Source of the DNA: Acutalibacteraceae bacterium
GTDB lineage: Bacteria > Actinomycetota > Coriobacteriia > Coriobacteriales > UMGS124
Length of the DNA: 64,000 bases
Direction of reading: 5' to 3'
Assembly: GCA_963619535.1 (NCBI GenBank)
Contig: CAVEWV010000004.1
Span: 1,983-65,982 of the forward strand
Position numbers and translations under genes: made by a program. Of the stretch, positions 1 to 64,000 are shown piece after piece; position 1 is the stretch's first letter; each line of letters begins with the position of its first letter. The notes below the pieces were generated by a model. The model was given only the letters and a program-made list of their open reading frames with translations. It searched no databases and was not told where the DNA came from.

Positions 1-699
1 GGGGCGTTGCTGGCCTATGTCCTCAATGGGTGCGGCTTTGCGCTCATCGACATCGCAACCGTCTCGGCCCTGGCCACCTGCGCGCACGTGCTGCGCGTGC
101 CGGCCGACGCCGTGTTCGGGGTGGAGAGGTTCCTGGGCGCGTTGGTCATGTTTGCCGGCGCGCAGGTGCAGCCTGCCTTTTCCGAGGGGGGCATGAGGAC
201 GCTGTGCGCCCTTGCGATCGCGGTGTTTCTCGGGGCGGTCGTGGTCTCGCTCGTGCGGGCAAGCGCGACGTATCCTGCGGCGACTGTGTCGCAGGGCATG
301 GCGCCGGACGGAGGGACGGGCGCCGTTTCGAGGATGGGCGCGATGCCTGGCGCCGCTGTTGCAAGCGGATGTGCCCGACCCGCAGGGCCCGGCTCGTCAA
401 GGCAGGCCGGCCGGCAGACGGCTTTCGAGGTGTCCGCATCCACCCAACCTGCCTGTCTCTTGGACGATGACGCCTGCTGCCGGGTCCTCTGCCAGAGGGG
501 CGCGCTCACGCCGCGCGAGTCCCAGGTGCTCGGCTACCTCGTGCGCGGGCGCGGCTCCACATTCATTGGCGCCGAGCTCTGCATCTCGGCACAGACGGTC
601 AAGACGCACGCCAAGCATATCTACGACAAGCTCGGCGTGCATTCGCGTGAGGAGCTGCTCACGCTCGTGGAGCGCACGCGCAGGGAAGGGGCTCGATAA
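1..699 (+). CDS. LuxR-family transcriptional regulator with membrane-associated N-terminus; 5' end probably outside the window
   Basis: Frame open from base 1 to TAA at 697-699. C-terminal LuxR/GerE HTH (LTPRESQVLGYLVRGRGSTFIGAELCISAQTVKTHAKHIYDKLGV). Hydrophobic helices in the N-terminal half (LAYVLNGCGFALIDIATVSALA, TLCALAIAVFLGAVVVSLV). Confidence 0.8.
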   Translation, partial: GALLAYVLNGCGFALIDIATVSALATCAHVLRVPADAVFGVERFLGALVMFAGAQVQPAFSEGGMRTLCALAIAVFLGAVVVSLVRASATYPAATVSQGMAPDGGTGAVSRMGAMPGAAVASGCARPAGPGSSRQAGRQTAFEVSASTQPACLLDDDACCRVLCQRGALTPRESQVLGYLVRGRGSTFIGAELCISAQTVKTHAKHIYDKLGVHSREELLTLVERTRREGAR

Positions 700-823
700 A
701 GATGCGATCGACGCGTCGCTTTCCCGATGCGTTGCTGCGACTGTGGCGTGGATTGAAGCCTTGCGTAATTGGGCCGCGGCGGCTCAGTTTCGTTTCCTTG
801 GGGTCTAATCCCCTGACTGCCTC

Positions 824-868
824 TGACGCAAAAGGGTCGGGTGTCCCTTTCGGGGCACCCGACCCTTT
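824..868 (-). terminator. Rho-independent terminator downstream of the 904-2718 reductase gene
   Basis: 17-bp GC-rich stem AAAGGGTCGGGTGTCCC / GGGGCACCCGACCCTTT with TTTC loop. On the minus strand it is followed by TTTTGCGT. Confidence 0.7.
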
Positions 869-903
869 CCAGATGACGTGCGGTTTTGTGTGCGAAGCGG
901 GCT

Positions 904-2718
904 TTACGCCTCGAGGCCTGCCAGGTACTGGCCCAGGACGTAGCCGTGCGTGCCGGCCATGCCGATGGAGGCGCCGCCGGCGGGCGTGGAGTAGTTGGCG
1001 CCCCAGCGGCCGCCCAGCGTGTTGCCGGCGGCGTACAGGCCCTTGATGGGCGTGCGGTTCTGACCCAGGACGTTCATGTTCTCGTCGGTGTCCAGGCCGC
1101 ACAGCGTCACCATGACCATGGTCTGGGTGGCGGAGTTCGAGCCGGGCGCGGTGTAGTAGGGAGGCTCGTCGATCGCGATCATGCAGTCGGCGTCCTTGCC
1201 GAACTGCGTGTCCTGGCCGGCGTAGCACATCTCGTTGTACTTGGCCACCTCGTCGAGGATGGTGGGGATGACCTCGTCGGAGTAGCCCGCGTAGCGCAGG
1301 GCCGTCTCAAGGTCGTCGGCGCCGTAGACGGTCGCCAGGTTGCGCTCGGTGATGCAGGCGCTGCGCACGCCCGCGCCCTCGGCGCCGGCGTCAACCACGG
1401 CGGCCATGTCGGTCACGAGGTCGTCGTAGTACTGCGGGCGCGTGTAGTTGGGGCAGCCGTGGTCCACGGAGGCCTTCTGCACGGTCTGGAGCCACTTGGA
1501 GTCGGTGATGGCGCAGGTCAGGCCCACAGGCTGGCGACGCGTGGCCGGGGAGTACTGGCACACGGAGGCCTCGTTCATGAAGCGCTTGCCCTCGGCGTTC
1601 ACCATCATGAAGGGCGAGTGGCCCCAGGGGCCGCCCGCGCCGCCGCCCATGTCCATCGTGGCGCGCGGGTTGGCCTCGATGAAGCCGCCCGCCCAGCAGC
1701 CCATCTTGTGGCCCGCGCCGTCGTTGGTGGTCATGCACACCGAGCCGTTGACGTAATCCTCCTTCTTGAGGCCGCAGCGCTCGTTCCACTCGGCCAGCTC
1801 GGTGATGAGGTCCCAGCACATCTCGCCGTTAGCCTCAAAGCCGCCGGTCGCCAGCACCACGCCCTTCTTGGCGACGTACTTGTGATATGCGCCGTCGGCG
1901 TCCTTGGCGATGACGCCGGTCACCGCGCCGTCCTCGTCCTGCGTGCAGACGACGGCCTCCTGGCCCCAGTACCACGTGGCGTTCTCCTGCGTGATGCGGT
2001 CGATGGTGTAGTTCCACATCTTGGTGATGGTGGAGAAGGAGGCCACGCCGTCCACGGGCTGGTCGTTGTAGGGGCCCCAGAACTGCGTGTCGCCGGCCCA
2101 GGTGTAGTAGCCGCCCGAGTAGATGGGGTAGTCGGCGCCGGTGGTGTGGCCGTACGCCACATGCACGCAGAGCTGCTCCTCGGTGAGGATCTCGTCGTCG
2201 GCGGGCACGGAGGCGAGCATGGCGTCCAGGCAGGGGCCGGAGTTCTCCACGTACTTGGCGATGAGCGACTGGTTGCAGCGGCCGCCGGCGCGGATGCAGA
2301 ACTCGCGGGTGATGGCGCCCAGGTCGTAGTCGCCGAAGCCGCGGCTCTTGAGGAACTCGGAATTGAAGTTCGCGAACTCGCCGCCGATGTACTTGTGCTC
2401 CTCCTCAGAGGCCGCCTTCTCGATGACGGCGACGGTGGCGCCGGCGTCGTTGGCCGCCATGGCGCAGGCGGTGCCGGCATGGCCGCCGCCGCACACCACG
2501 ACGTCGACTTCCACGGTGTCGACGATGTCGGACTCGGCGACCTCGGGCTTTTCGCCAAGCCAGTCGGTGGGATCGTTCATGTAGCCCAGGGGACGGGCGC
2601 CCGTGTACTGCTCGGGTGCGGCGGCCTCGTCGGCCAGGGCGGCGTTGGCGGCCAGACCCGCGACGGCGGCGGTGACGCCTGCGGCCTTGATGAAGTCACG
2701 ACGTGCGATAGATGCCAT
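904..2718 (-). CDS. Tat-exported FAD-dependent oxidoreductase (fumarate reductase / flavocytochrome c flavoprotein family), 604 aa
   Basis: Track ORF 904..3036, trimmed to the ATG at 2718 with AAGGAG 7 nt upstream. The N-terminus MASIARRDFIKAAGVTAAVAGLAANAALA is a twin-arginine signal. FAD fold DVVVCGGGHAGTACAMAANDAGATVAVIEK. C-terminal GLYAAGNTLGG motif. Confidence 0.85.
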   Translation of the reverse strand: MASIARRDFIKAAGVTAAVAGLAANAALADEAAAPEQYTGARPLGYMNDPTDWLGEKPEVAESDIVDTVEVDVVVCGGGHAGTACAMAANDAGATVAVIEKAASEEEHKYIGGEFANFNSEFLKSRGFGDYDLGAITREFCIRAGGRCNQSLIAKYVENSGPCLDAMLASVPADDEILTEEQLCVHVAYGHTTGADYPIYSGGYYTWAGDTQFWGPYNDQPVDGVASFSTITKMWNYTIDRITQENATWYWGQEAVVCTQDEDGAVTGVIAKDADGAYHKYVAKKGVVLATGGFEANGEMCWDLITELAEWNERCGLKKEDYVNGSVCMTTNDGAGHKMGCWAGGFIEANPRATMDMGGGAGGPWGHSPFMMVNAEGKRFMNEASVCQYSPATRRQPVGLTCAITDSKWLQTVQKASVDHGCPNYTRPQYYDDLVTDMAAVVDAGAEGAGVRSACITERNLATVYGADDLETALRYAGYSDEVIPTILDEVAKYNEMCYAGQDTQFGKDADCMIAIDEPPYYTAPGSNSATQTMVMVTLCGLDTDENMNVLGQNRTPIKGLYAAGNTLGGRWGANYSTPAGGASIGMAGTHGYVLGQYLAGLEA

Positions 2719-2840
2719 GGTAATGCTCCTTGTCTGTGACGTGTCCTGGGCGCGGCGGCGGTTTGTGCGACAAGCGTCGCGGCGCCTCCTGCCGTGCCAT
2801 TGCGTTTTGAACGATAGGCCTCGCGGCATTCCGGCCGCCA

Positions 2841-2909
2841 TCGGCCAAAGGTGGGCTTGTGCCCCGCCGCTCCTCCGTCTTCGCTGGCGGAAGGGTCGGC
2901 CAAAGGTGG
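2841..2909. repeat. Direct repeat TCGGCCAAAGGTGG x2 in the divergent promoter region
   Basis: Identical 14-mers at 2841-2854 and 2896-2909 (55-bp period), between the reductase start (2718) and the hydrolase start (3035). Confidence 0.4.
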
Positions 2910-3034
2910 TATTGCATGGCAAAATCCCTGCAAGATGGCGGTTTCTAAGCTCGTCCCGGTCGTTTGGGGGTACCATCGCATGGAAGTCTTGGCTGACGGT
3001 GGCCCATGGTGGCTTGGAGCGGGAGGGGATCGGC

Positions 3035-4057
3035 ATGGCAGGCGACGCGACTGGAGCTTTCTTCGACGATGAGATGCCCGAGCGGGTTTGCGACCTGGCG
3101 CAGGTGACGCGCGAGGAGTTCGATCTGGCCTCCTCCGACGGCGTCTCGTCGGTTGCGGGCTACATCTGGCGGGCCCCGGGGTTGCAGCGGCCCCGCGCGG
3201 TGGTGCAGCTCGTGCACGGCATGGCGGAGCACATCCTGCGCTACGGTCCTTTTGCCGCCTATCTTGCCTGTCACGGTTACCTCGTGGTGGGGCACGACCA
3301 CATCGGGCACGGCAAGACCGCCCAGACGCCGTCGGGCTGGGGCGTGATGGAGCCTGGGCGCGGGGCCGACCACCTGGTGGGCGACGTGCATCGCGTGCGC
3401 AACTTCGTGGCGGTGCAGTACCCGGGCGTGCCGCATTTCGTCTTCGGCCACTCCATGGGGTCGTTCGTGGTGCGCAACTACCTGTGCGCCTACGGCAAGG
3501 GCCTGGCGGGCGCCGTCGTGTCCGCCACCGGCTGGCAACCTGTCACGGCCACCATGGCGGGCAAGATTGTGTGCGACGTCATCGGCAAGACCCGCGGCTG
3601 GCAGCATCGCTCGAACTTCGTGCACAACCTGGCCGACGGTGCCTACGAGCGGGCCTTTGGGCCCGAGGAGGGCGGCAAGCTCGGCTGGCTCACGCGCGAC
3701 CCGGCCCAGCGCGACCTGTACGCCAAGGATCCGGCCTGCGGCTTCACCTTCTCGGTCGCGGCCTATCACGAGCTGTTCAGCCTGGTGGCGCGCTGCCAGA
3801 AGCGCGACCGCGTGTCATACATGCGCTCGGAGGTGCCCGTCCTGCTCATTGCGGGCGGCAGCGACCCGGTGGGCTCCAACGGCCAGGCCATCCCCAAGGT
3901 CGCCGCGCTCATGCGCAGGTGCGGCGTGCGCCACGTGACCGAGAAGATCTATCCCGATGCCCGCCATGAGCTGCTCAACGAGACGAACCGCGACGAGGTG
4001 TACGCCGACGTGCTTGCGTGGTTCGAGGCCTGCCTTAAGGCCAGCTCCAGGAAATAG
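3035..4057 (+). CDS. Alpha/beta hydrolase (lysophospholipase / monoacylglycerol lipase-like), 340 aa
   Basis: Track ORF 2603..4057, trimmed to ATG 3035 after GGGAGGGG. HGMAEH oxyanion region and GHSMGS nucleophile elbow. C-terminal DPV..G...H pattern consistent with a Ser-Asp-His triad. Confidence 0.8.
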   Translation: MAGDATGAFFDDEMPERVCDLAQVTREEFDLASSDGVSSVAGYIWRAPGLQRPRAVVQLVHGMAEHILRYGPFAAYLACHGYLVVGHDHIGHGKTAQTPSGWGVMEPGRGADHLVGDVHRVRNFVAVQYPGVPHFVFGHSMGSFVVRNYLCAYGKGLAGAVVSATGWQPVTATMAGKIVCDVIGKTRGWQHRSNFVHNLADGAYERAFGPEEGGKLGWLTRDPAQRDLYAKDPACGFTFSVAAYHELFSLVARCQKRDRVSYMRSEVPVLLIAGGSDPVGSNGQAIPKVAALMRRCGVRHVTEKIYPDARHELLNETNRDEVYADVLAWFEACLKASSRK

Positions 4058-4213
4058 GCTGACTTGCGGCGCTGGCGTTTGCGCCGTGTGTTTGCGGCGC
4101 GACGCAGGCGGACGCGAGGTCGCGCATAGTTTCGCTGCACGCCCGAGGGGCGCCATGCGGATTGCTTGGCGGCGTATCGTCCCAGTTCGCCGAACTGTTT
4201 TCGGCGTGCCCGT

Positions 4214-5083
4214 TTAACGCTTGCGGTACTGCGCGATGACGAACTCGATGGGGGTGTCGAGCGTCTGAAGGCCGGCGAGCTTGCCCTTGTCGCGGGCGCT
4301 CGTGCGGTAGTAGTAGGGTGTCATCTGGAAGACGGCCTCGATGTCGTCCGGGCATGCAAGCGTGATGTCGGCGCTCACCTTCGTGGTGCCTACCAGCTCG
4401 AGGCTCGAGCATGCGGGCAGCTTCTCGTCGTTGAGGTAGGGCGTGTCGTAGAGCGCCTGCTTCAGGCCGAAGAGGTGCCGCTCGCCGGGGATGACCGTGA
4501 GGAGAGCGCCGCCCGGACGCAGGATGCGCGCGAACTCCGTCTCGTTGAACGGGGCGAAGAGGTGGGTCGCCACGGCGACGCTTGCGTCGGGCACGGGGAT
4601 GGCCTTGAGGTTGGCCACGAAGTAGGTGGCGCGTCCGCGCTTGGCTGCCAGGCGCACCATCTCCTTGGCCAGGTCGAAGCCGTAGGCGCTCACGCCCGGC
4701 ACGCTTCCCAGGGCGCTCGTGTAGTACCCCTCGCCGCAGCAGATGTCCAGAAGGGGCAGGTCGCCTCGGGGTGCCTGGCCACCGGGCGCGTCCTGAGGCG
4801 CACGGCTTGTGCAGCCAAGCGGGCCGGCCGGCGCACCCGCAAGCTCACCCACAAGCCCCACGAGCTTGTCGCGAAGGGGCTGGTAGTAGCCCTTGTCGAG
4901 GAAGTCGCGCCGGGAGCGCGCCTGCTGCTTGGGGTCGCCCATGGTGTCGCCTGCCTTGGATGAGCGCAGCAGGTTGACGTAGCCCTCGCGGGCCAGGTCG
5001 AACATGTGGCCGGCTTCGCAGCGGGCCTTCTTCTCGCCGAACTCTAGCGGCTTGTGGCACACGGGGCAGGTGAGCAGGGGCAT
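4214..5083 (-). CDS. rlmA: 23S rRNA (guanine-N1)-methyltransferase RlmA/RrmA-like, 289 aa
   Basis: Track ORF 4214..5266, trimmed to ATG 5083. N-terminal zinc ribbon CPVCHKPL...CEAGHMFDLAREGYVNLL. SAM motif LLDICCGEGYY. Confidence 0.7.
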   Translation of the reverse strand: MPLLTCPVCHKPLEFGEKKARCEAGHMFDLAREGYVNLLRSSKAGDTMGDPKQQARSRRDFLDKGYYQPLRDKLVGLVGELAGAPAGPLGCTSRAPQDAPGGQAPRGDLPLLDICCGEGYYTSALGSVPGVSAYGFDLAKEMVRLAAKRGRATYFVANLKAIPVPDASVAVATHLFAPFNETEFARILRPGGALLTVIPGERHLFGLKQALYDTPYLNDEKLPACSSLELVGTTKVSADITLACPDDIEAVFQMTPYYYRTSARDKGKLAGLQTLDTPIEFVIAQYRKR

Positions 5084-5248
5084 GTTCACGACCAATCGGG
5101 ACTTCGGCAGGGAAGGGCGTGGCGGGCCCGGATGGGGCGGGCGCGTCTGATGTAGGCTGCTCATTCTAGCCGTTCGGCGCCCCCATGGCGGCGTGCGTAC
5201 GGCTCGACAGGTGCCGGGCATGCAAATTAAAAAATGTATCGAAATACC

Positions 5249-5277
5249 TTGCATATCCATGCGCATGGTTCTATACT
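5249..5277 (+). promoter_or_regulatory. Near-consensus sigma70-type promoter
   Basis: TTGCAT (5249-5254), 17-nt spacer, TATACT (5272-5277). An A-rich tract AAATTAAAAAATG lies upstream, in otherwise GC-rich DNA. Confidence 0.6.
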
Positions 5278-5365
5278 GCGTGGCAACGAAAGCAAGAGAG
5301 CTCCGAGGGAGCAGCTTTCGCCCTAAGTGCCCAGTTGCGAAGGCGCGACGAAGGAGGTGGCCCCT

Positions 5366-5440
5366 ATGGCCGGCAATTCTTGTGTTAACGACGAGGGCAT
5401 TGAGCCCGGCTCTACGGCCGCCGCCTGCTGGTGGTACTAA
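5366..5440 (+). CDS. Candidate 24-codon small ORF MAGNSCVNDEGIEPGSTAAACWWY
   Basis: AAGGAGG lies 8 nt upstream of ATG 5366. The ORF ends TGC TGG TGG TAC TAA, inside the loop of the CCGCCGCCT/AGGCGGCGG hairpin. It is below the ORF-track length cut-off. Confidence 0.3.
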   Translation: MAGNSCVNDEGIEPGSTAAACWWY

Positions 5441-5509
5441 GACGCCTGATAGGCGGCGGAATTTCTCTCCGGTTCACAGTTTTCTCGCTTCAAGTGCATC
5501 TTCCAGTTT

Positions 5510-5669
5510 GGAGATGAGTCCAAAGGACAGCTAAAAGCGGGGTTTCTTTTCCCACAAGCGATAGTTCCTGGCTGGCTCGATACGTCTCAGGAGATGAGTC
5601 CAAAGTACTGAGTAAGTGCTCGTCACTGCATATTGTTACCGCTTTTATGCATTGAAGGTGAGTCCAAAG
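5510..5669 (+). repeat. Three copies of RTGAGTCCAAAG (two are the 16-mer GGAGATGAGTCCAAAG)
   Basis: 12-mers at 5514-5525, 5594-5605 and 5658-5669, spaced 80 and 64 nt. Each opens a 5-6 codon mini-ORF (MSPKDS, MSPKY, VSPKFC). Confidence 0.6.
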
Positions 5670-5733
5670 TTCTGTTAAGTTGCACCATCGCACGTCATGA
5701 GGAGGGGCGCACCCCTCCAAGGGAGTCACATCA

Positions 5734-5775
5734 GGCGGGGTCGGCGAGAGAGTTTCGTCGGCCCCGCCTTTGTGT
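5734..5775 (+). terminator. Rho-independent terminator
   Basis: 14-bp stem GGCGGGGTCGGCGA / TCGTCGGCCCCGCC (two G-U pairs), 7-nt loop, then TTTGTGT. Confidence 0.7.
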
Positions 5776-5856
5776 GGCGTGAGATTGCCCGAGGCCTCTG
5801 CGGCTCGTTGAGCCTGGGCTTCGTCATATCGCTCGGTAGGCGATGGCTCAGTCGCG

Positions 5857-6579
5857 CTACCCGGCCAGGCCGGCGTTGGGCGCGTCGTCGCAGGCGGCGA
5901 GGCCTTCGGGCGTGAGGGCGATGAGGCCCTCCGACACCTTCACCATCCCGCCCGTGCGCAGGTCGGCGAGCTTGCGCGAGAGGGTCTTCTCGTCCATGCG
6001 CAGGTAGTCGGCCCATTCCCGGTGGCTCGCGAACGGCACCTTGGCAAAGCCACGCTCGTCTTTTGGGAGTCCCCGCAGGTAGGCGAGGATCCTCGCCTCG
6101 GCGCGGGGCTGGCCTATCACGGAGATGTTCTGCACGAGCGTGCCCACCTTGGCGCTCATGCGCTGCGAGATGTTTGCCCGCAGCAGGCGCGCGGCGGGGT
6201 CGTTGCTTGCGTCGAGCGCGGCCACGGGCACGCGCAGCACCACGCAGGCCTCACAGGCCCGCACGGTGACGGGCGAGGGCAGGCCCATCATGGGGATGGC
6301 CTCGGCGAAGGAGTCGCCGCCGCCCACCGTCACGATGTGGCGCGACTTGCCGCCCTGGTCGATGGTGGCGCTCACGGACCCCTGCATCACGACGGGGTAG
6401 TAGTCGGGCGTGTCGCCCAGGGCAAGGACATCCTCGCCGGCCTCGTAGAGATAGGCCGTGCAGCCAAGGGCCTGCAAGCACGGGCGCACATCGCCGGCCG
6501 TCATATGGGAGAAGACGGCAGCCTCCGCGAGAAACTCGTCGGTGAGGACGTCCCCAAGGCTGCTTTCAAGCATCTTCAT
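5857..6579 (-). CDS. Crp/Fnr-family transcriptional regulator, 240 aa
   Basis: Track ORF 5857..6741, trimmed to ATG 6579 (MKMLESS). cNMP-binding-like beta-roll region followed by a C-terminal HTH (HREWADYLRMDEKTLSRKLADLRTGGMV). Confidence 0.8.
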   Translation of the reverse strand: MKMLESSLGDVLTDEFLAEAAVFSHMTAGDVRPCLQALGCTAYLYEAGEDVLALGDTPDYYPVVMQGSVSATIDQGGKSRHIVTVGGGDSFAEAIPMMGLPSPVTVRACEACVVLRVPVAALDASNDPAARLLRANISQRMSAKVGTLVQNISVIGQPRAEARILAYLRGLPKDERGFAKVPFASHREWADYLRMDEKTLSRKLADLRTGGMVKVSEGLIALTPEGLAACDDAPNAGLAG

Positions 6580-6733
6580 GTGGCGGTTGCCTTCCCTTGG
6601 CGCAATGCGTGGCTGGATATGTACGACATTCCTAACCCTACCCGTGCAGGTCCACAAAATCAAGCGACCTGTCATGCGCGGAATACTTTTCGGGCAACTT
6701 TTCTTGCTGTCCGTCACGACGCTGAAAACGCGC

Positions 6734-6791
6734 GGTGACAATTGTCACCGCATCAAAACCCCTGGTAGATGGCACGGTGACAAATGTCACC
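6734..6791. promoter_or_regulatory. Pair of 16-bp palindromic operator-like sites
   Basis: GGTGACAATTGTCACC at 6734-6749 (perfect palindrome) and GGTGACAAATGTCACC at 6776-6791, centres 42 bp apart. They lie in the divergent region between the crp-like gene and the ABC/activase operon. 5-N4-5 geometry as in FNR-type boxes. Confidence 0.6.
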
Positions 6792-7137
6792 AAAATAAAC
6801 TATGGTTTACCCACGGATACGGGGAAAATCGGCTGACAACTCGTTGCATTAACAATCAACTATTGCTAACAATAGCGAAACGCAATGCCTTTTCGCGCAT
6901 GCGCAAGGACGCGGCGAGGGCGGAGAGCATGCGGGCCTTCGGCTGCGCCCCGCGCGCATGCGCAAGGGCGTGACGCCGCCGCGAGCAACCCGTCGCCGCA
7001 CCCGACGACCATGCCCCGCGCGCGAACAGGCACGCCGCGCCACGTTCGCCCACATCTCGCCGGCCCCCCGCGGCAGCCCCGCGCCCGGCCGCCTCACCGC
7101 TTTGACTGTTGGTCTCAGACCGATTGGAGTTGGCACC

Positions 7138-8367
7138 ATGAGCAAGCACACTACCGAAGGCACCTTCTCGCACGGCCTTTCGCGGCGCGGTTTCCTCGCC
7201 ACGCTGGGGGCGGCCTGCGCCGCCCTGGGCGCGATGGGGCACGCCTCGCAGCACCCCGGCCAGGCGCTCGCCCAGGCCCAGGAGGCCTCCGGGGACGCCT
7301 CCGCCGACCAGGCCGCGTCGTCGGGCTCGAGCCGCTGGACGAGCGTGCGTGAGGAGCGCGAGCTTTCCGGCTCGGCCGACCCCGTGACCGTGCGCGTGGG
7401 CCTCATCATGGGGCCGCCCTCCATGGGCCTGTCCGAGTTCCTGCTCGACGCGCAGGCCGGCAACACCACCAACGACTTCCAATTCACGCTCAACGGCGTT
7501 GACTACGTGGGCCTTTCGGCCGCCTTCAACCAGGGCGACTACGACATCTGCACGCTGCCCTCCAACATCGGCCCCGTGCTCTACAACAACCGCGAGCTCA
7601 AGAACGAGTACCGCGTCATCTCCGTCAACAACTTGGGCGTTCTCTACGTCATCACCACCGACGTGTCGGTGTCGGGCTTCGACAGCCTGGCCGGGCGCAC
7701 GGTGTACGCCTACGGCGAGGGCGGCACGCCGGAGTACACCATCGAGGCCCTGCTCAAGAAGACGGGCTATGAGGGCTCGTTCAACCTGGAGTTCAAGTCC
7801 ACGCCGTTCGAGATCCTGAACCTGCTCATCGACGCGCCCAACACCGTCGCCATCCTGCCGCAGCCCTTCGTGGCCCTGGCGCAGATGATGCTGGGCGACT
7901 CCCCGCTCTACGTGCCGGTGGACATCACCACCGAGTGGGACAAGGCCTTCGCCGACACGAGCTCGCAGGCCGTGACCACCACCACCATCGTGAACAAGCA
8001 GTTCCTGGAGGAGCACGAGCAGGCCGTGGTGGAGTACCTGCAGCGCGCGGGCAGCTCGGTGGCGTGGAGCCAGCAGAACATGGACGAGGCCGCCAGCCGC
8101 CAGGTGGAGCTGGAGACGTTCCTCAACAACGACGTCGCCGCCGACGCCATGCCCTACATCGACATGGTGAACCTGGTGGGCGAGGAGATGCGCGAGGCCC
8201 TGTCGGGCTTCGTCGACGAGCTCTACGCCGCCAACCCCGACTCCATCGGCGGCGCCATCCCCGGCGAGGACTTCTACTACCTGCCGCCCGCGGGCACCGT
8301 GGAGAGCGTGGGCAGCGCCAAGGCGAAGGCCGCCGACACCGCGTCCGACGCCGGCCAGCAGGGCTAG
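7138..8367 (+). CDS. Tat-signal ABC transporter substrate-binding protein (NitT/TauT / NMT1-like), 409 aa
   Basis: Track ORF 6958..8367, trimmed to ATG 7138 (GGAG 8 nt upstream). LSRRGFLATLGAACAALGA twin-arginine signal. The mature part resembles NMT1/SsuA-type binding proteins and is followed by a cognate permease and ATPase. Confidence 0.7.
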   Translation: MSKHTTEGTFSHGLSRRGFLATLGAACAALGAMGHASQHPGQALAQAQEASGDASADQAASSGSSRWTSVREERELSGSADPVTVRVGLIMGPPSMGLSEFLLDAQAGNTTNDFQFTLNGVDYVGLSAAFNQGDYDICTLPSNIGPVLYNNRELKNEYRVISVNNLGVLYVITTDVSVSGFDSLAGRTVYAYGEGGTPEYTIEALLKKTGYEGSFNLEFKSTPFEILNLLIDAPNTVAILPQPFVALAQMMLGDSPLYVPVDITTEWDKAFADTSSQAVTTTTIVNKQFLEEHEQAVVEYLQRAGSSVAWSQQNMDEAASRQVELETFLNNDVAADAMPYIDMVNLVGEEMREALSGFVDELYAANPDSIGGAIPGEDFYYLPPAGTVESVGSAKAKAADTASDAGQQG

Positions 8368-8374
8368 GCCAGAG

Positions 8375-9445
8375 ATGCAGATCGCCGCGATAGCCGCGCT
8401 CGTGGGCCTGCCCGAGGAGCGCGTGGCGCAGATAACGCAGATGGTGCGCACCCAGGGCATGGCCGACGCCCAGATGGGCTCGATGATGGCCATGGCCAGC
8501 AACAAGGGCATCTCGCGCGAGCAGATCGGCGAGATGCTGGCCTCCATGGGCGTGGGCCGCACCCAGGTGCGCCGCGTCATGCTCCAGCAGGGCCTCATGA
8601 GCGCCGAGGAGGTGGCCGCCGAGGAGGAAGCCGAGCGTGAGGCCCAGGCGCAGCTCGAGCGCCAGGCCCGCGCCGAGAAGGTGCGCGACTGGCTCAAGAA
8701 GGCCGGCGTCATCCTCTTCTGGCTCATCGTGTGGGAGGTGGCCGACCACGTCATCGACAACCGCCTCGTGCTCGCCGGCCCCATCCGCACGCTGCAGGCC
8801 TTGGGCGAGCAGGTGATGAAGAGCGGCTTCTGGGCGATCTGCGCGGCGAGCTTCGTGCGCATCGCGGCGGGCTTCCTGCTGTCGTTCGTGTGCGGGCTGG
8901 GGCTGGCGGTGCTGTCGTACCGTGTGCGTGTGGTGCGCGCCTTCATAGAGCCCATAATCTCGCTTCTGCGCACCATACCCGTGGTGTCGTTCATGATCAT
9001 GCTGCTCATCTGGGTGGGCAACCAGATGCTCACCGTCTACCTGGCGTTTCTCATCGTGCTGCCGCTCATCTACACCAACACGCTCACGGGCCTTGAGAGC
9101 GTGGACAAGCACATGCTGGAGATGGCGCGCACCTTCGGCATGTCCAAGTGGCGCACCTTCATGTACATCTACCGGCCCGCGCTCATGCCCTTCCTCACGA
9201 GCAGCTGCAAGATAAGCCTGGGCATGAGCTGGAAGAGCGGCATCATGGCCGAGGTGCTGGCCACCCCCAAGCCCTCCATCGGCAAGGAGATGAGCACGGC
9301 CCGCACCTTCCTCGACACGCCCGACCTCTTTGCCTGGACGGTCGTGGTGATGATCTTGTCGGTGGTGTTCGAGAAGGCGTTCCTGGCGCTTTTGCGCCGG
9401 GCGGGCAGGCCTTTGGGCGGCGTGCTGGGAAAGCGGGGTGAGTAG
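8375..9445 (+). CDS. ABC transporter permease (NitT/TauT family) with ~100-aa N-terminal extension, 356 aa
   Basis: EAA-loop-like EMARTFGMSKWRTFMYIYRPALMPFL and multiple TM helices from about residue 110. The N-terminal 100 aa are soluble and rich in M, Q and E. Confidence 0.8.
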   Translation: MQIAAIAALVGLPEERVAQITQMVRTQGMADAQMGSMMAMASNKGISREQIGEMLASMGVGRTQVRRVMLQQGLMSAEEVAAEEEAEREAQAQLERQARAEKVRDWLKKAGVILFWLIVWEVADHVIDNRLVLAGPIRTLQALGEQVMKSGFWAICAASFVRIAAGFLLSFVCGLGLAVLSYRVRVVRAFIEPIISLLRTIPVVSFMIMLLIWVGNQMLTVYLAFLIVLPLIYTNTLTGLESVDKHMLEMARTFGMSKWRTFMYIYRPALMPFLTSSCKISLGMSWKSGIMAEVLATPKPSIGKEMSTARTFLDTPDLFAWTVVVMILSVVFEKAFLALLRRAGRPLGGVLGKRGE

Positions 9446-9448
9446 GCC

Positions 9449-10081
9449 ATGAGCTGGGAGATTGCCGGTATGGCCCAGGACGTGCGCGACATCGCGCTCA
9501 AGGGCGTGCGCAAGGCGTACGGCGACAAGACGGTGCTCGACGGGGTGACCCTCACGCTGGAGGCGGGGCGCACGTACTGCCTGATGGCCCCCTCGGGCTC
9601 GGGCAAGACCACGCTTCTACGCGTGCTTTTGGGCCTGGAGGGCATCGACGGCGGCTCCATCGAGGGCGTAGGACGCGGCCGCGTGGCCATGATGTTCCAG
9701 GAGGACCGCCTCTGCGAGGTGCTCACGGCCGTGGAGAACGTGGCGCTCGTGCTGCCCCGCGACGTGCGCCGCGCCGACGTGCGCGCCCTTCTGGAGGAGA
9801 TCTTGCCCCCCGATTGCATGGAGAAGCCCGTCATGCAGCTCTCGGGCGGCATGCGCCGGCGCGTCTCGCTCGTGCGGGCCATGGCCTTCCCGAGCGACGC
9901 CGTGGTGCTCGACGAGCCGTTCACCGGCCTGGACGCGGGCACGCGCCGCACGGTGATCGACTTCGTCCTGCGCCACCGGGCCGGCAGGACCCTGCTCGTG
10001 GCCACGCACGGGCAGGACGACGCGCGCCTTCTGGGCGCGGACACGATAGACCTGGCCGCCCTGCAGGGCTGCGGGGCATAG
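9449..10081 (+). CDS. ABC transporter ATP-binding protein, 210 aa
   Basis: Walker A APSGSGKTT, signature LSGGMRRR, Walker B VVLDEP. Confidence 0.9.
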   Translation: MSWEIAGMAQDVRDIALKGVRKAYGDKTVLDGVTLTLEAGRTYCLMAPSGSGKTTLLRVLLGLEGIDGGSIEGVGRGRVAMMFQEDRLCEVLTAVENVALVLPRDVRRADVRALLEEILPPDCMEKPVMQLSGGMRRRVSLVRAMAFPSDAVVLDEPFTGLDAGTRRTVIDFVLRHRAGRTLLVATHGQDDARLLGADTIDLAALQGCGA

Positions 10082-10093
10082 AGGGGGACTCCC

Positions 10094-10369
10094 ATGATTG
10101 ACGCGAGCAAGACCATGCGCGAGGTGTGCGACGACGAGCCGCTGCTGAGCGGCTTTCTGGTGGCGAAGGGCTTCCCCTTCTCGCTGGACAACCCCATCGT
10201 CGACCTCGTGACGTTCGACGACGTGGTGGAGGTGCAGGAGCTCGACCGCGAGAGGTTCGTCGCCGAGTTCGAGGCGTACAAGGCCGCGGGCGGCGTGCTC
10301 GCAGGCGACGCGGGCACGGTGAGGCTCACCGCCGGGGCCCAGGCCATGGCGGCCTCGGGCGGCATGTAG
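10094..10369 (+). CDS. Small hypothetical protein, possibly DUF1858-like, 91 aa
   Basis: Tightly packed in the operon, 13 nt after the ATPase stop. The N-terminal TMREVCDDEPLLSGFLVAKGFPF weakly recalls DUF1858. Confidence 0.5.
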   Translation: MIDASKTMREVCDDEPLLSGFLVAKGFPFSLDNPIVDLVTFDDVVEVQELDRERFVAEFEAYKAAGGVLAGDAGTVRLTAGAQAMAASGGM

Positions 10370-10436
10370 GGACGGCCGCGCCCCTGAGGGGCGCTTGGGC
10401 GAGCGGTGTTGTTGTGTGACGGACGGAGAGGTGCGC

Positions 10437-13400
10437 ATGTACTACCTGGGAATAGACGTCGGGGCCTCGTCGGTGAAGGTCGCCGCCTTGGACGAGGGCC
10501 GGCAGGTCGTATACACCGAGCGGCTGCCCCATGCCGGCGCCCCTGCGCGAGGCTTGGGGACGCTGCTGGGCAGGCTCGACGCCAAGCTGGGCCTTCAGGC
10601 GTGCGCGGCGTGGGTCGCGTGCGGGTCGGGCGCCGCGCTCATGGGCGACTACCTGGGGCAGGATACCTGCGAAGGCGCCCAGGGCGCAGGGCGCATCCCC
10701 ATCCTGGGCGACGTGCCCGCCGTGACGCGCGGGGCGGCCCTGCTCGCCCCGCAGGCCCGCTCGCTCATCGAGATCGGCGCACAGTCGGCCCGCTACGTCA
10801 CAGGGCTCGACGAGCGCGTGCCGCAGTTCGCGGTGAACGAGAGCTGCGCGGCCGGCACGGGCTCCTTCTTTGAGGACCAGATGATGCGCCTGGGGCTGCC
10901 GCTCGAGGAGTACTCCGACCTCGCGGCGCGCTCCACCAGCGTGCCGCGCCTCTCGGGGCGCTGCGCCGTCTTCGCCAAGACCGACATCATCCACCGCCAG
11001 CAGGAGGGCGTGCCCGTGGAGGACATCCTCCAGGGCCTGTGCCACGCGATGATGAAGGCCTACAAGGCCACCATCGTGCGGTCGCTTCCCGTGAGGCCCC
11101 CTGTAGCCCTGGGCGGCGGCGTGCTGGAGAACGCGGGCGTGGTGCGCGCGGCGCGCGAGGTGTTCGGCCTGGCGGAGGGCGAGCTGCTCGTGAGCGAGAG
11201 CTTCGAGTTCTTCGGGGCGGTGGGCTGCGCCCTGGAGGCGGCCGACGGCGCGCAGGGCGCCTCCGAGCTTGCGGCCGGCCGCGCCCAGACGCTGCTGGAG
11301 CTGCGTGCGGTCCTGCCGGGCGGCGCGGCGGGCGCAGGCGCGGCCGTGCAGCAGGGCGCGACCGCGGATGGCGAGGCCGGCCGTGAGGCGGCCGGCGGGG
11401 CCGACGCCGCCGACGCCGCGCAGCCCGGCTGCTCGGGCGCGCAGTGCGCCGCGCCCGCCGCGGCCGCCGAGCGCCTGACGTACCTGGAGCCGCTCCCGGC
11501 CGAGCCGCTCGACCGCGGCCTGGGCTTCGAGTGCCTGCCCAGGGGAGAGTGGCCGCGCGACGCGCAGGGCGCCACGCCCTGCACCCTCGGCATCGACGTG
11601 GGCTCTACCAGCACGAACCTCGTGTTGGTCGACCTTGAGGGCCGCCTGCTCGACGCGCAGTACCTGCGCACGCGCGGCAACCCCAAGGCGGCCGTCCAGG
11701 AGGGCCTGGCGAGCCTGGAGGCGCGCCTGGGCGGGGCCGTGCGCGTCGTGACCGTAGCGACCACGGGGTCGGGCCGCGCGATGATCGGCGAGTTCGTGGG
11801 GGCCGACATCGTCCGCGACGAGATCACCTGCCAGGCGCGCGGCGCCGTGGCGGCCGACCCGCAGGTCGAGACCGTCTTCGAGATCGGCGGCCAGGACTCC
11901 AAGTACGTGAGCGTGCGCGACGGCCGCGTGGTGGACTTCCAGATGAACAAGGTCTGCGCCGCGGGCACCGGCTCCTTCATCGAGGAGCAGGCCGCGCGCC
12001 TCTCCATCCCGCTGCCCGAGTACGGCGCGCTTGCCTTCTCGGCCCAGGCCCCGGTGGACCTGGGGGAGCGCTGCACGGTGTTCGTGGAGACGGCCATCAA
12101 CGCCGCCCTGGCCGCGGGCGCCACAAAGGCCCAGGTGGCGGCCGGCCTATGCCAATCGGTGGTGCGCAACTACCTGCACAAGGTGGTGGGCACCAAGCCG
12201 GTGGGGCAGCGGATCGTGCTGCAGGGCGGCGTGTGCTACAACCCGGCCCTCGTGGCGGCCTTCAAGCAGTTCTACGGGTCACGCGTCACGCCCAACCCGC
12301 ACTTCGCCGTGTCGGGCGCCTTCGGCGCGGCGCTGCTGGCCCTGGAGCACCTCCGCGCCCAGGGGGCCGACGGCATGCAGAGCGCCTTCAAGGGCTTCGA
12401 CCTGTCGGGCGCGGGCAAGGCGCGCGCCCAGGTGAGCTCCGAGGAGGTCGAGCGCAACCTCGCCTACTTCGCGCGCACCAAGGCCGCCTATGAGCAGGGC
12501 TACACCGGCCAGATCGAGCCGGGCAAGAAGACGGTGGGCATCCCGCGCGCCCTCATGATGCACAAGCTCTTCCCCATGGCCAACGCCTTCTTCAAAGCGC
12601 TGGGCTTCAACGTGCTGCTCTCCAGCGAGTCAGACGAGCAGACCGTGCGCGCCTGCCAGGGCGCGGCCCAGGGCGAGACGTGCTTCCCCTTCAAGTTGCT
12701 CCACGGCCACATGGTGGAGCTCGTGGAGGCCGGGGTGGACTACATCTTCATGCCGCGCATCCACACTGTGCGCCATGTGAAGTCCACGGTGGCGCACAAC
12801 TACGCCTGCCCCTACATGCAGGTGGGCGCCGAGCTGGCCGCCCTGGAGCTCGACTTCAAGGGCCGCGGCATCGAGCTCATCAGCCCGCAGTTCGAGATGG
12901 ACTACGGCCAGAACGCCATCGCCGACTCGCTGCTCGAGATAGGCGAGCGCCTGGGCTTCACCCGCCAGCAGGCGGCCCGCGCCATGCTCAAGGGCGGCTT
13001 TGCGGTCATGAAGTTCACGAAGGTGCTCGAGGACTACGGCGACGAGCTGCTGCGCTCCCTTGCGCCCGGCGAGCGGGCCATCGTGCTCGTGACGCGCAAC
13101 TACAACTTCGAGGACCCCGTTCTCAACTCCGGCATCGCCCGGGCCCTCATCGAGCGCGGCTGCAAGGTGCTCACGGTGAGCCACCTGCACGCTCACTCGC
13201 TGGACATCTCCATGGACTACCCGAGCCTGTACTGGCCCTTCGCCCAGCACGTCATCTCGGGCGCCAAGCTCGTGCGCCGCGACCCGCGCCTCTTCGCCGT
13301 GTACCTCACCAACCACGGCTGCGGCCCCGACGCCATGGTGAGCCACCTGTTCCGCAAGGAGATGGGCGACAAGCCCTACCTGCAGATCGAGATGGACGAG

Positions 13401-15209
13401 CACTACTCCGCCGTGGGCATCGTCACGCGCATCGAGGCGTTCCTGAACGCCATCGAGAGCTACACGGCCCCCGAGGAGCGGCTCATCCCCACCTCGGTGG
13501 AGTTCGTGGACACCGAGCACGTGTCCGCCCAGCCCGGCGTTCCCGCCGTGATGCCCGAGGTGGGGCCGTACGGCGAGCTCGTGGCGGGGTGGCTTGCGGG
13601 CCAGGGCATCGACGTGGAGCTTGCGCGCACCACCGAGGAGACCCTTGAGCTGGGACGTCGCGAGACCACGGCCAAGGAGTACCTCACGTTCGCCGACACC
13701 CTGGGCCTGGCGCTGGCCGCCGCCGAGGGGCGCATGGGCGCGGACGGCGGGCCCGATGCGGCTCGCGCTGAGGGCGGCTCGGCCTACCTCACCGAGCTTG
13801 AGGCGCCTGTCGCGGCGCCCTCCACGCCCGGCGCCTTCCAGCAGGGCAACGACACCGCGGGCGCGCGCATGCAGCTGCTGCTTCCCTCCTCGGAGGGTGC
13901 CGAGGCCGACGGCCAGTACGACCGCGTGATCCGCTCCATCCTCGACGAGCGGGGCCAGCGCGACGTGGCGGTGGTGGCGCCCGACCTGGACAAGCTGCCC
14001 TGCGCCGTGGACGACATCGAGGGCCTGTTCGTGCGCCTGCTCGCCGGCGACGTGGTGCTCGCCGCCCCGCGCGACGCCCGCGAGGCGCTGCAAGGCAGGC
14101 TCGCCCGCGAGCTGGGCGCGTGCGCGGGCACGCAGGACGCGCTGGAGTGCGTGACGCGCGCGGCCCGCGAGGTGGCCGGCAAGCCGCGGGGCGCGGGCAA
14201 GCGCCTGGGACTTGTGGGCGAGTGGCCCGTCGTGTGCGGCGAGCACCTGGTGGGCGGCTGCTGGGCCGATCTGGAGCAGGCGGGCCATACCCTCGTGCGC
14301 ATGCCCCTGGCCGAGTACCTGCTGTTCCTGTGGCGCGACGCCGCCCAGGCCGACGAGCACGAGCGCGTGACCAACGACATCATGCCCATCCTGGGCGAGA
14401 CGGGCGTCGAGGTGACGCCCGGCATGCCCGACTTCACGCGCCGCGACTTCGGCCTGTACACGGCCGGCGTGCAGGTGAGCGCCGACGGCAAGCCCCTTGA
14501 GGACGCCCAGATCGACTTCGCGGGCACGAGGCGTCGCGGTGGCGCGTCCGCGGCGGCCGACAAGCCGGCGGTGGCGGTGGACTTCTCGGCCGGCTTCACG
14601 ACGCAGGCCGACGGGGGCGCCGTGAGCGCGAGCGAGGCTGCGGCGGCCCTGCGGGCCCTGGAGGGCCACTGCGGTGGCCATGCCGAGGGCTGCGAGGGCG
14701 CGGGGGAGTGCGGCCAGCACGGCGCAGGCTGCGGGGTGGATGCCGTCTCGGGTGCCTCGCTTGCGCACATCATCGGCCCCGACGGCATGCCCCAAAGCGC
14801 CCATGAGCCCAAGCGCCCGCGCCTGCTCGCCTATCCTCACGTGCTCGACAAAGCCGCCTACGAGGAGCTTTTCGGCCGGCTGGAGGAGATGATGGCCCAG
14901 GTGGCGCAGGCACTTGGGGCCGCGAGCGCCTTCGAGCCCGACCAGACGGCTCTGCGCGACAGCGCCACGGGGCTCATCGGCCAGTTCCGCGGGGCCAACG
15001 CGCGCTACCGTTACGCGAAGGCTGTGGCGCTCCATGGCCGCTGCGACGGCGTGATCGAGGCGGCCTCGATGTACGAGAACGTCGACACGGTCCTGCGCCT
15101 GCACGAGCAGGAGCTCTCGTTGAGCCCGGCTATCCTGCACCTCAACTTCGACGGCACGCTCGACGCCGGCCCCGTCGAGAAGCTGCGGACGTTCCTGTAT
15201 TACCTGTAA
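10437..15209 (+). CDS. Fused double BadF/BadG/BcrA/BcrD-type ATPase (acyl-CoA dehydratase activase-related) with dehydratase-like C-terminal regions, 1590 aa
   Basis: Track ORF 10395..15209, started at ATG 10437 (GGAGAGG upstream). Two activase modules (YYLGIDVGASSVKV...CAAGTGSFFEDQ and LGIDVGSTSTNLVLV...CAAGTGSFIEEQ). DUF2229-like region ending HYSAVGIVTRIEAFLNAI. About 585 further residues with Ala/Gly-rich linkers and a Cys/His cluster. Confidence 0.8.
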   Translation: MYYLGIDVGASSVKVAALDEGRQVVYTERLPHAGAPARGLGTLLGRLDAKLGLQACAAWVACGSGAALMGDYLGQDTCEGAQGAGRIPILGDVPAVTRGAALLAPQARSLIEIGAQSARYVTGLDERVPQFAVNESCAAGTGSFFEDQMMRLGLPLEEYSDLAARSTSVPRLSGRCAVFAKTDIIHRQQEGVPVEDILQGLCHAMMKAYKATIVRSLPVRPPVALGGGVLENAGVVRAAREVFGLAEGELLVSESFEFFGAVGCALEAADGAQGASELAAGRAQTLLELRAVLPGGAAGAGAAVQQGATADGEAGREAAGGADAADAAQPGCSGAQCAAPAAAAERLTYLEPLPAEPLDRGLGFECLPRGEWPRDAQGATPCTLGIDVGSTSTNLVLVDLEGRLLDAQYLRTRGNPKAAVQEGLASLEARLGGAVRVVTVATTGSGRAMIGEFVGADIVRDEITCQARGAVAADPQVETVFEIGGQDSKYVSVRDGRVVDFQMNKVCAAGTGSFIEEQAARLSIPLPEYGALAFSAQAPVDLGERCTVFVETAINAALAAGATKAQVAAGLCQSVVRNYLHKVVGTKPVGQRIVLQGGVCYNPALVAAFKQFYGSRVTPNPHFAVSGAFGAALLALEHLRAQGADGMQSAFKGFDLSGAGKARAQVSSEEVERNLAYFARTKAAYEQGYTGQIEPGKKTVGIPRALMMHKLFPMANAFFKALGFNVLLSSESDEQTVRACQGAAQGETCFPFKLLHGHMVELVEAGVDYIFMPRIHTVRHVKSTVAHNYACPYMQVGAELAALELDFKGRGIELISPQFEMDYGQNAIADSLLEIGERLGFTRQQAARAMLKGGFAVMKFTKVLEDYGDELLRSLAPGERAIVLVTRNYNFEDPVLNSGIARALIERGCKVLTVSHLHAHSLDISMDYPSLYWPFAQHVISGAKLVRRDPRLFAVYLTNHGCGPDAMVSHLFRKEMGDKPYLQIEMDEHYSAVGIVTRIEAFLNAIESYTAPEERLIPTSVEFVDTEHVSAQPGVPAVMPEVGPYGELVAGWLAGQGIDVELARTTEETLELGRRETTAKEYLTFADTLGLALAAAEGRMGADGGPDAARAEGGSAYLTELEAPVAAPSTPGAFQQGNDTAGARMQLLLPSSEGAEADGQYDRVIRSILDERGQRDVAVVAPDLDKLPCAVDDIEGLFVRLLAGDVVLAAPRDAREALQGRLARELGACAGTQDALECVTRAAREVAGKPRGAGKRLGLVGEWPVVCGEHLVGGCWADLEQAGHTLVRMPLAEYLLFLWRDAAQADEHERVTNDIMPILGETGVEVTPGMPDFTRRDFGLYTAGVQVSADGKPLEDAQIDFAGTRRRGGASAAADKPAVAVDFSAGFTTQADGGAVSASEAAAALRALEGHCGGHAEGCEGAGECGQHGAGCGVDAVSGASLAHIIGPDGMPQSAHEPKRPRLLAYPHVLDKAAYEELFGRLEEMMAQVAQALGAASAFEPDQTALRDSATGLIGQFRGANARYRYAKAVALHGRCDGVIEAASMYENVDTVLRLHEQELSLSPAILHLNFDGTLDAGPVEKLRTFLYYL

Positions 15210-15261
15210 GGCCCTCGGCCCGTCATCGTTCGAAGATCGGCCTTCTCAGAGGCGTTTTTGA

Positions 15262-15313
15262 CCCGCCGTGCGCAACTCGCTGCAAAGCATGTTGCGCACG
15301 GCGGGCTTTTTTG
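15262..15313 (+). terminator. Rho-independent terminator of the ABC/activase operon
   Basis: 15-bp stem CCCGCCGTGCGCAAC / GTTGCGCACGGCGGG followed by CTTTTTTG. Confidence 0.8.
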
Positions 15314-15437
15314 TGACGCGCAGGCCCCGAATTGCGTCTCCTACCCTGGAGCTCTTGCTCCACAGCCTTGCGGAAAGTGTTGAAGTGTCGGGACGCCCGA
15401 TGTCGTTCGACAATTCCGCAGCCAGGCCTGGTGTGAG

Positions 15438-15446
15438 TGCTACAAT
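15438..15446 (+). promoter_or_regulatory. Putative extended -10 element for the giant adhesin gene
   Basis: TGcTACAAT lies 62 nt upstream of ATG 15508. No convincing -35 element. Confidence 0.35.
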
Positions 15447-15507
15447 TACAGTTTACATTGGCAGGAGTCTGCACTTAGTCGGGTGCAGGGGGAGAAAGGA
15501 CTGTTCT

Positions 15508-18500
15508 ATGGATGCCTCCAATATGAACAGAACCACAACAGGAAGACCTGCGGGCGTCTCGCACGCCCGGCAGGTGAGGGCCACGTTTTTGGCGATGGCC
15601 TTCTGCGTGCTCATGGCCTTTGGCCTCGTCGGCGGCCCCGTGGCCGGCGCCCAGGCCGCGCAGGCGGGTCGTGAGGCGCAGGACTTCACAGGCAGCGCCT
15701 CCTTCACCACGGTGTGGGCAGACAACAACGACACCGACGGCGCGCGTCCGTCGACCGAGTCGATGCTCGCCGAGGGCGGCTACGTCATCCAGTGGCGTGC
15801 CGCAGGCAGTGCCGATTGGGCCACGTTCGACACCGACACCGCCCCGGCCGAGCTCAATCTCACCGATGAGCAGCTCGACGCCATCCGTGCATCCATCGGC
15901 ATGACGGTTTCGGGCCAGAACTACGTGTACTCCATCGGCAAGCTTCCTACCAGGTACGTCGATACCGACGAGTCTGGCAAGCAGACGACTGTCAACCTTG
16001 AGTACAGGGTCATCCGTGAGGGTGAGGTACAGGGTTACTCCAAGCTTGCTGAAGGCGCGTACGACGGTGCCTTCGACAGCACCTACTACGGCGACGACGC
16101 GTCCATCGAGTGCCTCCAGCGTCTGGAGGACGTGACTTACCGCGTCGTAGTGAACGACGGCTCCGGCGCCCTCCAAGACACCTACACCGTCGATGAGTGG
16201 AACGCGGCTTTCGGTAAGGACCAGACCGAGTCGGTCCATCTCGACAATGAGGTCATCTCCACCAACCCCGTCGCAGACGAGACCTCGACTATCTCCGTCA
16301 GCGGCAACGTGGTGACGATCACCACCCCGCGTCCCAAGTACTACCCCGACAACTCCCCGCTCGACTACTCCATGCAGCACGACGCCGCCGCCACGTTGCA
16401 GACGGCCGACGACGGCACGATCGACTACTATCAGGTCGGTTACAGCAACGCGAACGTGCCCAACCACAGCTCCGACATCTCCGCGGCCTACAGCGGCGGC
16501 AGCCTCTCCCTGACCCATGCCGGCACCGTCGACTTCCAGGCCACGAAGAAGTGGTACGACGACGGCGCCACCGACAGGCCCGCCACCAGCTACTCCCTCT
16601 ACCGCTACAGCACCAACGGCGGCTCTGTGGCCACGGCCGCCCAGGTCGCCGGCGCCACGGGCGAGTACGTCGAGTTCACGCTGACCTCCGAGCAGAACGT
16701 CGCCGCCGGCGAGGATGGCATCGAGCTGGGCGCGCTGCTCCCCGAAGACGTGCAGTGCAACCTCGCCAAGTACGACCCCGACGGCTACCCCTACGTGTAC
16801 TTCCTGAGGGAGGAGTCGGTCGACGGCTACAAGCGCATTGCGGCGAGCCTCACCGAGGACGAGAACCACAACGTCACCGTCGCCTACGACAAGGCCAACT
16901 ACGACTCCGCCACGCTCGTCGACGGCAAGTGGACGAGCGTCGAGACGGGCGACTCCGCCTCCGAGAACTCGGTCGTCATCTACAACGACGGCGTCATCAG
17001 CAACGTGCGCGTCGGCAGCACCGTCCCCCAGCTCGCCAAGTCCTGGGTCGCAGGCGCCTATCAGGACCAGCTGAGCGACGTCACGGTCTCCATGCAGCTC
17101 ATGCGCCATGCCAAGTCCGACGGGATGGAGCCCGACCCCACCACGGGGCTCTATGCCATCGATGCCACGTGGGAGGCCGTGGGCAACCCTGTCGAGCTCA
17201 CCGGCTGGCTTGCGGGCAACATGGCGCAGACGGTGTCCTCCTCCGTGGCGCGCTACGACCTCATGGGCCACGAGTTCGTGTACCAGTGGTGCGAGGTGAA
17301 CGTCTCCGGCCCGAGCGTCCAGAGCTTCACCCTCTACACCGAGGGCGCCTATGCAGGCATCACCGGCACCGCGGTGCTCACGCTCAAGGATGAGCAGGGC
17401 CAGGACGAGACCGTCGTGTTCGAGGGCTACTACACGGCCAACGTGGCCGAGGACGGCACAGTCACCGACAAGACCATCGTGAACGCCTATGTGTCCCAGA
17501 CCATCGCGCGCCTCACCAAGTATTGGAACGTAGACGGTGAGCTCGTCACGGGAATCGCCAACCCGTACGGCTCCAAGACCATCGAGGTGCAAAACGAGGA
17601 CGGCACCACGAGCATCGTGACGTTCCCCGACTCGCTCACCTTCAGCCTCTACCGCAATGAGGAGCTCTACTTCAACGGTCTCGTCGCCGACGGCGTTGTG
17701 GAAGACGACTGGACCGACGTCGATGTTGACGGCGACGGCACCGTCGACTTCAAGTACCGCGAGTCGAGCCCCTGGACGCTCGATGTGGACTGCCTCGCCA
17801 AGTACGACGAGGCCGGCTCGAAGTACCTGTACTACATCGCCGAGAACCCGGGCGAGGGCTTCAGCGCCTCCTTCGGCTTCCAGGCCACCACGGACACCTA
17901 CGACTTCACCAAGTCCGACGGCACCGAGAACAACAGGGTCATCAACCTCTCCACGGTTACCAACAGCCCCTATCCGGGCGAGGGCACCACGGTGCGCGTT
18001 TCCAAGGAATGGGTCGACGACGGCAACAACACCGGCCGCAACGCCGTGCTCGTGGAGGTCTATGCCAAGTCCGACGTCGTGAAGAGCGACGGCACGCCCG
18101 TGACGGACTCCGAGGGCAACCCCATCAAGGCCGGCGACTCCATCGCCACCGTCACGCTTGAGGACGCCAACGGCTGGTATAACAAGGTCGGCATCTCCGC
18201 TGGCGGCGGCATATACCTGCCTGAGGGCCAGGAGGCCCCCGAGGGCTTCGAGCCCGGCAACGGCAACGGCTTCTACTACGGCGTGCGCGAGGTCTCCAAC
18301 GACAACTACGTGACCGTGCAGCTCGCCGACGGCAAGGTCTACGACAGGGCGGGCAACGACGTGTCCGACGTCTATGGCGACGCGTCCCTGTCCCCCTGGG
18401 CCGACGGCACCTGGCGCCTCATCACCAACGAGGACGCCGTCGCCGACGAGGGCGGCTACGTCTACGACATCTCCTACTCCATCAGGACCGACTTCTTCGG

Positions 18501-21500
18501 CTCCAAGGTGGTCGTTACCAACCGCCGCGTCGGCCTGGTGGACGTCACCCTCTCCAAGGTCTGGGTCGACGAGGGCGCCGACCCCGCCAAGCGCCCCACG
18601 GCCTATTACCAGGTGATGGGCGAGCAGGACGGCATCTTCTATGCCGACGACGAGGGCAACGTGTACGCCCAGCTGCCCGAGAGCCCCACGGCATACCCGC
18701 TGTACCTCGACGCGGCCCACACCGAGCATCTCACCGTGGACATGCTGGCCAACGGCTCCGAGGACTTCTCCAGCATGCTCCGCATCCAGATCACCGAGCA
18801 GAACTCCGACGCCTTCACCATCTACGGCCTGCCCAAGTTCGACTACGAGGGCAAGGCGTTCAACTACAGCGCCTCTGAGGCGCTGGGCGAGGACGCCCAG
18901 GGCACGGACTACGCCGGGATGGGCTCTTCGTCGAGCGCCAAGTTCAACTCCTACCTGCAGCACAGCGACAAGAGGACGTACACCTTCTCCAACGGGCGCA
19001 CCGGCACGAAGGACGTGACGTTCTTCACGCGCTGGTACGACGAGTACGTCAAGGAAGGCCTCAACCAGAGGCCCGACGTGTACCTCACGCTGTACACCAT
19101 CGACGCCGACGGCAACCCGCAGGTCGTGTCGGGCTACGAGCGCGTCAAGTGGGTCAGCGACAGCGATTGGGACGACGAGCACACCGACGCCGTCTACAAC
19201 CAGCGCGCCACGATCCACGGCCTGCCCAAGTACGACTCCAACGGCAAAGAGATCGTCTACTACGCCACCATCACCCCCTCGGTGAACTACTCCACCTACC
19301 ACGACGTGCTCGACTACCAGTCCATCGAGTTCGGCACGAGCTCTGACGACTCGGGCAACGTGAAGTGGGACCAGGCCGACGAAGAGGTGGCCAAGGCCCA
19401 GAGCAAGTACCAGGGAGTCGGCGACAACGAGACCACGGCCCTGCGCGAGGACGGCACCTTCATCTTCCGCATCGACAACTCCGTGGTCGTCCAGGGCACC
19501 AAGATCTGGACCAACCTGCCCGGCGACTACTCCGGCAACCTGCCCGACATCTCCATCTTCGTGCAGCAGCGCCTCCAGGGCGCGAATGCCCTCGACGAGG
19601 GCTGGTCGTCGCTTGTGGTGATCAAGGCCGACACGGCCGACGGCGGCATCACCGGCAGCGGCTACGAGGTCGAGCACGCCCAGGCCGGCGCTGCGCTCGT
19701 GGATGAGTCCGGCGACCAGGTTGTGGCCTGGACTACGCTCTCCGGCAATTCCACCGACTCGAAGACGAAGGTCTTCACACTGTCTTACTACGGCGAGAAC
19801 TCCGCCGACCAGACCGAGGGCGTGCGCCTGCCCATGTACGACGAGTACGGCCATCGCTACGAGTATCACGCCCACGAGATCATGGACGGCCTCATTCAGG
19901 ATGAGTCCGGCAACCCCGAGGGCGGCTTCACCCTCGACGAGCTCATCGCGAGCATCGAGGGCGGCAACGACACCTATGCTGGCCCCACCGTCATCAGCTC
20001 CGGCATCGGCACGTCGTTCCGCGTGCACAACACCTTCCTAGACACCAGGCAGCAGGGGCAGCTCAGCGTGAGGAAGCTCATCACCGACCTGCCCAAGGAC
20101 GCCAAGCTGGCCGACGTCACCATGACGCTGTACCGCAAGGCCTCCGACGGCTCCTGGACCAAGGTGGGCCAGCAGACGCTGACCCCGACGGCGAACCTGT
20201 CCGGCGGCACTCAGGCCGAGCTCACGTTCACCTTCACCGACCTGGCCATCTACGATCCCACGGGCACGCGCTACGAGTACAAGGTCGTGGAGACCGCCAC
20301 CAACGGCTATGAGACGTCGTGCGCTGCGGGCTACGTCACCGTTGAGGACGACCTTGTGGCGGGATATGAGGTCGAGGGCCTCCATGCCTACAAGGACGGC
20401 GAGACCACCGAGTATGAGGATGGGATTGCCGCTACCTATCTGAACAGGTACACCGGCGACGACGTGTCCATTTCGGGCGCGAAGGTCTGGGCGGACCGCA
20501 ACAACGCGTTCGGCCTTCGTCCCGACGCCATCACGCTTAAGGTGACGCGCACCTACCAGGACGGCACTGTGGACACGAGCCTGGGCAGCGAAGGCGAGGT
20601 CGTGCTCCAGAGCACCGACCCCGACGCCAGCAACTACCTTGCGTGGAACTACACCGCCGGCACGTCGAAGTGGACGTACACCATCTCCAACCTGCTCAAG
20701 TGGGCGCCCGACGGCAAGGCGTGGAAGTACACGGTGATCGAGGCCGAGGTCCCCGAGCATTACTCCTGCGCCTCCAAGGGCGGCACGGTGAGCGTGGACA
20801 GGAGTACTACGGTCCCCGACATCCGCAACAACATCCTGGGAACCGTGAGCTTTACCAAGGAATATAAGGACAACTCTGACCAGTGGAGCCAGCGCCCCAC
20901 CACGTACTACCAGCTCCAGTCGCGCATGCGCGCCGAGGGCGGGGAGTGGACGCAGTGGTCTGAGGCGAACGACACCTTCACCCGCCTGGGCACCCCCCTT
21001 GTCGAGGCAAAGCTCGACCCGAACAACCAGTACTGCCCCATGGGCCACATCCTGCCCGACGGCAACACCAATACCATCGTTCGCCTGCAGGGCAACAGGT
21101 CTGACTGGCGCTTCACGTGGTACCGGCTGCCCTGCGTGGCCGAGCACGACGGCACGACCTACGAGATTGCCTGGCGCGTCGTTGAGGTCAGGGTCGTGTA
21201 TGACATCAACGCGGCCGATGCCGACAGGATCGTCGTCGACCTTGTGAACCCTGGCGACGACACGAACGGCACCGTCACGTACGTGGATGCCGACGGCAAC
21301 ACCTATAAGCCGTATAGCACCTCCCAGTCTACGAAGACCAACGGCACCAACACGACGTCCTCAATCACTAACACGCTTGTCTCTACCGAGCTCAAGGTCA
21401 CCAAGGTGTGGGACGACGACGATAACGCCTGGGTCACGCGCCCCGGCACCACTACGTCTGCCAGCGCTTGGAGCTCGACCTTCGTCATCCAGCGCTCCTC

Positions 21501-24500
21501 GGACAACGGCGCCACGTGGAAGTGGTTCACCAAGTACGGCGAGGCTGTCGCCGATTCCGCCGCGCTCGATGCCTCTGGCAACCCCAATGCCAGCCTTCTG
21601 AGCGTCACGGTGTCGGGCAAGGCCGGGACGAGCTCTTCCACCGCGACGTTTGAGAACCTTCCCGCATACGATCCCAAGACGGGGCAGGCCTATGTCTATC
21701 GCGCCGTCGAGGTGGTCAAGGGCAGCTACTCCGTGGTCGACGGCCAGCAGGTGGTCGAGGGCAACTCGAAGCTCGTGACGGTCGATGTCACGAACGCCGA
21801 GCAGAATGCCGAGCAGACCTTCACCAACAAGCTGCAGACGGTGGTCCTCCAGGGAACCAAGGCCTGGCTCGAGGTGGGCAAGGGTTTGCTCTTCGACGAC
21901 ACCGACCCGCTGGCGAGCGGCCTGACGTTCGAGCTGCAGCGCACGACCGACGCCAACCCCAGCGAGTCCTCTGCCTGGCAGAAGGCCACCAAGACCGTGG
22001 ACGGCACGCAGGTTTCCATCCAGCCCGCGTGGACGAAGGGCGAAGATGGCACCGACGAGGGCTTCAGCGACGTCTGGACGTTTGCATACGAGAACCTGCC
22101 CGCTAACGACCAGTCGGGCAAGGCATACACGTATCGCGTGGTCGAGGTCGACGGGTCCCAGCCCGGCTATTACGCCGTGTATCCCAACGGCAACGTGACG
22201 CAGGTGGACGCGGCGTCTGCCACGCAGACCAACGCCACCATTCTCAACGTGCCCACCATGTTCACGTTCGACAAGCTCGACCTGGCCGACGGCAAGTCCG
22301 GCGTCACCGGCGACGACGGCACGCCCAACTCTCTGAACGGGGTCACCTTCGAGATCAGCGACTCGAAGGGCGATGTCGTGGCGACCTGGAGCCGCTCGAA
22401 CGACGGCACCGAGCAGGTGACGTATTCCGACGACACCAATGTGTCCGGCGAGTCGGTGTATGTGGCCGGCCTTGCCGCTGGAACCTACACGGTGCATGAG
22501 TCCGCGGTCCCGAGCGGCCACATCGCCGTGGCCGACTTCAAGATCTCCATCACTGCCCAGGGCGTGGTGAGCAAGGCCGGTGGCTCCGGCGCCTCCTCCG
22601 TCACGCTTGAGGCCTCCGCCTCCGATGAGGAGCAGCAGCTCGGCATCAAGAAGTTCCGCCTCACGGCATCCGACGCGGTGGTCCGCGGCAGCTTCTCCAT
22701 CCAGAAGTTCTATAAGAACCGCAACGCCGAGTACCCGGTGGCGGGGATGACGTTCGACCTGTATGTCAACCCCAGCTCCGAGTCCAACGGCACCCTCATC
22801 GCGACCGGCCTCACCACCGACGCCAACGGCGCCTGGACGTCTGCGGGCAACACGGCAGTCACGTATGACTCCGATGCCATGTCTCACGCGTTCGGCGACC
22901 TCGCCAAGTACTACGTCACGGCAAACGACGGCCTGCCCGAGGGCAGCTACCGCCTGGTCGAGACGGGGACGAGCGCCTACACCGTCAAGGCCCAGGGCCA
23001 GACGTTCGACTTCAAGATCGCAGTGAACGGCGGGTACGCTCAGCCTGCCCTGGTCAAGGTGCGCGCTGAGAACACTGAGTTCACCAGCCAGGCGTTCCTG
23101 TACAAGGTCGACGCCGACGACGAGGACCTCTTCTTGGACGGCGCGACGTTCAGCCTGTACTGGATTGCCGAGGGCGCCGCAGAGGGCACCGACTACAAGC
23201 TCGTGGCCTCTGGGCTTGTCAGCGGCAAGATGTACGAGGTCAAGCCCAATATGTCCGGCGTTGTGAACGCGCAGGGTGCCAAGCTTGGTACCGGCGAGCT
23301 CGCCATTTTTAACCTCAAGAAGGGCGCATACAAGCTCGTCGAGACCGCCCCTGCGCCTGGCCACACCCTTGCGGCCGATGAGACCGCCCGCACGGTGACC
23401 TTTACCGTGACCGAGGGCAGCGACGGCGAGGGCCAGGTGAGCCCGGAAACCCTGACCCTGACGAACACGAAGACCGTCCTCGCGCTTGCGAAGACGTCCC
23501 AGGACGGCACGCTGCTCACGGGTGCCGAGTTCACGGTGGCGCCCGCCCACGGCAGCGCCTTCGCCGACGGCACGACCGCGGCCAAGGCGTTCGTCGTCGG
23601 GCAGGACGGAACCCTCACTATCGCAGGCGAGCTCGTCGCCAGCAACAGCTACGTCGTGACCGAGACCGCGACTCCTGCCGGCTTCAAGCTGTGCGGTGAG
23701 TCCATCACGGTGAGCCTGGACGCTTCCGGCAACGTGAGCGCCAACGTCCCGACCGGGTCGGCCTGGTCGTTCAGCGCCTCCTCCGATGCCGTGGCTGCCA
23801 CGCTCACCCTTGCCGACCAGCCCACCTCGCTCGTGCTCGCCAAGGTGTCCGCCTCCGACGGCGCCGCCCTGGATGGCGCCACGTTTACCGTGACGCCCCT
23901 TGAGGGCAGCACATTTGCTGGCGGCAGCACGGATGCCAGGGACTATGCGGTTGGCTCTGACGGCACGGTAACCATCACTGGCGAGCTCGTGGCCGGCATG
24001 AGCTACCAGGTCGCAGAGACCACGGCGCCCCATGGCTACATTCGCTCTGCGGTCAGCGTCGTGGTGTCCCTGGACGCCACCGGTGCGGCGAGCGTGAACG
24101 TGAGCGGCAAGACCGGTTGGACGTTTGACGGCAGCGCCGCCAAGCTCACGCTTTCCGACGTGCTCGCCACCACGAGCGCTGGGCTGAACGCCGACAAGTA
24201 CATCGACGGCCGTGATTGGGCCTCCCACGACTCCTTCTCGTTCAGCCTCGTGTACGCCGACACCGACGAGGTCGTGGCCACCGCCACGGCCGCCTACAAC
24301 CAGGCCGATCCTTCGGCCTCGGGCCAGATGACGTTTGACCCGGCCCTCACCTTCACCGTGGCCGAGCTTGAGGCCCTGGTGGAGCAGGGGAGGGCTGTCT
24401 ACGACGAGGATGCCTCTACCTGGGACATCCCCTATACCATCGTCGAGGCCGACACTGCGATCCCCGGCATCACCAAGGCGCAGGACACGCCCGTCATGCT

Positions 24501-27500
24501 TCGCGTCACGCAGGCCGTCGACGGGTCGCTCAGCGCCGCCTTCTTTGGCTACAACGCCGAGGGCCAGTTCGATTACAGCCAGGTCGTGGCGTCGTTTGGC
24601 ATCACCAACCCCTTCACCGACGCCTCTGTGACCGCTGCCCCCAGGGTGCACAAGTACATCAGCGTCGCCGGGGTCAATATGACCGACGAGCTGGAGGCCG
24701 AGCTTCGCGCGCAGTATGCGGGCAAGTTCTCCTTCAGCATGGTTGCCCAGGGCGCGACGCTCTCCTATGCCAACGGCGACAACGTCAACCTGTCGGCTGA
24801 CGACATCGCCGCCACGCTGCCTGCCGAGAGCGCGACGGCCACCAACGACGCGTCCGGCAACGTCCAGTTCGGCGACATCACCATCACGCGTGCCCTGCTC
24901 AGGGGCGCCTCTGAGGCCGTCTTCCGGTACACGGTGTCGGAGGACGAGGGCACGCTTGCCGGCATCACGTACAACGACGGCGTCTACACGCTCAATGTCA
25001 AGGTGACCGACACCGCCGAGGGCGGCCTGCAGGTCGTCGATATCACCTTCGACAAGGACGCCTCGACGTTTGACACCGACATCTGCTTCACCAACATCTT
25101 CGAGCCTGAGACTGTCAGCGCTGCCCCCTCGGCCGTCAAGGCCGTCCAGCCCAGCGAGGGCAACTCCTTCGACCTGGCGGGCGGGGAGTTCTCCTTCACG
25201 CTGCACGCCGTCTCTGCCCCGCAGGACGTTGACGTCGCGGATGACTTCCCCGACCAGAGCAAGACTAACGGCAACGCGGGCGATGCAGAGGTCGCTCAGT
25301 TTGACTCGCTGACGTTCTCCGTCGCCGGCACCTATGTGTTCCAGGTGACCGAGGACGCGCTTGACAAGGGCAACCTGACCGAAACCCAGCAGGCGGCCTT
25401 CAGCCATGACGACACGGTGTACACCATCACCTATGAGGTCGCCACTGACTACGAGACGGGCAAGCTGTACATCAAGAGCGTGACCAGCGCCCCTGCGGCT
25501 GCAGAGGATGTGGCTGGCAGCGACCAGGTCACGTTCACCAATGCCTATACGCCCGCACCTGTGACGTACAACCCCGGCGCGACCAAGACGATCACCTCTC
25601 TAAACGGTGGCGCCAAGCGCGTGCCTCAGGCAGGGGAGTTCACCTTTGCTCTGGTGGACCCCAGTGATGACGCCTCCTCGCCGATGCCCGAAGGCTCCGA
25701 GACGGGCTCCGGCACGCCGGCGAAGTACGTCACCAACGGTGCTGCCAACGACAAGGGCATCGCCGCGGTGGAGTTCGGCACGATCACGTACACGCAACCT
25801 GGCACCTACAACTACCTGATCGTTGAGTCGCTCGGCACGGATGACACCATCACGTATGACGCCAGCGTGTTCAAGCTGACTGTGACCGTGACCGATGAGG
25901 GCGGCAAGCTTGCGGTCCAGGCTCAGACGTCCAAGAGGGGCAACGACACGCAGCAGGTCGAGGCCGCCTTCAACAACCTCTATACACCCGAGCCGAGCGA
26001 CGACGTGGTGCTTGGGGCCACGAAGACGCTGACCGGCACGCGTCCCAACGCGCTGGCTGAGGGCGAGTTCACCTTCGGCCTGTTTGCGGGCTCCTACGAG
26101 TCGGCCGACGCGCTGAACGCGGAGGGTGTCGAGCCTCTCGACACCGCCGGCAACGCCGCGGACGGCTCGGTTGCCTTCGATGCCATCACGTATGACGTCG
26201 CAGGCACCTACACCTACACCATCGCCGAGCGCGGGGCCGACGGTACCACGTGGGCCGGCGGCGGCACGAAGGACGGCGTGACCTACGACGCCACCATCCA
26301 TCTTGTCAGCGTGGTCGTCGCGGACGTCGACGGCAAGCTTGTGGCCGGCGTTGCCTATGACGGCGCCTCCGAGCTGCCTGCCTTCACCAACGCCTACGCC
26401 GCCGCCACCGCCACCGCCGCGCCCGTGGCCCACAAGGCCGTCCAGCCCAGCGAGGGCAACTCCTACGAGCTCGTGGGCGGGGAGTTCTCCTTCTCGCTGA
26501 AGGCCGTCTCCGCCCCCGAGGGCGTCGACGTGGCCTCCTTCGCCGACCAGGCCAAGACCAACGGCGCCGACGGCGACGCCTCCCTGGTCAAGTTCGACCA
26601 GATGAGCTTCACCGTCGCGGGCGCCTACACCTTCTCCCTGGTGGAGGAGGGCGTGAACCAGGGCGACGACAGCCCCCTGACCGACGGGCAGAAGGACGCC
26701 TTCGGCACCGACGCCACCGCTTGGACCGTCACCGTCCAGGTGAGCGACGACGGCGAGGGCCAGCTCCACGCCAGCGTCTCCTACAGCAAGGACGGCGGCG
26801 AGGGGTCTTCCGAGGCACCCACGTTCACCAACACCTACACGCCTGCGAGCCTCGAGATTCTCCCGGACGCGACCAAGGTGCTTTCTGGCCGCGACGTCCA
26901 GGCGCTTGAGGACGACGAGTTCACCTTCGGCTTCTTTGAGGGCGAGCTGAGCGTGGAGGCCCTGAACGGTGGCGAGGTGCAGCCCCTGAGCACCGCGACC
27001 AACGCCGCGAACGGCAAGATCTACTTCGATACGGTGACCTTCGACCGTCCCGGCACCTACACCTACACCATCGCCGAGCTCGGGGCCGACGGCGCCACCT
27101 GGGCTGGCGGCGGCACCAAGGACGGCGTGACGTATGACGCCACCCCGTGCTACTTGACCATCACCGTGGCCGATAGCAAGGGCGAGCTGGTCATAGCGCA
27201 GGCAACCGATACCAAGGGCGGCGAGCAGATCGACGTTCCCACCTTCACCAACACCTACGCCGCCGCCACCGCCACCGCCGCGCCCGTGGCCCACAAGGCC
27301 GTCCAGCCCAGCGAGGGCAACTCCTACGAGCTCGTGGGCGGGGAGTTCTCCTTCTCGCTGAAGGCCGTCTCCGCCCCCGAGGGCGTCGACGTGGCCTCCT
27401 TCGCCGACCAGGCCAAGACCAACGGCGCCGACGGCGACGCCTCCCTGGTCAAGTTCGACCAGATGAGCTTCACCGTCGCGGGCGCCTACACCTTCTCCCT

Positions 27501-30500
27501 GGTGGAGGAGGGCGTGAACCAGGGCGACGACAGCCCCCTGACCGACGGGCAGAAGGACGCCTTCGGCACCGACGCCACCGCTTGGACCGTCACCGTCCAG
27601 GTGAGCGACGACGGCGAGGGCCAGCTCCACGCCAGCGTCTCCTACAGCAAGGACGGCGGCGAGGGGTCTTCCGAGGCGCCCACGTTCACCAACGCCTACA
27701 CGCCCGCGAGCGCGACCTATGAGGTCACGGCCAGCAAGACCATCACCTCCACCAACGGCGGCGCCCAGCGCACGCCCGAGGACCAGGAGTTCAGCTTCGT
27801 GCTGACCGATGCCGGCAACGACCTGGACGACGGCACGGCCACTCCCATGCCCGACGGCTCGACCTTCCCCGAGGACGGCACGCCTGCCGCGAAGCTCGCG
27901 TACAACGGGCCTGCCGACGAGGACGGCGTCGCGGCGGTGGCGTTCGGCCAGATGACCTACACGCGCCCGGGCACCTACAACTACACCGTCGCGGAGCAGG
28001 AGTGCGACAGCGACACCGTCACGTATGACGCGACCGTCTTCGGCGTGACCGTGACCGTGACCGACCAGGCCGGCACGCTCGTCGTTCAAAGCCGCACCTA
28101 CAAGCTCGACTCCGCCGACGTCGACGCGGCCGTGGCCTTCGACAACACCTACACGCCCGTCGCAAGCGACGAGGTCGTGCTCGGTGCGACCAAGGTGCTG
28201 GAGGGCTCGCGCCCCGAGGCGCTGGCCGAGGGCGAGTTCACCTTCGCCCTGTTCGCAGGCAGCTATGACTCGGCCGACGCGCTGAACGCCGAGGGCGTCG
28301 AGCCCCTCGCCACCGCAAGCAACGCCGCGGACGGCTCGGTTGCCTTCGATGCCATCACGTACGACACGGCCGACACCTACGAGTACACCATCGCCGAGCT
28401 TGGCGCCGACGGCCTCACCTGGGCGGGCGGCGGCGTCGCCAACGGCGTGACCTATGACGCCTCCATCCACCATGCCGTCGTCACCGTGACTGACGAGGGC
28501 GGCAAGTTCGTTGCCTCCGTCGCCTACGACGACGCGGCCGAGCAGCCCGTCTTCACCAACTCCTACAGCGTCACGGGTACGGTGAGCGCAAGCGCCTATG
28601 TGACCAAGACCGTCGTGGGCGCGGACAACGCCAACGGCTCCTTCACGTTCGCCCTGACTCCCAGCAAGGACTACGGCGACGCGGTCAAGGTCGCCGACGG
28701 CGAGGGCGCCCTGGTCAACCTCGGCACCGGCAGCCTTGAGGCCGTGGTGGACCAGCAGCTCGCAGACGGGCAGACCTCTGAGGCCGTCGCCTTCCCGCAG
28801 CTGACGTTCACCGCGCCCAGCCCCGAGGGCGGCTACACCTTCACCGTCGCCGAGACCTCTTGGGACGAGTCGTACTGGACCAGCAGCACCGGCACCCGCA
28901 GCCTCACCTTCTATGTGCTCGACGACGGCAAGGGCGGCCTGGTTCTCTCCGGCGACGCGCAGGGCACGACGCCCTTCAGCGCCGACGACGTCACCAAGGC
29001 CTTCACCAACACGCACGACTCCAGCACCGACTCCAGCGTGACCGGCGCCGTCAGCATCAAGAAGACGCTCTCCGGCCGTGCGCTGACCGAGGGCGAGTTC
29101 TCCTTCGAGCTGCGCTATGCCGGCAGCGACGAGCAGCGCGCCTACCTCGAGGGCGACCTCGACCAGGTGCGCAGCAACGTCGCGGACGGCACCGTCGCCT
29201 TCGACACGATCACCTTCAAGAACGTCGGCACCTATGCCTTCGAGGTCGCCGAGCTGGGCGCCGACGGCGGCTTCGCCACGGGCGGCGTGTCGGGCAACGT
29301 GACCTACAGCACCGACGTCTATGACGTCGTCGCCACCGTCACGCGCGGCGCCGACATGCAGTACCAGCTCGTCTGGTCCATCACCAGGCAGGGCTCCGGC
29401 TCGCCGGCATCCCAGGCCACCTTCAGCAACTCCTATGCCACGGTTGCCTCCACGGACGTGGTGATCGAGGGCTCCAAGGTGCTCCACGGCAGCTCGTTTG
29501 ACGCCGAGGCCGTCATCGAGAAGGTCAAGCAGGAGCAGCAGGACGCCGACAGCAGCAAGTCTGCCACCGATGCCGACAAGAGCTCCGACGCGAAGACGGA
29601 CTCCGTTGACGCGGACAAGGACGCGACCGACAAGAAGACCGAGGACACGACGGGTGCCGCCGATAACGGCTCCGATGCGTCCAACGGCGGCGACGGTGCG
29701 GATGCCGGCACTGATGCCGACGCCGACAACGGAACCAACACGGACAACGGCGCTGACGCCGACGGCAGCACCGACGACGGCACGGTAGAGCCCGACAACG
29801 GCGACGGCAACGTCGATGGCGGCTCCGATGCCAATGCCGATGCCAGCACCGACGGCGGCTCTGAGCCCGACGCAACGACGGTGGACGGCGACGAGCCGAG
29901 CGCCGACGACAATGCGAGCACCGATGACTCGGGCCAGACGGCCGAGGCCACCGACGACGCGCAGGACGCCGACGCCCAGGCAGGCGAGGAGCAGGTCGCC
30001 CAGGTCGACGAGCCTGCCGCGGAGCAGCAGGTCGACGAGGGCGCCGAGGCCCAGCAGGCCGCCAGCCAGGCCATGCTTGTCGATGACGGCGTCGTGATCT
30101 CGGCCTTCTCGCTTGTCGAGCCGAGCGTCGCCAACGCCGACGAGGCAACCGACAATACGGAGGCCGACCAGGCGCAGGGCCAGGCCGTCGACGGCTCCGA
30201 CGCCCAGGCCGACACCGCCGGCCAGCAGGACGACACGAATTCCGACGCCGACGCCAGCCAGCAGGACGGCACCGGCGAGTCGGGCGATACTGACGGCACC
30301 TCGACCGACGCCGACCTGCAGGCAAAGATCGACCAGGCCCTCGAGGAGGCCCGTGTCGCGGCTCGCGGCACTGACCGCGCAATCGAGGCGGGGGAGTTCA
30401 GCTTCACGCTGACGTTCGCCGGTCGCGACGACCTCGTCGTCGGCACGGCGACCAACGGCTCCAGTGAGGCCGGCCAGGCCGCAAGCGTCGTCTTCCCGTC

Positions 30501-32127
30501 GCTGCACTTCACCACCGAGTACAACGAGGGCAGCCTTTCCTCCTTGCCTTGGCTCGTCGAGCAGGGGCTTGCCGCGGCCGGCGTTGACTCCGAGGGCCAT
30601 CCCACCTACACGCTGCAGTTCACGGCCACCGAGGACACTGACTCGCTGCCCGCGAGCATCACGCCCAAGGTCGCGACCTATGCCGTCAGCGTCATGCTCA
30701 CCGACGACCTGGCGGGCAACCTCACGGCCAACGTGACGTACCCCGACGGTGGCCTCACGTTCGAGAACTCCTACGACGAGGCCGTGGTGCGCGTCCAGGG
30801 CGTCAAGGCCTATGAGGGCGGCACCCTGAACGGCGGCGAGTTCACCTTCGCCATCTATCCCGTTGACGGCGGCCCCATGCCCACGAAGGCCTCTGCCACC
30901 AATGACGCCTCCGGCACCGTGGACTTCGGCGAGATTCTCTTCGACGCCGAGGTCAGCGGTCTGGCCGAGGCGGGCAGCCGCAGCTTCACCTATGAGGTCG
31001 TCGAGGACGTGACTGCGGCGTCCGGCACCCAGTACGACCTTGAGAACAAGTACTTCACCGTCACGGTGACGCGCGCTGAGGACGGCACGTTCTCCGCGAG
31101 GTGCGAGCCCTCTTCCGGCACGGCGCTCTTCACTTTCAAGAACTCCTATGTGCCCACGCCGACCGAGGACGCGGTGACGTCGCAGCTCAGCATGACCAAG
31201 ACGCTCATCGGCCGTGCGCAGGCTGCCGGCGAGTTCTCCTTCGAGATGTACGAGCTCGACAATGCCGGCAACCGCGTCTCCGACGCACCTGTGGCCACGG
31301 GCACCAGCGCCGCCGACGGCACGGTCACGATGTCTGAGATTCAGTTCACGCACTCCGGCGTCTATCGCTACGAGGTGGTCGAGCTCGCGGGCAGCGCGGC
31401 CGGCGTCTCGTACGACGCGCATGTCGCCCGCGTCCGCGCGACGGTCGGCACTGACCTCTCGGATGCGTCCCTGCTCGTGGAGTGGAGCGTGGAGGAGGGC
31501 AGCTCGCTTGACTTTGTGAACACCTACACGCCCGCTCCCACGTCCACGCAGGTCGTACTGACCAAGGAGCTTACGGGCGCCGAGCTCAAGGAGGGCCAGT
31601 TCACCTTCACGCTCACTGCCGAAAACGGCAAGACGCTCACCGCCACGAACGCTGCCGACGGCACCGTCACCTTCCCCGAGCTCACGTTCACCCAGGCAGG
31701 CACGTACACCTATACGGTGGCCGAGGTGAACGACGGGCAGGCGAACGTGACGTACGACGCGGACTCCGAGCGCACGGTTGTGGTGGAGGTCGCCGACGAC
31801 GGCCAGGGCCAGCTGTATGCGAGCGTCTCCGGCGACAGCCTGGCGTTCAAGAACAGCTATACCGAGCCCACGCCCGATCCCGATCCCACGCCCGACCCCA
31901 CGCCGACGCCGAAGCCCGATCCCACGCCGACGCCCGATCCCACGCCCACGCCCGAGCCTACCCCGACGCCCGACAACAAGGGCACGGACGACAAGTCCAC
32001 GACGGGGCAGATCGTCAAGACGGCCGACGAAACGCCTGACGCCGGCCTGCTTGCCGGCATGGCGCTCACCGGCGCCGGCTTGACCGCTGCGGGCGCATAC
32101 GCCCTGCGGCGCAGGACGCGCGAGTAG
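15508..32127 (+). CDS. Giant cell-surface adhesin with Cna-B-like and pilin-type isopeptide repeat domains, 5539 aa
   Basis: Track ORF 15268..32127, started at ATG 15508. Signal peptide ATFLAMAFCVLMAFGLVGGPVAGAQAAQA. Many K.W.D....RP Cna-B-like units and SpaA-like units (LVET.AP.GH). About 15 Spy0128/FctA-like units (GEFSF.L ... G.V.F..ITY...GTY.YTI.E ... TFTN.YTP). Acidic D/A/T/G-rich region ~29530-30330. PT linker 31861-31975. C-terminal VKTAD, then a hydrophobic helix, then RRRTRE. Confidence 0.85.
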   Translation: MDASNMNRTTTGRPAGVSHARQVRATFLAMAFCVLMAFGLVGGPVAGAQAAQAGREAQDFTGSASFTTVWADNNDTDGARPSTESMLAEGGYVIQWRAAGSADWATFDTDTAPAELNLTDEQLDAIRASIGMTVSGQNYVYSIGKLPTRYVDTDESGKQTTVNLEYRVIREGEVQGYSKLAEGAYDGAFDSTYYGDDASIECLQRLEDVTYRVVVNDGSGALQDTYTVDEWNAAFGKDQTESVHLDNEVISTNPVADETSTISVSGNVVTITTPRPKYYPDNSPLDYSMQHDAAATLQTADDGTIDYYQVGYSNANVPNHSSDISAAYSGGSLSLTHAGTVDFQATKKWYDDGATDRPATSYSLYRYSTNGGSVATAAQVAGATGEYVEFTLTSEQNVAAGEDGIELGALLPEDVQCNLAKYDPDGYPYVYFLREESVDGYKRIAASLTEDENHNVTVAYDKANYDSATLVDGKWTSVETGDSASENSVVIYNDGVISNVRVGSTVPQLAKSWVAGAYQDQLSDVTVSMQLMRHAKSDGMEPDPTTGLYAIDATWEAVGNPVELTGWLAGNMAQTVSSSVARYDLMGHEFVYQWCEVNVSGPSVQSFTLYTEGAYAGITGTAVLTLKDEQGQDETVVFEGYYTANVAEDGTVTDKTIVNAYVSQTIARLTKYWNVDGELVTGIANPYGSKTIEVQNEDGTTSIVTFPDSLTFSLYRNEELYFNGLVADGVVEDDWTDVDVDGDGTVDFKYRESSPWTLDVDCLAKYDEAGSKYLYYIAENPGEGFSASFGFQATTDTYDFTKSDGTENNRVINLSTVTNSPYPGEGTTVRVSKEWVDDGNNTGRNAVLVEVYAKSDVVKSDGTPVTDSEGNPIKAGDSIATVTLEDANGWYNKVGISAGGGIYLPEGQEAPEGFEPGNGNGFYYGVREVSNDNYVTVQLADGKVYDRAGNDVSDVYGDASLSPWADGTWRLITNEDAVADEGGYVYDISYSIRTDFFGSKVVVTNRRVGLVDVTLSKVWVDEGADPAKRPTAYYQVMGEQDGIFYADDEGNVYAQLPESPTAYPLYLDAAHTEHLTVDMLANGSEDFSSMLRIQITEQNSDAFTIYGLPKFDYEGKAFNYSASEALGEDAQGTDYAGMGSSSSAKFNSYLQHSDKRTYTFSNGRTGTKDVTFFTRWYDEYVKEGLNQRPDVYLTLYTIDADGNPQVVSGYERVKWVSDSDWDDEHTDAVYNQRATIHGLPKYDSNGKEIVYYATITPSVNYSTYHDVLDYQSIEFGTSSDDSGNVKWDQADEEVAKAQSKYQGVGDNETTALREDGTFIFRIDNSVVVQGTKIWTNLPGDYSGNLPDISIFVQQRLQGANALDEGWSSLVVIKADTADGGITGSGYEVEHAQAGAALVDESGDQVVAWTTLSGNSTDSKTKVFTLSYYGENSADQTEGVRLPMYDEYGHRYEYHAHEIMDGLIQDESGNPEGGFTLDELIASIEGGNDTYAGPTVISSGIGTSFRVHNTFLDTRQQGQLSVRKLITDLPKDAKLADVTMTLYRKASDGSWTKVGQQTLTPTANLSGGTQAELTFTFTDLAIYDPTGTRYEYKVVETATNGYETSCAAGYVTVEDDLVAGYEVEGLHAYKDGETTEYEDGIAATYLNRYTGDDVSISGAKVWADRNNAFGLRPDAITLKVTRTYQDGTVDTSLGSEGEVVLQSTDPDASNYLAWNYTAGTSKWTYTISNLLKWAPDGKAWKYTVIEAEVPEHYSCASKGGTVSVDRSTTVPDIRNNILGTVSFTKEYKDNSDQWSQRPTTYYQLQSRMRAEGGEWTQWSEANDTFTRLGTPLVEAKLDPNNQYCPMGHILPDGNTNTIVRLQGNRSDWRFTWYRLPCVAEHDGTTYEIAWRVVEVRVVYDINAADADRIVVDLVNPGDDTNGTVTYVDADGNTYKPYSTSQSTKTNGTNTTSSITNTLVSTELKVTKVWDDDDNAWVTRPGTTTSASAWSSTFVIQRSSDNGATWKWFTKYGEAVADSAALDASGNPNASLLSVTVSGKAGTSSSTATFENLPAYDPKTGQAYVYRAVEVVKGSYSVVDGQQVVEGNSKLVTVDVTNAEQNAEQTFTNKLQTVVLQGTKAWLEVGKGLLFDDTDPLASGLTFELQRTTDANPSESSAWQKATKTVDGTQVSIQPAWTKGEDGTDEGFSDVWTFAYENLPANDQSGKAYTYRVVEVDGSQPGYYAVYPNGNVTQVDAASATQTNATILNVPTMFTFDKLDLADGKSGVTGDDGTPNSLNGVTFEISDSKGDVVATWSRSNDGTEQVTYSDDTNVSGESVYVAGLAAGTYTVHESAVPSGHIAVADFKISITAQGVVSKAGGSGASSVTLEASASDEEQQLGIKKFRLTASDAVVRGSFSIQKFYKNRNAEYPVAGMTFDLYVNPSSESNGTLIATGLTTDANGAWTSAGNTAVTYDSDAMSHAFGDLAKYYVTANDGLPEGSYRLVETGTSAYTVKAQGQTFDFKIAVNGGYAQPALVKVRAENTEFTSQAFLYKVDADDEDLFLDGATFSLYWIAEGAAEGTDYKLVASGLVSGKMYEVKPNMSGVVNAQGAKLGTGELAIFNLKKGAYKLVETAPAPGHTLAADETARTVTFTVTEGSDGEGQVSPETLTLTNTKTVLALAKTSQDGTLLTGAEFTVAPAHGSAFADGTTAAKAFVVGQDGTLTIAGELVASNSYVVTETATPAGFKLCGESITVSLDASGNVSANVPTGSAWSFSASSDAVAATLTLADQPTSLVLAKVSASDGAALDGATFTVTPLEGSTFAGGSTDARDYAVGSDGTVTITGELVAGMSYQVAETTAPHGYIRSAVSVVVSLDATGAASVNVSGKTGWTFDGSAAKLTLSDVLATTSAGLNADKYIDGRDWASHDSFSFSLVYADTDEVVATATAAYNQADPSASGQMTFDPALTFTVAELEALVEQGRAVYDEDASTWDIPYTIVEADTAIPGITKAQDTPVMLRVTQAVDGSLSAAFFGYNAEGQFDYSQVVASFGITNPFTDASVTAAPRVHKYISVAGVNMTDELEAELRAQYAGKFSFSMVAQGATLSYANGDNVNLSADDIAATLPAESATATNDASGNVQFGDITITRALLRGASEAVFRYTVSEDEGTLAGITYNDGVYTLNVKVTDTAEGGLQVVDITFDKDASTFDTDICFTNIFEPETVSAAPSAVKAVQPSEGNSFDLAGGEFSFTLHAVSAPQDVDVADDFPDQSKTNGNAGDAEVAQFDSLTFSVAGTYVFQVTEDALDKGNLTETQQAAFSHDDTVYTITYEVATDYETGKLYIKSVTSAPAAAEDVAGSDQVTFTNAYTPAPVTYNPGATKTITSLNGGAKRVPQAGEFTFALVDPSDDASSPMPEGSETGSGTPAKYVTNGAANDKGIAAVEFGTITYTQPGTYNYLIVESLGTDDTITYDASVFKLTVTVTDEGGKLAVQAQTSKRGNDTQQVEAAFNNLYTPEPSDDVVLGATKTLTGTRPNALAEGEFTFGLFAGSYESADALNAEGVEPLDTAGNAADGSVAFDAITYDVAGTYTYTIAERGADGTTWAGGGTKDGVTYDATIHLVSVVVADVDGKLVAGVAYDGASELPAFTNAYAAATATAAPVAHKAVQPSEGNSYELVGGEFSFSLKAVSAPEGVDVASFADQAKTNGADGDASLVKFDQMSFTVAGAYTFSLVEEGVNQGDDSPLTDGQKDAFGTDATAWTVTVQVSDDGEGQLHASVSYSKDGGEGSSEAPTFTNTYTPASLEILPDATKVLSGRDVQALEDDEFTFGFFEGELSVEALNGGEVQPLSTATNAANGKIYFDTVTFDRPGTYTYTIAELGADGATWAGGGTKDGVTYDATPCYLTITVADSKGELVIAQATDTKGGEQIDVPTFTNTYAAATATAAPVAHKAVQPSEGNSYELVGGEFSFSLKAVSAPEGVDVASFADQAKTNGADGDASLVKFDQMSFTVAGAYTFSLVEEGVNQGDDSPLTDGQKDAFGTDATAWTVTVQVSDDGEGQLHASVSYSKDGGEGSSEAPTFTNAYTPASATYEVTASKTITSTNGGAQRTPEDQEFSFVLTDAGNDLDDGTATPMPDGSTFPEDGTPAAKLAYNGPADEDGVAAVAFGQMTYTRPGTYNYTVAEQECDSDTVTYDATVFGVTVTVTDQAGTLVVQSRTYKLDSADVDAAVAFDNTYTPVASDEVVLGATKVLEGSRPEALAEGEFTFALFAGSYDSADALNAEGVEPLATASNAADGSVAFDAITYDTADTYEYTIAELGADGLTWAGGGVANGVTYDASIHHAVVTVTDEGGKFVASVAYDDAAEQPVFTNSYSVTGTVSASAYVTKTVVGADNANGSFTFALTPSKDYGDAVKVADGEGALVNLGTGSLEAVVDQQLADGQTSEAVAFPQLTFTAPSPEGGYTFTVAETSWDESYWTSSTGTRSLTFYVLDDGKGGLVLSGDAQGTTPFSADDVTKAFTNTHDSSTDSSVTGAVSIKKTLSGRALTEGEFSFELRYAGSDEQRAYLEGDLDQVRSNVADGTVAFDTITFKNVGTYAFEVAELGADGGFATGGVSGNVTYSTDVYDVVATVTRGADMQYQLVWSITRQGSGSPASQATFSNSYATVASTDVVIEGSKVLHGSSFDAEAVIEKVKQEQQDADSSKSATDADKSSDAKTDSVDADKDATDKKTEDTTGAADNGSDASNGGDGADAGTDADADNGTNTDNGADADGSTDDGTVEPDNGDGNVDGGSDANADASTDGGSEPDATTVDGDEPSADDNASTDDSGQTAEATDDAQDADAQAGEEQVAQVDEPAAEQQVDEGAEAQQAASQAMLVDDGVVISAFSLVEPSVANADEATDNTEADQAQGQAVDGSDAQADTAGQQDDTNSDADASQQDGTGESGDTDGTSTDADLQAKIDQALEEARVAARGTDRAIEAGEFSFTLTFAGRDDLVVGTATNGSSEAGQAASVVFPSLHFTTEYNEGSLSSLPWLVEQGLAAAGVDSEGHPTYTLQFTATEDTDSLPASITPKVATYAVSVMLTDDLAGNLTANVTYPDGGLTFENSYDEAVVRVQGVKAYEGGTLNGGEFTFAIYPVDGGPMPTKASATNDASGTVDFGEILFDAEVSGLAEAGSRSFTYEVVEDVTAASGTQYDLENKYFTVTVTRAEDGTFSARCEPSSGTALFTFKNSYVPTPTEDAVTSQLSMTKTLIGRAQAAGEFSFEMYELDNAGNRVSDAPVATGTSAADGTVTMSEIQFTHSGVYRYEVVELAGSAAGVSYDAHVARVRATVGTDLSDASLLVEWSVEEGSSLDFVNTYTPAPTSTQVVLTKELTGAELKEGQFTFTLTAENGKTLTATNAADGTVTFPELTFTQAGTYTYTVAEVNDGQANVTYDADSERTVVVEVADDGQGQLYASVSGDSLAFKNSYTEPTPDPDPTPDPTPTPKPDPTPTPDPTPTPEPTPTPDNKGTDDKSTTGQIVKTADETPDAGLLAGMALTGAGLTAAGAYALRRRTRE
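26394..27677 (+). repeat. Intragenic 423-bp perfect duplication at 861-bp offset
   Basis: 26394-26816 is identical base for base to 27255-27677, checked line by line. Near-identity extends about 15 bp upstream and 30 bp downstream. Modules are arranged A-B-C-A-C-A-B-C between ~25100 and 28560. Confidence 0.9.
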
Positions 32128-32143
32128 CAGCCAACGTGTTCGG

Positions 32144-32180
32144 GACGCCCCGGCTCTTTCGAGCCGGGGCGTTTTTTGTT
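32144..32180 (+). terminator. Rho-independent terminator of the giant adhesin gene
   Basis: GACGCCCCGGCTC tttc GAGCCGGGGCGT followed by TTTTTTGTT. Confidence 0.85.
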
Positions 32181-32327
32181 GCATATGTCGCATGCCGGGG
32201 GAATCGTGCATTGCGCCGAAACTGTGTGCCGTCGTTTGAGACTTGCTGCTAAAGTCGCCTTCATGTGTAGGATTTCGGCCAGAGCGCTGGCTTGAAGAGG
32301 CCGCAAAACCCATTGACGGGAGCATGT

Positions 32328-33278
32328 ATGACGCAAGAGATTCGCCAAAGGCTGTTGGGAGGGGAGCGGGCGCTGTTCGGGGCTCGCGACCTGAGCATCG
32401 TGGACACGGTTTTCACCGACGGCGAGTCTGCGCTCAAAGAGAGCAACGACATCACGCTTCAGGGTTGCTCGTTCTGCTGGAAATACCCCCTGTGGTACAG
32501 CCGCAACGTGGAAGTGCGCCAGTGCACGTGGTTCGAGATGGCGCGCTCGGGGGTGTGGTACACGCAGGGCATCAGCGTCCAAGACAGCGTCATCCAAGCC
32601 CCGAAGAACTTCCGGCGCTGCCAGGGGGTCACGCTTCGCGACGTCACGCTGACCAACGCCGCCGAGACGCTCTGGACGTGCCGCGACGTCAGGCTCGAGC
32701 ATGTGAGCGCCAAGGGCGACTACTTCGGCATGAACTGCAAGGATGTCGAGGCGGACGGCCTTGTGCTCGACGGCAACTACTGCTTCGACGGGGCGCGACG
32801 CGTCCACGTGAAGAACTCGCGCCTCCTGTCCAAGGACGCCTTCTGGAACACCGAGGACGTCGTCATCGAAGACTCCTTCATCGCAGGAGAATACCTCGGG
32901 TGGAATTCCAAGAACCTTCGCCTTGAGCGCTGCTGCATCCAGAGCACCCAGGGCTTGTGCTATATCGACGGGCTCGTCATGCACGACTGCAAGCTGCTCG
33001 ACACGACCCTGGCCTTCGAATACTCCCAGGTGCAGGCAAGCGTGTCGGGCAGGATCGACAGCGTGTTCAACCCGGCGGGCGGCACCATCCAGGCAGACGC
33101 CATCGGGCAGCTCATCCTTGACGCCGACCGCGTCGACCCTGCCCAGACCGACATCGTGGCGCGCGAGGCGGGGCTGCCCGGTGCCGTGACCTCCCTTGAG
33201 GCGGGCGCACAGGGGCCCTGCGACGTGTATCACGTGCTGGGGTCCGACTCGGCCCCAGGCAGCCCGCTGCCCGCTTAG
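32328..33278 (+). CDS. DUF3737-family protein (beta-helix-like), 316 aa
   Basis: Track ORF 32292..33278, started at ATG 32328. Motifs FTDGESALKES, WKYPLWY, MARSGVWYT, APKNFRR, GDYFGMN, KDAFWNTEDV, GEYLGWNSKNL and QGLCYI, as I recall them for DUF3737. Confidence 0.65.
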   Translation: MTQEIRQRLLGGERALFGARDLSIVDTVFTDGESALKESNDITLQGCSFCWKYPLWYSRNVEVRQCTWFEMARSGVWYTQGISVQDSVIQAPKNFRRCQGVTLRDVTLTNAAETLWTCRDVRLEHVSAKGDYFGMNCKDVEADGLVLDGNYCFDGARRVHVKNSRLLSKDAFWNTEDVVIEDSFIAGEYLGWNSKNLRLERCCIQSTQGLCYIDGLVMHDCKLLDTTLAFEYSQVQASVSGRIDSVFNPAGGTIQADAIGQLILDADRVDPAQTDIVAREAGLPGAVTSLEAGAQGPCDVYHVLGSDSAPGSPLPA

Positions 33279-34588
33279 ATGTAGTCGGAGATGTAGGGGC
33301 ACTCGTGCAGGATCGCCGCGTCGAGCGCCTCCACCACGGCGGCGTCGCCCTGGATGCGCTCGCGCTCGAAGAGCTGCTCGGCGCTCTTGTAGCCCATGAG
33401 CAGGCAGGTGAGCGTGCCGATAGACATCGAGAGGCGGCCGATCCCCTTGAGGTGCGCCTGGATGAGCGCATCGTCGTCGGCTGAGCCGCCAGGCTGCGTG
33501 GCGTCCGCGCCCTTGCCGACCGGGCGGTACGTCTCCGCCACCACGGTCTTCCCCTCGCAGAACTCCACGACATACGTGGCGTTGTTCTCCTGCAGGAAGG
33601 GGTCGCTCACCTCAAGGGCGATGCGCAGGTTGGCGTCGGCGGCGCAGGGGTACTGCTCCAGTAACTGCCCAACGTCCACGATGCGGCCCATGATGTAGGG
33701 CTGGATGGTCTCCTCGATGTGGGAGTCCTCCATGTCGAAGGCAATCGGCTCGTTGAAGTAGGTGTTGCCCCGCACCTCGTCGATCATCGAGTCGTGCGCG
33801 TGGATGTACTCCCACAGGCCCTTCTGCGCCTCGCGGTTGAGGTAGATCATTTCCTTGATGTGCATGACGTCGTCTTTGATGAGGTAGACCATGTACCCCA
33901 TGGGCCGGTCATCGACGTTGTAGTAGACAGCCACCATCGTGTCGTCCTCGTCCCAGCGCCAGTACTCGTCCCAGGCAAGCGCGTTGCGGAAGAGGCACCC
34001 GTGCGTCTGCTGGGCGAAGGCCGCGTGCAGGTTCATGAAGTCGGGGCTGTCGTCGGGCACGCGGCGCACGTAGCCCGGGGCGCTCATGCGCCGGGGCACC
34101 TGGTTGTCGCGCACCTTGTAGGAGATGCGGTTGGAGATGATCTCCCAGCCGCGGTGGCGGTAGAGCGGGATGGAGTAGGGGAAGAGGATGGCGAGTGGCT
34201 GGCGCTTCTCGCGCATGCGCTCCAGGCTCTTGCGCATGAGCCTGCCCATGATGCCGCGCCCCGTGTACTCAGGGTAGGTGCAGACGCTCGTGATGAAGCC
34301 CACCTGGTAGACGGCCTGGTAGATGTTCATCTTGAGCGGGTAGACCGCAAACTGGGAGATGAGCTCGTCGCCGTCGTAGCAGCCCAGGATGTCGGCGCGC
34401 TTGATGACGGGGAACTTGGACTGCTCGATGGAATCGTTGCTCCAGCCGTCGGCCATGAGCTCCTGCTCCGTGACCTGGAAGGCGTAGCGCAGAAGCGCGT
34501 TGTACTGGTCGAGGTCGTCCACCGTGAGGTCGCGGATGGTGTAGGGGAACGGACGCTCGTCTTGCCCGTGTGCTCTGTCTGCACACAT
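33275..34588 (-). CDS. Eis-like GNAT N-acetyltransferase with SCP2-like C-terminus, 437 aa
   Basis: Track ORF 33275..34657, started at ATG 34588. YTIRDLTVDDLDQYNALLRYAF and the acetyl-CoA motif TYPEYTGRGIMGRLMRKSL. Length and C-terminal domain match the Eis family. Confidence 0.7.
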   Translation of the reverse strand: MCADRAHGQDERPFPYTIRDLTVDDLDQYNALLRYAFQVTEQELMADGWSNDSIEQSKFPVIKRADILGCYDGDELISQFAVYPLKMNIYQAVYQVGFITSVCTYPEYTGRGIMGRLMRKSLERMREKRQPLAILFPYSIPLYRHRGWEIISNRISYKVRDNQVPRRMSAPGYVRRVPDDSPDFMNLHAAFAQQTHGCLFRNALAWDEYWRWDEDDTMVAVYYNVDDRPMGYMVYLIKDDVMHIKEMIYLNREAQKGLWEYIHAHDSMIDEVRGNTYFNEPIAFDMEDSHIEETIQPYIMGRIVDVGQLLEQYPCAADANLRIALEVSDPFLQENNATYVVEFCEGKTVVAETYRPVGKGADATQPGGSADDDALIQAHLKGIGRLSMSIGTLTCLLMGYKSAEQLFERERIQGDAAVVEALDAAILHECPYISDYI

Positions 34589-34718
34589 AGGTATCAAGTC
34601 CCTTCGTTGCATTGCTGCCAATGGTCTGCTGCATCCCAAAGGTACCCAAAAAGGCATAGACCCCTTGCGGATGTCTGCGCCTCACGGGACTCATCTAACG
34701 AAAAAACCAGCGTATCGG

Positions 34719-34816
34719 TTATGCCCCCGTCGCCTCAGATGCCACGATGCGCGCCTCGGGGTCGTTGTAGGCGCTGCGGACCAACCCGCCCAGGATGGTG
34801 GACGAGGTAACACCCG
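34719..34816 (-). pseudogene. Remnant of the last ~32 codons of a TcyP-like transporter paralog
   Basis: The minus strand translates GVTSSTILGGLVRSAYNDPEARIVASEATGA-stop. This aligns codon for codon (about 75 percent nt identity by eye) with the 3' end of the intact gene at 46626 (GLTSSNILGGLDRDVYNDPEKRIVSSEAAQD-stop). Homology stops abruptly at ~34816. Confidence 0.75.
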
Positions 34817-34829
34817 CCGGGTTTCTAAA

Positions 34830-34861
34830 CCAAAAAGGCCCCTGCTGAAATCAGCAGAGGC
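34830..34861 (-). terminator. Rho-independent terminator of tRNA-Ile
   Basis: On the minus strand GCCTCTGCTGA tt TCAGCAGGGGC is followed by CTTTTTGGTTT, 14 nt after the tRNA 3' end. Confidence 0.75.
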
Positions 34862-34875
34862 TCTTGCATTCAAAA

Positions 34876-34952
34876 TGGTGGGCCCGACAAGGTTCGAACT
34901 TGTGACCTCCCGGTTATCAGCCGGACGCTCTGACCAACTGAGCTACGGGCCC
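34876..34952 (-). tRNA. tRNA-Ile (anticodon GAU), CCA encoded
   Basis: Manual cloverleaf. Acceptor GGGCCCG/CGGGCCC, D arm GCUC/GAGC, anticodon stem UCCGG/CCGGG with loop CUGAUAA, T arm ACAAG/CUUGU with loop UUCGAAC, 3' ACCA. Confidence 0.95.
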
Positions 34953-34963
34953 GCAAGAGAGAT

Positions 34964-34991
34964 AGTTTAGTGATTTCCATCTCTCTAGCAA
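34964..34991 (-). promoter_or_regulatory. Putative promoter of tRNA-Ile
   Basis: On the minus strand TTGCTA, 16 nt, then TAAACT, ending 11 nt upstream of the tRNA 5' end. Confidence 0.5.
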
Positions 34992-35308
34992 CGATTATTT
35001 GCAGCTAAGGCGATTATCCACAACTGAAACACAAATACACACATCGATACCCGGCAATGGCGGGGAAAAAGTCCCTGCGATTGAGTGGACTAGGGCCTTG
35101 CAGTCAACCCAGTTTCATTAGCGAGCAGATTCAAAAATGCACGTCACCGCGTGGAAATTGTGCTGTATACCGCAGCAAATCAAGTCATCGACAATGATTC
35201 CCGCCTCATTTCTGCCGTGCTCCTTAAAGGCGTAGTGTTGATACGGCTGTTGGCAATGCCGAAATTCTTTCTAAGGAGTAGGAATCCATCTTCAAGCGTA
35301 AATTGACA

Positions 35309-35338
35309 AAAAAGAGCCGACTGATCGGCTCTTTTTAC
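35309..35338. terminator. Bidirectional hairpin terminator
   Basis: AAAAAGAGCCGA ctga TCGGCTCTTTTT, with A/T tracts on both sides. It sits 83 nt downstream of the Abi-like ORF end. Confidence 0.7.
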
Positions 35339-35420
35339 AGCTATACGCTGTTGATAGAGTAAAGATACAGCCTTCCTGCCTTTTTGTCAAATGCAACCGT
35401 GTCAAATGCAAAGGCGACAA

Positions 35421-36101
35421 TCACACCTTCCGCAGATATTCCATGATACGTGCAAGCTTCTGCCGATCGCCGCTGCCCACGATTTGCATGTAACGATCGA
35501 CGCCCATATGGAGCTCAAAGGCCGAAAGCAGGCGCGTGCACCCTTGCATGAACGCCAGCGAAGGTCGCTTTCTTTTAGACAACCTCTCACGCAAAAGGGC
35601 GACGAGGAGCATGTAGTCGACAATGCTGTTGAATGCCGGCCGCACCGGAAGTGACAAGCGGGACTCCAGTACCTGGCCTGCAAGGGTGAGGTCCGGGCTC
35701 GCGGGCTTGTACATGCTGGCCTGGCTAAATCGTGCGTCGAACACCACCTGGTTGTGGGCGACCGCGTTGCGCAGGGGGCGAACGGACTCGACCAGTGCGG
35801 GCAGGAGGGCCGGGTTGTCGCCAAGAAGCCCCATGTCGTCGAGCGACCCCATCGCCGTGGGCGCAGGAACACACCTGCAAAGCAACGAGAGGTTACCCAG
35901 ACTAATGGTGCTCTCGGGCTTTGCATCGGTTTTGCACCCTTGATTTGCACTCATCGGCGCATGGCTGGTCTGGGCATGAGAAATCGGGTCCAGAGTATTG
36001 GTCAATCTGAGAATCGGCCGAAAGGCCAGGGGAGACAGCGCATCGGGCCTCAAGCAGGTCCGGCGGGCTCGTGGTGAGGTGACCGTCGCTTGAATGCGCA
36101 A
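35421..36101 (-). pseudogene. Abi_2 (AbiD/AbiF-like abortive infection) protein, apparently N-terminally truncated or degenerate
   Basis: The C-terminal two thirds carry SLGNLSLL ... VRPLRNAVAHNQVVFDARF, typical of the Abi_2 family. The first ~50 codons of the ORF look non-homologous (RARRTCLRPDALSP). An in-frame ATG at 35954 is a possible start of a shortened product. Confidence 0.5.
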
Positions 36102-36210
36102 AGGTTTGTCATATTAGTCTGTTAAATGAATCAAGCAACTAAGAATATTGAATATTACCTTGATAGAGTCGTTGATCACCAATGTAGCTCATCAGCCCAT
36201 TTGCACCTAT

Positions 36211-36271
36211 GGTGACAATTGTCACCATAACGGTTGAACTGGAACTATGCGAGGCGGTGACAATTGTCACC
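36211..36271. promoter_or_regulatory. Second pair of the 16-bp palindrome GGTGACAATTGTCACC
   Basis: Perfect copies at 36211-36226 and 36256-36271, centres 45 bp apart, 187 bp upstream of ATG 36458. Confidence 0.6.
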
Positions 36272-36457
36272 ACTATCGAACATATGGAGAGACTGTGCGC
36301 TAGCACCCGTTGGACGGTTGCATATTGCCAAATTATTAGAGCAAGTGAACAATACAAGTCAGCCGCACGATACACCCTCAGCGGTAGCGTAAGGTTGGTT
36401 TCTCTTTATTGGTCGGGTGGGCCCGAGGGTCCATCCCCAACAGAAAGGAGTGTCCCA

Positions 36458-36982
36458 ATGGATACTCGTATGGATCGCAGGTCGTTCCTCAAGAACGCCG
36501 CCCTGGTCGGCGCAGCCCTCGTCGCCGCCCCCGCGCTCCTGGGCGCCGTCGAGCCGCAGAAGGCGCTGGCGGATGGTGGTACGTGCACGTGCAACGTTTG
36601 GGTTAAGCCGACTGGTGCGCCTGCTATTGCCATTGGACTTGGCAATGTGGCGTATATGACTAACCCGAATACGCCTGGCAACGGTGGTTTCCCGACGAGC
36701 GCTGCTCAGGACAATGCTTCGTACACCGACAACGGCGATGGCACGTGGACTGTTACTATCCCCCTTGTCAACACGATGTTTACTTTGACTTCCTATACGG
36801 ATGACGGTTCCCAGGAGTGCAAGATTGAGAGCGGTGCTTATTCTGATGGCCACTACACTTCTCTCGTTGTAACCCTGCCGGCTGTGTCCGCCACCTACAC
36901 TTATGCTGCTACAGAGCATGCTTCTTATGCTCTGTACGAGGGCGATAAGAGGTGGAATATTAACATCCAGCTGTCTCTTTAG
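36458..36982 (+). CDS. Tat-secreted single-module protein of unknown function, 174 aa
   Basis: Track ORF 36209..36982, started at ATG 36458 (AAAGGAG 8 nt upstream). MDRRSFLKNAALVGAALVAAPALLGA twin-arginine signal. The mature part resembles the repeated module of the downstream giant protein (NVAYMTNPNTP ... IPLVNTMFTL). Confidence 0.75.
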   Translation: MDTRMDRRSFLKNAALVGAALVAAPALLGAVEPQKALADGGTCTCNVWVKPTGAPAIAIGLGNVAYMTNPNTPGNGGFPTSAAQDNASYTDNGDGTWTVTIPLVNTMFTLTSYTDDGSQECKIESGAYSDGHYTSLVVTLPAVSATYTYAATEHASYALYEGDKRWNINIQLSL

Positions 36983-37111
36983 TATCTGCTATCGAGGCAC
37001 ATCGGGCACTTCCTGGATGCGCATCGATAGCAACAGACTTCCGTAACGGGTGCGCCCGCCGTGCTACAGCGCGGTGGGCGTATGCGGTTCTTGTGCGACA
37101 GGAGCACATTA

Positions 37112-40100
37112 ATGAAATCAAGCCAATTGCAATGCAAAGGTGCGGCATTGGGGCAACGTTTTCTTGCTGTCTTCATGTCTGCAGCCATGGTGTTCTCAAC
37201 AATTCCATTGCCCGCATATGCCGATGATACTATTGATTCTGATTTTGCAGATCAGGCGGCTGTTGTCGAGCAGGGGTCCCTTGAGAATGAATTCAATCTA
37301 CCTGAAAATGCTGCCGAGCAAGCCGAGACGGTAAACGAAGAAAACCCCGAGGCGGTTGACACAGCTGAACAGGAAATTGCTGCTGAATCTGATGTTGCGC
37401 AATCTGGTGTAACAGATGAGGGAGGGACCGCTGCTCCTTCTGCCGCTGATGAAGCAACTGCTTCTTCTGCGGGGAAAAATGGTGGGGATTTTGAAATCGA
37501 TGCTTCGGACGATGGCGAATCAACGTTAGTTTGCACAATAAATGGAGCAGAGACGACAGCCGCCGATGCCGTTTCGTCTGTTTTCGAATATTGTGACACT
37601 GAAGGTGTTGCGCCAACTTACGTTGCTGTGTCTATCACAACGTCTGACGATACGCTCAAAGAGCAGCTGGCCAGCGCAACAATCAAAGTCGAACATAACC
37701 CAGCGAGCTTTAATGTTCAAGCTGTACATGAAGCTTTAAATAATAACTTTGATGCAGAGGTTCAGTCTGACTATTTTACTGTTAGCCTCATTAATCAAAA
37801 TGGTGAAATAGCGGTTAGCCAAAATGATGTCACGCAAATACAATTGACTGTTCCCGTAACAACTAATGCCTCTGTTTTTCGATTTGATGAAAATGCAGGT
37901 TTGAGTCAGCTCTCCACCCTTTCGTTTGACGGCGAGAAACTTGTGGTAGAGGCGGATAAACTCGGTACGATTGCGGTAGCTAAAGACGTTTCTCTTCCTG
38001 TGCCGCAGGAAGAGTCGGCTTCAGATTCCAACGACGCAAGTAGCGACTTATCGTCTCCGGTTTCTCCCTCCTACAACGCCGTCGCCAACCTCGTGGCCGG
38101 CTACGACGTCGAGGGCGAGAAGTTCGACCTGTACCTGAACGCCGCCACCGACGGCAAGACGATGGAGCAGCCCCGCGAGTCGGCCAACGCCGTGGCCGTG
38201 GCGGGCGACGGCTTCGTGACCCTGACGGTGCCCGTCGAGCCCTCCTACGCCCAGGCCGGCCTGGCCCTGGGGTCGCTGGGCGCCCCCGACGGCGCCGGCG
38301 TCGAGGCGTCCCTGTCCGGCGACGGCCTGACCGCCACGTTCAGGCTGACCGAGCGCGCCGACTCCTACGAGCTCTCCGGCTCGGCCGACTACTACGGCTA
38401 CGCCTCGTCCTCGATGCGCCTGGACGTCTCCGTCCCCTCCGAGGTGCTCGACGAGGCGTTCGGCTGCGTTGCTCCTGTCAGTGCTTCGACGGGATTTGCT
38501 GCAGGTGCCTATGCAGTAACGGCTAATCTTTATGCACTCGATGATGGGGGAAATCCCGTTTTTCTGTCGTCTGTTCCTCCTGACGGGGTGGGTATCGGCG
38601 CGTCCACGGATGAAAACGGTCTCATTCTTAATGGTGCCCGTTCACTGACACGCTATGACGGCACCACTACGCTTGATGTCTGGTTGGACGAATCCGTCTC
38701 GTATGACTCTTTGGGTGCGTCATCAAATGTCGCAAGCGCGCAAGTTCTTGATGACCAATACAGCCTGTTCCATGCTTCTTTCGTTCTTTCAGACTTGTCT
38801 GGTCGATATGACTTCAGCGGCGCTTCGGTTACAAAGAATGGCGTAACGTATACCCGACTGTTTCTTCGCGTTGATTATGCAAATGCTACCGATTTGTATT
38901 CGTCCAACGTTGCCCCGAACAGTGGGAATGACGACCTTGCGCCTGGCACATATGAAGTTACGGCAAATCTCTATGTTCCCGGTGAGTACAATCCTATTTT
39001 GGTTGGTTATAACGCATATATGGGCAGTCCCGAATTTCCGCCCACGCGGCCGGTGTACCCCGGCTTTACTCCTGATGTAGAGGAAGATCTTGGGTGGACA
39101 TACGCCGGTACGTTGACGGTAAACGATGACCATACCGCAACGCTTGACTTGCCTATTAACTGCACGGCCTTCACTCTTCAAAGCGTTGGTGGTTCTGAAA
39201 ATGCCAGGGTAACCGATGTCGAATGGGGAACAGATTCCACGGTTTTGGGAATCCTGTCTAAAAATGGTATCAATGGTTATATTACGCATCTCACTTTCTC
39301 ATTGGATGATTTAAGCACCGGGTTTTACGTCTTTACGGACTGCTCGGAGTTTCCGGTTCCGTTTGAGCAGGTATGGAATCTCCCTCTCTATCTCAAGGTT
39401 GACCTGGGTAATGCGCATACTCCTGGCGAGAATCCGGACAATCCTGATGAACCTGGAAATTATGAGGAAACGCTCACTGATGCGTCCGGTGCCATTTCGC
39501 TCGATTTAACCGCTTCTTCTGCTGTTGTTGCGAACAAGTGGAACGGTGCTACTCTCGTCGTAGAGCGCATCGTTTCAGGTGAGGATTACTCTAAGGTAAA
39601 TAGTGAAATTGCCTCTCTGTTTAGCAGGGATGACGCCTCGTTCGCAATGTATGACATACAGGTTCTCGATGCTGATGGCCTGCCTCTTGACCTCTCTGCT
39701 TTCGATTCAGCTGTGTATCGCCTGATCGATACACGTGGCGTTTTCGGCATTCCTGAAAACCAGCCAATATATGATGCCCTTTATTACTTTACATATAATG
39801 GCGAGACGCTTGAGCGTTTTGCGGGTAATAACAGCTTCGCGAATGGTTTTGGTTCAGCTGTTGTCACCGACTGGAATGCTACGGAATCCGGGAGTTTTGT
39901 CCTTGTCTACCCCTATACATATGCAAGTGGGGTAGCTAGCAAAGTCGGACTACCTGTTTCGTTGGAGCTTGCGGATGTGACGGGCGTGTCGGTTGTCGGT
40001 TCGCTCACTGATTATCAGAGCGCAATCAAATCTGATGACTTTGGTTCGCTCAAATTGCTCTCGAGCGTTGAGTCCAACGGTGACAAGGTTGAGAAGGCCC

Positions 40101-43100
40101 AATCGGCTCTTGCTGAACTTGGCAGCATGCCTTACGACAAATGCAATGTGAAAGCAATCGCAACAGCAATAGCCAGGATCGATGGGTCGTATATCCAGAC
40201 ATGGGCGTATTCCAGTGTTACGGATACATACGTCTACAAAATCCCCGTGGATACGCCTGATTCGACCATTTATTTGATAACTGTCGACTCGGCGGGTGAT
40301 AGTAGCTGCCAGCCAATTCCCGAGTCTAATCTGGTTATAACTAATGATGGAGCCGAGATTTCCTGGACGATGCCTCGCAATTGGGATGAAAAAGTCCAGG
40401 TAATCGAGCTATTCAAGGCATTGTACCGTGGCGCCACAGGCGACCCGAACAATGAGGGCTATGCATACTACGCCGTTGTTTCTAACGGGGAGTCTGACAA
40501 GATTGTTCCCACTGAACCAGTTGCCACTTCGGACCTGATTTACTCAGGTGCAGCCCAGACTGGTGTTATCGCAGGCGAGGGCTATACGCTTTCAGGTGAC
40601 TTCCAGGCAACTGATGCCGGCACTTACAAGGCGCTTGCCACCCTGGATGCTGGTTATGTCTGGAAGGACGGCTCCAAGGACGCAAAGACCATCGAATGGT
40701 CTATCGCTAAGGCAATGCTGACGGCCACCTATGCGGGCGAGCAGGTCATGCGCGGAGTAGAGCCTGGCTATGCGGTGAGCGTCGAGGGCTTCGTTGACGG
40801 CGAGAACGTTACCAACGCCGATGAATTTGTTATGCCCGCAATTGCCGACAAGGACAAGCCTGCCGCATCCGAGTTGGTGGCTGGCTTCTTCAAGGAGCTT
40901 GCTCCCTCAGGCGGTTCTGCAAAGAACTACCAGTTCAAGTATGTTGGCGGCACGTTGAAGGTCGTTGCCGCCGCGGGTGACCTCAAGCCCGGTACGTACA
41001 CGGTGACGGCTAACCTGTTCGTTCCCGGCGAGCTCAACGCGGTGCTGGTGGGCGTGAACGCGTACCTTACCAACCCCAGCACCCCTCTGACCGACGGCAG
41101 CGCTCCGACCAAGCCTGTTTCGGACAACGCGACGTTGACGGTTGCTGAGGACGGCACCATCACGCTTGACCTGGATGTTGTGAACCCCGTATTCACACTC
41201 CAGAAGATTGGCGGTGGCACCAATGCCCAGGCCACCGTTACGGGCAAGGGCGACTCCGTTGGAGCTTCCGACGCCCAGTACAAGACGCGCATCTCAAAGC
41301 TCTCCATCAAGCTGCTCGATTCTACGGGCACCTATATCTTCTCAGACTGCCTGGAGTACCCCACGCTTCTCAACCAGGTGTGGACGGTGCCGCTGACGCT
41401 CAATGTTGACTTCTCCAACGTTGACACGGTTGAACCCGCTCCCGACCCGACGCCTGACCCCAAGCCCGATCAGCCGGTGCAGGTTGCCGTGCCTGCTGCT
41501 AAGGCAAATCTGACCTACAACGGCAAGACCCAGACCGGCGTTGCTGCAAGCAAGGCCTACACGCTCGTGGGTGCTACGGCCAAGGATGCTGGCACTTACA
41601 CGGCCACGGCCACGCTGAACGAGGGTTACGAGTGGGCCGACGGCACGACTGGCGCTAAGACCGTCACCTGGACCATCGCCAAGGCCAAGCTCACGGCCAC
41701 CTATGCAGGGGAGACCATCGTCGAGGGCGGCGAGCCTGCCTATGCCGTGGATGTGACGGGCTTTGTGGGCGGCGATACCGTTTTGACCGCCGAAGGCTTT
41801 GAGGCCCCCTCTGTCTCCAAGGTTGCTGCCGATCAGCTCGTTGCGGGCAAGAGCTTCACGCTCACCCCTGCGGGCGGTGCGGCCAAGAACTACTCTTATA
41901 TATATGTTGCAGGCACGCTGAAGGTGACAGCCCCGGTGGGCACCATCGCCCCCGGTACCTATCAGGTCACGGCCAACCTGTACGTGCCCGGCGAGCTCAA
42001 CTCCGTGCTGGGCAAGAACGCCTATCTCACCAACCCCTCCACCCCCATCACCGACGGCAACGCGCCCCTCACGCCTGTCTCCGACAACGCCAAGCTCGTG
42101 GTGCGCTCTGACGGCAGCCGCGTGCTCGTCATCCCGGTGGTGAACCCCGTGTTCACGCTCCAGGGTATGGGCGACGGCGCAAACGTGAAGGTGCTTGGCA
42201 GCGTGCGCGGCAACGACGTCGTGGGCTCCACCCAGGTGAGCGACCGTATCACCGAGCTGTATGTGGAGCTGGGCGACGATTCCGGCTCCTACCAGCTGGG
42301 CGACTGCGTGGAGTTCCCCACGCTGCTCAACCAGACCTGGAACGTGCCTCTGCGCATCTCGGTGGACTTCGCCTCGATGAAGCAGCTTTCGAACAGCTCG
42401 ACCATCACCGTCCCCGGGCAGAACGGTACCGACAAGCCCGGCAACGGCACCAACGGCGGTTCCGACAACAACGGCGGCAACGGCTCGAACAACAACGGCA
42501 ACCAGGGCAACAACTCTGGCACCAACAACGGCGCCAACGGCGGCGGCCAGGGCAACAACGGCACGGGCGACAACGCAAACAACGGCGGCAACAACGGCCA
42601 GGGCACCACGGGCAACGTCGACAACTCCGACGGCAGCTATCGCCTCACCGCCGGCACCTACACGGTAACCGCCAACATCTGGCTGTCCGACCGCTCGGCC
42701 ACGGGCCTGCCCCTCATGCCCTACCTCACGAGCGGCGACTTCCCGCCCATGTACCCCGTCACCGGCAACGCCACGCTCACGGTGGACGAGTCGGGCCACG
42801 CCACGTTGCGCGTGCCTATCGCCATCCAGAGCAAGGTCATGACGGTGAGCGGCATCTCGGGCCTGGACATCGTGGGCACCGAGTACTCCGGCGGCTACGT
42901 GAGCGCCGTCACCATCGACCTGGGCACCATCACCGACATGAGCGGCGTCATCACCCAGAGCTGCTCGGCCACCATCGTGATGGGCAGCCTGGCCTCCACC
43001 ATCTCGGGCATCACGGGCTCGCACACCTGGCCCGCCACGTTCCAGGTGGTGTTCACGGGCGTGCCGGTGAGCAGCAACGCCGGCAGCTCCTACGACTGGA

Positions 43101-43453
43101 GCAAGGCCGCCGCAGCCGCAGGCCTCACGGCCGGCGTGGGCGAGCTTGCCGCCGAGGGCACGGGCGCCGCTGCCGACCTCGAGTTCCTCTCGGTTGCCAC
43201 CAAGGCCGCCACGCAGGGCGCCATGCACGCTGCTGCCGGCGCGGCTGAGGCTAGCGTGGCCGAGAACACGGCCGCCGACTTTGTGGGCACGGGCGTTTCG
43301 GGAGTGCTCACCGCGCTCGACCCCGACGCCGCAAGCGGCACCGACGCCACGGCGGCCCTCGCGCTGGCTGCGGCCCTTACGGGCGGCGAGGTTGCGACCG
43401 CCACGGGCGCGGAGGCGTTTGAGGCTGCCTTCTTGGCTGGCAAGGCTGCCTAG
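37112..43453 (+). CDS. Large secreted multi-module protein (five VTANLYVPGE-type modules, two MBG-like domains, Asn/Gly-rich linker), no recognisable anchor, 2113 aa
   Basis: Track ORF 37061..43453, started at ATG 37112 (AGGAG 7 nt upstream). Signal peptide FLAVFMSAAMVFSTIPLPAYA. Module starts at ~38504, 38945, 40991, 41954 and 42653. MBG-like LTATYAGE..V.G.EP.Y.V.V.GFV.G ... NY.(F/Y).YV.GTLKV at ~40720 and ~41690. N/G-rich run 42410-42640. Ala-rich C-terminus without LPXTG or a TM helix. Confidence 0.8.
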   Translation: MKSSQLQCKGAALGQRFLAVFMSAAMVFSTIPLPAYADDTIDSDFADQAAVVEQGSLENEFNLPENAAEQAETVNEENPEAVDTAEQEIAAESDVAQSGVTDEGGTAAPSAADEATASSAGKNGGDFEIDASDDGESTLVCTINGAETTAADAVSSVFEYCDTEGVAPTYVAVSITTSDDTLKEQLASATIKVEHNPASFNVQAVHEALNNNFDAEVQSDYFTVSLINQNGEIAVSQNDVTQIQLTVPVTTNASVFRFDENAGLSQLSTLSFDGEKLVVEADKLGTIAVAKDVSLPVPQEESASDSNDASSDLSSPVSPSYNAVANLVAGYDVEGEKFDLYLNAATDGKTMEQPRESANAVAVAGDGFVTLTVPVEPSYAQAGLALGSLGAPDGAGVEASLSGDGLTATFRLTERADSYELSGSADYYGYASSSMRLDVSVPSEVLDEAFGCVAPVSASTGFAAGAYAVTANLYALDDGGNPVFLSSVPPDGVGIGASTDENGLILNGARSLTRYDGTTTLDVWLDESVSYDSLGASSNVASAQVLDDQYSLFHASFVLSDLSGRYDFSGASVTKNGVTYTRLFLRVDYANATDLYSSNVAPNSGNDDLAPGTYEVTANLYVPGEYNPILVGYNAYMGSPEFPPTRPVYPGFTPDVEEDLGWTYAGTLTVNDDHTATLDLPINCTAFTLQSVGGSENARVTDVEWGTDSTVLGILSKNGINGYITHLTFSLDDLSTGFYVFTDCSEFPVPFEQVWNLPLYLKVDLGNAHTPGENPDNPDEPGNYEETLTDASGAISLDLTASSAVVANKWNGATLVVERIVSGEDYSKVNSEIASLFSRDDASFAMYDIQVLDADGLPLDLSAFDSAVYRLIDTRGVFGIPENQPIYDALYYFTYNGETLERFAGNNSFANGFGSAVVTDWNATESGSFVLVYPYTYASGVASKVGLPVSLELADVTGVSVVGSLTDYQSAIKSDDFGSLKLLSSVESNGDKVEKAQSALAELGSMPYDKCNVKAIATAIARIDGSYIQTWAYSSVTDTYVYKIPVDTPDSTIYLITVDSAGDSSCQPIPESNLVITNDGAEISWTMPRNWDEKVQVIELFKALYRGATGDPNNEGYAYYAVVSNGESDKIVPTEPVATSDLIYSGAAQTGVIAGEGYTLSGDFQATDAGTYKALATLDAGYVWKDGSKDAKTIEWSIAKAMLTATYAGEQVMRGVEPGYAVSVEGFVDGENVTNADEFVMPAIADKDKPAASELVAGFFKELAPSGGSAKNYQFKYVGGTLKVVAAAGDLKPGTYTVTANLFVPGELNAVLVGVNAYLTNPSTPLTDGSAPTKPVSDNATLTVAEDGTITLDLDVVNPVFTLQKIGGGTNAQATVTGKGDSVGASDAQYKTRISKLSIKLLDSTGTYIFSDCLEYPTLLNQVWTVPLTLNVDFSNVDTVEPAPDPTPDPKPDQPVQVAVPAAKANLTYNGKTQTGVAASKAYTLVGATAKDAGTYTATATLNEGYEWADGTTGAKTVTWTIAKAKLTATYAGETIVEGGEPAYAVDVTGFVGGDTVLTAEGFEAPSVSKVAADQLVAGKSFTLTPAGGAAKNYSYIYVAGTLKVTAPVGTIAPGTYQVTANLYVPGELNSVLGKNAYLTNPSTPITDGNAPLTPVSDNAKLVVRSDGSRVLVIPVVNPVFTLQGMGDGANVKVLGSVRGNDVVGSTQVSDRITELYVELGDDSGSYQLGDCVEFPTLLNQTWNVPLRISVDFASMKQLSNSSTITVPGQNGTDKPGNGTNGGSDNNGGNGSNNNGNQGNNSGTNNGANGGGQGNNGTGDNANNGGNNGQGTTGNVDNSDGSYRLTAGTYTVTANIWLSDRSATGLPLMPYLTSGDFPPMYPVTGNATLTVDESGHATLRVPIAIQSKVMTVSGISGLDIVGTEYSGGYVSAVTIDLGTITDMSGVITQSCSATIVMGSLASTISGITGSHTWPATFQVVFTGVPVSSNAGSSYDWSKAAAAAGLTAGVGELAAEGTGAAADLEFLSVATKAATQGAMHAAAGAAEASVAENTAADFVGTGVSGVLTALDPDAASGTDATAALALAAALTGGEVATATGAEAFEAAFLAGKAA

Positions 43454-43610
43454 GATTCGCTGCGGTTGCGCTGCGGAAGGGTGTATGTGCGTCGGTTCGC
43501 CGCGCCCTTCCGCGCCGTGCCGCACAAAATCCCAGGGTTCGTTACACGATCTGCGGGCAGGGCGGGGGAGCCGCGCTTCCCTGCCCGCCCCGCGCGATAG
43601 GAGATGAGAC

Positions 43611-44747
43611 ATGCAGATTTCGATGAAGGCCGCAGCCGGCGTGCTTGTGCCGCTTGCGCTTGCAGGCACCTGCCTTGCGTGCGCCCCCACGGCTGCCTGG
43701 GCCGATGCTGCCGCGGAGCCTGCGGTTGCGGCCGCTGAACAGGCCGCCGAGGCCGCCAGCACCGATGAGGCCGCTGCAACCGATGAGGTGTTTGCCGATG
43801 GCGTACTGACGTTTGGCGGCATGCAGGTGACGCTGCCCGCCGACATGCAGGTGCGCGTGGCGGGCACGCTTGCCAGCGCCGTCAACGCGGAGGGCACGCT
43901 TACCGCAAGCGTGGAGGACATCTCCTTTGCCACGCTGCCCGACAAGGCCGACCTGGCCGCCGCGTTTGCCGACGCCGCCAACAAGACGGTTACCGGCTAT
44001 GCCACGGCGTCCGTCACCGACAAGGGCACGCACAGCCTGGCAGAGGGCGTGACGGCCTACGTGTACGAGCTCGACGTGACGGGCCCCTACACTGCCGTAA
44101 AGAACGCCGACGGCACCACGACCGCCTCCGAGGTGGGCCCCGAGGGCCACTGGACCATCACGCAGGAGTATGTGGCGCTCAAAGACGGCGGCTTCGCCCT
44201 CGTGCAGGTGGCAGTGTCTGAGACGGCATCCGATGAGGACGTGGCTGCGGCAAAGGCGGCCGTGGAGTCCATCGCGATTGCGCCTGAGAAGGACGCGTCC
44301 GATGACGCCGCCGCCAAGGCCGACGACGGCCGTGCGCATGCGGGCAGTTTCACGTTTGAGCTGCCCGAAGGCCTGCGCGAGGCGTCTGATGAGCTCGTGT
44401 GGCTCGGCACGACCGACAACGTGCTGGTGGAGGCCACAGGCGCGCTCGTGGAGGCCGAGGACGCCAAGACGCTGGACGACGAGGGCACGAAGGCCCTGTT
44501 CGAGGCCGCGGCCGAGGGCATGGGGGCCACATTCGAGGGCTCGAGCGTTCGCAAGGCGGGAGACACCGACCTCACGGTGGGCGTGTTCTCGCTGCCGAAC
44601 GGCGCGGAGACCTACGAGTGCCTCATCGTGCTGGTGCCCGTGGAAGACGGAAGCATCGAGGGCCTCACGGTTGTGTGTGACCCAGCGGCTGCGAAGGCGT
44701 GGGCCGACAAGTTGGACACGATGTTCTCGTCCATCGAGGTGTTGTAG
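43611..44747 (+). CDS. Secreted hypothetical protein, 378 aa
   Basis: AGGAG upstream of the start. Signal peptide AAGVLVPLALAGTCLACAPTAAWA. Acidic, Ala-rich mature protein with no motif I recognise. Confidence 0.65.
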   Translation: MQISMKAAAGVLVPLALAGTCLACAPTAAWADAAAEPAVAAAEQAAEAASTDEAAATDEVFADGVLTFGGMQVTLPADMQVRVAGTLASAVNAEGTLTASVEDISFATLPDKADLAAAFADAANKTVTGYATASVTDKGTHSLAEGVTAYVYELDVTGPYTAVKNADGTTTASEVGPEGHWTITQEYVALKDGGFALVQVAVSETASDEDVAAAKAAVESIAIAPEKDASDDAAAKADDGRAHAGSFTFELPEGLREASDELVWLGTTDNVLVEATGALVEAEDAKTLDDEGTKALFEAAAEGMGATFEGSSVRKAGDTDLTVGVFSLPNGAETYECLIVLVPVEDGSIEGLTVVCDPAAAKAWADKLDTMFSSIEVL

Positions 44748-44847
44748 CGGAACCTGGCCTGTCGCGTTCTCCGAAGGCCCATGTGCTCCAGCACGCATCG
44801 CCTTCGGACGCCTTGCAGGCCAGAACCCGCGCTTTTGAGGATTGAAC

Positions 44848-44882
44848 CGCCGGGCGCGGGGGGATGCCCCCGCGCCCGGCGG
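44848..44882. other. 16-bp perfect GC hairpin / inverted repeat
   Basis: CGCCGGGCGCGGGGGG (atg) CCCCCGCGCCCGGCGG, with no U-tract on either strand. Confidence 0.6.
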
Positions 44883-44895
44883 CGGGTTCGGCACG

Positions 44896-44948
44896 TCGAG
44901 ATGGACGTGCATTACTCCGCCGTGGGCATCGTCACGCGCATCGAGGCG
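44896..44948 (+). pseudogene. 53-bp remnant of an activase-like gene
   Basis: 51 of 53 nt identical to 13387-13439 of the intact activase gene (EMDEHYSAVGIVTRIEA versus EMDVHYSAVGIVTRIEA). No homology on either flank. Confidence 0.8.
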
Positions 44949-44969
44949 CTATGCCCGCACACCCTCGCG

Positions 44970-46343
44970 CTAGGCAAAGAGCCCGAGCGAGAACCTGTCT
45001 TGCTGGGCGGCGAGGCCGTGGGGATCGCGCAGGTAGCGGTGAAGGTCGCGGGACGTGCGGCACAGGCGCAGGGCGTCGAGGAGAATCGCGACAGCGCCCG
45101 GCAGAAGCGCCGCGACGGCGACGCAGGGGCCCAGGGCGGCCCCGAACGCCTCGAGGCCAAGCGCGAGCGAGGCCAGGGGTGAGAGGCTGCACACCGAGAA
45201 GACTCCCACCATGCCGAGCGCGGCGAAGGCCGCGGGGTCGCAGCCACAGGCGTCGCCGATGGAATACCCCAGGCAGGCGCCGATGCACAGGGCCGGCATC
45301 ACCTCGCCGCCCTTGAGGCCCAGTCCAAGGCAGCACAGGGTGAGGAGCGCCTTGAGGGCGAAGGCCCAGGTATCTACCCCCGCGCCCGAGAGGGCCTCTT
45401 CAATCTGGAGGGAGCCCGTGCCGCAGTAGGCGCGCCCCACCAGGGCGGCGAGGGCGCAGGCGAGCACGGCGCCGACGAGCATGCGCAGCCAAGTGCGCGA
45501 GAAGCGTCGGCTCGTGCATGCACGCAGGGATTTGAGCAGCCAGACGAAGCAAACGCCCACCGCAAGGCAGGCGGCGCACAGGGCGATGAGGGGCCCGATG
45601 CCGTCGCCGATGACGGCCGGGGCGGCTTGGGCATGACCGGCCCACGCTTCCCAGAGGCGACCGACGCCGAACAGCTCGGCCAGCGCCCAGGCCACGACGG
45701 ACGCCACGGGGATGCACAGCGTGCGCCACCTGAGGAGCTCTGCCCGGGAGAGCTTGGCCACCTCGAGCACGAGCAGCGTCGCCGCCACGGGCGCGAAGAG
45801 CAACGCTGAGAAGGCCGCCGCCATGCCCGCCAGGATGAAGGTGCCGCGTGCCTGCGCGATGTCGTCGAGGGCGCGGGCCAGGGTCGTGTTGCGGCCTTTT
45901 TGCGCGCACGTGTTGCCGAGGCGGCCGACTTGGGCCGCGAGGGAGCCGCCGAGCTGCAGGGCCGCGGCCTCCTTGCCCACCGACCCCGACCCCAACAGCG
46001 AAAGGGCCGTGCCCATAAGGATCGCCGGGGCGAGCTTGGGCGAGAGGGGCTCGCCCGTGCGGGCGTGGGTAAACACGGTCGCCGTGGTGAGGGCGTTGTC
46101 GACGCCCAGGGCGCGGTAGAGGCCATAGGCGGCGAGCGCGCAGGCAGGCAGGGCGTAGGCGAGGGGAGAAAACGCGGCGTTGGCGTCCTGGGCCAGCTCG
46201 CAGACCTCCGACAGCAGGACCGCCCCGCCGCCGCAGGCAAGGCCCACGCACATGCTTGCCAGCAGCCACACGAGGGCCGCGAGCGCGCGTTGCGCCGGGG
46301 TGGGCGGCTTGTTCGGGGTGTTGTGGGCGTGGGTCGATGGCAT
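44970..46343 (-). CDS. ClC-family (voltage-gated chloride channel type) membrane protein, ~457 aa
   Basis: Track ORF 44970..46562. The start at ATG 46343 is tentative because no good RBS is present. ClC-like motifs GSGSVGKEAAALQLGGSLA, LAGMAAAFSALLFAPVAATLLVLE and GLKGGEVMPALCIGACLG. Confidence 0.65.
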   Translation of the reverse strand: MPSTHAHNTPNKPPTPAQRALAALVWLLASMCVGLACGGGAVLLSEVCELAQDANAAFSPLAYALPACALAAYGLYRALGVDNALTTATVFTHARTGEPLSPKLAPAILMGTALSLLGSGSVGKEAAALQLGGSLAAQVGRLGNTCAQKGRNTTLARALDDIAQARGTFILAGMAAAFSALLFAPVAATLLVLEVAKLSRAELLRWRTLCIPVASVVAWALAELFGVGRLWEAWAGHAQAAPAVIGDGIGPLIALCAACLAVGVCFVWLLKSLRACTSRRFSRTWLRMLVGAVLACALAALVGRAYCGTGSLQIEEALSGAGVDTWAFALKALLTLCCLGLGLKGGEVMPALCIGACLGYSIGDACGCDPAAFAALGMVGVFSVCSLSPLASLALGLEAFGAALGPCVAVAALLPGAVAILLDALRLCRTSRDLHRYLRDPHGLAAQQDRFSLGLFA

Positions 46344-46545
46344 GGCGCGGGTCGAGGGCTTGCCTCGGTTCCTCCTCAAGGGGCGTCCGTGGGGGTATGC
46401 AGGGGGCGTCGCGTGTGGGGCATGGGGCGGGGGCGTGCGTGTCGTGCGGCTCGCGGCCGCCGTCGAAGACCGCCTCGCGCCGGGCTTGCGGGTGAGCAGT
46501 CTACTCCTCCACCCCCGGGCTATACCAGGTCGATTGCAACGCCGT

Positions 46546-46588
46546 GCATAAAAGAAGGGCACGTCGCGGGGGTGCGACGCGCCCTTTG
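46546..46588 (-). terminator. Rho-independent terminator of the tcyP-like gene
   Basis: On the minus strand AGGGCGCGTCGC accccc GCGACGTGCCCT is followed by TCTTTTAT. Confidence 0.65.
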
Positions 46589-46625
46589 GGGGATGGGGCT
46601 TGCTGTGGGGAAGCGGCGTGCGGCC

Positions 46626-48038
46626 TTAGTCCTGCGCGGCCTCGGAGGAGACGATGCGCTTCTCGGGGTCGTTGTAGACGTCGCGGTCCAGGCCGCCCAG
46701 GATGTTGGACGAGGTGAGGCCCGCGGTCATGGCGTCGCTGACGTTGAGGGCGGTGCGGCCCATGTCGATGAGGGGCTCCACGGAGGCCATGAGGCCGACG
46801 ATCTCGATGGGAAGGCCCATGGTGCCCAGGACGATGAGGCTCGCGAAGGTCGCGCCGCCGCCCACACCGGCAACACCGAAGGAGCTGATGACGATGATGG
46901 CGATGAGGCCGACGACCCAGGTGGGGTCGAAGACGTTGATGCCGACGGTGGGCGCGATCAGGGTGGCCATCATGGCCGGGTAGATGCCCGCGCAGCCGTT
47001 CTGGCCGATGGACATGCCGAAGCTCGCGGCGAAGTTAGCGGTGGCCTCGTCGACGCCGAGGGCCTTGGACTGCGTCTCGATGTTCATGGGCAGGGCGCCG
47101 GCGCTGGTGCGCGACACGAAGGCGAACGACAGGACCGGGAAGGCCTTCTTGAGATAGGTGACGGGCGACAGGCCCTGGGCCGCGATGATGATGAGGTGGA
47201 CGATGAACATCGCGATGATGGCCACGTAGGAGAAGATGATGAACTTGCCCAGGTCCAGGATCGCCTGGAAGTCGCTCGTGGCGAGGACCTTCGTGATGAG
47301 GGCGAGGACGCCGTAGGGCGTGAGGCCCACGACCATCTTGACGATGCACATCACGATGCCGTAGAGGGAGTCGATGATGTCATGGAAGAGCGCGGCCTGC
47401 TTCTCGTCGCGGTTGCGCAGCTTGAGATAGGCCAGGCCCACGATGGCGGAGAAGATGACCACGGCGATGGTGGAGGTGGAGCGGCCGCCCGCCAGGTCGG
47501 AGAAGACGTTGGTGGGGATGAACGAGAGGATCGTGGCCGGGATGGTCTGGTCGGCGACGGTGGCCTGGCGCGTCTCGAGGCTCTCGAGCTTGGCGGCGTC
47601 AACGCTGCCCTGCGTGAAGTCGGCGCCGGCCAGGCCGGACAGGGCGATGGTGGCCCAGCCGAAGAGGGCCGCGATGGCCACGGTGCCCAGCAGCACGGCA
47701 AGCACGCTGCCGCCCATCTTGCCCAGGTTCTCGGTGGCCTTGGTGCGCGTGAAGGCGCCCACGATGGCCACGAACACCAGCGGCATCACGAGCATCTTGA
47801 GCAGGTCGATGTAGCCCGTGCCCACGAGCGACATCCAGTCGAGCGCCGTCGTGGCGGCATCGGAGCCGCGGCCGAGCACGAGCTGCATGGCCACGCCGAG
47901 CACCACGCCCAGGCCCAGGGCGGTGAAGACGCGGAACGTGAAGCTCTTGCTCTTGTTCTTGAGGATCTTCAGAACCGCCAACAACGCGACGAACACGGCC
48001 AGGGTCGCAAGGACTGGCCCCAAAACCTCGAAGTCCAT
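46626..48038 (-). CDS. tcyP: L-cystine transporter TcyP-like (dicarboxylate/amino acid:cation symporter family), 470 aa
   Basis: Track ORF 46626..49055, trimmed to ATG 48038 (GAGGGAGA upstream). The N-terminus LKNKSKSFTFRVFTALGLGVVLG resembles B. subtilis TcyP. DAACS motifs SRTSAGALPMN and GMSIGQNGCAGIYPAMMA. Confidence 0.75.
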   Translation of the reverse strand: MDFEVLGPVLATLAVFVALLAVLKILKNKSKSFTFRVFTALGLGVVLGVAMQLVLGRGSDAATTALDWMSLVGTGYIDLLKMLVMPLVFVAIVGAFTRTKATENLGKMGGSVLAVLLGTVAIAALFGWATIALSGLAGADFTQGSVDAAKLESLETRQATVADQTIPATILSFIPTNVFSDLAGGRSTSTIAVVIFSAIVGLAYLKLRNRDEKQAALFHDIIDSLYGIVMCIVKMVVGLTPYGVLALITKVLATSDFQAILDLGKFIIFSYVAIIAMFIVHLIIIAAQGLSPVTYLKKAFPVLSFAFVSRTSAGALPMNIETQSKALGVDEATANFAASFGMSIGQNGCAGIYPAMMATLIAPTVGINVFDPTWVVGLIAIIVISSFGVAGVGGGATFASLIVLGTMGLPIEIVGLMASVEPLIDMGRTALNVSDAMTAGLTSSNILGGLDRDVYNDPEKRIVSSEAAQD

Positions 48039-48338
48039 GGAATGTCTCCCTCTCATGAACGGGCGGCCCCTCGGCATCGTGCCGTGCGTAGCCGCCCTAC
48101 AACCGACAATGGCGGCATAGTAGGCGCTTATACCCAGCAATGCAATAGGAATACTGAAATTAATGCCTATAAATCTGGTGGGTTTAGCGGGTTTGAGATG
48201 GCGATGGGCGAAAACGGCCCATGGGGAGGCGATTCGCGGCCGCAAGCCGAAGCCCCGCGGGGCCTCGCAGCCTGCCGGCCGGCGGGGGAGTAGCATGTCG
48301 CAACCTGTTCGAGTTGCCCAGACGAGGGAGAGGGAAGC

Positions 48339-49370
48339 ATGGCACTGGAGTGGAAAGACGTTTGCGCGGCCGCCAGGCCGCTTGTGGGGCCCGCGTGCAA
48401 GGCCTGCGTCGTGTGCGACGGGCGTGCCTGCAAGAACGCGATACCCGGCCCGGGTGCCAAGGGCACGGGAGACGTGGCGCAGCGCAACTACGAGGCCTGG
48501 CGCAAGGTCCGCGTGAACATGGACACCATCTATGAGCCGGCGGGCCCCGCCGACACCGCCTGCGAGCTCTTCGGCCGCAGCTGGTCGATGCCGCTGTTCA
48601 TCGCCCCCGTGGGAGACGTGAACCGCCATTACGGGCCCAGCATCGACACGCTCGCCTACAACCGCATGTCGATCGCCGCCGCACGCGCCGAGGGCGTCGC
48701 CGCCTTCACGGGCGACGGTGTGGCCCTGGGGCTCTTCGAGGGGTCCTGCGAGGCCATCGGCCAGGCGCAGGGTGCGGGCGTCCCCACGGTGAAGCCCTGG
48801 AGCGGCGAGGCCCTCGAGAGGCGCCTGGAGCTGGCGCGGGCCTGCGGCTCCTTCGCGGTCGCCATGGACGTGGACGCGGCGGGCCTGCCGTTCCTCAAGG
48901 GCCTCGAGCCGCCCGCAGGCCCCAAGTCCGTCGCGCAGCTGCGCGAGATTGCCGACAGCCTCGAGGTGCCGTTCATCGTGAAGGGCGTCATGACCCCGCA
49001 GGCGGCCTTGAGGGCCGTCGAGGCCGGGGCGTCCGCCGTGGTCGTGAGCAACCACGGCGGACGCGTGCTTGACGGGTGCCCTGCGACGGCCGAGGTGCTG
49101 CCGCGGATCGCACGCGCCGTCGACGGGCGGGTGAAGGTCCTCGTGGACGGCGGCATCCGCAGCGGCCTGGACGTGTTCCGCGCCCTTGCCCTGGGGGCCG
49201 ACGGCGCGCTCGTGTGCCGGCCCTTCGTGGTCGCGGCCTTCGGCGCGGGCGAGGACGGCATCCGCCTGCTCCTTGCACGCTTCCGGACCGAGCTCGCCGA
49301 CACCATGGAGATGTGCGGGGCCTCAAGGCTGTCCGACATCGGCCCGGAGATGCTCTGGGCGCAGGGCTAG
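48339..49370 (+). CDS. FMN-dependent alpha-hydroxy-acid oxidizing enzyme (lactate/glycolate oxidase family), 343 aa
   Basis: GAGGGAGAGGGA upstream of the start. Motifs PFIVKGV, VVVSNHGGR and VLVDGGIRSGLDVFRALALGA. N-terminal Cys-rich CKACVVCDGRAC. Confidence 0.85.
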   Translation: MALEWKDVCAAARPLVGPACKACVVCDGRACKNAIPGPGAKGTGDVAQRNYEAWRKVRVNMDTIYEPAGPADTACELFGRSWSMPLFIAPVGDVNRHYGPSIDTLAYNRMSIAAARAEGVAAFTGDGVALGLFEGSCEAIGQAQGAGVPTVKPWSGEALERRLELARACGSFAVAMDVDAAGLPFLKGLEPPAGPKSVAQLREIADSLEVPFIVKGVMTPQAALRAVEAGASAVVVSNHGGRVLDGCPATAEVLPRIARAVDGRVKVLVDGGIRSGLDVFRALALGADGALVCRPFVVAAFGAGEDGIRLLLARFRTELADTMEMCGASRLSDIGPEMLWAQG

Positions 49371-49456
49371 CGAGCGGGGTCCGGGCCCCGGGCGCGGGGC
49401 CGACGGGTGTTGGACTGGCGTCCGCCGGCCCCGTGCCTTGCCGCCCCGCGCCGGGT

Positions 49457-50263
49457 TCAGGCCGCCCAGATGGCCAGCGTGCGCCAGGGCTGGAACGCCA
49501 GGTCGCTCGAGCAGGTGACGAGGGTGATGCAGCGGGTCGCGCAGGCGAGCAGCTCGGGAGCCTGCGCCGAGACGGCGCTCGCCTGCGACGCTATTCCCCA
49601 GAGCCACTCGCGAAACGCCGCGTCGCCCTCTTGCCAGCCGAAGCGCTGTATCTCGGCCCAGGAGCTCTCCGAGCGAAGGGCGCAGAGTGGACGGGCCGCG
49701 AGGCGGCCCTGCTCGGTCTCCCAGGCAAGGGCGCCGAGACGCTCGAACTCCCCCTGCTCGAAGACGTTCTGCAGCTCGGAGAACATGGCGTCGGTGCTCG
49801 TCATGTGGTGCGCGTACACGGCCACGTGGGGGCCGTCCGCCCCGGGGCAGCGCCAGTCCATGAAGGGCGTGCCGCTCTGCGCCGAGGCCCCCCACAGGTC
49901 GTGTGTGAGGTACCAGGCCTGCTCGGACTCGCTTGCCGTCTGGACCACGGGCAGGTCGATGTTGGTGCCCGCGACGCTGACCCACGCCCGGCACGCGGGG
50001 TTTGCCCGATGCAGGGCCTCCCAGTCGTGAAGATGCCCAGCGTCGGCCCCCGCCGCCTCGTCTTGATTGGTCGAGGGGGCCTCCCTGACTGTCGCGAGGC
50101 TGGCCTTGCGGGCAAGCGTGCGGTACGAGCCGGCCGTCAGGGCCTCGTGCACCACGCTGGCGACCCCGCACCCCATGCAGGCCGCCCCGCAGGCGAGCAC
50201 CGCCGCGCCGACCACGCGGCGGCGACTCACCACAGGCCCGCGCCATGCCAGCCTAGTGCCCAT
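49457..50263 (-). CDS. srtB: Class B sortase, 268 aa
   Basis: N-terminal TM anchor. AWVSVAGTNIDLPVVQ and VAVYAHHM. Catalytic TLVTCSS, then a conserved Arg region. The start overlaps the 3' end of the upstream adhesin gene by 11 nt. Confidence 0.8.
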   Translation of the reverse strand: MGTRLAWRGPVVSRRRVVGAAVLACGAACMGCGVASVVHEALTAGSYRTLARKASLATVREAPSTNQDEAAGADAGHLHDWEALHRANPACRAWVSVAGTNIDLPVVQTASESEQAWYLTHDLWGASAQSGTPFMDWRCPGADGPHVAVYAHHMTSTDAMFSELQNVFEQGEFERLGALAWETEQGRLAARPLCALRSESSWAEIQRFGWQEGDAAFREWLWGIASQASAVSAQAPELLACATRCITLVTCSSDLAFQPWRTLAIWAA

Positions 50264-53200
50264 TGCGGGGATGCCAACCGGGGATCGGCTTGGACCGCGT
50301 GGGCCTGATGTGCCCGCTTACGGCCTGGCAGGCGGGCGCTTGCGCCCCATCGCCGTCCCCGACGACGCACGTCCCGGTGCTTTCGGCCATGGGCGCCGTC
50401 GCCTTCCTGCGCACGACGAGGACAAGCCCGGCCATGGCGCAAGCCCCGCCGCCGCCGATCATGGCGGCCCAGGCCATTCCCTGCCCGGTCTGGGGCATAT
50501 CCCCCTGCGGCGCAGGCAAGACGGGCTTGGGCTCCACCAGGCTCACCGTCTGGCCCTCGTCGTTGTAGTCGCGATGCTCGGCCAAGGTCTTGCCGTCGCG
50601 CTGCAGGGTCTCCAGAAAGACGACCTTCTTGCCTGCGAGCTTGCTCGCGTCCAGGGTTGCCGTCACGTCGAGCGTCGTCGCGGCCTTCGTGGGCACGAAG
50701 CGCGTGCTCGAGGAGAGCAGGGCCTCGTGGGTGTCGGCCAGCACCAGCTCCGTCACGAGCGAGTAGGACTGGCCGGGGATGAGGCCGCGCATCTCGACGC
50801 GGTCGACGAGCTTAGCGTCCTTGGCCGCCTCCACCTCGTGGTCGCCGTCGGCCGGGTCGGTGGCGGTGGTGCGGATGTCCACGAACGTCACGGTCTGGGA
50901 CGCGTCCTCAAGGTTTGCGTGGACGGCGATCTCGCGGCCCTCGAACGTCAAGCTCTCGAAGGCGACGGCCTGCTTGCCCGCAAGCTGCGTGGCGTCGAAG
51001 GCAAAGCGCACGCTCACGCTGCCCCTGGAGCCCGTCGCCTTGAAGGTCCCGGAGGCTGTGACAGCCTTGCCTGCGGCGTCGAGGATCGCCTTGCCCGTCT
51101 CCTTGTCCACAAGCCTGCCGCTTACGCCATAGGTCTTGCCCACCTCGAGGCCGTCGTAGGCCACGAGGTCGGTGAGGGCCACCGTTGCGCCCGCAGCGCA
51201 CTCGTGCAGGCCGGTCGTCTCCTCGGTGAGGGCGGTGCGTAGGTTGGGCGTCTTGAAACTCACCGTCTGGTCGGCGTCGGCAAGGTCGCGGTGCGATGCC
51301 ACGAGCTGCCAGCCGCCCGCCTGCTCGCCCGTTCCCTGCGTGGCGATGTACAGGTCCTCAAAGGCCACCACGGCGCCCTCGCGCACACCGCCGACCGCCT
51401 TGAACGTCACCTTCACGCTGCCCGTATCCGAGGAAGCCTGGAAGGTGGTCGAGGCGCTCAGCTCCTTTCCGGCGGCGTCGGTGAGGGCCTTGCCCGTCGC
51501 GGCGTCGTACAGGCCGCCGACAAGCTTGTAAGTGGAGCCGGAAAGGACGTTGGCGTACTCCACGGTGTCCACCAGGTCGATGGGGCTCTCGCCCATGATG
51601 GAGTGCGAGTCCTGCGACGTTGCGAGCGTGGTGGCGACCTTGGGGACGGTCACGGTCTGGGACTCGTCGTGTATGTCGGCGTGCACGGCAAGCTCGCGGC
51701 CCTCGCTTTCGAGCCTCTCGAAGGCGACGATGGACTTGCCCGCCAGGCCCCTGGCGTCGAAGGTGAAGCGCACGGTGGCCGTGCCCGCCGCACCCGCCGC
51801 AGTGAACTGCGCCTGCGCGGTGATGGGCTTGCCGTCGGCGCCCACGAGCTCCGAGGCGCTCTCCTTGTCCATGAGCGTGCCGGTGAGCGTGTAGGTCTTG
51901 CCGAGCTTGAGGTTGGCGTAGGTCACCGTGTCGCTCAGGACGAGCGTCTCGGCCGCGTTGGCGATGTGCAGGCCGGTCTGGTCGCAGGCGAGCGATGTCG
52001 CTATCTGGGGAGGCTCGCCGACCTCGACGCTTTGCTCGGCGCTTGCCAGGTCGGTATGGGCCGCATACAGCTGGCCCGCCTCGTCATACACGCTGTGCCG
52101 CGCCACGACCGTCGTGCCTGCGAGGTTGGACAGGTCGCAGGCCACCTCGACCGAATACATCCCGCTTCCCGCAAGTTCAAGCACCTTCGTCGCCCGCAGC
52201 GTTCGGCCCTGCGCGTCGCTCAGCACGTTGCCCTGCGCGTCGCACAGCTCCACGGCGGCGGTGTACGTCCCCGCCTCGAAGTGGTCGTAGCGCGCCGTGT
52301 CGGTAAGCACCTCGTCGGCCATGGCATAGCCGGAATGCGTGCCGTCGCGGCTGAGCAGCTCGGTGGAGAGGGTGGGGATCCAGGTGTCCACGACCTGTCC
52401 GAGCTCTATGACCTGCCCGTTTTGCGAGACGCTCGCCGCGAGCGTGACGAGGTGCGTGCCGGCGCTCGCGCTGCTCTCAAGCTCGGTGAGCGTGTAAGTG
52501 TCGTAGGGGAGCGCCCCTAGGTCGTCGCTGATGCCTCCGGCCTGCTCCTGCGTGCCAAAGAACCACACGCCGGCGTCTGGGGAGAGCTTCGACTCGTCGA
52601 TCGTTCCTGTTACGTAATCATATGCGGCGTCGTTTGCATTGGTGCTGGCCAGGTGCGAGCGTGCGGAGGCGGAGGTGTCGAGCCTGCCCGCGTCATCCGT
52701 GAGCACGACGTGGCTCTCGCCGGTGGTGTCGCTCGTCATGAGGAAGGCGACTCCGGCCATCGCCTGGCCGCTCTCGCCGTCCACCTTCTCAAGCGCGAGG
52801 TCGCCGCGCACCACCTGGTCGGCGAAGGGGAGCTCGCACCAGGCCACCTCGCCGGGGGCGTGCACCTCGACCGTCTGGATGGCGGAGTCGACGAGGTATC
52901 CCGTCCCCGGGACGTTCTCACAGACCAGATAGGTGCCGAAGGGCAGGGTGGAGTCGGAGCCGTCACCATCCTCGTCCGTCGTCGCCACGCCGTCGCGCAC
53001 GACGATGGTCGTGATGGGTGTTGCTGCGCCCTGTCGCACGGAATCGACGGTCTCAGGGGCGTATGTCACATCGTCTACCTCCACGTTTTCCTGGCTCGCG
53101 TTGTAGATGGCAAACGTCGCGCCGTCCAGCGAGGCGGCCCCGCGGGCTGCGGACTCGCCCGTCTCGGCATCCACCTTGCGAAGCCCCAGGCCGCCCTTGA

Positions 53201-55667
53201 GGGATGGCTCGGGGATGGTCGGCGTGTCTGTGAACTCGACGCGGCCCTCCCCCGTCATGTCAGCGTCGAAGTTGCCGACGTAGACGCTCGGGTCGAGCTC
53301 ATAGCCCGTGGGCGCCTTCGTCTCCTGGATGCTCACGGTGCCGAACGGCAGGAAGGCCTTGCCCTGAACGACGTACAGCTCGTCGCCTGAGACCTTGTAG
53401 TCCTCCCTCAGCAGGGCGACGCCGTCCTTGTCGGTCTTGAAGACCCAGGTGCGGTCTGGCTGGGGGGCGTCGTCGGCAAGGATCTGCTCCCTGGTATAGA
53501 TGCCCTTGTAATACCGCATGGTGACCTGGGCCCCCCCGAGGCTCATGTCGCCCTGAGGGCGGTTCTGCCCGGTGCCGGCGTCCACCTTGCGCGCCACCAC
53601 CGCCTGCGGGTCGCCCTGAGGCACCTCGGTGACGCACCCCTCCTGATCCTCGTTCACCGGCGTCGTGGCGCCGGCCTTGACGTCAACCTCATACGTTGTG
53701 GTGTCGAGCTCGTAGCCCTTGCTCGGCTCGATCTCCTTCACCCAGTATGTGCCCTCCTCAAGGACGGCCTCGCTCACGGCATGGCCCGACTCGTCGGTGA
53801 TGAGGGTCGTGGCCAGCCTCGTGCAGGCCTCGTCGGAATAGACGCCATAGCGCGCCCCGGCAAGCGTGTAGCAAACGTTGCTGTCGGTTATATCGGGGCG
53901 AGCAGATGTCTTGACGAGCTCGACGGCGCCGAGCTTGCGGGCGTCCTGCACATACAGGACGCTCGGGGTCTGGGCGTTGGAGATGCCGGTATAGACGTGC
54001 GTCGTGCCCTGCGTCACCTTCCAGGTGGAAGCGTCCCATCTGCCCGCCTCGGCGTTCCAGACGCCCCAGGTGCCGTCGGCGTTGCAGAACAGGCCTATGA
54101 CGTCGCGCGTCTCGTAGCCGCTCGGCGCGCTCACCTCGTACAGGCGGTACTGCGTCTGGCGGGGCACGTCGGTGAAGGTGACGACGTTCGAGTCCGCCGC
54201 GGTCGTCAGCGACTGGTCGTATGTCAGGCCCTCGCCGGCCTCGCTTGTGCTTGCGAGCCTCCAGGTCACATTGCCGTTGAGCGCCTCCCAGCGGCCGCCC
54301 TGCTCGTCATATGAGCACGACTTGCTCACAGACAGAGACGACACGGGCGTCCAGTTGGTGAGGACCACGAACTGCAGCCATGTGTCGTAATAGGCGTCGC
54401 CGGTTGCAGGGACCCATACCTCGCAGGTGCCCTGATAGGTGGCGGCCCCGGAGTCGGCATAGGCCTGCGCAGCGTCCACGAGGGCGCAGATCTGGTCGGC
54501 ATGGCTCGCATAGGAGCCATACGGCACCCGGTCGGGGTTCGTGAAGGTCCAAATGGCCTGCTGCGCCATGTAGATGCCCTCGTCGCTTGTGGCGTCCACA
54601 TTGGCCATGACGTACTCGAGCTGGCTGAGCACAGAGCCCAGGTTGACGCCGGAAACGGTGGTGACGTCCCAGGCCGATGCGGGGGAGTACGCCGCCTGGG
54701 GCCAATCGCCGGTGTCGGTGCTCGTGCCGGGCGCCGCGCGGCGCGAGTCGGCGCACCATGCCGCCTGGCCGGTCTCGACGTTTTTGATCCTCGGGCAGTT
54801 GCCGTCCACGATGTGCTCGTTGCAGGCGTCGAACGTCGCCGTGCCGGCCACATTGGCATACGCTGCACTGGAGCCGGGGCCCTCGGTGCGGTGGGTCTCA
54901 TTACCCTGTCCGTCGCAGAGCCAGACCTCGATCACGAGGTTTGGCATGATGCCCGGGAAGTCATAGGCTTCCCCGCCGCCTGCCTCTACGCTGACCTCGA
55001 CCGTGCCCTGCCCCTCGTCGGTGACGCAGGCCTGGGGCAGTGTCTCTCTCAGCAGGTCGCACCACAAGGCGTCCGCACGTCCCAAAACGCGCACGTGCAA
55101 GGTGCCTTGGCCCTCGATGCCTTCCAGAGATACGCGCAGCCAGCCGTCGTCGGTGGATGCGAGAGTAAGGCCCGGCGTCGTTGTTTCCGAGTCGCTCGCC
55201 GCCTCATCTGCCTGCGATGCCTCGAGGTCGCGGACCTCGACCTGGGCGGCCGCGTCATCGTCAGCGGCCGCGGCCGCGTCGTCGCCCTTGGTCTCATTGT
55301 CCACGGCAGCCTGCGCGTCTTGGCGGCCGGGCTCGCTGCCATCGCCTGAGGTCGCAGCCTCCTGGCGCGCCCCGTCGCCTGGCATTGCCATCTCCTGCCC
55401 TGCGGGCGGGTCGAGCGAGCCGGTCTCGTCGGCCTGCGGGTCGCCCGTCTGCAGCAGCTCAAGGCCGTCGGAAGAGGAGACGCTTATGGTGCCGGAATAT
55501 TCAGCCCAGGCAACATGGGCACAGCCCAATATTCCCAAGGGCCCCGACAGGGCCAGGACGAGCGAGAAAAACAGGCAGCAGGCGAACTTGAAAATACGTT
55601 TTCTTAAATCTGCGTCTCGTGGCGGTCGCGGCACAGCGGTGCCCCTGAACCATGGTTTTCCAAACAT
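50253..55667 (-). CDS. Surface adhesin with thioester (TQXA-type) domain, SpaA-like domains and VaFE / T-Q ester-bond repeats; MPQTG sorting signal; 1804 aa
   Basis: GGGGGAAGGA upstream of ATG 55667. Signal peptide CCLFFSLVLALSGPLGILGCAHVAWA. Thioester-type AAWCADSRRAAPG ... YMAQQAIWTFTNPD. Repeats ending VVAFEDL, IVAFERL, AVAFESL and VVFLETL. C-terminal MPQTGQG, a hydrophobic helix and RRK, then a 49-aa tail. Confidence 0.8.
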   Translation of the reverse strand: MFGKPWFRGTAVPRPPRDADLRKRIFKFACCLFFSLVLALSGPLGILGCAHVAWAEYSGTISVSSSDGLELLQTGDPQADETGSLDPPAGQEMAMPGDGARQEAATSGDGSEPGRQDAQAAVDNETKGDDAAAAADDDAAAQVEVRDLEASQADEAASDSETTTPGLTLASTDDGWLRVSLEGIEGQGTLHVRVLGRADALWCDLLRETLPQACVTDEGQGTVEVSVEAGGGEAYDFPGIMPNLVIEVWLCDGQGNETHRTEGPGSSAAYANVAGTATFDACNEHIVDGNCPRIKNVETGQAAWCADSRRAAPGTSTDTGDWPQAAYSPASAWDVTTVSGVNLGSVLSQLEYVMANVDATSDEGIYMAQQAIWTFTNPDRVPYGSYASHADQICALVDAAQAYADSGAATYQGTCEVWVPATGDAYYDTWLQFVVLTNWTPVSSLSVSKSCSYDEQGGRWEALNGNVTWRLASTSEAGEGLTYDQSLTTAADSNVVTFTDVPRQTQYRLYEVSAPSGYETRDVIGLFCNADGTWGVWNAEAGRWDASTWKVTQGTTHVYTGISNAQTPSVLYVQDARKLGAVELVKTSARPDITDSNVCYTLAGARYGVYSDEACTRLATTLITDESGHAVSEAVLEEGTYWVKEIEPSKGYELDTTTYEVDVKAGATTPVNEDQEGCVTEVPQGDPQAVVARKVDAGTGQNRPQGDMSLGGAQVTMRYYKGIYTREQILADDAPQPDRTWVFKTDKDGVALLREDYKVSGDELYVVQGKAFLPFGTVSIQETKAPTGYELDPSVYVGNFDADMTGEGRVEFTDTPTIPEPSLKGGLGLRKVDAETGESAARGAASLDGATFAIYNASQENVEVDDVTYAPETVDSVRQGAATPITTIVVRDGVATTDEDGDGSDSTLPFGTYLVCENVPGTGYLVDSAIQTVEVHAPGEVAWCELPFADQVVRGDLALEKVDGESGQAMAGVAFLMTSDTTGESHVVLTDDAGRLDTSASARSHLASTNANDAAYDYVTGTIDESKLSPDAGVWFFGTQEQAGGISDDLGALPYDTYTLTELESSASAGTHLVTLAASVSQNGQVIELGQVVDTWIPTLSTELLSRDGTHSGYAMADEVLTDTARYDHFEAGTYTAAVELCDAQGNVLSDAQGRTLRATKVLELAGSGMYSVEVACDLSNLAGTTVVARHSVYDEAGQLYAAHTDLASAEQSVEVGEPPQIATSLACDQTGLHIANAAETLVLSDTVTYANLKLGKTYTLTGTLMDKESASELVGADGKPITAQAQFTAAGAAGTATVRFTFDARGLAGKSIVAFERLESEGRELAVHADIHDESQTVTVPKVATTLATSQDSHSIMGESPIDLVDTVEYANVLSGSTYKLVGGLYDAATGKALTDAAGKELSASTTFQASSDTGSVKVTFKAVGGVREGAVVAFEDLYIATQGTGEQAGGWQLVASHRDLADADQTVSFKTPNLRTALTEETTGLHECAAGATVALTDLVAYDGLEVGKTYGVSGRLVDKETGKAILDAAGKAVTASGTFKATGSRGSVSVRFAFDATQLAGKQAVAFESLTFEGREIAVHANLEDASQTVTFVDIRTTATDPADGDHEVEAAKDAKLVDRVEMRGLIPGQSYSLVTELVLADTHEALLSSSTRFVPTKAATTLDVTATLDASKLAGKKVVFLETLQRDGKTLAEHRDYNDEGQTVSLVEPKPVLPAPQGDMPQTGQGMAWAAMIGGGGACAMAGLVLVVRRKATAPMAESTGTCVVGDGDGAQAPACQAVSGHIRPTRSKPIPGWHPRNGH

Positions 55668-55798
55668 GGCACACGTCCTTCCCCCGGGGGCTTGCGCCCC
55701 CGGTGTAGGTAGACTATTTCCTTGTCTTCGTTACGGTTTCAAATCTCGCGCAGTCCGTATCGCAACGGGCTCGTGCGCGGCAGCACAAAGGCCCCGGA

Positions 55799-57184
55799 TT
55801 ATTCCCAGTGGCCCTCTTCATCGTGATGCACGGTGGTGTATTGGGCCTCGTGGTAGACCGTCTCGTAATGGCCGTTGTCCTGATAGGAGCCTTGGTCCTC
55901 CCAATGGCCCGTCTCGTCGTGGTGCACGGTCTCGTACTCAGGCTCCTGCCAGACCTGCGTCCAATTTATCTTCACTTCGTAGTTGGTGATCTGGTCGTTG
56001 GCTATGAGCTCCTTGATGTGGCACACCATCTCGTCGTCGTCAAACGTGATGAAGCCGTCGGCCTTGAACTGGTAGTACGCCCCATCCGCGACGTTCATGT
56101 AGTAGCCGTCGTGCACAAGCACCTGCTCGTCCCATGCGGGGCTGTCTTGGACCCACACGTTGTTGGCGACCCATTCCTGCTTGGGCACCCAGACCTGCTC
56201 CTCCCATGCCTCGCTCGCCACGACGGTCTCGTCCCAGGCGGCCTTGTCCACCACCCAGACGGGCTCCTTGGCAGGCTGGTCGGCGTCGGCGCTCGGCTCT
56301 ACCTGGATGCCTTCCGGCTCGGCGGGCTGCTCGGCCTGCGCCGTATCCGCAGGGGCTGCCGACGTGGCCGGTGCCTCGGGGGCGCTGGTGTCTGCGGCGG
56401 GCTTCGAATCCTGTTCCTGCTGGGTTGCCTCTTTTTGAGCGGGCGCGTCTGCGGCAGCCTCGGCACCCTGTCCGTCATCGGTCGAAGCCGGGAGGATCAC
56501 CCAATGCAAGCGGACGGAAAGGGGAGAGGACGGAACCTCGATGATACGTGCTCCCTTCAGATCCTGCTCGTCGGGGGCGCCGTCCTCGGTGGGTGCGAGG
56601 TCATAGAACATGAGGGCGTGGGCGAGCGTGTAGGCGCGCACCTCGCACAGCTTGTCCCAGACTGCGGCTTGCACGCGCTTCTCGAGGCCCGAGCCCTGAA
56701 GGCGAGCGCCGCCAAGGTGCGACTCAGTCTTCTCCAGGCATTCCATGCATGTCTTTACCAGCTTGTCCTCAATGGCCCTGATCGTTTTGGGCTCCTCGTC
56801 GCTTGCGTCGAGCACCCACACCTCTCCGTCGGCGATCACCACGCGGATCTTTTCGAGCTGGCTCTTGTCAAGGGACAGCTCGACCCCGCCGAGAGCGAAC
56901 CGCTTATCGCCCAGGAAGGCAAGCACCTGCTCGGCGCTCACGGGCGTCTCTGCCTCGGCCTTGTCCGACTCCTTAGCCTTTTCCTCGGCTCCCTGGGTTG
57001 CGTCGGCGCCCTCGGCCTGCTCTGCCTGGCCCGAATCAGCCTGGGCTTCCAAGGCGGTGTCGGCCCATGCGTGGCGAGCGCACAGGGCCCCGTCGGGCGC
57101 GGCGGAGCAGACGCCTATACCCATGGCCAGGATGCAGGCAAGCAGAAACGCGTGTCGTTGCAGGAGCAAAAAGGGCCTGTTCAT
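55799..57184 (-). CDS. Secreted hypothetical protein with His-rich C-terminal repeats, 461 aa
   Basis: Track ORF 55799..57226, started at ATG 57184 (GGGAGG 8 nt upstream). Signal peptide FLLACILAMGIGVCSA. Acidic and Ala-rich middle region. The C-terminus contains TVHHDETGHWE and TVHHDEEGHWE. Confidence 0.65.
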   Translation of the reverse strand: MNRPFLLLQRHAFLLACILAMGIGVCSAAPDGALCARHAWADTALEAQADSGQAEQAEGADATQGAEEKAKESDKAEAETPVSAEQVLAFLGDKRFALGGVELSLDKSQLEKIRVVIADGEVWVLDASDEEPKTIRAIEDKLVKTCMECLEKTESHLGGARLQGSGLEKRVQAAVWDKLCEVRAYTLAHALMFYDLAPTEDGAPDEQDLKGARIIEVPSSPLSVRLHWVILPASTDDGQGAEAAADAPAQKEATQQEQDSKPAADTSAPEAPATSAAPADTAQAEQPAEPEGIQVEPSADADQPAKEPVWVVDKAAWDETVVASEAWEEQVWVPKQEWVANNVWVQDSPAWDEQVLVHDGYYMNVADGAYYQFKADGFITFDDDEMVCHIKELIANDQITNYEVKINWTQVWQEPEYETVHHDETGHWEDQGSYQDNGHYETVYHEAQYTTVHHDEEGHWE

Positions 57185-57445
57185 CTTCAACGCCTCCCAA
57201 ACTGAAAAGCTTTCAGGACCCCTCAATACTGGCAGGATTTTCAGGTTTGTTAAATGTAGATTATGTGAAATATTAGCTATGCGTCACAGACTTATAACAG
57301 GCCAGGTAAACGACCATTTTTAGCTGTTTTGTCACAGATGCGCTAAATAAAACTGTCACCTAATTACGCCGCTTTTGAGGCTGCGCCTCGCAGAAGGCCC
57401 TTACCATAAAGTCGCACATATTGCGCCGTCTGAGAGGTACAGGGC

Positions 57446-57865
57446 ATGGAGCTTCACCAGCTGAGATATTTCATCCAGGCCGCAAAGCTCGAGAGCATCT
57501 CGCAGGCCGCCGATACCCTCCACGTGTCGCAGCCGGCGCTGTCCCGCTCCATCACCAAACTGGAGGAGGAGCTCGGCGCCACGCTCTTCGACCGCGTGGG
57601 CCGGCGCGTCCTGCTCAACGACCGGGGCCGCATGTACCTGCGCAGCGTCGAGCGCCTGCTGCAAGGGCTCTCCGAGGCAAACGCGACGATCGGGGGCGTG
57701 CAGACCGAGGTCGAGGGCTCCGTCAGCGTCGGCATATTCGGGTCGCAGTCGCAGGCCATCGAGTGCGCCGCCGCCTTCATGAGCGCCAACCCCCGCGTCT
57801 TTGTCGCATTCGACGCCCGCCAGCAGTCCATGACCTCGCAGGTGACCCGCGAGTTCGACATGGTC
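57446..57865 (+). pseudogene. LysR-family regulator truncated after ~140 codons
   Basis: Intact HTH MELHQLRYFIQAAKLESISQAADTLHVSQPALSRSITKLEEELGATLFDR. Homology ends near TREFDMV, followed by unrelated residues and a stop at 57926-57928. Typical LysR proteins are ~300 aa. Confidence 0.7.
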
Positions 57866-58230
57866 TATTGGCGGCCGAGCTCGGCCTTTCCGGCTCGCGC
57901 GCCGAGATCGGCCTGGAGGCCATCATGAGCGCCGACCCCGACATCATCGTGTGCGAGAGCCCCGCCACCTTCGCCGATCTTGTCGGCAACGAGTCGCTCG
58001 GCGAGCTTGCGGCCATAAAGAACGGCACGGCCCACATCGCCCCGCTCGGCCCCGTGGTGTGGTCCATGGGTTCCACCGAGGCCCTGCTCATGCTCTACTG
58101 GGCCGCGAACACCATCAACCCCGAACTGTTCGACTACGACGTCGACGCCATCACGCGCGAGTACTTCGCCACGTTCTACGGCTATGAGCTGAGCGACGAG
58201 CAGCTCGCCGGAATTTTCGACCAGCAGTAA
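57866..58230 (+). pseudogene. 3' fragment (~120 codons) of a periplasmic iron/siderophore-type ABC substrate-binding protein gene
   Basis: Frame 1 reads LAAELGLSGSRAEIGLEAIMSADPDIIVCES ... GPVVWSMGSTEALLMLYWAA ... stop. This is typical of the C-terminal lobe of FecB/BtuF-type binding proteins. The upstream part of the frame overlaps the lysR frame and is nonsense. Confidence 0.65.
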
Positions 58231-58239
58231 GGGGCCCGG

Positions 58240-59154
58240 ATGAACGGTTGGCTTGATTGGCGCGCCATAGAGCTGCAAAACGACTGGGGCCTGCGCGAGA
58301 AATCCGACGCGATGGGCGAGGTGTGGAACAAGGGCGCCGAGATGTGGGACACCCGCTGGAAGCACGACCTTGAGTTCACGGCCCGGCAGGCGGCGGCCAT
58401 CGACGTGCTCCCCGGCGACACCGTGCTCGATGTGTGCTGCGGGACGGGCCCGCTCACCATGCATGTGGCGCCGCGCGTCAAGGAGGTCGTCGCGTTCGAC
58501 TACGGACGCGACATGCTCGCCACCCTGGAGCGCAACGCCGCCCAGCGCGGCCTCACAAACGTGCGCACGTTGCGGGGCAACTGGTACTCCGTCGAGCCGG
58601 GCCGCGAGCTTCCGGTGTGCGACGTGGCCATCACGCGCTGGTCGCCGGCCCAGGGGGACATCCTCAAGTTCAGCCGGTGCGCGCGCAGGCGCTGCTACTC
58701 CCTGGGGAGCGTGACGCCCGATTTCGCCGAGGGCGGCTTTACCCAAAGCGGCTTCTGGTGCCGCAGCACGGTGGACGAGTCGCTCAACACCACTCCCAGG
58801 CCCTGCGGGCGCAAGTACGGCTTCAACGTGCACTTCAACCTGCTCTACGACGCCGGCGCCAACCCCGAGGTGACCTACCTGGTGGACGCGCGCACCGTCA
58901 CGGGCGCGAGCAAGTCCGAGGTGCTCGAGAAGGTGTTCGGCCCCATCAAGGGCGGAAAGCCCGACGGCGCCCAGGGCCAGGGTGAGGGCGACGAGGACGC
59001 CGACGACGCGAAGGTGACGCACCGCCCCGGCAGCCCGCGCGGCTCCTCGCCCTTCGACCGCGACATCGTGCACAACGCCGACGGCACCTGGACGTTCAAC
59101 TACAAGCACACCATGGTCGTCATGTCGTGGGACCCCAATGAAGTCCGCCTCTAG
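58240..59154 (+). CDS. Class I SAM-dependent methyltransferase, 304 aa
   Basis: VLDVCCGTGPLTMHVA motif I followed by VVAFDYGRDML. The C-terminal ~150 aa could not be assigned. Confidence 0.75.
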   Translation: MNGWLDWRAIELQNDWGLREKSDAMGEVWNKGAEMWDTRWKHDLEFTARQAAAIDVLPGDTVLDVCCGTGPLTMHVAPRVKEVVAFDYGRDMLATLERNAAQRGLTNVRTLRGNWYSVEPGRELPVCDVAITRWSPAQGDILKFSRCARRRCYSLGSVTPDFAEGGFTQSGFWCRSTVDESLNTTPRPCGRKYGFNVHFNLLYDAGANPEVTYLVDARTVTGASKSEVLEKVFGPIKGGKPDGAQGQGEGDEDADDAKVTHRPGSPRGSSPFDRDIVHNADGTWTFNYKHTMVVMSWDPNEVRL

Positions 59155-60202
59155 CGAGGGGTCGGCAACGGATGGGCGCATCGGCGTCAAGACGGCGGGG
59201 GAGCGCTCGCTTCCCGCCGTCTTGACGCTCCTGACCGCCGTGACGTGCCTGCTCGCGGCATGTGCGCTGTGCCTGGGCGCCTATGCGGTGCCCCTTTGCG
59301 ACGTGCTGGGAATCCTCGCCTCGACGGTTGCCCCCGTCGAGCAGACCTGGCTTCCCATGGCGGCCAACGTCGTGCTCGGGGTGAGGCTGCCGCGCGTCTT
59401 GGGCGCCTTGCTTGTGGGGGCGGCGCTGGCTGTGGCGGGAACCGCCTACCAGGGGATGTTCCGCAACCCGCTTGTCTCGCCCGACCTTCTGGGAGTGTCG
59501 AACGGGGCATGCATCGGCGCGGCGCTAGCCATCCTTGCCGGCACCGGCGTCGTGACCCGACAGCTTTGGGCGTTCGTGGGAGGCATTGCGGCCGTGGCGT
59601 GCACGGTGGCCATCCCGCGCATCCTCAAGCGCGACTCCACCGTCACGCTTGTGCTTGCAGGCGTCATCGTGGGCGGGTTCTGCGGGTCGATCATGGGCAT
59701 CATCAAATACGTGGCCGATCCCGATACGCAGCTCGCCGAGATCGTGTATTGGCAGATGGGCAGCCTCGCAAAGGTGGGGGAGGGCGCGCTCAGTCGCACC
59801 GCGCCCGTCATGCTCGGCTGCATTGCCGCCCTCCTTGCCATGCGTTGGCGCATCAACGTGCTTTCGCTGGGCGACAACGAGGCCCGGGCGCTCGGGGCGA
59901 ACCTGCGCTGGGAGCGCGGCGCCGTGATCTGCGCGGCCACACTGCTCACCGCAAGCGCCACCTGCATGGCGGGCACGGTGGGCTGGGTAGGCCTGGTGGT
60001 CCCTCATCTCGCGCGGTTCATCGTGGGGCCCAACACGGCGCGCAGCCTGCCCGTGGCCTGCCTGTTGGCGGCGGCGTTCCTGCTGGTGGTAGACACTGTG
60101 GCGCGCGTTTCGGGCGTGGAGATACCGCTGGGCATCATCACGGGCCTCGTGGGCACGCCATTCTTCGTCATCCTGCTCGCTCGTCAGAAGGGGATGCTGT
60201 GA
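59138..60202 (+). CDS. FecCD-family iron/siderophore/cobalamin ABC transporter permease, 354 aa
   Basis: RLPRVLGALLVGAALAVAGTAYQGMFRNPLVSPDLLGVSNGA and GIITGLVGTPFFVILL, with about 9-10 TM helices. The TGA overlaps the next ATG (ATGA). Confidence 0.85.
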   Translation: MKSASSEGSATDGRIGVKTAGERSLPAVLTLLTAVTCLLAACALCLGAYAVPLCDVLGILASTVAPVEQTWLPMAANVVLGVRLPRVLGALLVGAALAVAGTAYQGMFRNPLVSPDLLGVSNGACIGAALAILAGTGVVTRQLWAFVGGIAAVACTVAIPRILKRDSTVTLVLAGVIVGGFCGSIMGIIKYVADPDTQLAEIVYWQMGSLAKVGEGALSRTAPVMLGCIAALLAMRWRINVLSLGDNEARALGANLRWERGAVICAATLLTASATCMAGTVGWVGLVVPHLARFIVGPNTARSLPVACLLAAAFLLVVDTVARVSGVEIPLGIITGLVGTPFFVILLARQKGML

Positions 60203-61020
60203 TGCAACACGGACAGCACGACGCGGCGCCGCCCCTCCTGAGCGTGCAGGGGCTTGGCTTTGCGTATGAGGGAAGACCGGCGACGCTCTCCGAGGTGTCG
60301 TTCGACGTGGCGGCAGGCGAGCTCTGCGCGCTTCTCGGCCCCAACGGGGCGGGGAAGTCGACGTTGCTCAACTGCATCATGAACCTGCTGAAGGCCCAGA
60401 GGGGCTCCATTGAGCTTGAGGGCCGCGACGTGAGCCGCATGAGCGCCCGCGAGATAGCGCGCATCGTGGCGTACGTCCCGCAAACATCAAACGCCGCCTT
60501 CTCCTATGACGTACGCGACTACGTGGCCATGGGCCGCACGCCGTTTCTCAAGCTGTGCTCCACGCCGTCGGCACAGGACATGCGCCTGGTGGACGAGGCG
60601 TTGGAGAGGTTGGGCATTGAGGGGCTGGCGCGCTGTCCCTACAACGAGCTCTCGGGCGGGCAGCGCCAGCTCGTTGACGTGGCCCGCGCCCTGGCCCAGC
60701 AGCCGCGCATGCTCCTGTTCGACGAGCCCACGAGCGCTTTGGACTTCGGCAACCAGGTGAAGGTGCTCAAGCTTGTGGCCGACCTTGCGCATGACGGCTA
60801 TGCGATCCTCATGACCACGCACAACCCCGACCATCCCATCTTGCTGGGCGGCAGCGTCTGCCTGCTCGGGCGCGACGGCCGCCTCGTGAAGGGCCGGGTG
60901 GACGAGGTGCTTCGCGAGGACGTGCTGCGCGAGCTCTATGGGTGCGACCTCATCATGCGGCACGTTCCCGACGCCGGCCGCGATGTATGCATGACCCCGA
61001 GGTTTGACAAGGGGCTGTGA
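60202..61020 (+). CDS. Iron-type ABC transporter ATP-binding protein (FepC/FecE-like), 272 aa
   Basis: In-frame ATG 60202 inside track ORF 59245..61020. Walker A GPNGAGKST, signature LSGGQRQ, Walker B LLFDEPTSALD. Confidence 0.85.
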   Translation: MQHGQHDAAPPLLSVQGLGFAYEGRPATLSEVSFDVAAGELCALLGPNGAGKSTLLNCIMNLLKAQRGSIELEGRDVSRMSAREIARIVAYVPQTSNAAFSYDVRDYVAMGRTPFLKLCSTPSAQDMRLVDEALERLGIEGLARCPYNELSGGQRQLVDVARALAQQPRMLLFDEPTSALDFGNQVKVLKLVADLAHDGYAILMTTHNPDHPILLGGSVCLLGRDGRLVKGRVDEVLREDVLRELYGCDLIMRHVPDAGRDVCMTPRFDKGL

Positions 61021-61039
61021 TAAGGGGTTTGCTAGGCCT

Positions 61040-61480
61040 TGAGTTAAAGGCATGGGTCGATGGCCTAAACACTAAACATTAAGGATAGATAGAGGGATAG
61101 AAGCGGTTAGGGAAACAATAATCAAGCCAGTCCGCCTCGATTGCGCAGAACCTTTACCTGAACTGGCGTTACACCGGGGCTTAGGAAAAGTGGCTTGCTC
61201 ATTGTTTTCCCAGCTTAGAGGGCACCTGAGAAACAGAGGGCGTGCTATCAAACGTTTAAGTAAAGCTTGAGGTACTACAGGCAAAAGCAGGTTCATCCAC
61301 ATCGTGCTATTCAGACCATTAACCTTAAAGTAAGACTTAATTTAGCAGGTCTTTTGTGCGCATTCATCATTAACCTTATCCTTAATGTCTCTTCCAGTGT
61401 GCTGCCCGTTTTGACTCATTGCGTTCTTACTTTAATGTTTAACTTTAAAGTAAGGCCTTACATCAGTTTGACCGGCGCAT
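61040..61480. promoter_or_regulatory. AT-rich intergenic island with direct and inverted repeats upstream of the second reductase gene
   Basis: TTAAAGTAAG at 61325 and 61445, plus its inverse CTTACTTTAA at 61426 (palindrome with 9-nt spacer). CATTAACCTTA at 61317 and 61368. Imperfect 20-bp inverted repeat 61110-61129 / 61191-61211. ACATTAAGGA at 61076 versus TCCTTAATGT at 61379. Confidence 0.4.
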
Positions 61481-61640
61481 CACTCTTCCCGAGCTTCAAC
61501 CGATTGGTTGAACCAGATGCAACGCCTGGCCCCCTTCGACGCGAAGACCTCGGCCTGTATACTCCTGCTCAGCCAGCCCGCAGGCTGGCTGCGGCGTGCA
61601 GGGGGCATGCCGCAAGACACCTCTCGTCTAAGGGGGACAC

Positions 61641-63554
61641 ATGCAGGAACGCATCTCTCGTCAGGACTTCTTGAAGGGCTTCGCCGCCGCAGGGGTCGCT
61701 GCGGCCGGAGTCGCCGGCTTGGCCAATTCCGTCACACCTGCCCATGCTGACGCGACCGACGAGCAGGCCCAGACTGCCGACCTCTCGCAGACCGTGGCGC
61801 TCACCGAGTTCGGCACGCCCTTGTGGCTCACGCCCGAGCTGCACATGTTCGACTGGCGCACCAAGCCCGAGCAGCCCCAGGCCGAGGAGGCCGGCAGCGC
61901 CGATGTCATCGTCGTGGGCCTGGGCCTGGCCGGCATGAACGCGCTGCGCCGCAGCCTGGAGCTCGGCAACTCCGTCATCGGCATCGAGACCGACGCCAGC
62001 TACGACATTCATGGCTTCCAGTGCGCCACCGTCAACTGCGACCTGTTCAAGCGCGAGGTCGAGAAGAACGGCGACGATTGGGCCGACTACGAGATCGACA
62101 CGACCGACTTCGTGCGCAACTACATGGCCATGCACAACAACCGTTCCAACATCGAGATCGCCAAGCTCTTCGCCGAGCACTCCGGCGAGGCGTTCGACTG
62201 GTACGAGGAACTCATGCCCGAGAAGGGCGAGGACGGCAACTACGACTACCGCTCCATGATCTATTACCCGCGCCCCGAGGGCTACGACCTGTCCCAGCCC
62301 GACACGAAGTACCGCACCTACATCGGCACGGTCGACTTCACCTACCAGTCTTGGGCGCAGGCCGGCCACAACCTCTACCAGTTCTGCGTGGACAACGGGG
62401 CCGACTTCCATTTCAACGAGCGCGGCTACATGCTCACCAAGAACGCCGACGGCAAGGTGGACGGCATCATCACGAAGGTGACCGCCGACACCGGGGAGGT
62501 GTCGTACAAGCACTACACGGCCAACAAGGGCGTCATCATCTCCACCGGCTACCACGGCACCGCGCAGGACATCATGATGGAGATCGGCGTCGAGGAGGCC
62601 ATGTACACCCTGCGCAACGGCAACGACTTCCCCGCGAGCTCGGGCTTCGGCGGCTCGGGCGACGGCCATCGCATGCTTGTGTGGGAGGGCGCCGACATCG
62701 AGCCCTTCCGCCAGGCCGACGGCTGCGTGCTGTCGATGCTCGACCCGGCGGCGGGCCTGGCCCTCAACGCCAACGGCAAGCGCTTCCACAACGAGGACGA
62801 CCAGTGCTGGACGCTGGGCCTGGAGCTGCGCTGGCAGCCCGGCCAGACGCAGTGGAAGATCTACGACTCCAACTGGCGTCGCGACCTGGACTTCCAGAAC
62901 ATGTCGCACATGGCCATCGATTCAGTGAACAAGACCCCCTGGACCATGCCCGGCACGCTCGAGAACGAGTACGCGGCCTTCTACACCAACGGCACCAAGA
63001 CCAAGGCCGACGGCACCGAGTGCGACGGCACCGAGTTCTACCTCGATATCCTCGACGAGGAGCTGCGTGCCGGCGTGGGCAACCCCGAGGGCATCGCCAT
63101 CGGCAGCTATTGGAGCTGGCCGGGCGACGTGCGCTACGGGGCCGAGACGCTCGAGGAGCTCGCCGAGATGGTGTACCCCGGCGACGAGGAGGCCCAGGCC
63201 AACATGCTCGCCGAGGTGGCCGAGTACAACCAGATCGTCGCTTCGGGCAAGGACACGAGGTACGGCAAGGCCTCGTGGATGCTGTTCCCCATTGAGGAGG
63301 GGCCGTTCTACGCGTTCGGCGTCACGGCAGGCACCGTGGGGCGCATGGGCCAGGAGGGCATCATGACCAACGCGCGCCTGCAGCCCACCGTTCCCGCCAC
63401 CGGCAAGGCCATCCCCGGCGTGTACTGTGCCGGCGTCGTCGTGGGCGGCCGTCACGCCAACTGCTACATGACCCCTCTGGGCGGCATGAACCACGGCTTC
63501 GACGTGACCACCGGCAAGCTCGCAGCCGAGTTCCTCTCGCAGGACAACGCGTAA
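61641..63554 (+). CDS. Tat-exported FAD-dependent oxidoreductase (flavocytochrome c / fumarate reductase flavoprotein family), 637 aa
   Basis: AAGGGGGA upstream of the start. MQERISRQDFLKGFAAAGVAAAGVAGLANSVTPAHA twin-arginine signal. ADVIVVGLGLAGMNALRRSLELGNSVIGIE FAD fold. C-terminal GVYCAGVVVGG. Confidence 0.85.
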   Translation: MQERISRQDFLKGFAAAGVAAAGVAGLANSVTPAHADATDEQAQTADLSQTVALTEFGTPLWLTPELHMFDWRTKPEQPQAEEAGSADVIVVGLGLAGMNALRRSLELGNSVIGIETDASYDIHGFQCATVNCDLFKREVEKNGDDWADYEIDTTDFVRNYMAMHNNRSNIEIAKLFAEHSGEAFDWYEELMPEKGEDGNYDYRSMIYYPRPEGYDLSQPDTKYRTYIGTVDFTYQSWAQAGHNLYQFCVDNGADFHFNERGYMLTKNADGKVDGIITKVTADTGEVSYKHYTANKGVIISTGYHGTAQDIMMEIGVEEAMYTLRNGNDFPASSGFGGSGDGHRMLVWEGADIEPFRQADGCVLSMLDPAAGLALNANGKRFHNEDDQCWTLGLELRWQPGQTQWKIYDSNWRRDLDFQNMSHMAIDSVNKTPWTMPGTLENEYAAFYTNGTKTKADGTECDGTEFYLDILDEELRAGVGNPEGIAIGSYWSWPGDVRYGAETLEELAEMVYPGDEEAQANMLAEVAEYNQIVASGKDTRYGKASWMLFPIEEGPFYAFGVTAGTVGRMGQEGIMTNARLQPTVPATGKAIPGVYCAGVVVGGRHANCYMTPLGGMNHGFDVTTGKLAAEFLSQDNA

Positions 63555-63564
63555 GGAGCCCAAC

Positions 63565-64000
63565 GTGACCCAAGACACCCCCCGCACAACCCCGCTCATG
63601 CTCGACGTGCACCTGCCGTTCTCCTACTGGCGCGAGCGCGACCTGGACAACGGCGACGCGGCCCTGCGCCCGCAGGACGGCCTGGTGCACGCGTACGCCC
63701 GCGCGCTCATGGCCGAGATCGCGAGCTTGGGAAGCGACGTGCGAGACTGTAGGCTTGCAGTGGGGGGCGTCTTCTTTTCCGGCGGTTACCTGGGACTTCT
63801 CGACCCTGAGGACTTTCGTGACATCCTGCGCGCGGTCCGTCGCGCCTTTGCCGTGACGCAGGGCCTTCGCGTCGAGGCGGTGACGGCGCCGGGGTCGGTG
63901 GACATGTACGCCGCAAGCGCCTATCTCGACGAGGGTGTGGGCGCTCTCATGTTCGAGGTGCCCACGCTCTCGGCTCGCGAGTCGGCCGAACTTGCGCTGC
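63565..64000 (+). CDS. HemN/HemW-like (radical SAM fold) protein lacking the CxxxCxxC motif; 3' end outside the window
   Basis: GTG 63565 with AAGGAG 6 nt upstream, 10 nt after the reductase stop. LDVHLPFSYWRERDL occupies the place of Y.H.PFC...C.YC.F. FFSGGYLGLLDPEDFRDILRAVRRAF and EAVTAPGSV mirror the GGGTPS...L..l and E.nP regions of the HemN family. The frame stays open to the window end. Confidence 0.55.
   Translation, partial: MTQDTPRTTPLMLDVHLPFSYWRERDLDNGDAALRPQDGLVHAYARALMAEIASLGSDVRDCRLAVGGVFFSGGYLGLLDPEDFRDILRAVRRAFAVTQGLRVEAVTAPGSVDMYAASAYLDEGVGALMFEVPTLSARESAELAL

What the first reader, a model, noticed from the sequence alone, without database searches (positions are those of the whole stretch)
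5249..5775. Orphan ~0.5 kb transcription unit: Trp-Trp sORF in an attenuator-like hairpin plus three copies of a start-codon-containing 12-mer
This unit lies between rlmA (divergent) and the crp-like gene (convergent), in a locally AT-richer stretch. It has the best promoter match in the window: TTGCAT, 17 nt, TATACT, with an A-tract upstream. About 490 nt downstream is a clean intrinsic terminator (14-bp stem plus TTTGTGT). No track ORF inside looks coding. The internal elements are as follows. (i) Nested 5' stems at 5283-5337. (ii) AAGGAGG lies 8 nt before ATG 5366 and opens MAGNSCVNDEGIEPGSTAAACWWY. Its TGC TGG TGG TAC TAA end sits in the loop of the 9-bp hairpin CCGCCGCCT/AGGCGGCGG (5418-5459), which is followed by AATTTCTCT. 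That is the layout of a ribosome-sensing leader peptide, yet no structural gene follows on this strand. (iii) RTGAGTCCAAAG occurs three times (5514, 5594, 5658), and the first two copies are the 16-mer GGAGATGAGTCCAAAG. Each copy opens a 5-6 codon mini-ORF (MSPKDS, MSPKY, VSPKFC). The GGAG abuts the start codon, which argues against ordinary initiation and leaves protein or RNA binding (sponge or decoy) as an alternative. (iv) Many GGA motifs are spread along the RNA. I cannot match it to tmRNA, RNase P, SRP, 6S or any riboswitch class I know.
Basis: partly seen in the sequence, partly recalled or inferred. Interest (0 to 1): 0.72.

Follow-up and report, generated by a model that had tools for sequence, protein, structure and literature searches.

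The report
Small-peptide RNA with ribosome-docking repeats
This is a real, conserved but unannotated RNA gene of a small group of gut Coriobacteriales; it encodes a 23-24-residue peptide and then carries 3-6 tandem sequences that look like ribosome-binding sites without proper start codons, so it probably makes a micropeptide and also docks ribosomal small subunits.

Summary
The unit is conserved in at least seven lineages, always just upstream of rlmA and divergent from it, while the gene on the other side changes. Rfam, Pfam and NCBIfam give no match.

The 24-codon ORF behaves like a coding sequence. It has synonymous third-position changes, in-frame indels and a stop that varies between TAA and TAG. 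The Trp-Trp pair is not conserved (WWY, WWC, GWL, GWF), so this is not a tryptophan attenuator. The GC-rich hairpin around the stop codon is conserved and scores as terminator-like in relatives.

The 12-mer is the core of a 16-nt motif, GGAG-N-UGA-K-UCC-R-AWG, present in 3, 4 or 6 tandem modules. Its conserved bases are complementary to the 16S rRNA 3' tail (UGGAUCACCUCC), and the two variable bases are the two unpaired ones. AWG (AAG, sometimes AUG) lies 7 nt after the SD-like part, the same spacing as at the ORF's own ribosome-binding site. An in-frame stop follows within 1-3 codons in 27 of 28 modules.

Best reading: a dual-function RNA that produces a micropeptide and carries an array of pseudo-ribosome-binding sites. 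The function is inferred and untested.

The parts
5226..5248 (+). A-rich tract upstream of the -35 element (UP-element-like)
   Evidence: An A-run is present upstream of the -35 hexamer in all homologues except L212 (alignment).
5249..5277 (+). Promoter: TTGCAT, 17 nt, TATACT
   Evidence: Both hexamers and the 17-nt spacing are conserved in nine aligned homologues from window, L201, L001, L110, L204, L203, L208, L210 and L212; the variants are TTGCAA and TATATT. The consensus scan does not flag it.
5287..5320 (+). 5' stem-loop: outer helix CGAAAGC/GCTTTCG, purine-rich internal loop, inner helix GCTCC/GGAGC
   Evidence: MFE folds. Relatives keep the same shape with a different inner helix (GGGC/GCCC); 2 pairs show compensatory changes in the alignment fold.
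5351..5359 (+). Very strong Shine-Dalgarno sequence AAGGAGGTG of the small ORF, inside a block that is invariant across lineages
   Evidence: The block GAAGGAGGTGGCCCCTATGG is identical in all lineages. Predicted duplex with the 16S 3' tail is -20.1 kcal/mol.
5366..5440 (+). Small ORF, 24 codons plus stop: MAGNSCVNDEGIEPGSTAAACWWY
   Evidence: Orthologues are MAGISCVNDEGIEPGSTAAACWWC, MAGTMCNDEGIEPGSMAAACGWL, MAGTTSCNNEG[A/E]EPGSMAAACGWF and MVGTDCGNGEGIEPGSLAAACGWF. There are 6 synonymous-only codon columns in this frame against 1 and 2 in the other frames. Indels are in frame and the stop varies TAA/TAG.
5418..5468 (+). GC-rich hairpin (CCGCCGCCT/AGGCGGCGG) enclosing the ORF stop codon, followed by a U-rich tail; a possible internal terminator or attenuator
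   Evidence: The arms are invariant in 8 sequences. The scanner calls it terminator-like in L001 and L208. The U-tract is weak in the window, L203 and L212.
5510..5589 (+). Module 1: motif GGAGATGAGTCCAAAG (5510-5525); the frame closes at TAA 5532-5534
   Evidence: duplex with 16S tail -13.8 kcal/mol.
5590..5653 (+). Module 2: motif GGAGATGAGTCCAAAG (5590-5605); the frame closes at TGA 5609-5611
   Evidence: -14.8 kcal/mol.
5654..5700 (+). Module 3: motif GAAGGTGAGTCCAAAG (5654-5669); the frame closes at TAA 5676-5678
   Evidence: -13.8 kcal/mol.
5701..5718 (+). Invariant hairpin GGAGGGG-CGCA-CCCCTCC followed by AAAG or a close variant (AAGG in the window); an SD-like arm paired to an anti-SD-like arm, resembling a closed module
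   Evidence: Identical in all 8 sequences, with no covariation possible. It occurs only once in the window.
5734..5775 (+). Intrinsic terminator: long GC hairpin plus TTTGTGT
   Evidence: 8 pairs have compensatory changes across 8 sequences. The scanner calls the homologous hairpin in L001.
4214..5083 (-). Context: rlmA (23S rRNA G745/G748 methyltransferase family), the only constant neighbour, transcribed divergently
   Evidence: Pfam PF21302 and methyltransferase domains. The same arrangement is seen in L001, L201, L203, L204, L208, L212 and L216.

Best explanation
The unit is an independently transcribed RNA of about 490 nt, up to about 750 nt in relatives. It is restricted to a small clade of gut Coriobacteriales and has two functional parts.

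(1) The 5' third is a small mRNA. It has a 5' hairpin, an invariant and very strong ribosome-binding site, and a conserved 23-24-codon ORF that is most likely translated into an acidic, two-cysteine micropeptide with the pattern M-x-G-...-C-...-N-x-E-G-x-E-P-G-S-x-A-A-A-C-x-W-x. Its last codons and stop codon lie inside a GC-rich, terminator-like hairpin. A ribosome finishing the ORF would therefore melt that hairpin. Inference: synthesis of the 3' part is favoured when the ORF is being translated, in the manner of the pyrBI attenuator rather than the trp attenuator.

(2) The 3' two-thirds is an array of 3-6 tandem pseudo-translation-initiation sites. Each carries GGAG-N-UGA-K-UCC-R, which can pair with the 16S rRNA 3' tail UGGAUCACCUCC through 11-12 base pairs, with one mismatch and one bulge. 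After the normal 7-nt spacing comes AAG (AUG in a few copies), then 1-3 codons and a stop. Inference: these sites dock 30S subunits through the anti-Shine-Dalgarno sequence without supporting productive translation. The RNA would then act as a multivalent ribosome-docking or decoy element. It could titrate or park 30S subunits (or a factor that recognises the ORF's own initiation region, which the modules resemble), and it could at the same time protect the RNA. The in-frame stops would discharge any ribosome that does start.

Shown: conservation, the coding signature, the complementarity and the frame closure. Inferred: transcription, translation, 30S binding and the physiological role.
For: A real conserved gene:
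- Full or partial homologues with the same order of parts occur in L201, L216, L001, L110, L204-207, L203, L208-210 and L212.
- The promoter hexamers and their spacing are conserved, and the terminator shows 8 compensatory pairs.
- The unit is always upstream of rlmA, although the other neighbour is Crp, LysR or a NarJ-like gene.

Coding ORF:
- 6 synonymous-only codon columns in frame against 1 and 2 in the other frames; three in-frame indels; stop TAA/TAG at the same place.
- The RBS is invariant.

Hairpin as terminator:
-.

Modules:
- The motif occurs 3 times in the window against 0.18 expected.
- Copy number is 3, 4 or 6.
- Duplex energy with the 16S tail is -10.5 to -17.5 kcal/mol in all 16 modules tested, always in the same register.
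- Only 0.4-0.8% of shuffled or random 13-mers pair as well.
- The two freely varying motif positions (N5, K9) are exactly the mismatch and the bulge. R13 (A or G only) would lie opposite a U.
- When N5 is G, another GGAG base is mutated (GAAGGUGA, GGAAGUGA), so one mismatch is always kept.
- The spacing GGAGNU-7 nt-AWG equals GGAGGU-7 nt-AUG at the ORF's own RBS.
- The 16S tail sequence was checked in E. coli. The Coriobacteriia anti-SD CCUCCUUUC is given in PMC10783764, Table 1.

Frame closure:
- The first in-frame stop falls within 7 codons in 27 of 28 modules, against 1 of 28 and 3 of 28 in the other frames.
- The stop identity switches among TGA, TAA and TAG between orthologues, and there are synonymous neighbours: AGC/AGT, TAC/TAT, AGG/CGG.

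No fixed secondary structure explains the motif:
- The candidate hairpin has no more pairing or covariation than shuffles.
Against: - There are no expression, ribosome-profiling or binding data. Everything is inferred from six or seven related lineages.
- The 16S complementarity was found post hoc, and its stand-alone p-value (about 0.005) is modest. A GGAG core is common in purine-rich RNA.
- The U opposite R13, and perhaps GG1529-1530, are at or in the base of helix 45 and may not be free to pair.
- The invariant A14 and G16 and the conserved stop are not explained by 16S pairing alone.
- AAG is a very poor initiation codon, so it is unclear which ribosomes the stops serve.
- The motif is often predicted to be base-paired within the RNA.
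- Three to six sites per RNA could titrate ribosomes only if the RNA is very abundant.
- The internal hairpin's U-tract is weak in the window, L203 and L212, so attenuation may be minor.
- The peptide has no homologue outside the clade, so its function is unknown.
Confidence: 0.45

Rival explanations
1. The RNA is a sponge for a dedicated RNA-binding protein or a base-pairing sRNA, in the manner of CsrB/RsmZ. The 16-nt motif would be the binding site of an unknown factor, possibly a translational repressor that also recognises the ORF's own initiation region. The resemblance to a Shine-Dalgarno sequence would exist only because the factor's natural targets are ribosome-binding sites.
For: The motif is conserved as primary sequence in different local structural contexts, with no covariation support for a hairpin. 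Copy number changes rapidly between close relatives (3, 4, 6), as expected for a dosage-sensitive decoy. The motif shares 10 of 16 bases and the same register with the ORF's invariant initiation region.
Against: No candidate protein is linked to the locus; the only constant neighbour is rlmA. CsrA, Hfq and ProQ are generally lacking in Actinomycetota (general knowledge; not tested here). An antisense sRNA partner would not tolerate the G/U alternation at K9. This model does not explain the in-frame stops. No motif-like or complementary site is found elsewhere in the 64-kb window beyond chance.
Confidence: 0.2
2. The modules are translated minigenes. Each would be a real tiny ORF, either NUG-start M-[S/I/V]-P-[K/M]-x or AWG-start with 2-4 codons, like the lambda bar minigenes or the pentapeptide minigenes. 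The products or the translation events themselves (peptidyl-tRNA drop-off, ribosome cycling, drug sensing) would be the function.
For: Frame-specific closure occurs in 27 of 28 modules, with stop-to-stop switches and synonymous neighbouring changes. Three modules carry AUG at the properly spaced position, giving AUG UAC MGG UAR with AGG/CGG and UAA/UAG variation. The adjacent rlmA modifies the exit-tunnel hairpin 35 of 23S rRNA, which is a thematic link only.
Against: NUG at motif positions 5-7 has no usable SD: the GGAG abuts it and there is no purine tract upstream. At the well-spaced position, 24 of 27 distinct modules have AAG, which is not a start codon. Synonymous sites inside the motif are frozen (always xxU, CCR never CCY, always AAG), so the nucleotide sequence rather than the peptide is selected. 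The last sense codon is hypervariable. One copy has UCG in place of NUG.
Confidence: 0.15
3. This is a plain small-protein mRNA. Only the 24-codon ORF would be functional, and the downstream repeats would be a fast-evolving, tandemly duplicated 3' UTR whose SD-like sequences merely stabilise the transcript, in the manner of STAB-SD (a bound 30S subunit blocking RNase J).
For: The ORF carries the strongest coding and RBS conservation. The tandem duplication is evidently recent (modules alternate in two subtypes in L110 and L204). STAB-SD elements are known in Gram-positive bacteria (general knowledge; term found in PMC5737220).
Against: The 16-nt motif, the 3' invariant hairpin and the frame closure are conserved across lineages in which the rest of the 3' region is randomised. 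Known STAB-SD elements act near the 5' end, not downstream of the ORF.
Confidence: 0.12
4. This is a Trp-sensing (or other amino-acid-sensing) leader peptide and attenuator.
For: The stop codon lies in the loop of a hairpin followed by a U-rich tail.
Against: The Trp-Trp pair is not conserved; only one Trp is invariant. No alternative antiterminator helix was found. No structural gene follows in any lineage. The only repeated codons are the three Ala codons that form the hairpin arm.
Confidence: 0.05
5. The repeats act at the DNA level, as operators, iterons or GANTC methylation sites, rather than in an RNA.
For: The core GA[G/T]TC matches GANTC in 26 of 27 distinct modules. The repeats are direct and variably spaced.
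Against: The conserved promoter and the covarying terminator bracket the repeats on one strand. Conservation extends asymmetrically over 16 nt. The adjacent regulator genes differ between lineages. The spacing of 64-83 bp follows no helical phasing.
Confidence: 0.03

Closest known systems
Dual-function small RNAs (S. aureus RNAIII/hld, B. subtilis SR1/SR1P, E. coli SgrS/SgrT, AzuCR)
   Same: Each is an independent transcription unit of a few hundred nucleotides with its own promoter and terminator. Each has a short conserved ORF (hld is 26 codons, here 23-24) plus a separate non-coding domain with repeated short motifs presumed to act in trans. RNAIII is about 514 nt, and the window copy here is about 490 nt.
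   Different: There is no sequence or structural homology (Rfam negative). The RNAIII motifs are C-rich anti-SD-like loops that bind the SD of mRNAs. Here the repeated motifs are themselves SD-like and would bind the ribosome's anti-SD. The repeat array varies in copy number. Regulatory activity has not been shown.
Multi-site protein sponges CsrB/CsrC/RsmX-Z
   Same: Many copies of a short purine-rich motif containing GGA, variable copy number and a decoy logic.
   Different: The CsrA sites are GGA in hairpin loops of about 5-7 nt. Here the motif is 16 nt long, has no consistent hairpin and is complementary to 16S rRNA. No CsrA is known in this clade.
STAB-SD elements (B. thuringiensis cryIIIA) and ribosome-standby sites
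   Same: A Shine-Dalgarno-like sequence that is not used to start a protein but binds the 16S 3' end or the 30S subunit.
   Different: Those are single elements in 5' UTRs that protect or serve a downstream ORF. Here there are 3-6 copies downstream of the ORF. Each keeps one mismatch and one bulge, and each is followed by AAG/AUG plus a stop.
Lambda bar minigenes and pentapeptide minigenes
   Same: An SD followed by a 2-5-codon ORF and a stop. The frames here are closed after 1-3 codons beyond AWG, or 5-7 codons from NUG.
   Different: Those have canonical start codons at proper spacing. Here the well-spaced codon is usually AAG.
pyrBI-type translation-coupled attenuator; trp/his-type leader peptides
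   Same: A leader ORF whose end overlaps a terminator hairpin, so that a ribosome at the end of the ORF can prevent hairpin formation.
   Different: No regulatory codon run is conserved. No antiterminator alternative was identified. What lies downstream is a non-coding repeat array, not biosynthetic genes.

Membership tests
Trp-type leader-peptide attenuator | Tandem codons of the sensed amino acid conserved in the leader ORF | tested here: not met
   The C-termini are CWWY, CWWC, CGWL and CGWF; only one Trp is invariant.
Trp-type leader-peptide attenuator | A terminator hairpin after the leader ORF, with a mutually exclusive antiterminator | tested here: inconclusive
   The hairpin plus U-rich tail is conserved and scored terminator-like in L001 and L208. 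No conserved antiterminator pairing was found.
Trp-type leader-peptide attenuator | Regulated structural genes downstream on the same strand | tested here: not met
   In every lineage only the repeat modules, a terminator and a convergent or unrelated gene follow.
Dual-function sRNA (RNAIII-like class, functional definition) | An autonomous transcription unit with its own promoter and terminator | tested here: met
   The promoter hexamers are conserved and the terminator covaries. This is a prediction only; there are no RNA data.
Dual-function sRNA (RNAIII-like class, functional definition) | A translated small ORF | tested here: inconclusive
   The coding-type substitution pattern and the invariant strong RBS support it. 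Translation itself cannot be tested here.
Dual-function sRNA (RNAIII-like class, functional definition) | A separate trans-acting regulatory activity of the RNA | not testable with these tools
   This is only inferred from the conserved repeated motif and its complementarity to 16S rRNA.
CsrB/Rsm-type sponge | Repeated GGA motifs presented in short hairpin loops | tested here: not met
   In the candidate hairpin the GGA lies in the stem, not the loop. The hairpin shows no excess pairing or covariation over shuffles.
Type III toxin-antitoxin antitoxin RNA (ToxI-like) | A tandem repeat RNA immediately upstream of a toxin endoribonuclease gene | tested here: not met
   No ORF follows on the strand, and no ORF is conserved across lineages within the unit.
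tmRNA, T-box, riboswitches and other curated RNA families | A match to the family covariance model or to ARAGORN | tested here: not met
   The best Rfam E-value is 1.3 in the window and 0.07-0.23 in L204 and L212, all far below gathering scores. ARAGORN finds only a tRNA-Ile elsewhere in the window.
Shine-Dalgarno / STAB-SD-type 16S-binding element | Complementarity to the single-stranded 3' tail of 16S rRNA | tested here: met
   There are 11-12 pairs in the same register in all 16 modules tested, at -10.5 to -17.5 kcal/mol. Only 0.4-0.8% of random or shuffled 13-mers do as well.
Shine-Dalgarno / STAB-SD-type 16S-binding element | Demonstrated 30S binding or a stabilising effect | not testable with these tools
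   This needs toeprinting, filter binding or RNA half-life measurements.
Known peptide families (RiPP precursors and others) | A match to Pfam or NCBIfam, or homologues outside the clade | tested here: not met
   There are no hits at E <= 10. An exhaustive phmmer search of 1.84 billion representatives finds only the same species' over-extended gene call.

The most novel reading that the evidence does not exclude
The RNA is a natural ribosome sponge. It would be an abundant transcript whose 3-6 deliberately imperfect, start-codon-less Shine-Dalgarno sites capture 30S subunits through the anti-SD tail. Production of the sponge domain would be gated by translation of the RNA's own micropeptide ORF through the hairpin at its stop codon. 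The cell's translational capacity would thereby feed back on the pool of free 30S subunits. This would be a counterpart for the ribosome of what 6S RNA is for RNA polymerase, and it sits next to a ribosome-modification gene (rlmA).
Probability: 0.15. Interest if true: 0.85.

Novelty: new variant of a known kind. Interest (0 to 1): 0.6.

Why it matters
Coriobacteriales are common gut bacteria in which almost nothing is known about RNA-based regulation, and they lack the classical RNA chaperones. This locus gives three things:
- a conserved, previously unannotated micropeptide gene;
- a clear example of a bacterial RNA that combines a coding part with a modular, copy-number-variable non-coding array;
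- a concrete, testable idea that the array binds the anti-Shine-Dalgarno tail of 16S rRNA.

If the array does dock or titrate 30S subunits, it would be a new way of regulating or buffering translation. If it does not, the motif still defines the binding site of an unknown factor in a phylum where such factors are being sought. The tandem modules also break short-read assemblies, which explains why the locus is missed or truncated in MAGs.

Tried and rejected
RNA and peptide family searches
- Rfam at permissive thresholds on the window, L204 and L212 gave only chance-level hits, including a C/D-box snoRNA-like hit at E = 0.07.
- ARAGORN found no tRNA or tmRNA in the unit.
- Pfam and NCBIfam gave nothing for the peptide.

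Searches for more homologues
- An exhaustive phmmer search with the 37-aa extended ORF found only the same species.
- The same kind of search with the antisense 79-aa ORF found nothing.
- The rlmA-anchored genome scan showed the unit in L001 only. It is absent from 79 Collinsella loci and from L211 and L213.
- The metagenome pattern scan gave 120 stretches. Only L110 and L184 are homologous. The rest are chance matches, for example a 29-nt satellite in L083.

Structural ideas for the modules
- A module hairpin (GGA/UCC with an extended stem) has no more pairing or covariation than shuffles.
- RNAalifold on anchored modules predicts no structure.
- A pseudoknot between the loop AUGAG and a downstream CUCAU, a K-turn or C/D-box reading, a T-loop and an anticodon-mimic reading were each checked by eye against the module variants and are not consistently kept.

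Other readings
- A mimic of the RlmA substrate was considered. E. coli 23S hairpin 35 is CUAAUGUUGAAAAAUUAG, which has no real similarity.
- Coupling of upstream ORFs to the UGA inside the motif was considered, but no ORF ends there (worked through from the sequences).
- Internal promoters for leaderless mini-ORFs were considered, but no -10-like hexamers are present.
- No long ORF on either strand is conserved between lineages.
- No motif or complementary site occurs elsewhere in the window beyond chance.

Literature
- Searches found no description of this RNA.
Full report
**1. What is in the window**

- A promoter-like pair: TTGCAT (5249-5254), 17 nt, TATACT (5272-5277), behind an A-tract.
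- A nested 5' stem-loop at 5287-5320.
- AAGGAGGTG at 5351-5359.
- A 24-codon ORF at 5366-5440, MAGNSCVNDEGIEPGSTAAACWWY*.
- A 9-bp GC hairpin (5418-5426 / 5451-5459) with the stop codon in its loop, followed by AATTTCTCT.
- Three copies of RTGAGTCCAAAG at 5514, 5594 and 5658.
- A long hairpin at 5734-5768 followed by TTTGTGT.

The 12-mer occurs three times against 0.18 expected, and none of 100 shuffles reaches three. GC falls to 0.47-0.60 inside the unit against about 0.70 in the flanks. The RNA folds better than shuffles, z = -3.0. The flanking genes are an RlmA-family 23S rRNA methyltransferase and a Crp-like regulator.

The simple consensus scanner calls neither the promoter (8 of 12 matches) nor the terminators in the window. 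Their standing rests on conservation, described below.

**2. It matches nothing known**

Rfam at permissive thresholds gives only chance-level hits for the window and for two longer homologues. ARAGORN finds no tRNA or tmRNA in the unit. The peptide has no Pfam or NCBIfam match. An exhaustive profile-free search of 1.84 billion protein representatives returns only an over-extended gene call from the same species.

**3. It is conserved, and tied to rlmA**

I anchored on RlmA in a genome scan, ran a motif-pair scan of metagenomes, and looked up contigs that encode RlmA relatives of 71-99% identity. This recovered homologous units in these loci:
- L201 (same species, GCA_963586935.1), L216 and L001;
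- L110 and L204-L207;
- L203, L208-L210 and L212;
- truncated copies at contig ends in L184 and L202.

All copies whose flanks are held have the same order of parts and all lie immediately upstream of rlmA, transcribed divergently. The gene on the other side is Crp-like, LysR-type or NarJ-like, depending on lineage. The unit is absent from 79 Collinsella rlmA loci and from two closer relatives in which crp or a tetR-family gene abuts rlmA.

The promoter hexamers and their 17-nt spacing are kept in nine aligned homologues. The 3' terminator hairpin has eight pairs with compensatory changes and is called by the scanner in L001. The 5' stem-loop keeps its shape with a different inner helix, GCUCC/GGAGC against GGGC/GCCC.

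**4. The small ORF looks coding, but it is not a Trp leader**

The orthologous peptides are:
- MAGISCVNDEGIEPGSTAAACWWC
- MAGTMCNDEGIEPGSMAAACGWL
- MAGTTSCNNEG[A/E]EPGSMAAACGWF
- MVGTDCGNGEGIEPGSLAAACGWF

. In the ORF frame, six codon columns vary only synonymously, against one and two in the other frames. The three indels are multiples of three. The stop stays in place while changing between TAA and TAG. The ribosome-binding site and start region (GAAGGAGGTGGCCCCTATGG) are invariant.

Only one Trp is invariant, so a tryptophan-sensing attenuator is excluded.

The GC hairpin whose 5' arm is the Ala-Ala-Ala-Cys codons is invariant. With its U-rich tail it is scored terminator-like in L001 and L208, but the tail is weak in the window, L203 and L212. 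The geometry means that a ribosome completing the ORF would melt the hairpin. This is the pyrBI type of coupling, and here it remains an inference.

**5. The 12-mer is the core of a 16-nt motif in tandem modules**

Across 27 distinct modules the motif is GGAG-N-UGA-K-UCC-R-A-W-G. Copy number is 3 in the window, L203, L208 and L212, 4 in L001, and 6 in L110 and L204. In the six-copy arrays two module subtypes alternate, which indicates recent tandem duplication.

The apparent start codon is AUG, UUG, GUG, CUG or, once, UCG.

The local predicted structure differs between modules. The one recurrent hairpin (GGA/UCC with an extended stem) shows no more pairing or covariation than shuffled controls. 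The motif is therefore conserved as primary sequence.

**6. What the motif matches**

Its conserved bases are complementary to the 3' tail of 16S rRNA, 5'-UGGAUCACCUCC-3':
- GGAG pairs with CUCC;
- UGA pairs with UCA;
- UCCR pairs with UGGA.

RNAduplex places all 16 modules tested in this same register, at -10.5 to -17.5 kcal/mol. Only 0.4-0.8% of shuffled or random 13-mers pair as well. The two freely variable positions, N5 and K9, are exactly the mismatch (opposite C1535) and the single bulge. R13 is purine-only, as expected opposite a U. In the three copies where N5 is G, which would make a perfect GGAGGUGA, another base of GGAG is mutated (GAAGGUGA, GGAAGUGA).

The 16S tail was read from E. 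coli. Its conservation in bacteria is general knowledge: it is the site of the universal primer AAGGAGGTGATCCAGCC. The Coriobacteriia anti-SD CCUCCUUUC is tabulated in PMC10783764.

The 'NUG' and the 'UGA' inside the motif are therefore best read as parts of an extended Shine-Dalgarno-like sequence.

The distance from the U of GGAGNU to the A-W-G triplet is 7 nt. This is identical to the distance from GGAGGU to the AUG of the small ORF, and the motif shares 10 of 16 bases with that initiation region. A-W-G is AAG in 24 modules and AUG in 3.

Each module thus looks like a translation-initiation region whose start codon is usually disabled.

**7. The reading frame is nevertheless closed**

In the frame shared by NUG and AWG, the first stop falls within seven codons of NUG in 27 of 28 modules. 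In the other two frames this holds for 1 of 28 and 3 of 28. The stop changes identity between orthologous or paralogous modules without being lost:
- TAA/TGA in window_1 against L216_1;
- TGA/TAA in the L110 modules;
- TAA/TAG in L203_2 against L208_2 and in L203_3 against L212_3.

The neighbouring changes are synonymous: AGC/AGT, TAC/TAT, AGG/CGG.

At the same time the synonymous sites inside the motif are frozen: always xxU, CCA or CCG but never CCY, and always AAG. So the peptide is not what is selected.

I read this as evidence that ribosomes do engage the modules and that selection discharges them quickly. Which codon they start from is unresolved, and I flag it as unexplained.

**8. The 3' end**

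An invariant hairpin, GGAGGGG-CGCA-CCCCUCC followed by AAAG or a close variant (AAGG in the window), precedes the terminator. It pairs an SD-like arm with an anti-SD-like arm, and it ends with the same UCC-A-A-(A/G)-G as the motif. It may be a closed variant of a module. Its role is unknown.

**9. Most likely mechanism and rivals**

The best-supported reading is a dual-function RNA with two parts:
- a strongly translated micropeptide ORF whose termination hairpin may gate read-through;
- a 3' array of pseudo-initiation sites that dock 30S subunits through the anti-SD tail.

The confidence differs for each part of this reading:

| Claim | Confidence |
|---|---|
| It is a genuine conserved RNA gene | about 0.9 |
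| The ORF is translated | about 0.7 |
| The modules act through 16S complementarity | about 0.5 |
| Any particular physiological role (30S parking or titration, decoy for a factor that binds the ORF's own initiation region, stabilisation) | 0.3 or less |

The rivals are:
- a sponge for a dedicated protein or sRNA (0.2);
- genuinely translated minigenes (0.15);
- a plain small-protein mRNA with a stabilising repetitive 3' UTR (0.12);
- an amino-acid-sensing attenuator (0.05);
- DNA-level repeats (0.03).

**10. Comparison with known systems**

In functional terms the unit resembles dual-function sRNAs such as RNAIII/hld: similar size, a short ORF and repeated motifs. It differs in that its motifs are SD-like rather than anti-SD-like. 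It also resembles Csr/Rsm sponges (multivalency, copy-number change), STAB-SD elements (an SD used for binding, not for initiation) and lambda bar minigenes (an SD plus a 2-3-codon ORF). It is a member of none of them by sequence or by their defining features; see the membership table.

**11. Verdict**

The orphan transcription unit, the real small ORF and the decoy-type repeats hold. The Trp attenuator and the MSPK peptides do not.
- It is a new variant of a known kind, clade-restricted, and supported only in silico.
- Interest is moderate to high, because the 16S-complementary, start-less, copy-variable array is unusual and directly testable.

Noticed in passing
L184, L202, L206, L210, L215, L216, L217 (contig ends): Seven independent assemblies end inside or right next to the unit; L216, for example, stops in the second motif. 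The tandem modules evidently break short-read assemblies, so copy numbers read from MAGs (3, 4, 6) may be underestimates and the locus is often truncated.
   Followed up: partly
L203:2255-2275 (- strand): The T-run before the ORF stop is one base shorter than in L208 (TGGTTTAAAAGG against TGGTTTTAAAAGG). This extends the ORF to 31 codons, ending at a TAA just after the hairpin. The contig has only about 4x coverage, so this may be an assembly error or a real frameshift variant.
   Followed up: no
window 5510-5669 and all modules in relatives: The module core GA[G/T]TC fits GANTC (a HinfI/CcrM-type methylation site) in 26 of 27 distinct modules, with the variable base at the N position.
   Followed up: no
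L204:1828-1899 (- strand): There is a weak Rfam hit of one module to a C/D-box snoRNA model (GlsR9, 20.6 bits against a gathering score of 95, E = 0.07). The motif GAUGAG ... CUGA resembles C and D boxes. I took this as chance, because the CUGA becomes UUAA in some copies.
   Followed up: partly
window 5340-5377 and homologues: The 38-nt block TGCGAAGGCGCGACGAAGGAGGTGGCCCCTATGGCCGG is identical in all lineages except L203 (one C-to-T change) and L212, in which only the RBS-to-start core is kept; the surrounding sequence is about 25% diverged. It contains a small hairpin, GGCC-CCTAT-GGCC, that holds the start codon. In most relatives (weaker in the window lineage) an upstream ACCU..CC can pair with the SD. 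This suggests regulated access to the ribosome-binding site.
   Followed up: partly
L211:1267-1397 and L213:1931-2001: Relatives with RlmA at 70-73% identity lack the unit altogether; crp or a tetR-family gene lies 70-130 nt upstream of rlmA. The unit therefore behaves like an insertion or deletion of about 650 nt between crp and rlmA, and its distribution within the clade is patchy.
   Followed up: partly
L083:423-2519: The metagenome pattern scan also picked up an unrelated 29-nt satellite (CTGAGACAAAAGTTTGGTCTGAGCGATCT, about 71 copies) that contains the 11-mer by chance.
   Followed up: yes
window 5185-5534 (+) and protein P0121: Public gene calls for the same species include a 74-residue 'protein' whose last 37 residues are the upstream-extended frame of the small ORF. 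This is an over-extended call that hides the real 24-codon ORF.
   Followed up: partly

Follow-up and report, generated by a model that had tools for sequence, protein, structure and literature searches.

Paired palindromes as predicted CRP/FNR-type operators of a split Coriobacteriales gene cluster

What might two pairs of nearly identical palindromes control when one pair precedes genes for an importer and the other precedes genes for secreted proteins? The stretch of DNA analyzed here (64,000 nucleotides, hereafter the window) carries two exact copies of the 16-mer GGTGACAATTGTCACC at 36211-36226 and 36256-36271 (pair 2), with a center-to-center distance of 45 bp and with the promoter-proximal copy ending 187 bp 5' of the ATG at 36458. 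Pair 1 includes an exact copy of GGTGACAATTGTCACC at 6734 and a one-mismatch copy, GGTGACAAATGTCACC, at 6776. An earlier note on this DNA gave the coordinates, counts, and spacing of the 16-mers along with the 187-bp distance, all of which were correct on rechecking.

Palindromic sites and the genes that they precede

With up to three mismatches to GGTGACAATTGTCACC allowed, the window holds four matches in total (6734, 6776, 36211, and 36256), all of them intergenic. A looser scan of the window for GTGA-N6-TCAC returned exact intergenic matches at the same four positions only. The 16-mer has the form GGTGA-N6-TCACC (GGTGAYWWWWRTCACY) and so contains the symmetric GTGA-N6-TCAC arrangement of a CRP/FNR-type operator; a CRP-type site is TGTGA-N6-TCACA. 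Core DNA motifs are conserved across the CRP/FNR family (PMC12531629), whereas in a second article on this family (PMC3590769) we found nothing that bears on the motif of the sites. The four sites are as follows, where designations beginning with L are contigs from relatives.

36211-36226: pair 2 distal site, GGTGACAATTGTCACC; present at the same place in L002, L004, L006, L084, L088, L090, L091, and L094
36256-36271: pair 2 promoter-proximal site, GGTGACAATTGTCACC; center 84.5 bp before a -10-like hexamer
6734-6749: pair 1 site nearer the regulator gene, GGTGACAATTGTCACC
6776-6791: pair 1 site nearer the importer promoter, GGTGACAAATGTCACC

The genes that surround the two pairs code for a putative regulator, an importer with an associated activase-like protein, and a set of secreted proteins.

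5857-6579, minus strand: regulator of 240 aa with a cNMP_binding-like barrel and a putative Crp-type helix-turn-helix (HTH), divergent from pair 1
7138-10081, plus strand: Tat-signal binding protein, NitT/TauT-type permease, and ATPase
10395-15209, plus strand: double acyl-CoA dehydratase activase-like protein of 1604 aa (TIGR00241, 265 bits, two stretches)
35421-36101, minus strand: Abi_2-like remnant directly 5' of pair 2 (weak match, E = 0.007), at the position of the regulator gene in relatives
36458-36982, plus strand: Tat-signal protein of 174 aa (Tat-174), a stand-alone copy of the giant-protein repeat domain
37061-43453, plus strand: giant secreted multi-domain protein of 2130 aa with MBG_2 domains and Tat-174-like repeats
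43611-44747, plus strand: secreted or lipoprotein-like protein of 378 aa with no assigned family; the binding-protein gene lies directly 3' of it in relatives

The twin-arginine signal of Tat-174 matches TIGR01409 with 22.4 bits against a cutoff of 16.7. Between the importer-activase genes and the Tat-174 locus, positions 15268-32127 code for a repetitive surface protein of 5619 aa with a C-terminal membrane-anchor-like tail.

Conservation of the sites and of their distance to a promoter

The earlier note proposed a search for the paired-site arrangement in front of orthologous loci, and we carried this out with 12 regulatory regions, taken from metagenomic contigs of relatives and from one Coriobacteriales MAG. 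Homologues of Tat-174 that are 46-79% identical, all unnamed, were traced to contigs L002-L007 and L090-L095, whereas L088 came from a pattern scan of metagenomes and L084 from a scan of genomes. A pair of sites 41-45 bp apart precedes a Tat-174 or binding-protein orthologue in all 12 regions, a count that includes one region with a degenerate second site (L092/L093). The spacing is 44-45 bp at Tat-174 regions, where the pair is still present at orthologues with as little as 51% identity. In L084 the pair precedes a binding-protein orthologue. In L001, two copies of AGTGATTTAAATCACC that are 41 bp apart end 155 bp from the regulator ATG, which is the same distance as in the window, and the half-sites are kept while the center is changed.

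Among the 23 sites of the 12 regions, GTGA and TCAC are invariant and the center is variable. Positions 6 and 11 show C/T and G/A variation, respectively, and vary independently of each other, such that asymmetric variants (for example GGTGACAATTATCACC) disrupt the would-be sixth pair of a stem in about half of the sites. Such independent variation of the halves is in keeping with a protein that recognizes two half-sites but not with an RNA stem. Both window loci have the center CAATTG, which is replaced in one lineage by TTTAAA. The latter center occurs only at the regulator/binding-protein locus of L001 and in the first site of the L092/L093 Tat-174 locus. These contigs derive from the same sequencing project (ERZ272459xx) and likely come from one organism. 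Thus, the site variant follows the lineage at the two loci alike, as it would if they had a factor in common.

A strict paired pattern used to scan metagenomes yielded one relevant locus (L088), and the other match is an unrelated repeat array (L089). A degenerate paired pattern used to scan genome contigs proved too permissive, with 79 of 80 loci being unrelated, among them enterobacterial CRP-site pairs and tandem arrays of Prevotella, and L084 alone being relevant. The 14-mer core GTGACAAATGTCAC or GTGACAATTGTCAC forms tandem arrays with a 22-bp period on many contigs of the uncultured Prevotella RUG759 (L014, L021, L025, L029, L036, L037, L051, L056, L058, L060, L079, L082, and L086). In addition, the AT-rich, unrelated contig L089 carries about 20 copies of TTGGTGATAAYTATCACCAAC at 700-1480. 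These are unrelated repeat families that have the same palindrome.

The sites are also located at a fixed distance from a predicted promoter. In all seven regions that were measured (both window pairs, L001, L002, L004, L006, and L084), the center of the proximal site lies exactly 84.5 bp from the hexamer AACAAT, which is -10-like and sigma-70-like and is preceded at 17-18 nt by TTGCCA, TTGCAA, TTGAAA, or TTGCAT. Pair 2 belongs to a module that we call type B, with 45-bp spacing and a AACATATGGAGA box, and pair 1 to a type-A module that it has in common with L001. The elements of the two control regions are as follows.

36239-36242, plus strand: CTGG box between the sites, 13 nt after the distal site; conserved, with CAGG in L006
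36279-36290, plus strand: box AACATATGGAGA just 3' of the proximal site; conserved in the type-B module only
36325-36330, plus strand: pair 2 -35-like hexamer TTGCCA; TTGCAA, TTGAAA, or TTGCAT at the same position in orthologous regions
36348-36353, plus strand: pair 2 -10-like hexamer AACAAT; invariant in all regions, with a predicted start near 36360
36415-36437, plus strand: leader hairpin GGGTGGGCC-CGAG-GGTCCATCCC just 5' of the Tat-174 Shine-Dalgarno sequence, also present in orthologous leaders; seven pairs by RNAalifold, three with compensatory changes
6635-6663, minus strand: predicted regulator promoter TTGATT-17 nt-TAGGGT; kept in L001 at 323-351
6844-6873, plus strand: predicted importer promoter TTGCAT-18 nt-AACAAT, with the -10 beginning 84.5 bp from the proximal center; kept in L001

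The other regulator type has its own promoter-like elements (TTGCAC-like-17 nt-TAAAGT), and the distance between the pair and the regulator promoter differs by hundreds of bp among regions. This variable distance, together with the fixed 84.5 bp to the operon promoter, indicates that the sites are placed relative to the operon promoter. Autoregulation through a fixed geometry is not supported, given the variable spacing between the pair and the regulator promoter. The constant 84.5 bp is also not a by-product of recent duplication, since the 76 bp that follow the proximal site are only 24% identical between the two window copies, compared with 25.5% expected at random.

Two origins other than protein-binding sites were weighed against these observations. 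Intergenic regions of the window are richer in A+T than its genes, and an AT-rich palindrome might therefore have arisen four times in such DNA by chance. This reading is already refuted: among 100 dinucleotide-preserving shuffles the mean was 0.22 matches and none reached four or more, which bears out the view of the earlier note that four 16-mers are unlikely by chance in 64 kb, and the sites are kept at orthologues down to 51% protein identity. It is very improbable that the palindromes instead belong to a mobile or repetitive element (as terminal inverted repeats, a MITE, or iterons) or form RNA hairpins. An IS110-like transposase gene is indeed found 145 bp away from the L084 pair, the pair has neighboring Abi_2 genes in both L002 and the window, and the core recurs in the Prevotella RUG759 and L089 arrays of unrelated organisms. 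However, the similarity between the window copies ends at the sites, as matches found with blastn-short between the pair 1 and pair 2 regions are restricted to the 16-18 bp sites. Moreover, the promoter distance and the orientation to orthologous genes are constant across the 12 regions, and the genes on the other side differ. The earlier note named a mobile or repetitive origin as grounds for abandoning its proposal, and our check of this point found flanks with random-level identity and no further copy with up to three mismatches in the 64 kb. The RNA-hairpin reading was rejected on account of the asymmetric site variants, and an Rfam search at the sites was negative.

Three other features of these control regions stand apart from the paired sites. 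Type-B regions have in common a direct repeat, GAATAT(T/C)GAATA(T/C)T, which lies about 55-65 bp 5' of the distal site (36150-36166 in the window, about 8497 in L002, 9688-9700 in L004, and 2427-2441 in L084) and could be a site for a second factor. In relatives, the binding-protein leader carries a long hairpin with compensatory stem changes and the conserved loop CGCCTGGGGAGCG (17550-17672 in L002, 18850-18960 in L004, and 2690-2800 in L084). The window leader at 6880-7137 lacks that hairpin and instead has a 15-nt direct repeat, CGCGCATGCGCAAGG, at 6895 and 6951. An Rfam search of both window leaders returned no family and only chance-level miRNA models.

The adjacent regulator and the split cluster

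The gene divergent from pair 1 codes for a candidate DNA-binding factor of the CRP/FNR family. Its N-terminal barrel (residues 45-122) matches PF00027 with 41.5 bits (cutoff 27.5), and the structures of a PKA regulatory subunit and of FNR match as well. The C-terminal HTH matches PF13545 (HTH_Crp_2) with E = 7e-6 and 26.3 bits, just under the Pfam cutoff of 27. There is a weak structure match to the FNR-type regulator 5cvr (residues 47-221, E = 3e-3), and among the named NCBIfam models FtrB, Fnr, and FixK are best, all of them far below cutoffs. Six homologues have the conserved helix D(E/A)K(T/A)LSRKL, which reads DEKTLSRKL in five and DAKALSRKL in L002. The L002 regulator may be a drifting or retuned copy, and several Abi_2 genes lie between it and the pair (features at 1254-2132 and 3183-7853 of L002).

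The arginine that binds the cyclic phosphate is replaced, with PSPVT in the window regulator and SCPVD in type-B homologues compared with PRAAT in PKA. In addition, no cysteine is conserved across the six aligned homologues, whereas FNR proper has a conserved cluster of cysteines for a [4Fe-4S] center. We thus rejected CRP/GlxR proper because of the replaced arginine and FNR proper because a conserved cysteine cluster is absent, and the signal appears to be neither cAMP nor an FNR-type iron-sulfur cluster. The position equivalent to the arginine (residues ~99-104) is serine in the window and L001 proteins (PSPVT) and a conserved cysteine in type-B regulators (S/V/A-CPVD), where it is a possible ligand or redox-sensing residue.

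Regulator homologues with the conserved helix adjoin the pair in L001 and, in divergent orientation, in L004/5, L006/7, L088, L090, L091, and L094/5. The regulator gene is adjacent in eight of the 12 regions and lies within 6.4 kb in L002. Few close relatives were detectable by sequence search (two matches), and a scan of genome contigs with the regulator protein found no relative. The only close relative that could be retrieved is the L001 protein, which is 59% identical and has a neighboring methyltransferase gene in common with the window. Regulators encoded next to Tat-174 in relatives are 39-42% identical to the window protein. Exact-protein look-ups for the window regulator, Tat-174, and P0001 returned no record.

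Gene order in relatives suggests why the same sites would precede two different loci. In L002, L004, and L090 the regulator gene is followed by the pair and then by the genes for Tat-174, the giant MBG_2 protein, a ~380-aa protein, the binding protein, and the permease, and neither L002 nor L004 has a second pair with up to three mismatches. The window giant protein is 62% identical to those of both L002 and L004, the 378-aa protein 71% and 67%, the binding protein 83% and 78%, and the permease 77% and 72%, respectively. The products of window positions 7138-10081 are 78-86% identical to the L002 and L004 copies located 3' of the 380-aa gene and to the L084 copies behind the pair. The latter contig belongs to a MAG of uncultured Coriobacteriales that was sampled from a Hadza gut. 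In it, the same module and the genes for the binding protein, permease, and ATPase are joined directly, with the IS110-like transposase gene noted above beside them. A second split example is found in L092/L093, with genes for Tat-174, the giant protein, and a 421-aa protein and with no regulator or importer gene nearby. Since the importer genes directly follow the Tat-174, giant, and 380-aa genes in relatives, the two window loci are the halves of a single conserved cluster, which this genome carries in split form, each half with its own predicted operator-promoter module.

This arrangement alters one part of the proposal made in the earlier note, namely that a shared regulon links unrelated functions. 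The two pairs very probably are sites for one kind of DNA-binding factor that would co-control the loci, as proposed, but the functions are not unrelated, given that L002, L004, and L090 carry the genes as one cluster.

The type-B half in the window has additional features that hint at a separate ancestry. From 35000 to 41000, a stretch that extends over the Abi_2 remnant, pair 2, and Tat-174 and through the 5' half of the giant gene, the G+C content is 48-59% compared with a background of 63-76%, which hints at horizontal acquisition or recombination. This low-G+C stretch is bordered on the left by a tRNA gene (34879-34952, minus strand), and L002 has intact Abi_2 genes where the window has the Abi_2 remnant. 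The type-B module at pair 2, together with the 39-42% regulator identity, suggests a type-B lineage as the source of the Tat-174 half, which would have been acquired or recombined without its own regulator. The resident regulator would be expected to serve both pairs, since the helix and the sites are the same. As a separate observation, positions 44744-44882 of the window, about 140 bp after the 378-aa stop, are an inverted copy (76% identical) of L002 17406-17549, which is the segment between the 380-aa and binding-protein genes. The inverted copy includes the GC-rich hairpin CCGCCGGGCGCGGGGG-GATG-CCCCCGCGCCCGGCGG and may be a small inversion or rearrangement scar at the split point.

Collectively, these findings make it probable that the palindromes are CRP/FNR-type operators of the 240-aa regulator, within a conserved promoter module that drives both halves of the cluster. 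Each 16-mer is predicted to bind one dimer of a CRP/FNR-family protein, most likely the product of the gene next to pair 1 (5857-6579). Two dimers would be located 41-45 bp apart and 5' of a sigma-70-like promoter (-35 TTGNNN, 17-18 nt, -10 AACAAT), centered near -96.5 and -140, where they most likely would activate transcription in response to a signal other than a cyclic nucleotide. The same module would drive both the secreted capture half (Tat-174, the giant protein, and the 378-aa protein) and the uptake/processing half (the Tat-signal binding protein, the NitT/TauT-type permease, the ATPase, and the double activase).

The sign of control and the identity of the factor at pair 2 each permit another reading. 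By the usual -12 convention, and with a start that is predicted rather than mapped, the site centers fall at about -96.5 and at about -138 to -141. Classical class I CRP positions are -92.5/-93.5 or -103.5, and the activating helical face for upstream CRP sites corresponds to about -61.5, -72.5, -82.5, or -92.5. The predicted position of -96.5 does not quite coincide with any of the classical class I positions, and we therefore favor an upstream activator by a modest degree only, as a preference rather than a result, on the basis of the predicted promoter. A class II (-41.5) architecture was rejected because no -10-like hexamer is found about 30 bp after the proximal center. It is possible, if less probable, that the regulator is a repressor and that a promoter overlapping the proximal site (-35 GTGACA with -10 TATGGT or CATATG) is occluded or looped out by way of the sites. 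A promoter scan at pair 1 does find GTGACA-18 nt-TATGGT, in which GTGACA is the left half of the proximal site, and a conserved box lies 3' of the proximal site in every region. However, the -10 candidates in type-B regions lack the conserved final T or have spacers of 18-20 nt, and a better conserved -35/-10 pair is present at the invariant 84.5 bp downstream. Repression would bear on the sign of control alone, not on the identity of the sites.

A different concern with the single-regulator model is that regulator identity is only 39-42%, compared with 62-83% for the other cluster proteins, such that pair 2 could be served by a closer paralogue whose gene lies outside the window. The regulators indeed form two groups (59% versus 39-42% identity to the window protein), and the location of the pair 2 type-B module in low-GC DNA near a tRNA gene and the Abi_2 remnant suggests acquisition from a type-B lineage. 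Nevertheless, we consider it unlikely that a type-B paralogue serves pair 2 and that the 5857-6579 regulator serves pair 1 only. The recognition helix is conserved in both regulator groups, and the identical sites at both window loci make cross-binding expected with either paralogue. The 64 kb show no second regulator gene, and the position that it has in relatives is occupied here by the Abi_2 remnant.

Relationship to known systems and possible function

Paired upstream sites and a CRP/FNR-family regulator in a divergent control region constitute a known arrangement, and the mechanism proposed here is conventional. Tandem or upstream CRP sites are established in divergent control regions of Escherichia coli (acsP2 and malE-malK). 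As with E. coli CRP, the sites have symmetric GTGA-N6-TCAC sequences, the predicted regulator is dimeric with a cNMP-binding-like barrel and a putative C-terminal HTH, and two sites several helical turns apart lie 5' of a sigma-70-type promoter between divergent genes. However, the PSPVT sequence in place of PRAAT (PKA) makes cAMP an unlikely ligand, the recognition helix is E--SR (FNR-like) whereas that of CRP is RE--R, and the predicted -96.5 is not canonical class I. Furthermore, the protein appears to be a local regulator dedicated to the cluster, whereas CRP is global. The best sequence and structure matches, which are weak, are to the FNR/FixK/FtrB branch, and the helix carries the E--SR motif; however, no conserved N-terminal cysteine cluster is present here, and the half-site is GTGA rather than TTGA.

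Actinobacterial Crp/GlxR proteins are global cAMP-responsive regulators with the site TGTGA-N6-TCACA. The site type and the phylum are alike (Coriobacteriales belong to Actinomycetota), but Crp/GlxR regulators are global and respond to cAMP, whereas the window regulator is found beside this cluster only. What appears to be new is a cluster-dedicated regulator with a predicted effector that is not a cyclic nucleotide, in a cluster that is uncharacterized. The earlier note knew of no description of the link between the importer and the secreted proteins. In the searchable literature we found neither a regulon nor a binding motif described for this regulator or for the cluster, and nothing relevant on Coriobacteriia with NEAT or on the combination of activase, ABC, and NEAT.

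The gene content follows the logic of the Isd/NEAT heme capture systems of Firmicutes, which comprise a secreted hemophore, surface receptors, and an ABC importer, in that a small secreted single-domain protein, a giant surface protein that repeats this domain, and an ABC importer would belong to one regulon. Residues 61-173 of Tat-174 are a stand-alone copy of the domain that is repeated in the giant protein. In an AF2 model of Tat-174 (pLDDT 81.7), the top Foldseek PDB matches are NEAT domains, although these are weak (E = 0.02-0.1, TM 0.3-0.49). There is no Pfam NEAT match for 18 homologues at E values up to 5 or for the window proteins, and the conserved Tat-174 motif is E153-(H/Y)154-x-x-(Y/F)157 rather than the heme-ligand motif YXXXY. 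NEAT membership by sequence was rejected on these grounds, which leaves a NEAT-like fold, or "hemophore-like capture", as a weak lead from modeling. Other differences from the Isd/NEAT systems are Tat rather than Sec export, an importer of the NitT/TauT type (not the type used for heme) rather than FecCD/IsdEF, the presence of a double activase, and CRP/FNR-type rather than Fur control.

One speculative interpretation, which we regard as improbable at present, is that the module is the dedicated CRP/FNR-type switch of an undescribed nutrient-capture pathway of Coriobacteriales. A hemophore-like Tat-174 would pass a ligand to the NitT/TauT-type importer for reductive processing in the cytoplasm, driven by the double ATP-dependent activase, and the regulator would sense the ligand. 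The giant surface protein, which has the same domain, would join Tat-174 in ligand hand-over, and the ligand might perhaps be a tetrapyrrole or another redox-active compound.

The main value of the predicted module is as an entry point to an uncharacterized Coriobacteriales system. It offers a concrete and testable assignment of a regulator to operators for this order, and it shows that an ABC importer and double activase are evolutionarily tied to a module of Tat-secreted and giant surface proteins. The whole set is thereby open to study as one system with one switch, and a new uptake pathway of gut Actinomycetota might come to light if the effector and substrate were identified.

The binding protein encoded at 7138-8367 also carries a twin-arginine signal (TIGR01409, above cutoff), and Tat export is unusual for an ABC binding protein. 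Twin-arginine signals on both this protein and Tat-174 predict the export of folded, possibly cofactor-loaded proteins.

Follow-up and report, generated by a model that had tools for sequence, protein, structure and literature searches.

The window, by which we mean the whole 64,000-nucleotide stretch of DNA that was analysed, encodes on its forward strand a small Tat-secreted protein of 174 amino acids (36458–36982, with an AAGGAG Shine-Dalgarno sequence upstream) and a giant surface protein of 2113 amino acids when read from an ATG (37112–43453; from the open reading frame, an alternative GTG start at 37061 is possible). The giant protein has a Sec signal (…AYA/DD) and carries five modules of about 150 amino acids, whose G[TA]Y.[VI]TAN motifs start at 38504, 38945, 40991, 41954 and 42653, as the sequence-only reading had claimed. 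In particular, Modules 1 (38504–38920, divergent), 2 (38945–39430), 3 (40991–41470) and 4 (41954–42430) belong to a "distal" subtype (type D) and Module 5 (42653–43105) to a "proximal" subtype (type P), giving the order D-D-D-D-P. Pfam returned the two MBG-like domains that had been described, as MBG_2 stretches at approximately 40709–40975 and at 41690–41920 (amino acids 1527–1603); the Asn/Gly-rich linker was likewise borne out at amino acids 1768–1840 (42413–42640). The C-terminus of the protein is an Ala-rich tail ('...LDPDAASGTDATAALALAAALTGGE...AAFLAGKAA'; 43106–43453), and we too found no LPXTG motif, other sorting signal or C-terminal TM helix by which it might be anchored. Note that the tail is kept in five relatives (P0006, P0012, P0090, P0118 and L008) and is thus a real feature rather than the product of read-through.

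Comparison of the modules by blastp within the giant protein matched Module 3 to Module 4 with an E-value of 1e-50 (56% identity), to Module 2 at 5e-34 and to Module 5 at 3e-7, and Module 2 to Module 1 at 2e-6; as judged from these alignments, the repeats are far beyond chance. The 174-amino-acid protein consists of one type D module without an anchor. It matches Module 3 at 8e-10 and Module 4 at 2e-9, and its homology to the module, which had been proposed, holds; its Tat signal scores 22.4 bits against TIGR01409 (cut-off 16.7). Across the six reading frames of the window, the module HMM matched the small and giant genes and nothing else. (Note that a candidate degenerate sixth copy, 'YNAVANL...', lies at amino acids ~320–455 of the giant protein; with an E-value of 1 against the HMM, it falls short of significance.)

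Searching 1.84 billion protein representatives with a profile identified 280 relatives of the module; none of the Pfam, NCBIfam or PDB sequence families matched it. The two subtypes differ at two alignment columns in particular: column 29 is Tyr in distal modules and His in 91% of type P modules, and column 72 is Phe in distal modules and Met in type P. (In Module 5 of the window, a type P module, column 29 is Tyr and column 72 is Met; this copy also has Trp14 and Trp137.) Type D makes up the small proteins and most of each large protein; large proteins read D...D-P, with the P module last in 54 of the 63 representatives. Type P is usually found either last before the anchor or tail of a large protein or fused to a substrate-binding protein that we refer to as X. 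The anchors themselves differ among members of the family and include SLH domains, TM helices with basic tails and NPKTG/NPQTG-like sorting signals, which is consistent with display on the cell surface.

X is encoded elsewhere in the window, within a group of partner genes at 5857–15209 that, like the operator and the module subtypes described here, did not feature in the sequence-only reading. On the reverse strand lies a Crp/Fnr-family regulator gene (5857–6741; cNMP_binding and HTH_Crp_2 by Pfam, FtrB/Fnr-like by NCBIfam); judging by its translation, it probably begins with the Met at 6579. The remaining genes are on the forward strand. X (6958–8367, probable start 7138, 'MSKHTT...SRRGFLATLG') is a Tat-exported, NMT1/THI5-like substrate-binding protein of a NitT/TauT-type ABC importer: its export signal matches TAT_signal_seq of NCBIfam, its best PDB profile match is 3hn0 (E-value 2.6e-14), and Pfam NMT1 weakly matches 23 of 25 X homologues. 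There follow an ABC permease (BPD_transp_1 by Pfam; 8375–9445), whose best NCBIfam matches (SaoP, TauC and SsuC) all fall below cut-off (for SaoP, the score is 95 bits and the cut-off 295), an ABC ATPase of 210 amino acids (9449–10081) and a protein of 1604 amino acids that we refer to as c5 (10395–15209), with two BcrAD_BadFG domains and DUF2229 by Pfam and NCBIfam. Judged by its domains, c5 is built like members of the PlsA/Ger plasmalogen synthase/glycerol ester reductase family (PMC13159169, PMC12838417); small HGD-D domains were not detected in it at E<=1e-3.

The two halves of the system are 21 kb apart in the window and are therefore not one operon. Both, however, carry copies of a 16-bp palindrome, which matches four times in 64 kb where 0.22 matches would be expected by chance. 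A perfect copy, GGTGACAATTGTCACC, lies between the regulator gene and X at 6734–6749, and a copy with one mismatch, GGTGACAAATGTCACC, starts 42 bp after it (6776–6791); a further perfect copy lies at 36211–36226, 232 bp upstream of the small gene, and another starts 45 bp after that (36256–36271). Within the window, copies are restricted to these two promoter regions, and variants (GGTAACA..TGTTACC) occur upstream of small or large genes in three other loci (L011, L015 and L020). The palindrome is thus a putative shared operator that would link the module genes to the partner genes.

The same set of genes recurs elsewhere. Across Coriobacteriia, Clostridia and Leucobacter, about 40 loci have small and large module genes adjoining genes for X, the permease, the ATPase and a Crp-type regulator, and the set is found in independent contexts. 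The order that had been noted, in which a multi-module gene comes after a single-module one, proved to be conserved across all three groups, with the small gene immediately upstream in more than 20 loci. X adjoins the module genes in about 39 loci, with an identity across phyla of 45–87%; X, permease and ATPase are all present in each of the fetched loci whose flanking sequence reaches ~2 kb or more, except L043; this is a second copy, and the other locus of that genome, L044, is complete. In most loci a homologue of the Crp-type regulator is encoded within the cassette or next to it, or else as a fusion with the ABC ATPase. In anaerobes the cassette includes the PlsA/Ger-like ATP-dependent reductase, c5 being a conserved neighbour in about 33 loci; the Leucobacter cassettes co-encode a class-I SAM methyltransferase. 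Moreover, X itself carries a C-terminal module in L009, L014, L045, L047/48 and L052; of the 120 best X homologues, 66 have such a fusion, and the fused module is type P in 66 of 66.

The sequence-only reading had likened the module to NEAT domains, a claim that stands in part. AlphaFold2 models were confident (pLDDT 94 and 91; Module 3, 94.3 with pTM 0.87), and their best fold matches in the PDB were NEAT domains and Shp (2q7a), with IsdX1 first for Module 3 (Foldseek probability 1.0, E-value 2e-3, target-normalised TM-score 0.52–0.56). The resemblance is weak overall (E-value 2e-3 at best, TM-scores 0.41–0.56, rmsd ~8 Å), and for the small protein NEAT matches were interspersed with generic Ig-fold matches. 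Membership of the NEAT family failed in sequence: Pfam NEAT matched one of 46 modules, at an E-value of 0.16, and hhalign against a NEAT profile returned a probability of 0.14%. The canonical YxxxY motif is, as had been observed, absent, and the last strand has no conserved Tyr, His or Met. Column 29 sits in '[YH]LTNP', the spacing of which equals that of the NEAT lip motif Y-x-x-x-P, and column 72 aligns beside 'SFW' of NEAT beta4, the sole stretch that hhalign aligns. From the sequence register and NEAT structures as we know them, we take these two columns to line one pocket; the subtype switch would then fall at NEAT pocket positions.

These findings suggest, with a probability that we put at roughly 0.6, that the small and giant genes make up the external portion of a capture-and-import cassette conserved among Gram-positive bacteria, an Isd-type relay for a small ligand. 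The cassette, conserved in gut Gram-positive bacteria, would most likely capture a nutrient and hand it over to the ABC importer. The distal modules of the small secreted protein and of the giant, wall-spanning protein would bind the ligand outside the cell, probably in the pocket that NEAT domains use; the ligand would then travel inward to the single proximal module, pass to X and be taken up through the BPD_transp_1/ATPase importer. The Crp-family regulator would control both halves through the GGTGACAATTGTCACC operators, and the intracellular reductase (in anaerobes) or methyltransferase (in Leucobacter) may process the cargo or modify lipids. A relay of this kind is argued for by the conserved pairing of small and large genes, the company of X, permease and ATPase, the Rosetta-stone fusions of X to the module, the D...D-P order with type P on X, the shared palindrome, the NEAT/Shp-like predicted fold, the position of the subtype switch and the surface anchors. 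Against it stand the weakness of the NEAT resemblance, the distance between the halves, the lack of a recognisable anchor on the giant protein and the lipid-modifying architecture of c5.

In Bacillus anthracis, IsdX1 (one NEAT domain) and IsdX2 (five) are encoded together and followed by a binding protein and permease, and in the Staphylococcus aureus Isd relay NEAT domains deliver to the binding protein IsdE and the permease IsdF. As in these systems, a secreted one-domain protein is encoded here beside a five-domain protein of common fold, binding protein, permease and ATPase come after, and a membrane-proximal domain subtype would hand over to the binding protein. The module differs in its length (~150 amino acids, with a long insertion after strand 1, versus ~120 for NEAT) and in its sequence; the importer is of the NMT1/BPD_transp_1 type rather than Peripla_BP_2/FecCD; the cassette has no IsdG, heme oxygenase or sortase gene; and its regulators are Crp-type rather than Fur. 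The Shp-HtsABC system of Streptococcus pyogenes offers a non-canonical NEAT-like domain with Met ligands that transfers directly to a binding protein, and the proximal module has a conserved Met, plus His; Shp, however, has only one domain and its ligation is Met/Met, the binding protein HtsA is of the heme type, and homology is undetectable. HtaA/HtaB-HmuTUV of Corynebacterium is likewise an actinobacterial surface relay from repeated non-NEAT (CR) domains to an ABC importer, but with another domain family and a heme-type transporter. In the SAO system, a NitT/TauT-group importer is linked in genomes to ATP-dependent Fe-S reductases that are relatives of benzoyl-CoA reductase and hydroxyacyl-CoA dehydratase (Haft 2022 preprint, 10.1101/2022.07.06.499078). 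An importer of that group and a related reductase also occur here, and SaoP is the permease's best NCBIfam match; selenocysteine and Cys-Cys motifs are absent here, X homologues have no conserved Cys, and SAO has no surface module proteins.

A metal-tetrapyrrole (heme or corrinoid) is a possible but doubtful ligand for the relay. The specific proposal that heme or another metal-tetrapyrrole is bound by Tyr in distal and His/Met in proximal modules and imported through X, with the BcrAD/DUF2229 enzyme of anaerobes replacing the oxygen-dependent IsdG/HmuO step, is also unlikely, if the best placed of the alternatives. The coordinated switch from Tyr to His and Phe to Met would give a classical axial-ligand pair, the top fold matches are heme-binding domains headed by the hemophore IsdX1, and the layout parallels IsdX1/IsdX2, but YxxxY is missing, no ligand residue is conserved in the last strand and profile methods detect no NEAT homology. 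Cassettes of three Clostridial lineages (L001, L012 and L047/48) include DtxR/MntR-type repressors, yet these score best as MntR, the manganese-dependent form. Also in favour of heme, the C-terminus of the relative P0005 consists of NPKTGD followed by a TM helix and RRRR, which resembles the SrtB-type signal of IsdC. To our knowledge, however, all known heme importers are of the Peripla_BP_2/FecCD type, and the invariant residues of X (acidic, Asn/Gln and aromatic) include no Arg or Lys that could pair with heme propionates; the architecture of c5 is that of lipid enzymes. In favour of the proposal, among the aerobic Actinobacteria scanned the module family was seen only in Leucobacter, a genus with heme-dependent strains in which htaABC is absent (PMC6868719).

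Instead of binding a ligand, the modules could serve in homotypic docking or as structural domains, the proteins that carry them being adhesins or structural components of the cell envelope and the ABC neighbourhood reflecting only co-regulation or co-transfer. The MBG domains and adhesin-typical linkers of the giant protein, the SLH or sortase-type anchors of many relatives, the frequent use of an Ig-like beta-sandwich as an adhesin fold and the other giant adhesins in the window (SpaA/Cna_B/FctA and TQ-ester proteins) are all in keeping with this; we nevertheless consider it improbable, as it leaves unaccounted for the X-module fusions, the strict D...D-P ordering in which X bears or adjoins type P, the existence of a secreted single-module partner that has no anchor, and the near-invariant linkage to X and the ABC genes across phyla.

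The least probable alternative is that the modules extract or bind a lipid, head-group or other amphiphile, of which X and the ABC proteins would import a neutral or cationic moiety, with PlsA/Ger (in anaerobes) or the methyltransferase (in aerobes) modifying a membrane lipid: the Arg/Lys-free set of invariant X residues, the weak similarity of the permease to choline and betaine permeases, the mutual exclusion of c5 and the methyltransferase across loci and weak matches of the latter that include lipid O-methyltransferases would fit, but these matches are generic (30–70 bits, far below cut-offs), no lipid-binding family was detected in the modules, the His/Met switch is left unexplained and we know of no NMT1-type binding protein that carries lipids. 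The resemblance of c5 to experimentally confirmed plasmalogen and ether-lipid synthases extends from architecture to length (1604 amino acids versus ~1639 for the single-gene plsA of Bifidobacterium), although linkage to an importer is not described in those accounts (PMC13159169, PMC12838417).

Downstream of the giant gene, the open reading frame for a 378-amino-acid protein was confirmed as described (43611–44747, forward strand), with a signal-like sequence at its N-terminus. Among the loci fetched, only L008, the closest, encodes a homologue (68% identity), and on this comparison the third gene is lineage-specific.

In the ORF map, a small gene (36458-36982, plus strand) encoding a 174-aa protein is followed by a giant gene (37112-43453, plus strand) encoding a protein of 2113 aa and by a third gene (43611-44747, plus strand) with a 378-aa product; the first two have good Shine-Dalgarno sequences, and a GTG start at 37061 is also possible for the giant gene. 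The sequence-only reading had described five copies of a ~150-170-aa module in the giant protein, and the motif G[TA]Y.[VI]TAN was found at DNA positions 38504, 38945, 40991, 41954 and 42653, coinciding exactly with the five starts proposed there. Internal blastp of the giant protein paired module 3 with module 4 (E 1e-50), module 2 (5e-34) and module 5 (3e-7), and module 2 with module 1 (2e-6). The small protein, which had been thought to be essentially one such module, is homologous to it, matching module 3 at E 8e-10 and module 4 at 2e-9. (A possible degenerate sixth copy at aa ~320-455 of the giant protein was not significant by HMM, and the module HMM found no further copies outside these genes in any frame of the window.) Other features of the two proteins also held up, namely the Tat signal of the small protein (TIGR01409 score 22.4 against a cut-off of 16.7), two MBG_2 stretches in the giant protein (PF18676, 31.7 bits against a gathering score of 25), its Asn/Gly linker, and its want of a sorting signal (LPXTG, NPQTN or NPKTG) or TM helix, none of which occurs in any frame at the 3' end.

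Where other family members have a TM, SLH or sortase anchor, the giant protein ends in an Ala-rich tail (LDPDA(A/S)SGT..AALALAAA..GG...FLA; 43106-43453). Because this tail is kept in the giant protein of the closest locus, L008, and in the representative module proteins P0006, P0012, P0090 and P0118, it is a genuine feature and not a product of read-through or frameshift; moreover, no sorting signal is encoded in either of the other frames. The tail and the 378-aa third gene occur together in both loci with known downstream sequence (the window and L008), and the tail may serve, as a signal not yet recognised, to anchor the protein or to bind a partner. The nearest relatives of the window's small protein come from uncultured Coriobacteriales MAGs (L006, L008).

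The module had been called uncharacterised, and it indeed lies outside the known families, since none of those reached by Pfam, NCBIfam and PDB sequence searches covers it; Pfam gave no family assignment for 46 family modules at E ≤ 10, and PDB profile searches likewise gave none. A word-indexed search of 5.8 billion sequences returned only five relatives, and scanning 1.84 billion representatives in full with a HMMER profile gave 280, 137 of them below 1e-30. These proteins hold one to five modules each. The large carriers are surface proteins whose anchors differ: some have SLH domains, some a basic tail after a C-terminal TM helix, and others sorting signals resembling NPKTG, NPQTG or APKTG (in some relatives NPKTGD, NPQTGD or APKTGD together with a TM helix and basic tail). 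The small one-module relatives are anchorless, and their export signals are of the Tat type in Coriobacteriia and of the Sec type in Firmicutes. Among the sequences retrieved, the few source names present for module proteins read "hypothetical protein".

AlphaFold2 with family alignments predicted a confident beta-sandwich for module 3 (pLDDT 94.3, pTM 0.87), and its model of the small protein (pLDDT 91.0, pTM 0.86) has an identical strand order. Almost all of the top Foldseek matches of module 3 in the PDB are NEAT domains or the NEAT-like Shp, but these matches are weak (E 2e-3 to 0.1, TM-score 0.35-0.56, rmsd ~8 Å); the best is IsdX1 (3sik), with a probability of 1.0, an E of 2e-3 and a target-normalised TM-score of 0.52-0.56. 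The best full-length matches of the small protein are also NEAT domains (Hal, IsdC, IsdX1), weak and mixed with partial Ig-fold matches. A weak likeness of the predicted fold to the eight-stranded Ig-like beta-sandwich of NEAT domains may thus bear out the proposed NEAT-like strand pattern, but HMM and profile comparison show no homology to NEAT. In particular, Pfam NEAT (PF05031) matched none of the three window proteins at E ≤ 0.1 and one of the 46 family modules, at E 0.16, and hhalign of the module profile against a four-sequence NEAT profile gave a probability of 0.14% (E 0.41). (That NEAT profile contains an IsdA sequence 100% identical to 2ite and three further NEAT sequences; it recovers Isd chains at 1e-12 to 1e-56.) The reported absence of the YxxxY motif was borne out by 288 aligned modules, in whose last strand Tyr, His, Met and Cys each stay below 30% in every column. 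Because profile homology to NEAT fails, the module is, as judged from sequence and predicted structure, a new domain family with a NEAT-like predicted fold and not a NEAT member.

The alignment of 288 modules defined a distal (D) and a proximal (P) subtype. Column 29 is Tyr in 91% of D modules and His in 91% of P modules, and column 72 is Phe in 94% of D and Met in 98% of P; the other marks are Tyr119 and Cys124-x-Glu126 for D and Trp14 and Trp137 for P. Every one of the 26 small proteins is D-like, the P module takes the last place in its protein in 54 of 63 representatives, and wherever a module is fused to the substrate-binding protein encoded nearby it is P (66/66). The pattern across loci is a D small protein, a large protein of the form D...D-P, and then the binding protein or its fusion to a P module; the order in the window is D followed by D-D-D-D-P. 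Note that the window's own P module has Tyr instead of His at column 29, as does 9% of the P subtype. Column 29 lies inside [YH]-L-T-N-P, the spacing of which equals that of the NEAT lip motif Y-x-x-x-P (Y87...P91 in IsdA), and column 72 falls beside the NEAT beta4 "SFW" in the sole stretch aligned by hhalign. We take the two columns to correspond to positions that line the NEAT heme pocket.

The pairing of a single-module gene with a multi-module gene, to which the sequence-only reading drew attention, recurs in other genomes; the order of small gene, one or more large module genes and then the gene for the substrate-binding protein was seen at 41 loci in genomes and a dozen in metagenomes. 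The genera concerned include Collinsella, Senegalimassilia, Paraeggerthella, Rubneribacter, Gordonibacter, Slackia, Olsenella, Leucobacter, Intestinimonas, Ruminococcus, Marvinbryantia, Oribacterium and Evtepia. The binding-protein gene is followed by genes for a BPD_transp_1 permease, an ABC ATPase and a Crp/Fnr-type regulator, the last either a protein by itself or part of the ATPase; in anaerobes there is also a large PlsA/Ger-like protein. The window holds all of these 21 kb upstream of the module genes, with the binding protein at 6958-8367, the permease at 8375-9445, the ATPase at 9449-10081, the 1604-aa PlsA/Ger-like protein at 10395-15209 and the regulator at 5857-6741 on the minus strand. 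A 5619-aa SpaA/Cna_B/FctA adhesin, a DUF3737 protein, a GNAT protein, tRNA-Ile and a 226-aa ORF lie between the two parts. In L008, the large gene, third gene, binding protein, permease, ATPase and PlsA/Ger-like gene are contiguous, and in L015 the PlsA/Ger-like gene is upstream of the small gene, as in the window.

Homologues of the binding protein are 45-87% identical to the window copy, with a mean column identity of 65% over 25 sequences from two phyla. The family has Tat or Sec signals (for the window copy, TIGR01409 scores 22.2, above cut-off) and an NMT1/THI5-like fold (best PDB match 3hn0, E 2.6e-14), and Pfam NMT1 is found weakly in 23 of the 25 homologues. These homologues alone, among everything retrieved, have informative source names, "ABC transporter substrate-binding protein" and, from JGI, "NitT/TauT family transport system substrate-binding protein". 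With an NMT1/SsuA-like binding protein, a BPD_transp_1 permease and an ATPase in a row, the importer is of the NitT/TauT type; equivalog models for it all score below cut-off and so assign it no substrate. In Clostridia the binding protein often has a C-terminal module (five fetched loci, and 66 of the best 120 homologues). (The window copy holds no module by the module HMM, the third gene is a paralogue of neither the binding protein nor the module, with blastp E >1, and a joint cluster of binding proteins and modules was rejected as it is held together solely by the fusion proteins.) In seven Clostridial loci (L001, L009, L014, L039, L047, L048, L052) cNMP_binding and HTH_Crp_2 domains form one polypeptide with the ABC ATPase, a transporter-regulator fusion of ~435-483 aa. 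Genes for Lysozyme_like and TpcC proteins, which are markers of conjugative elements, lie just upstream of the cassette in L001 (1820-3775); together with the ~50% identity of binding proteins between phyla, they hint that the cassette has spread horizontally.

The two parts of the window's cassette share an operator. Three perfect copies of a 16-bp palindrome, GGTGACAATTGTCACC, are present at 6734, 36211 and 36256, and a one-mismatch copy at 6776, which places two tandem sites in each of two promoter regions, that of the binding protein and regulator and that of the small gene. These four matches compare with 0.22 expected by chance; 0 of 100 shuffles gave as many as four, and allowing up to three mismatches revealed no others in the 64 kb. 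The exact palindrome is absent from the other loci searched, and variants of the form GGTAACA[AT][AT]TGTTACC precede the small or large genes of three related loci (L011, L015, L020). Such a site would suit a dimeric Crp-family protein; the window's regulator has the cNMP_binding and HTH_Crp_2 domains of the Crp/Fnr class, and no Fnr-type N-terminal Cys cluster was seen in it.

The best reading of this anatomy and linkage is that the cassette forms an Isd-like relay from the surface to an ABC importer, and from them we infer binding, direction and import. The free distal module of the small protein and the wall-spanning distal modules would capture a ligand, the proximal module would pass it to the binding protein, the importer would take it in from there, and the Crp-type regulator would coordinate the two promoters. 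The cassette is read as working like IsdX1/IsdX2-IsdEF and Shp-HtsA, but it falls outside NEAT (by HMM, profile and motif) and outside the heme-transporter type. Whereas Isd/Hmu heme import uses Peripla_BP_2 and FecCD proteins, the binding protein here is NMT1/THI5-like and the permease BPD_transp_1; no signal for sortase anchoring occurs in the window's giant protein, and sorting signals are present in some relatives. On this reading the cassette would be a relay of known kind, from the surface to an ABC importer, with the novelty lying in its domain family and in the class of its transporter. Apart from the Isd, Hta and Shp heme systems of pathogens, little is known of how scarce nutrients are captured across the thick wall of Gram-positive bacteria such as the gut commensals Collinsella, Eggerthellaceae, Blautia/Ruminococcus and Intestinimonas. 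The cassette is unannotated although widespread, with 280 representative module proteins and at least 723 clusters of binding proteins. We found no paper describing it in a literature search that could not be exhaustive, and nothing relevant on DUF2229 with heme or on NEAT-like domains with Coriobacteriia. Its logic is testable through the subtype order, the fusion that names the partner binding protein, and the regulator with its operator, and Leucobacter offers an aerobic host that is likely easier to handle than gut anaerobes. Identifying the ligand would define both the domain family and the import route and might account for the presence of a PlsA-like reductase in the cassette.

A metal-tetrapyrrole (heme or corrinoid) is a possible ligand, on balance a doubtful one. 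The fold neighbours of the modules are heme binders, and the switch from Tyr to His and Phe to Met gives a classical axial-ligand pair; however, the modules lack YxxxY, the transporter class is wrong for heme and the binding protein has no invariant basic residue. DtxR/MntR-type repressors accompany three Clostridial cassettes, but these score best as MntR. Among the aerobic actinobacteria scanned, Leucobacter alone has the family; this genus includes strains that depend on heme and are devoid of htaABC (PMC6868719). More speculative still, and improbable in our estimation, is an oxygen-independent heme or corrinoid pathway of Gram-positive gut anaerobes running from Tyr-type distal to His/Met proximal modules and NMT1-type NitT/TauT import, with a PlsA/BCR-family ATP-dependent reductase carrying out the cytoplasmic step for which IsdG/HmuO use oxygen (ring or metal reduction, or iron release). 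No heme-degrading enzyme (IsdG/HmuO) was found among the Pfam-annotated cassette genes of the window, L001 and L047-L053.

The PlsA/Ger-like protein has two BcrAD_BadFG domains and a DUF2229 domain by Pfam, the architecture that defines the PlsA/Ger family of ether-lipid synthases (PMC13159169). Its homologues in anaerobes are 1200-1600 aa long, often with a small cupin next to them; a ~109-aa Cupin_2 gene follows in L010, L012, L014, L015, L017, L047, L048, L052 and the Collinsella loci, and no homologue of it was found in the window. The Leucobacter loci and L051 lack the PlsA/Ger-like gene; in them and in L049 the large gene and the binding-protein gene flank a class-I SAM methyltransferase gene that is orthologous among these loci (L016, L018, L028, L034, L049 and L051, versus ~33 other loci; 47-85% identity; best NCBIfam match the DVU_1556 family, below cut-off). 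The methyltransferase occurs only in cassettes where no BcrAD_BadFG/DUF2229 gene was seen, and the two look mutually exclusive; note that L049 is uninformative on this point because its flank ends at the ATPase. Either enzyme might process cargo or modify lipids. Another NitT/TauT importer, that of the SAO system, has been tied to ATP-dependent Fe-S reductases (Haft preprint, 10.1101/2022.07.06.499078), a parallel to the cassette and not a match.

The adhesin between the cassette halves (15268-32127, plus strand) has SpaA, Cna_B and ~15 FctA (isopeptide) domains and ends like a protein with a sortase-type signal, in VKTAD followed by hydrophobic residues and RRRTRE. A second large adhesin, of 1804 aa (50253-55667, minus strand), has five T-Q ester-bond domains and SpaA domains. 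The remaining genes, at 7-699, 2603-4057, 4214-5266 (minus strand), 32292-34657 and 44970-49370, encode a LuxR-type regulator, an S33 hydrolase, an RlmA-like methyltransferase, a DUF3737 protein, an Eis-like GNAT, a ClC channel, an SDF symporter and an FMN-dependent dehydrogenase, and none is kept beside the cassette elsewhere. The 226-aa ORF between tRNA-Ile and the small gene (35421-36101, minus strand) has no Pfam or NCBIfam match. In the region 34800-43200, GC content is 0.47-0.54 between tRNA-Ile (34876-34952) and a point two thirds into the giant gene, and climbs to 0.63-0.71 in its last third and beyond (window ~0.68). This step within the giant gene suggests that the low-GC 5' part, which adjoins a tRNA gene, is mosaic or recently acquired.
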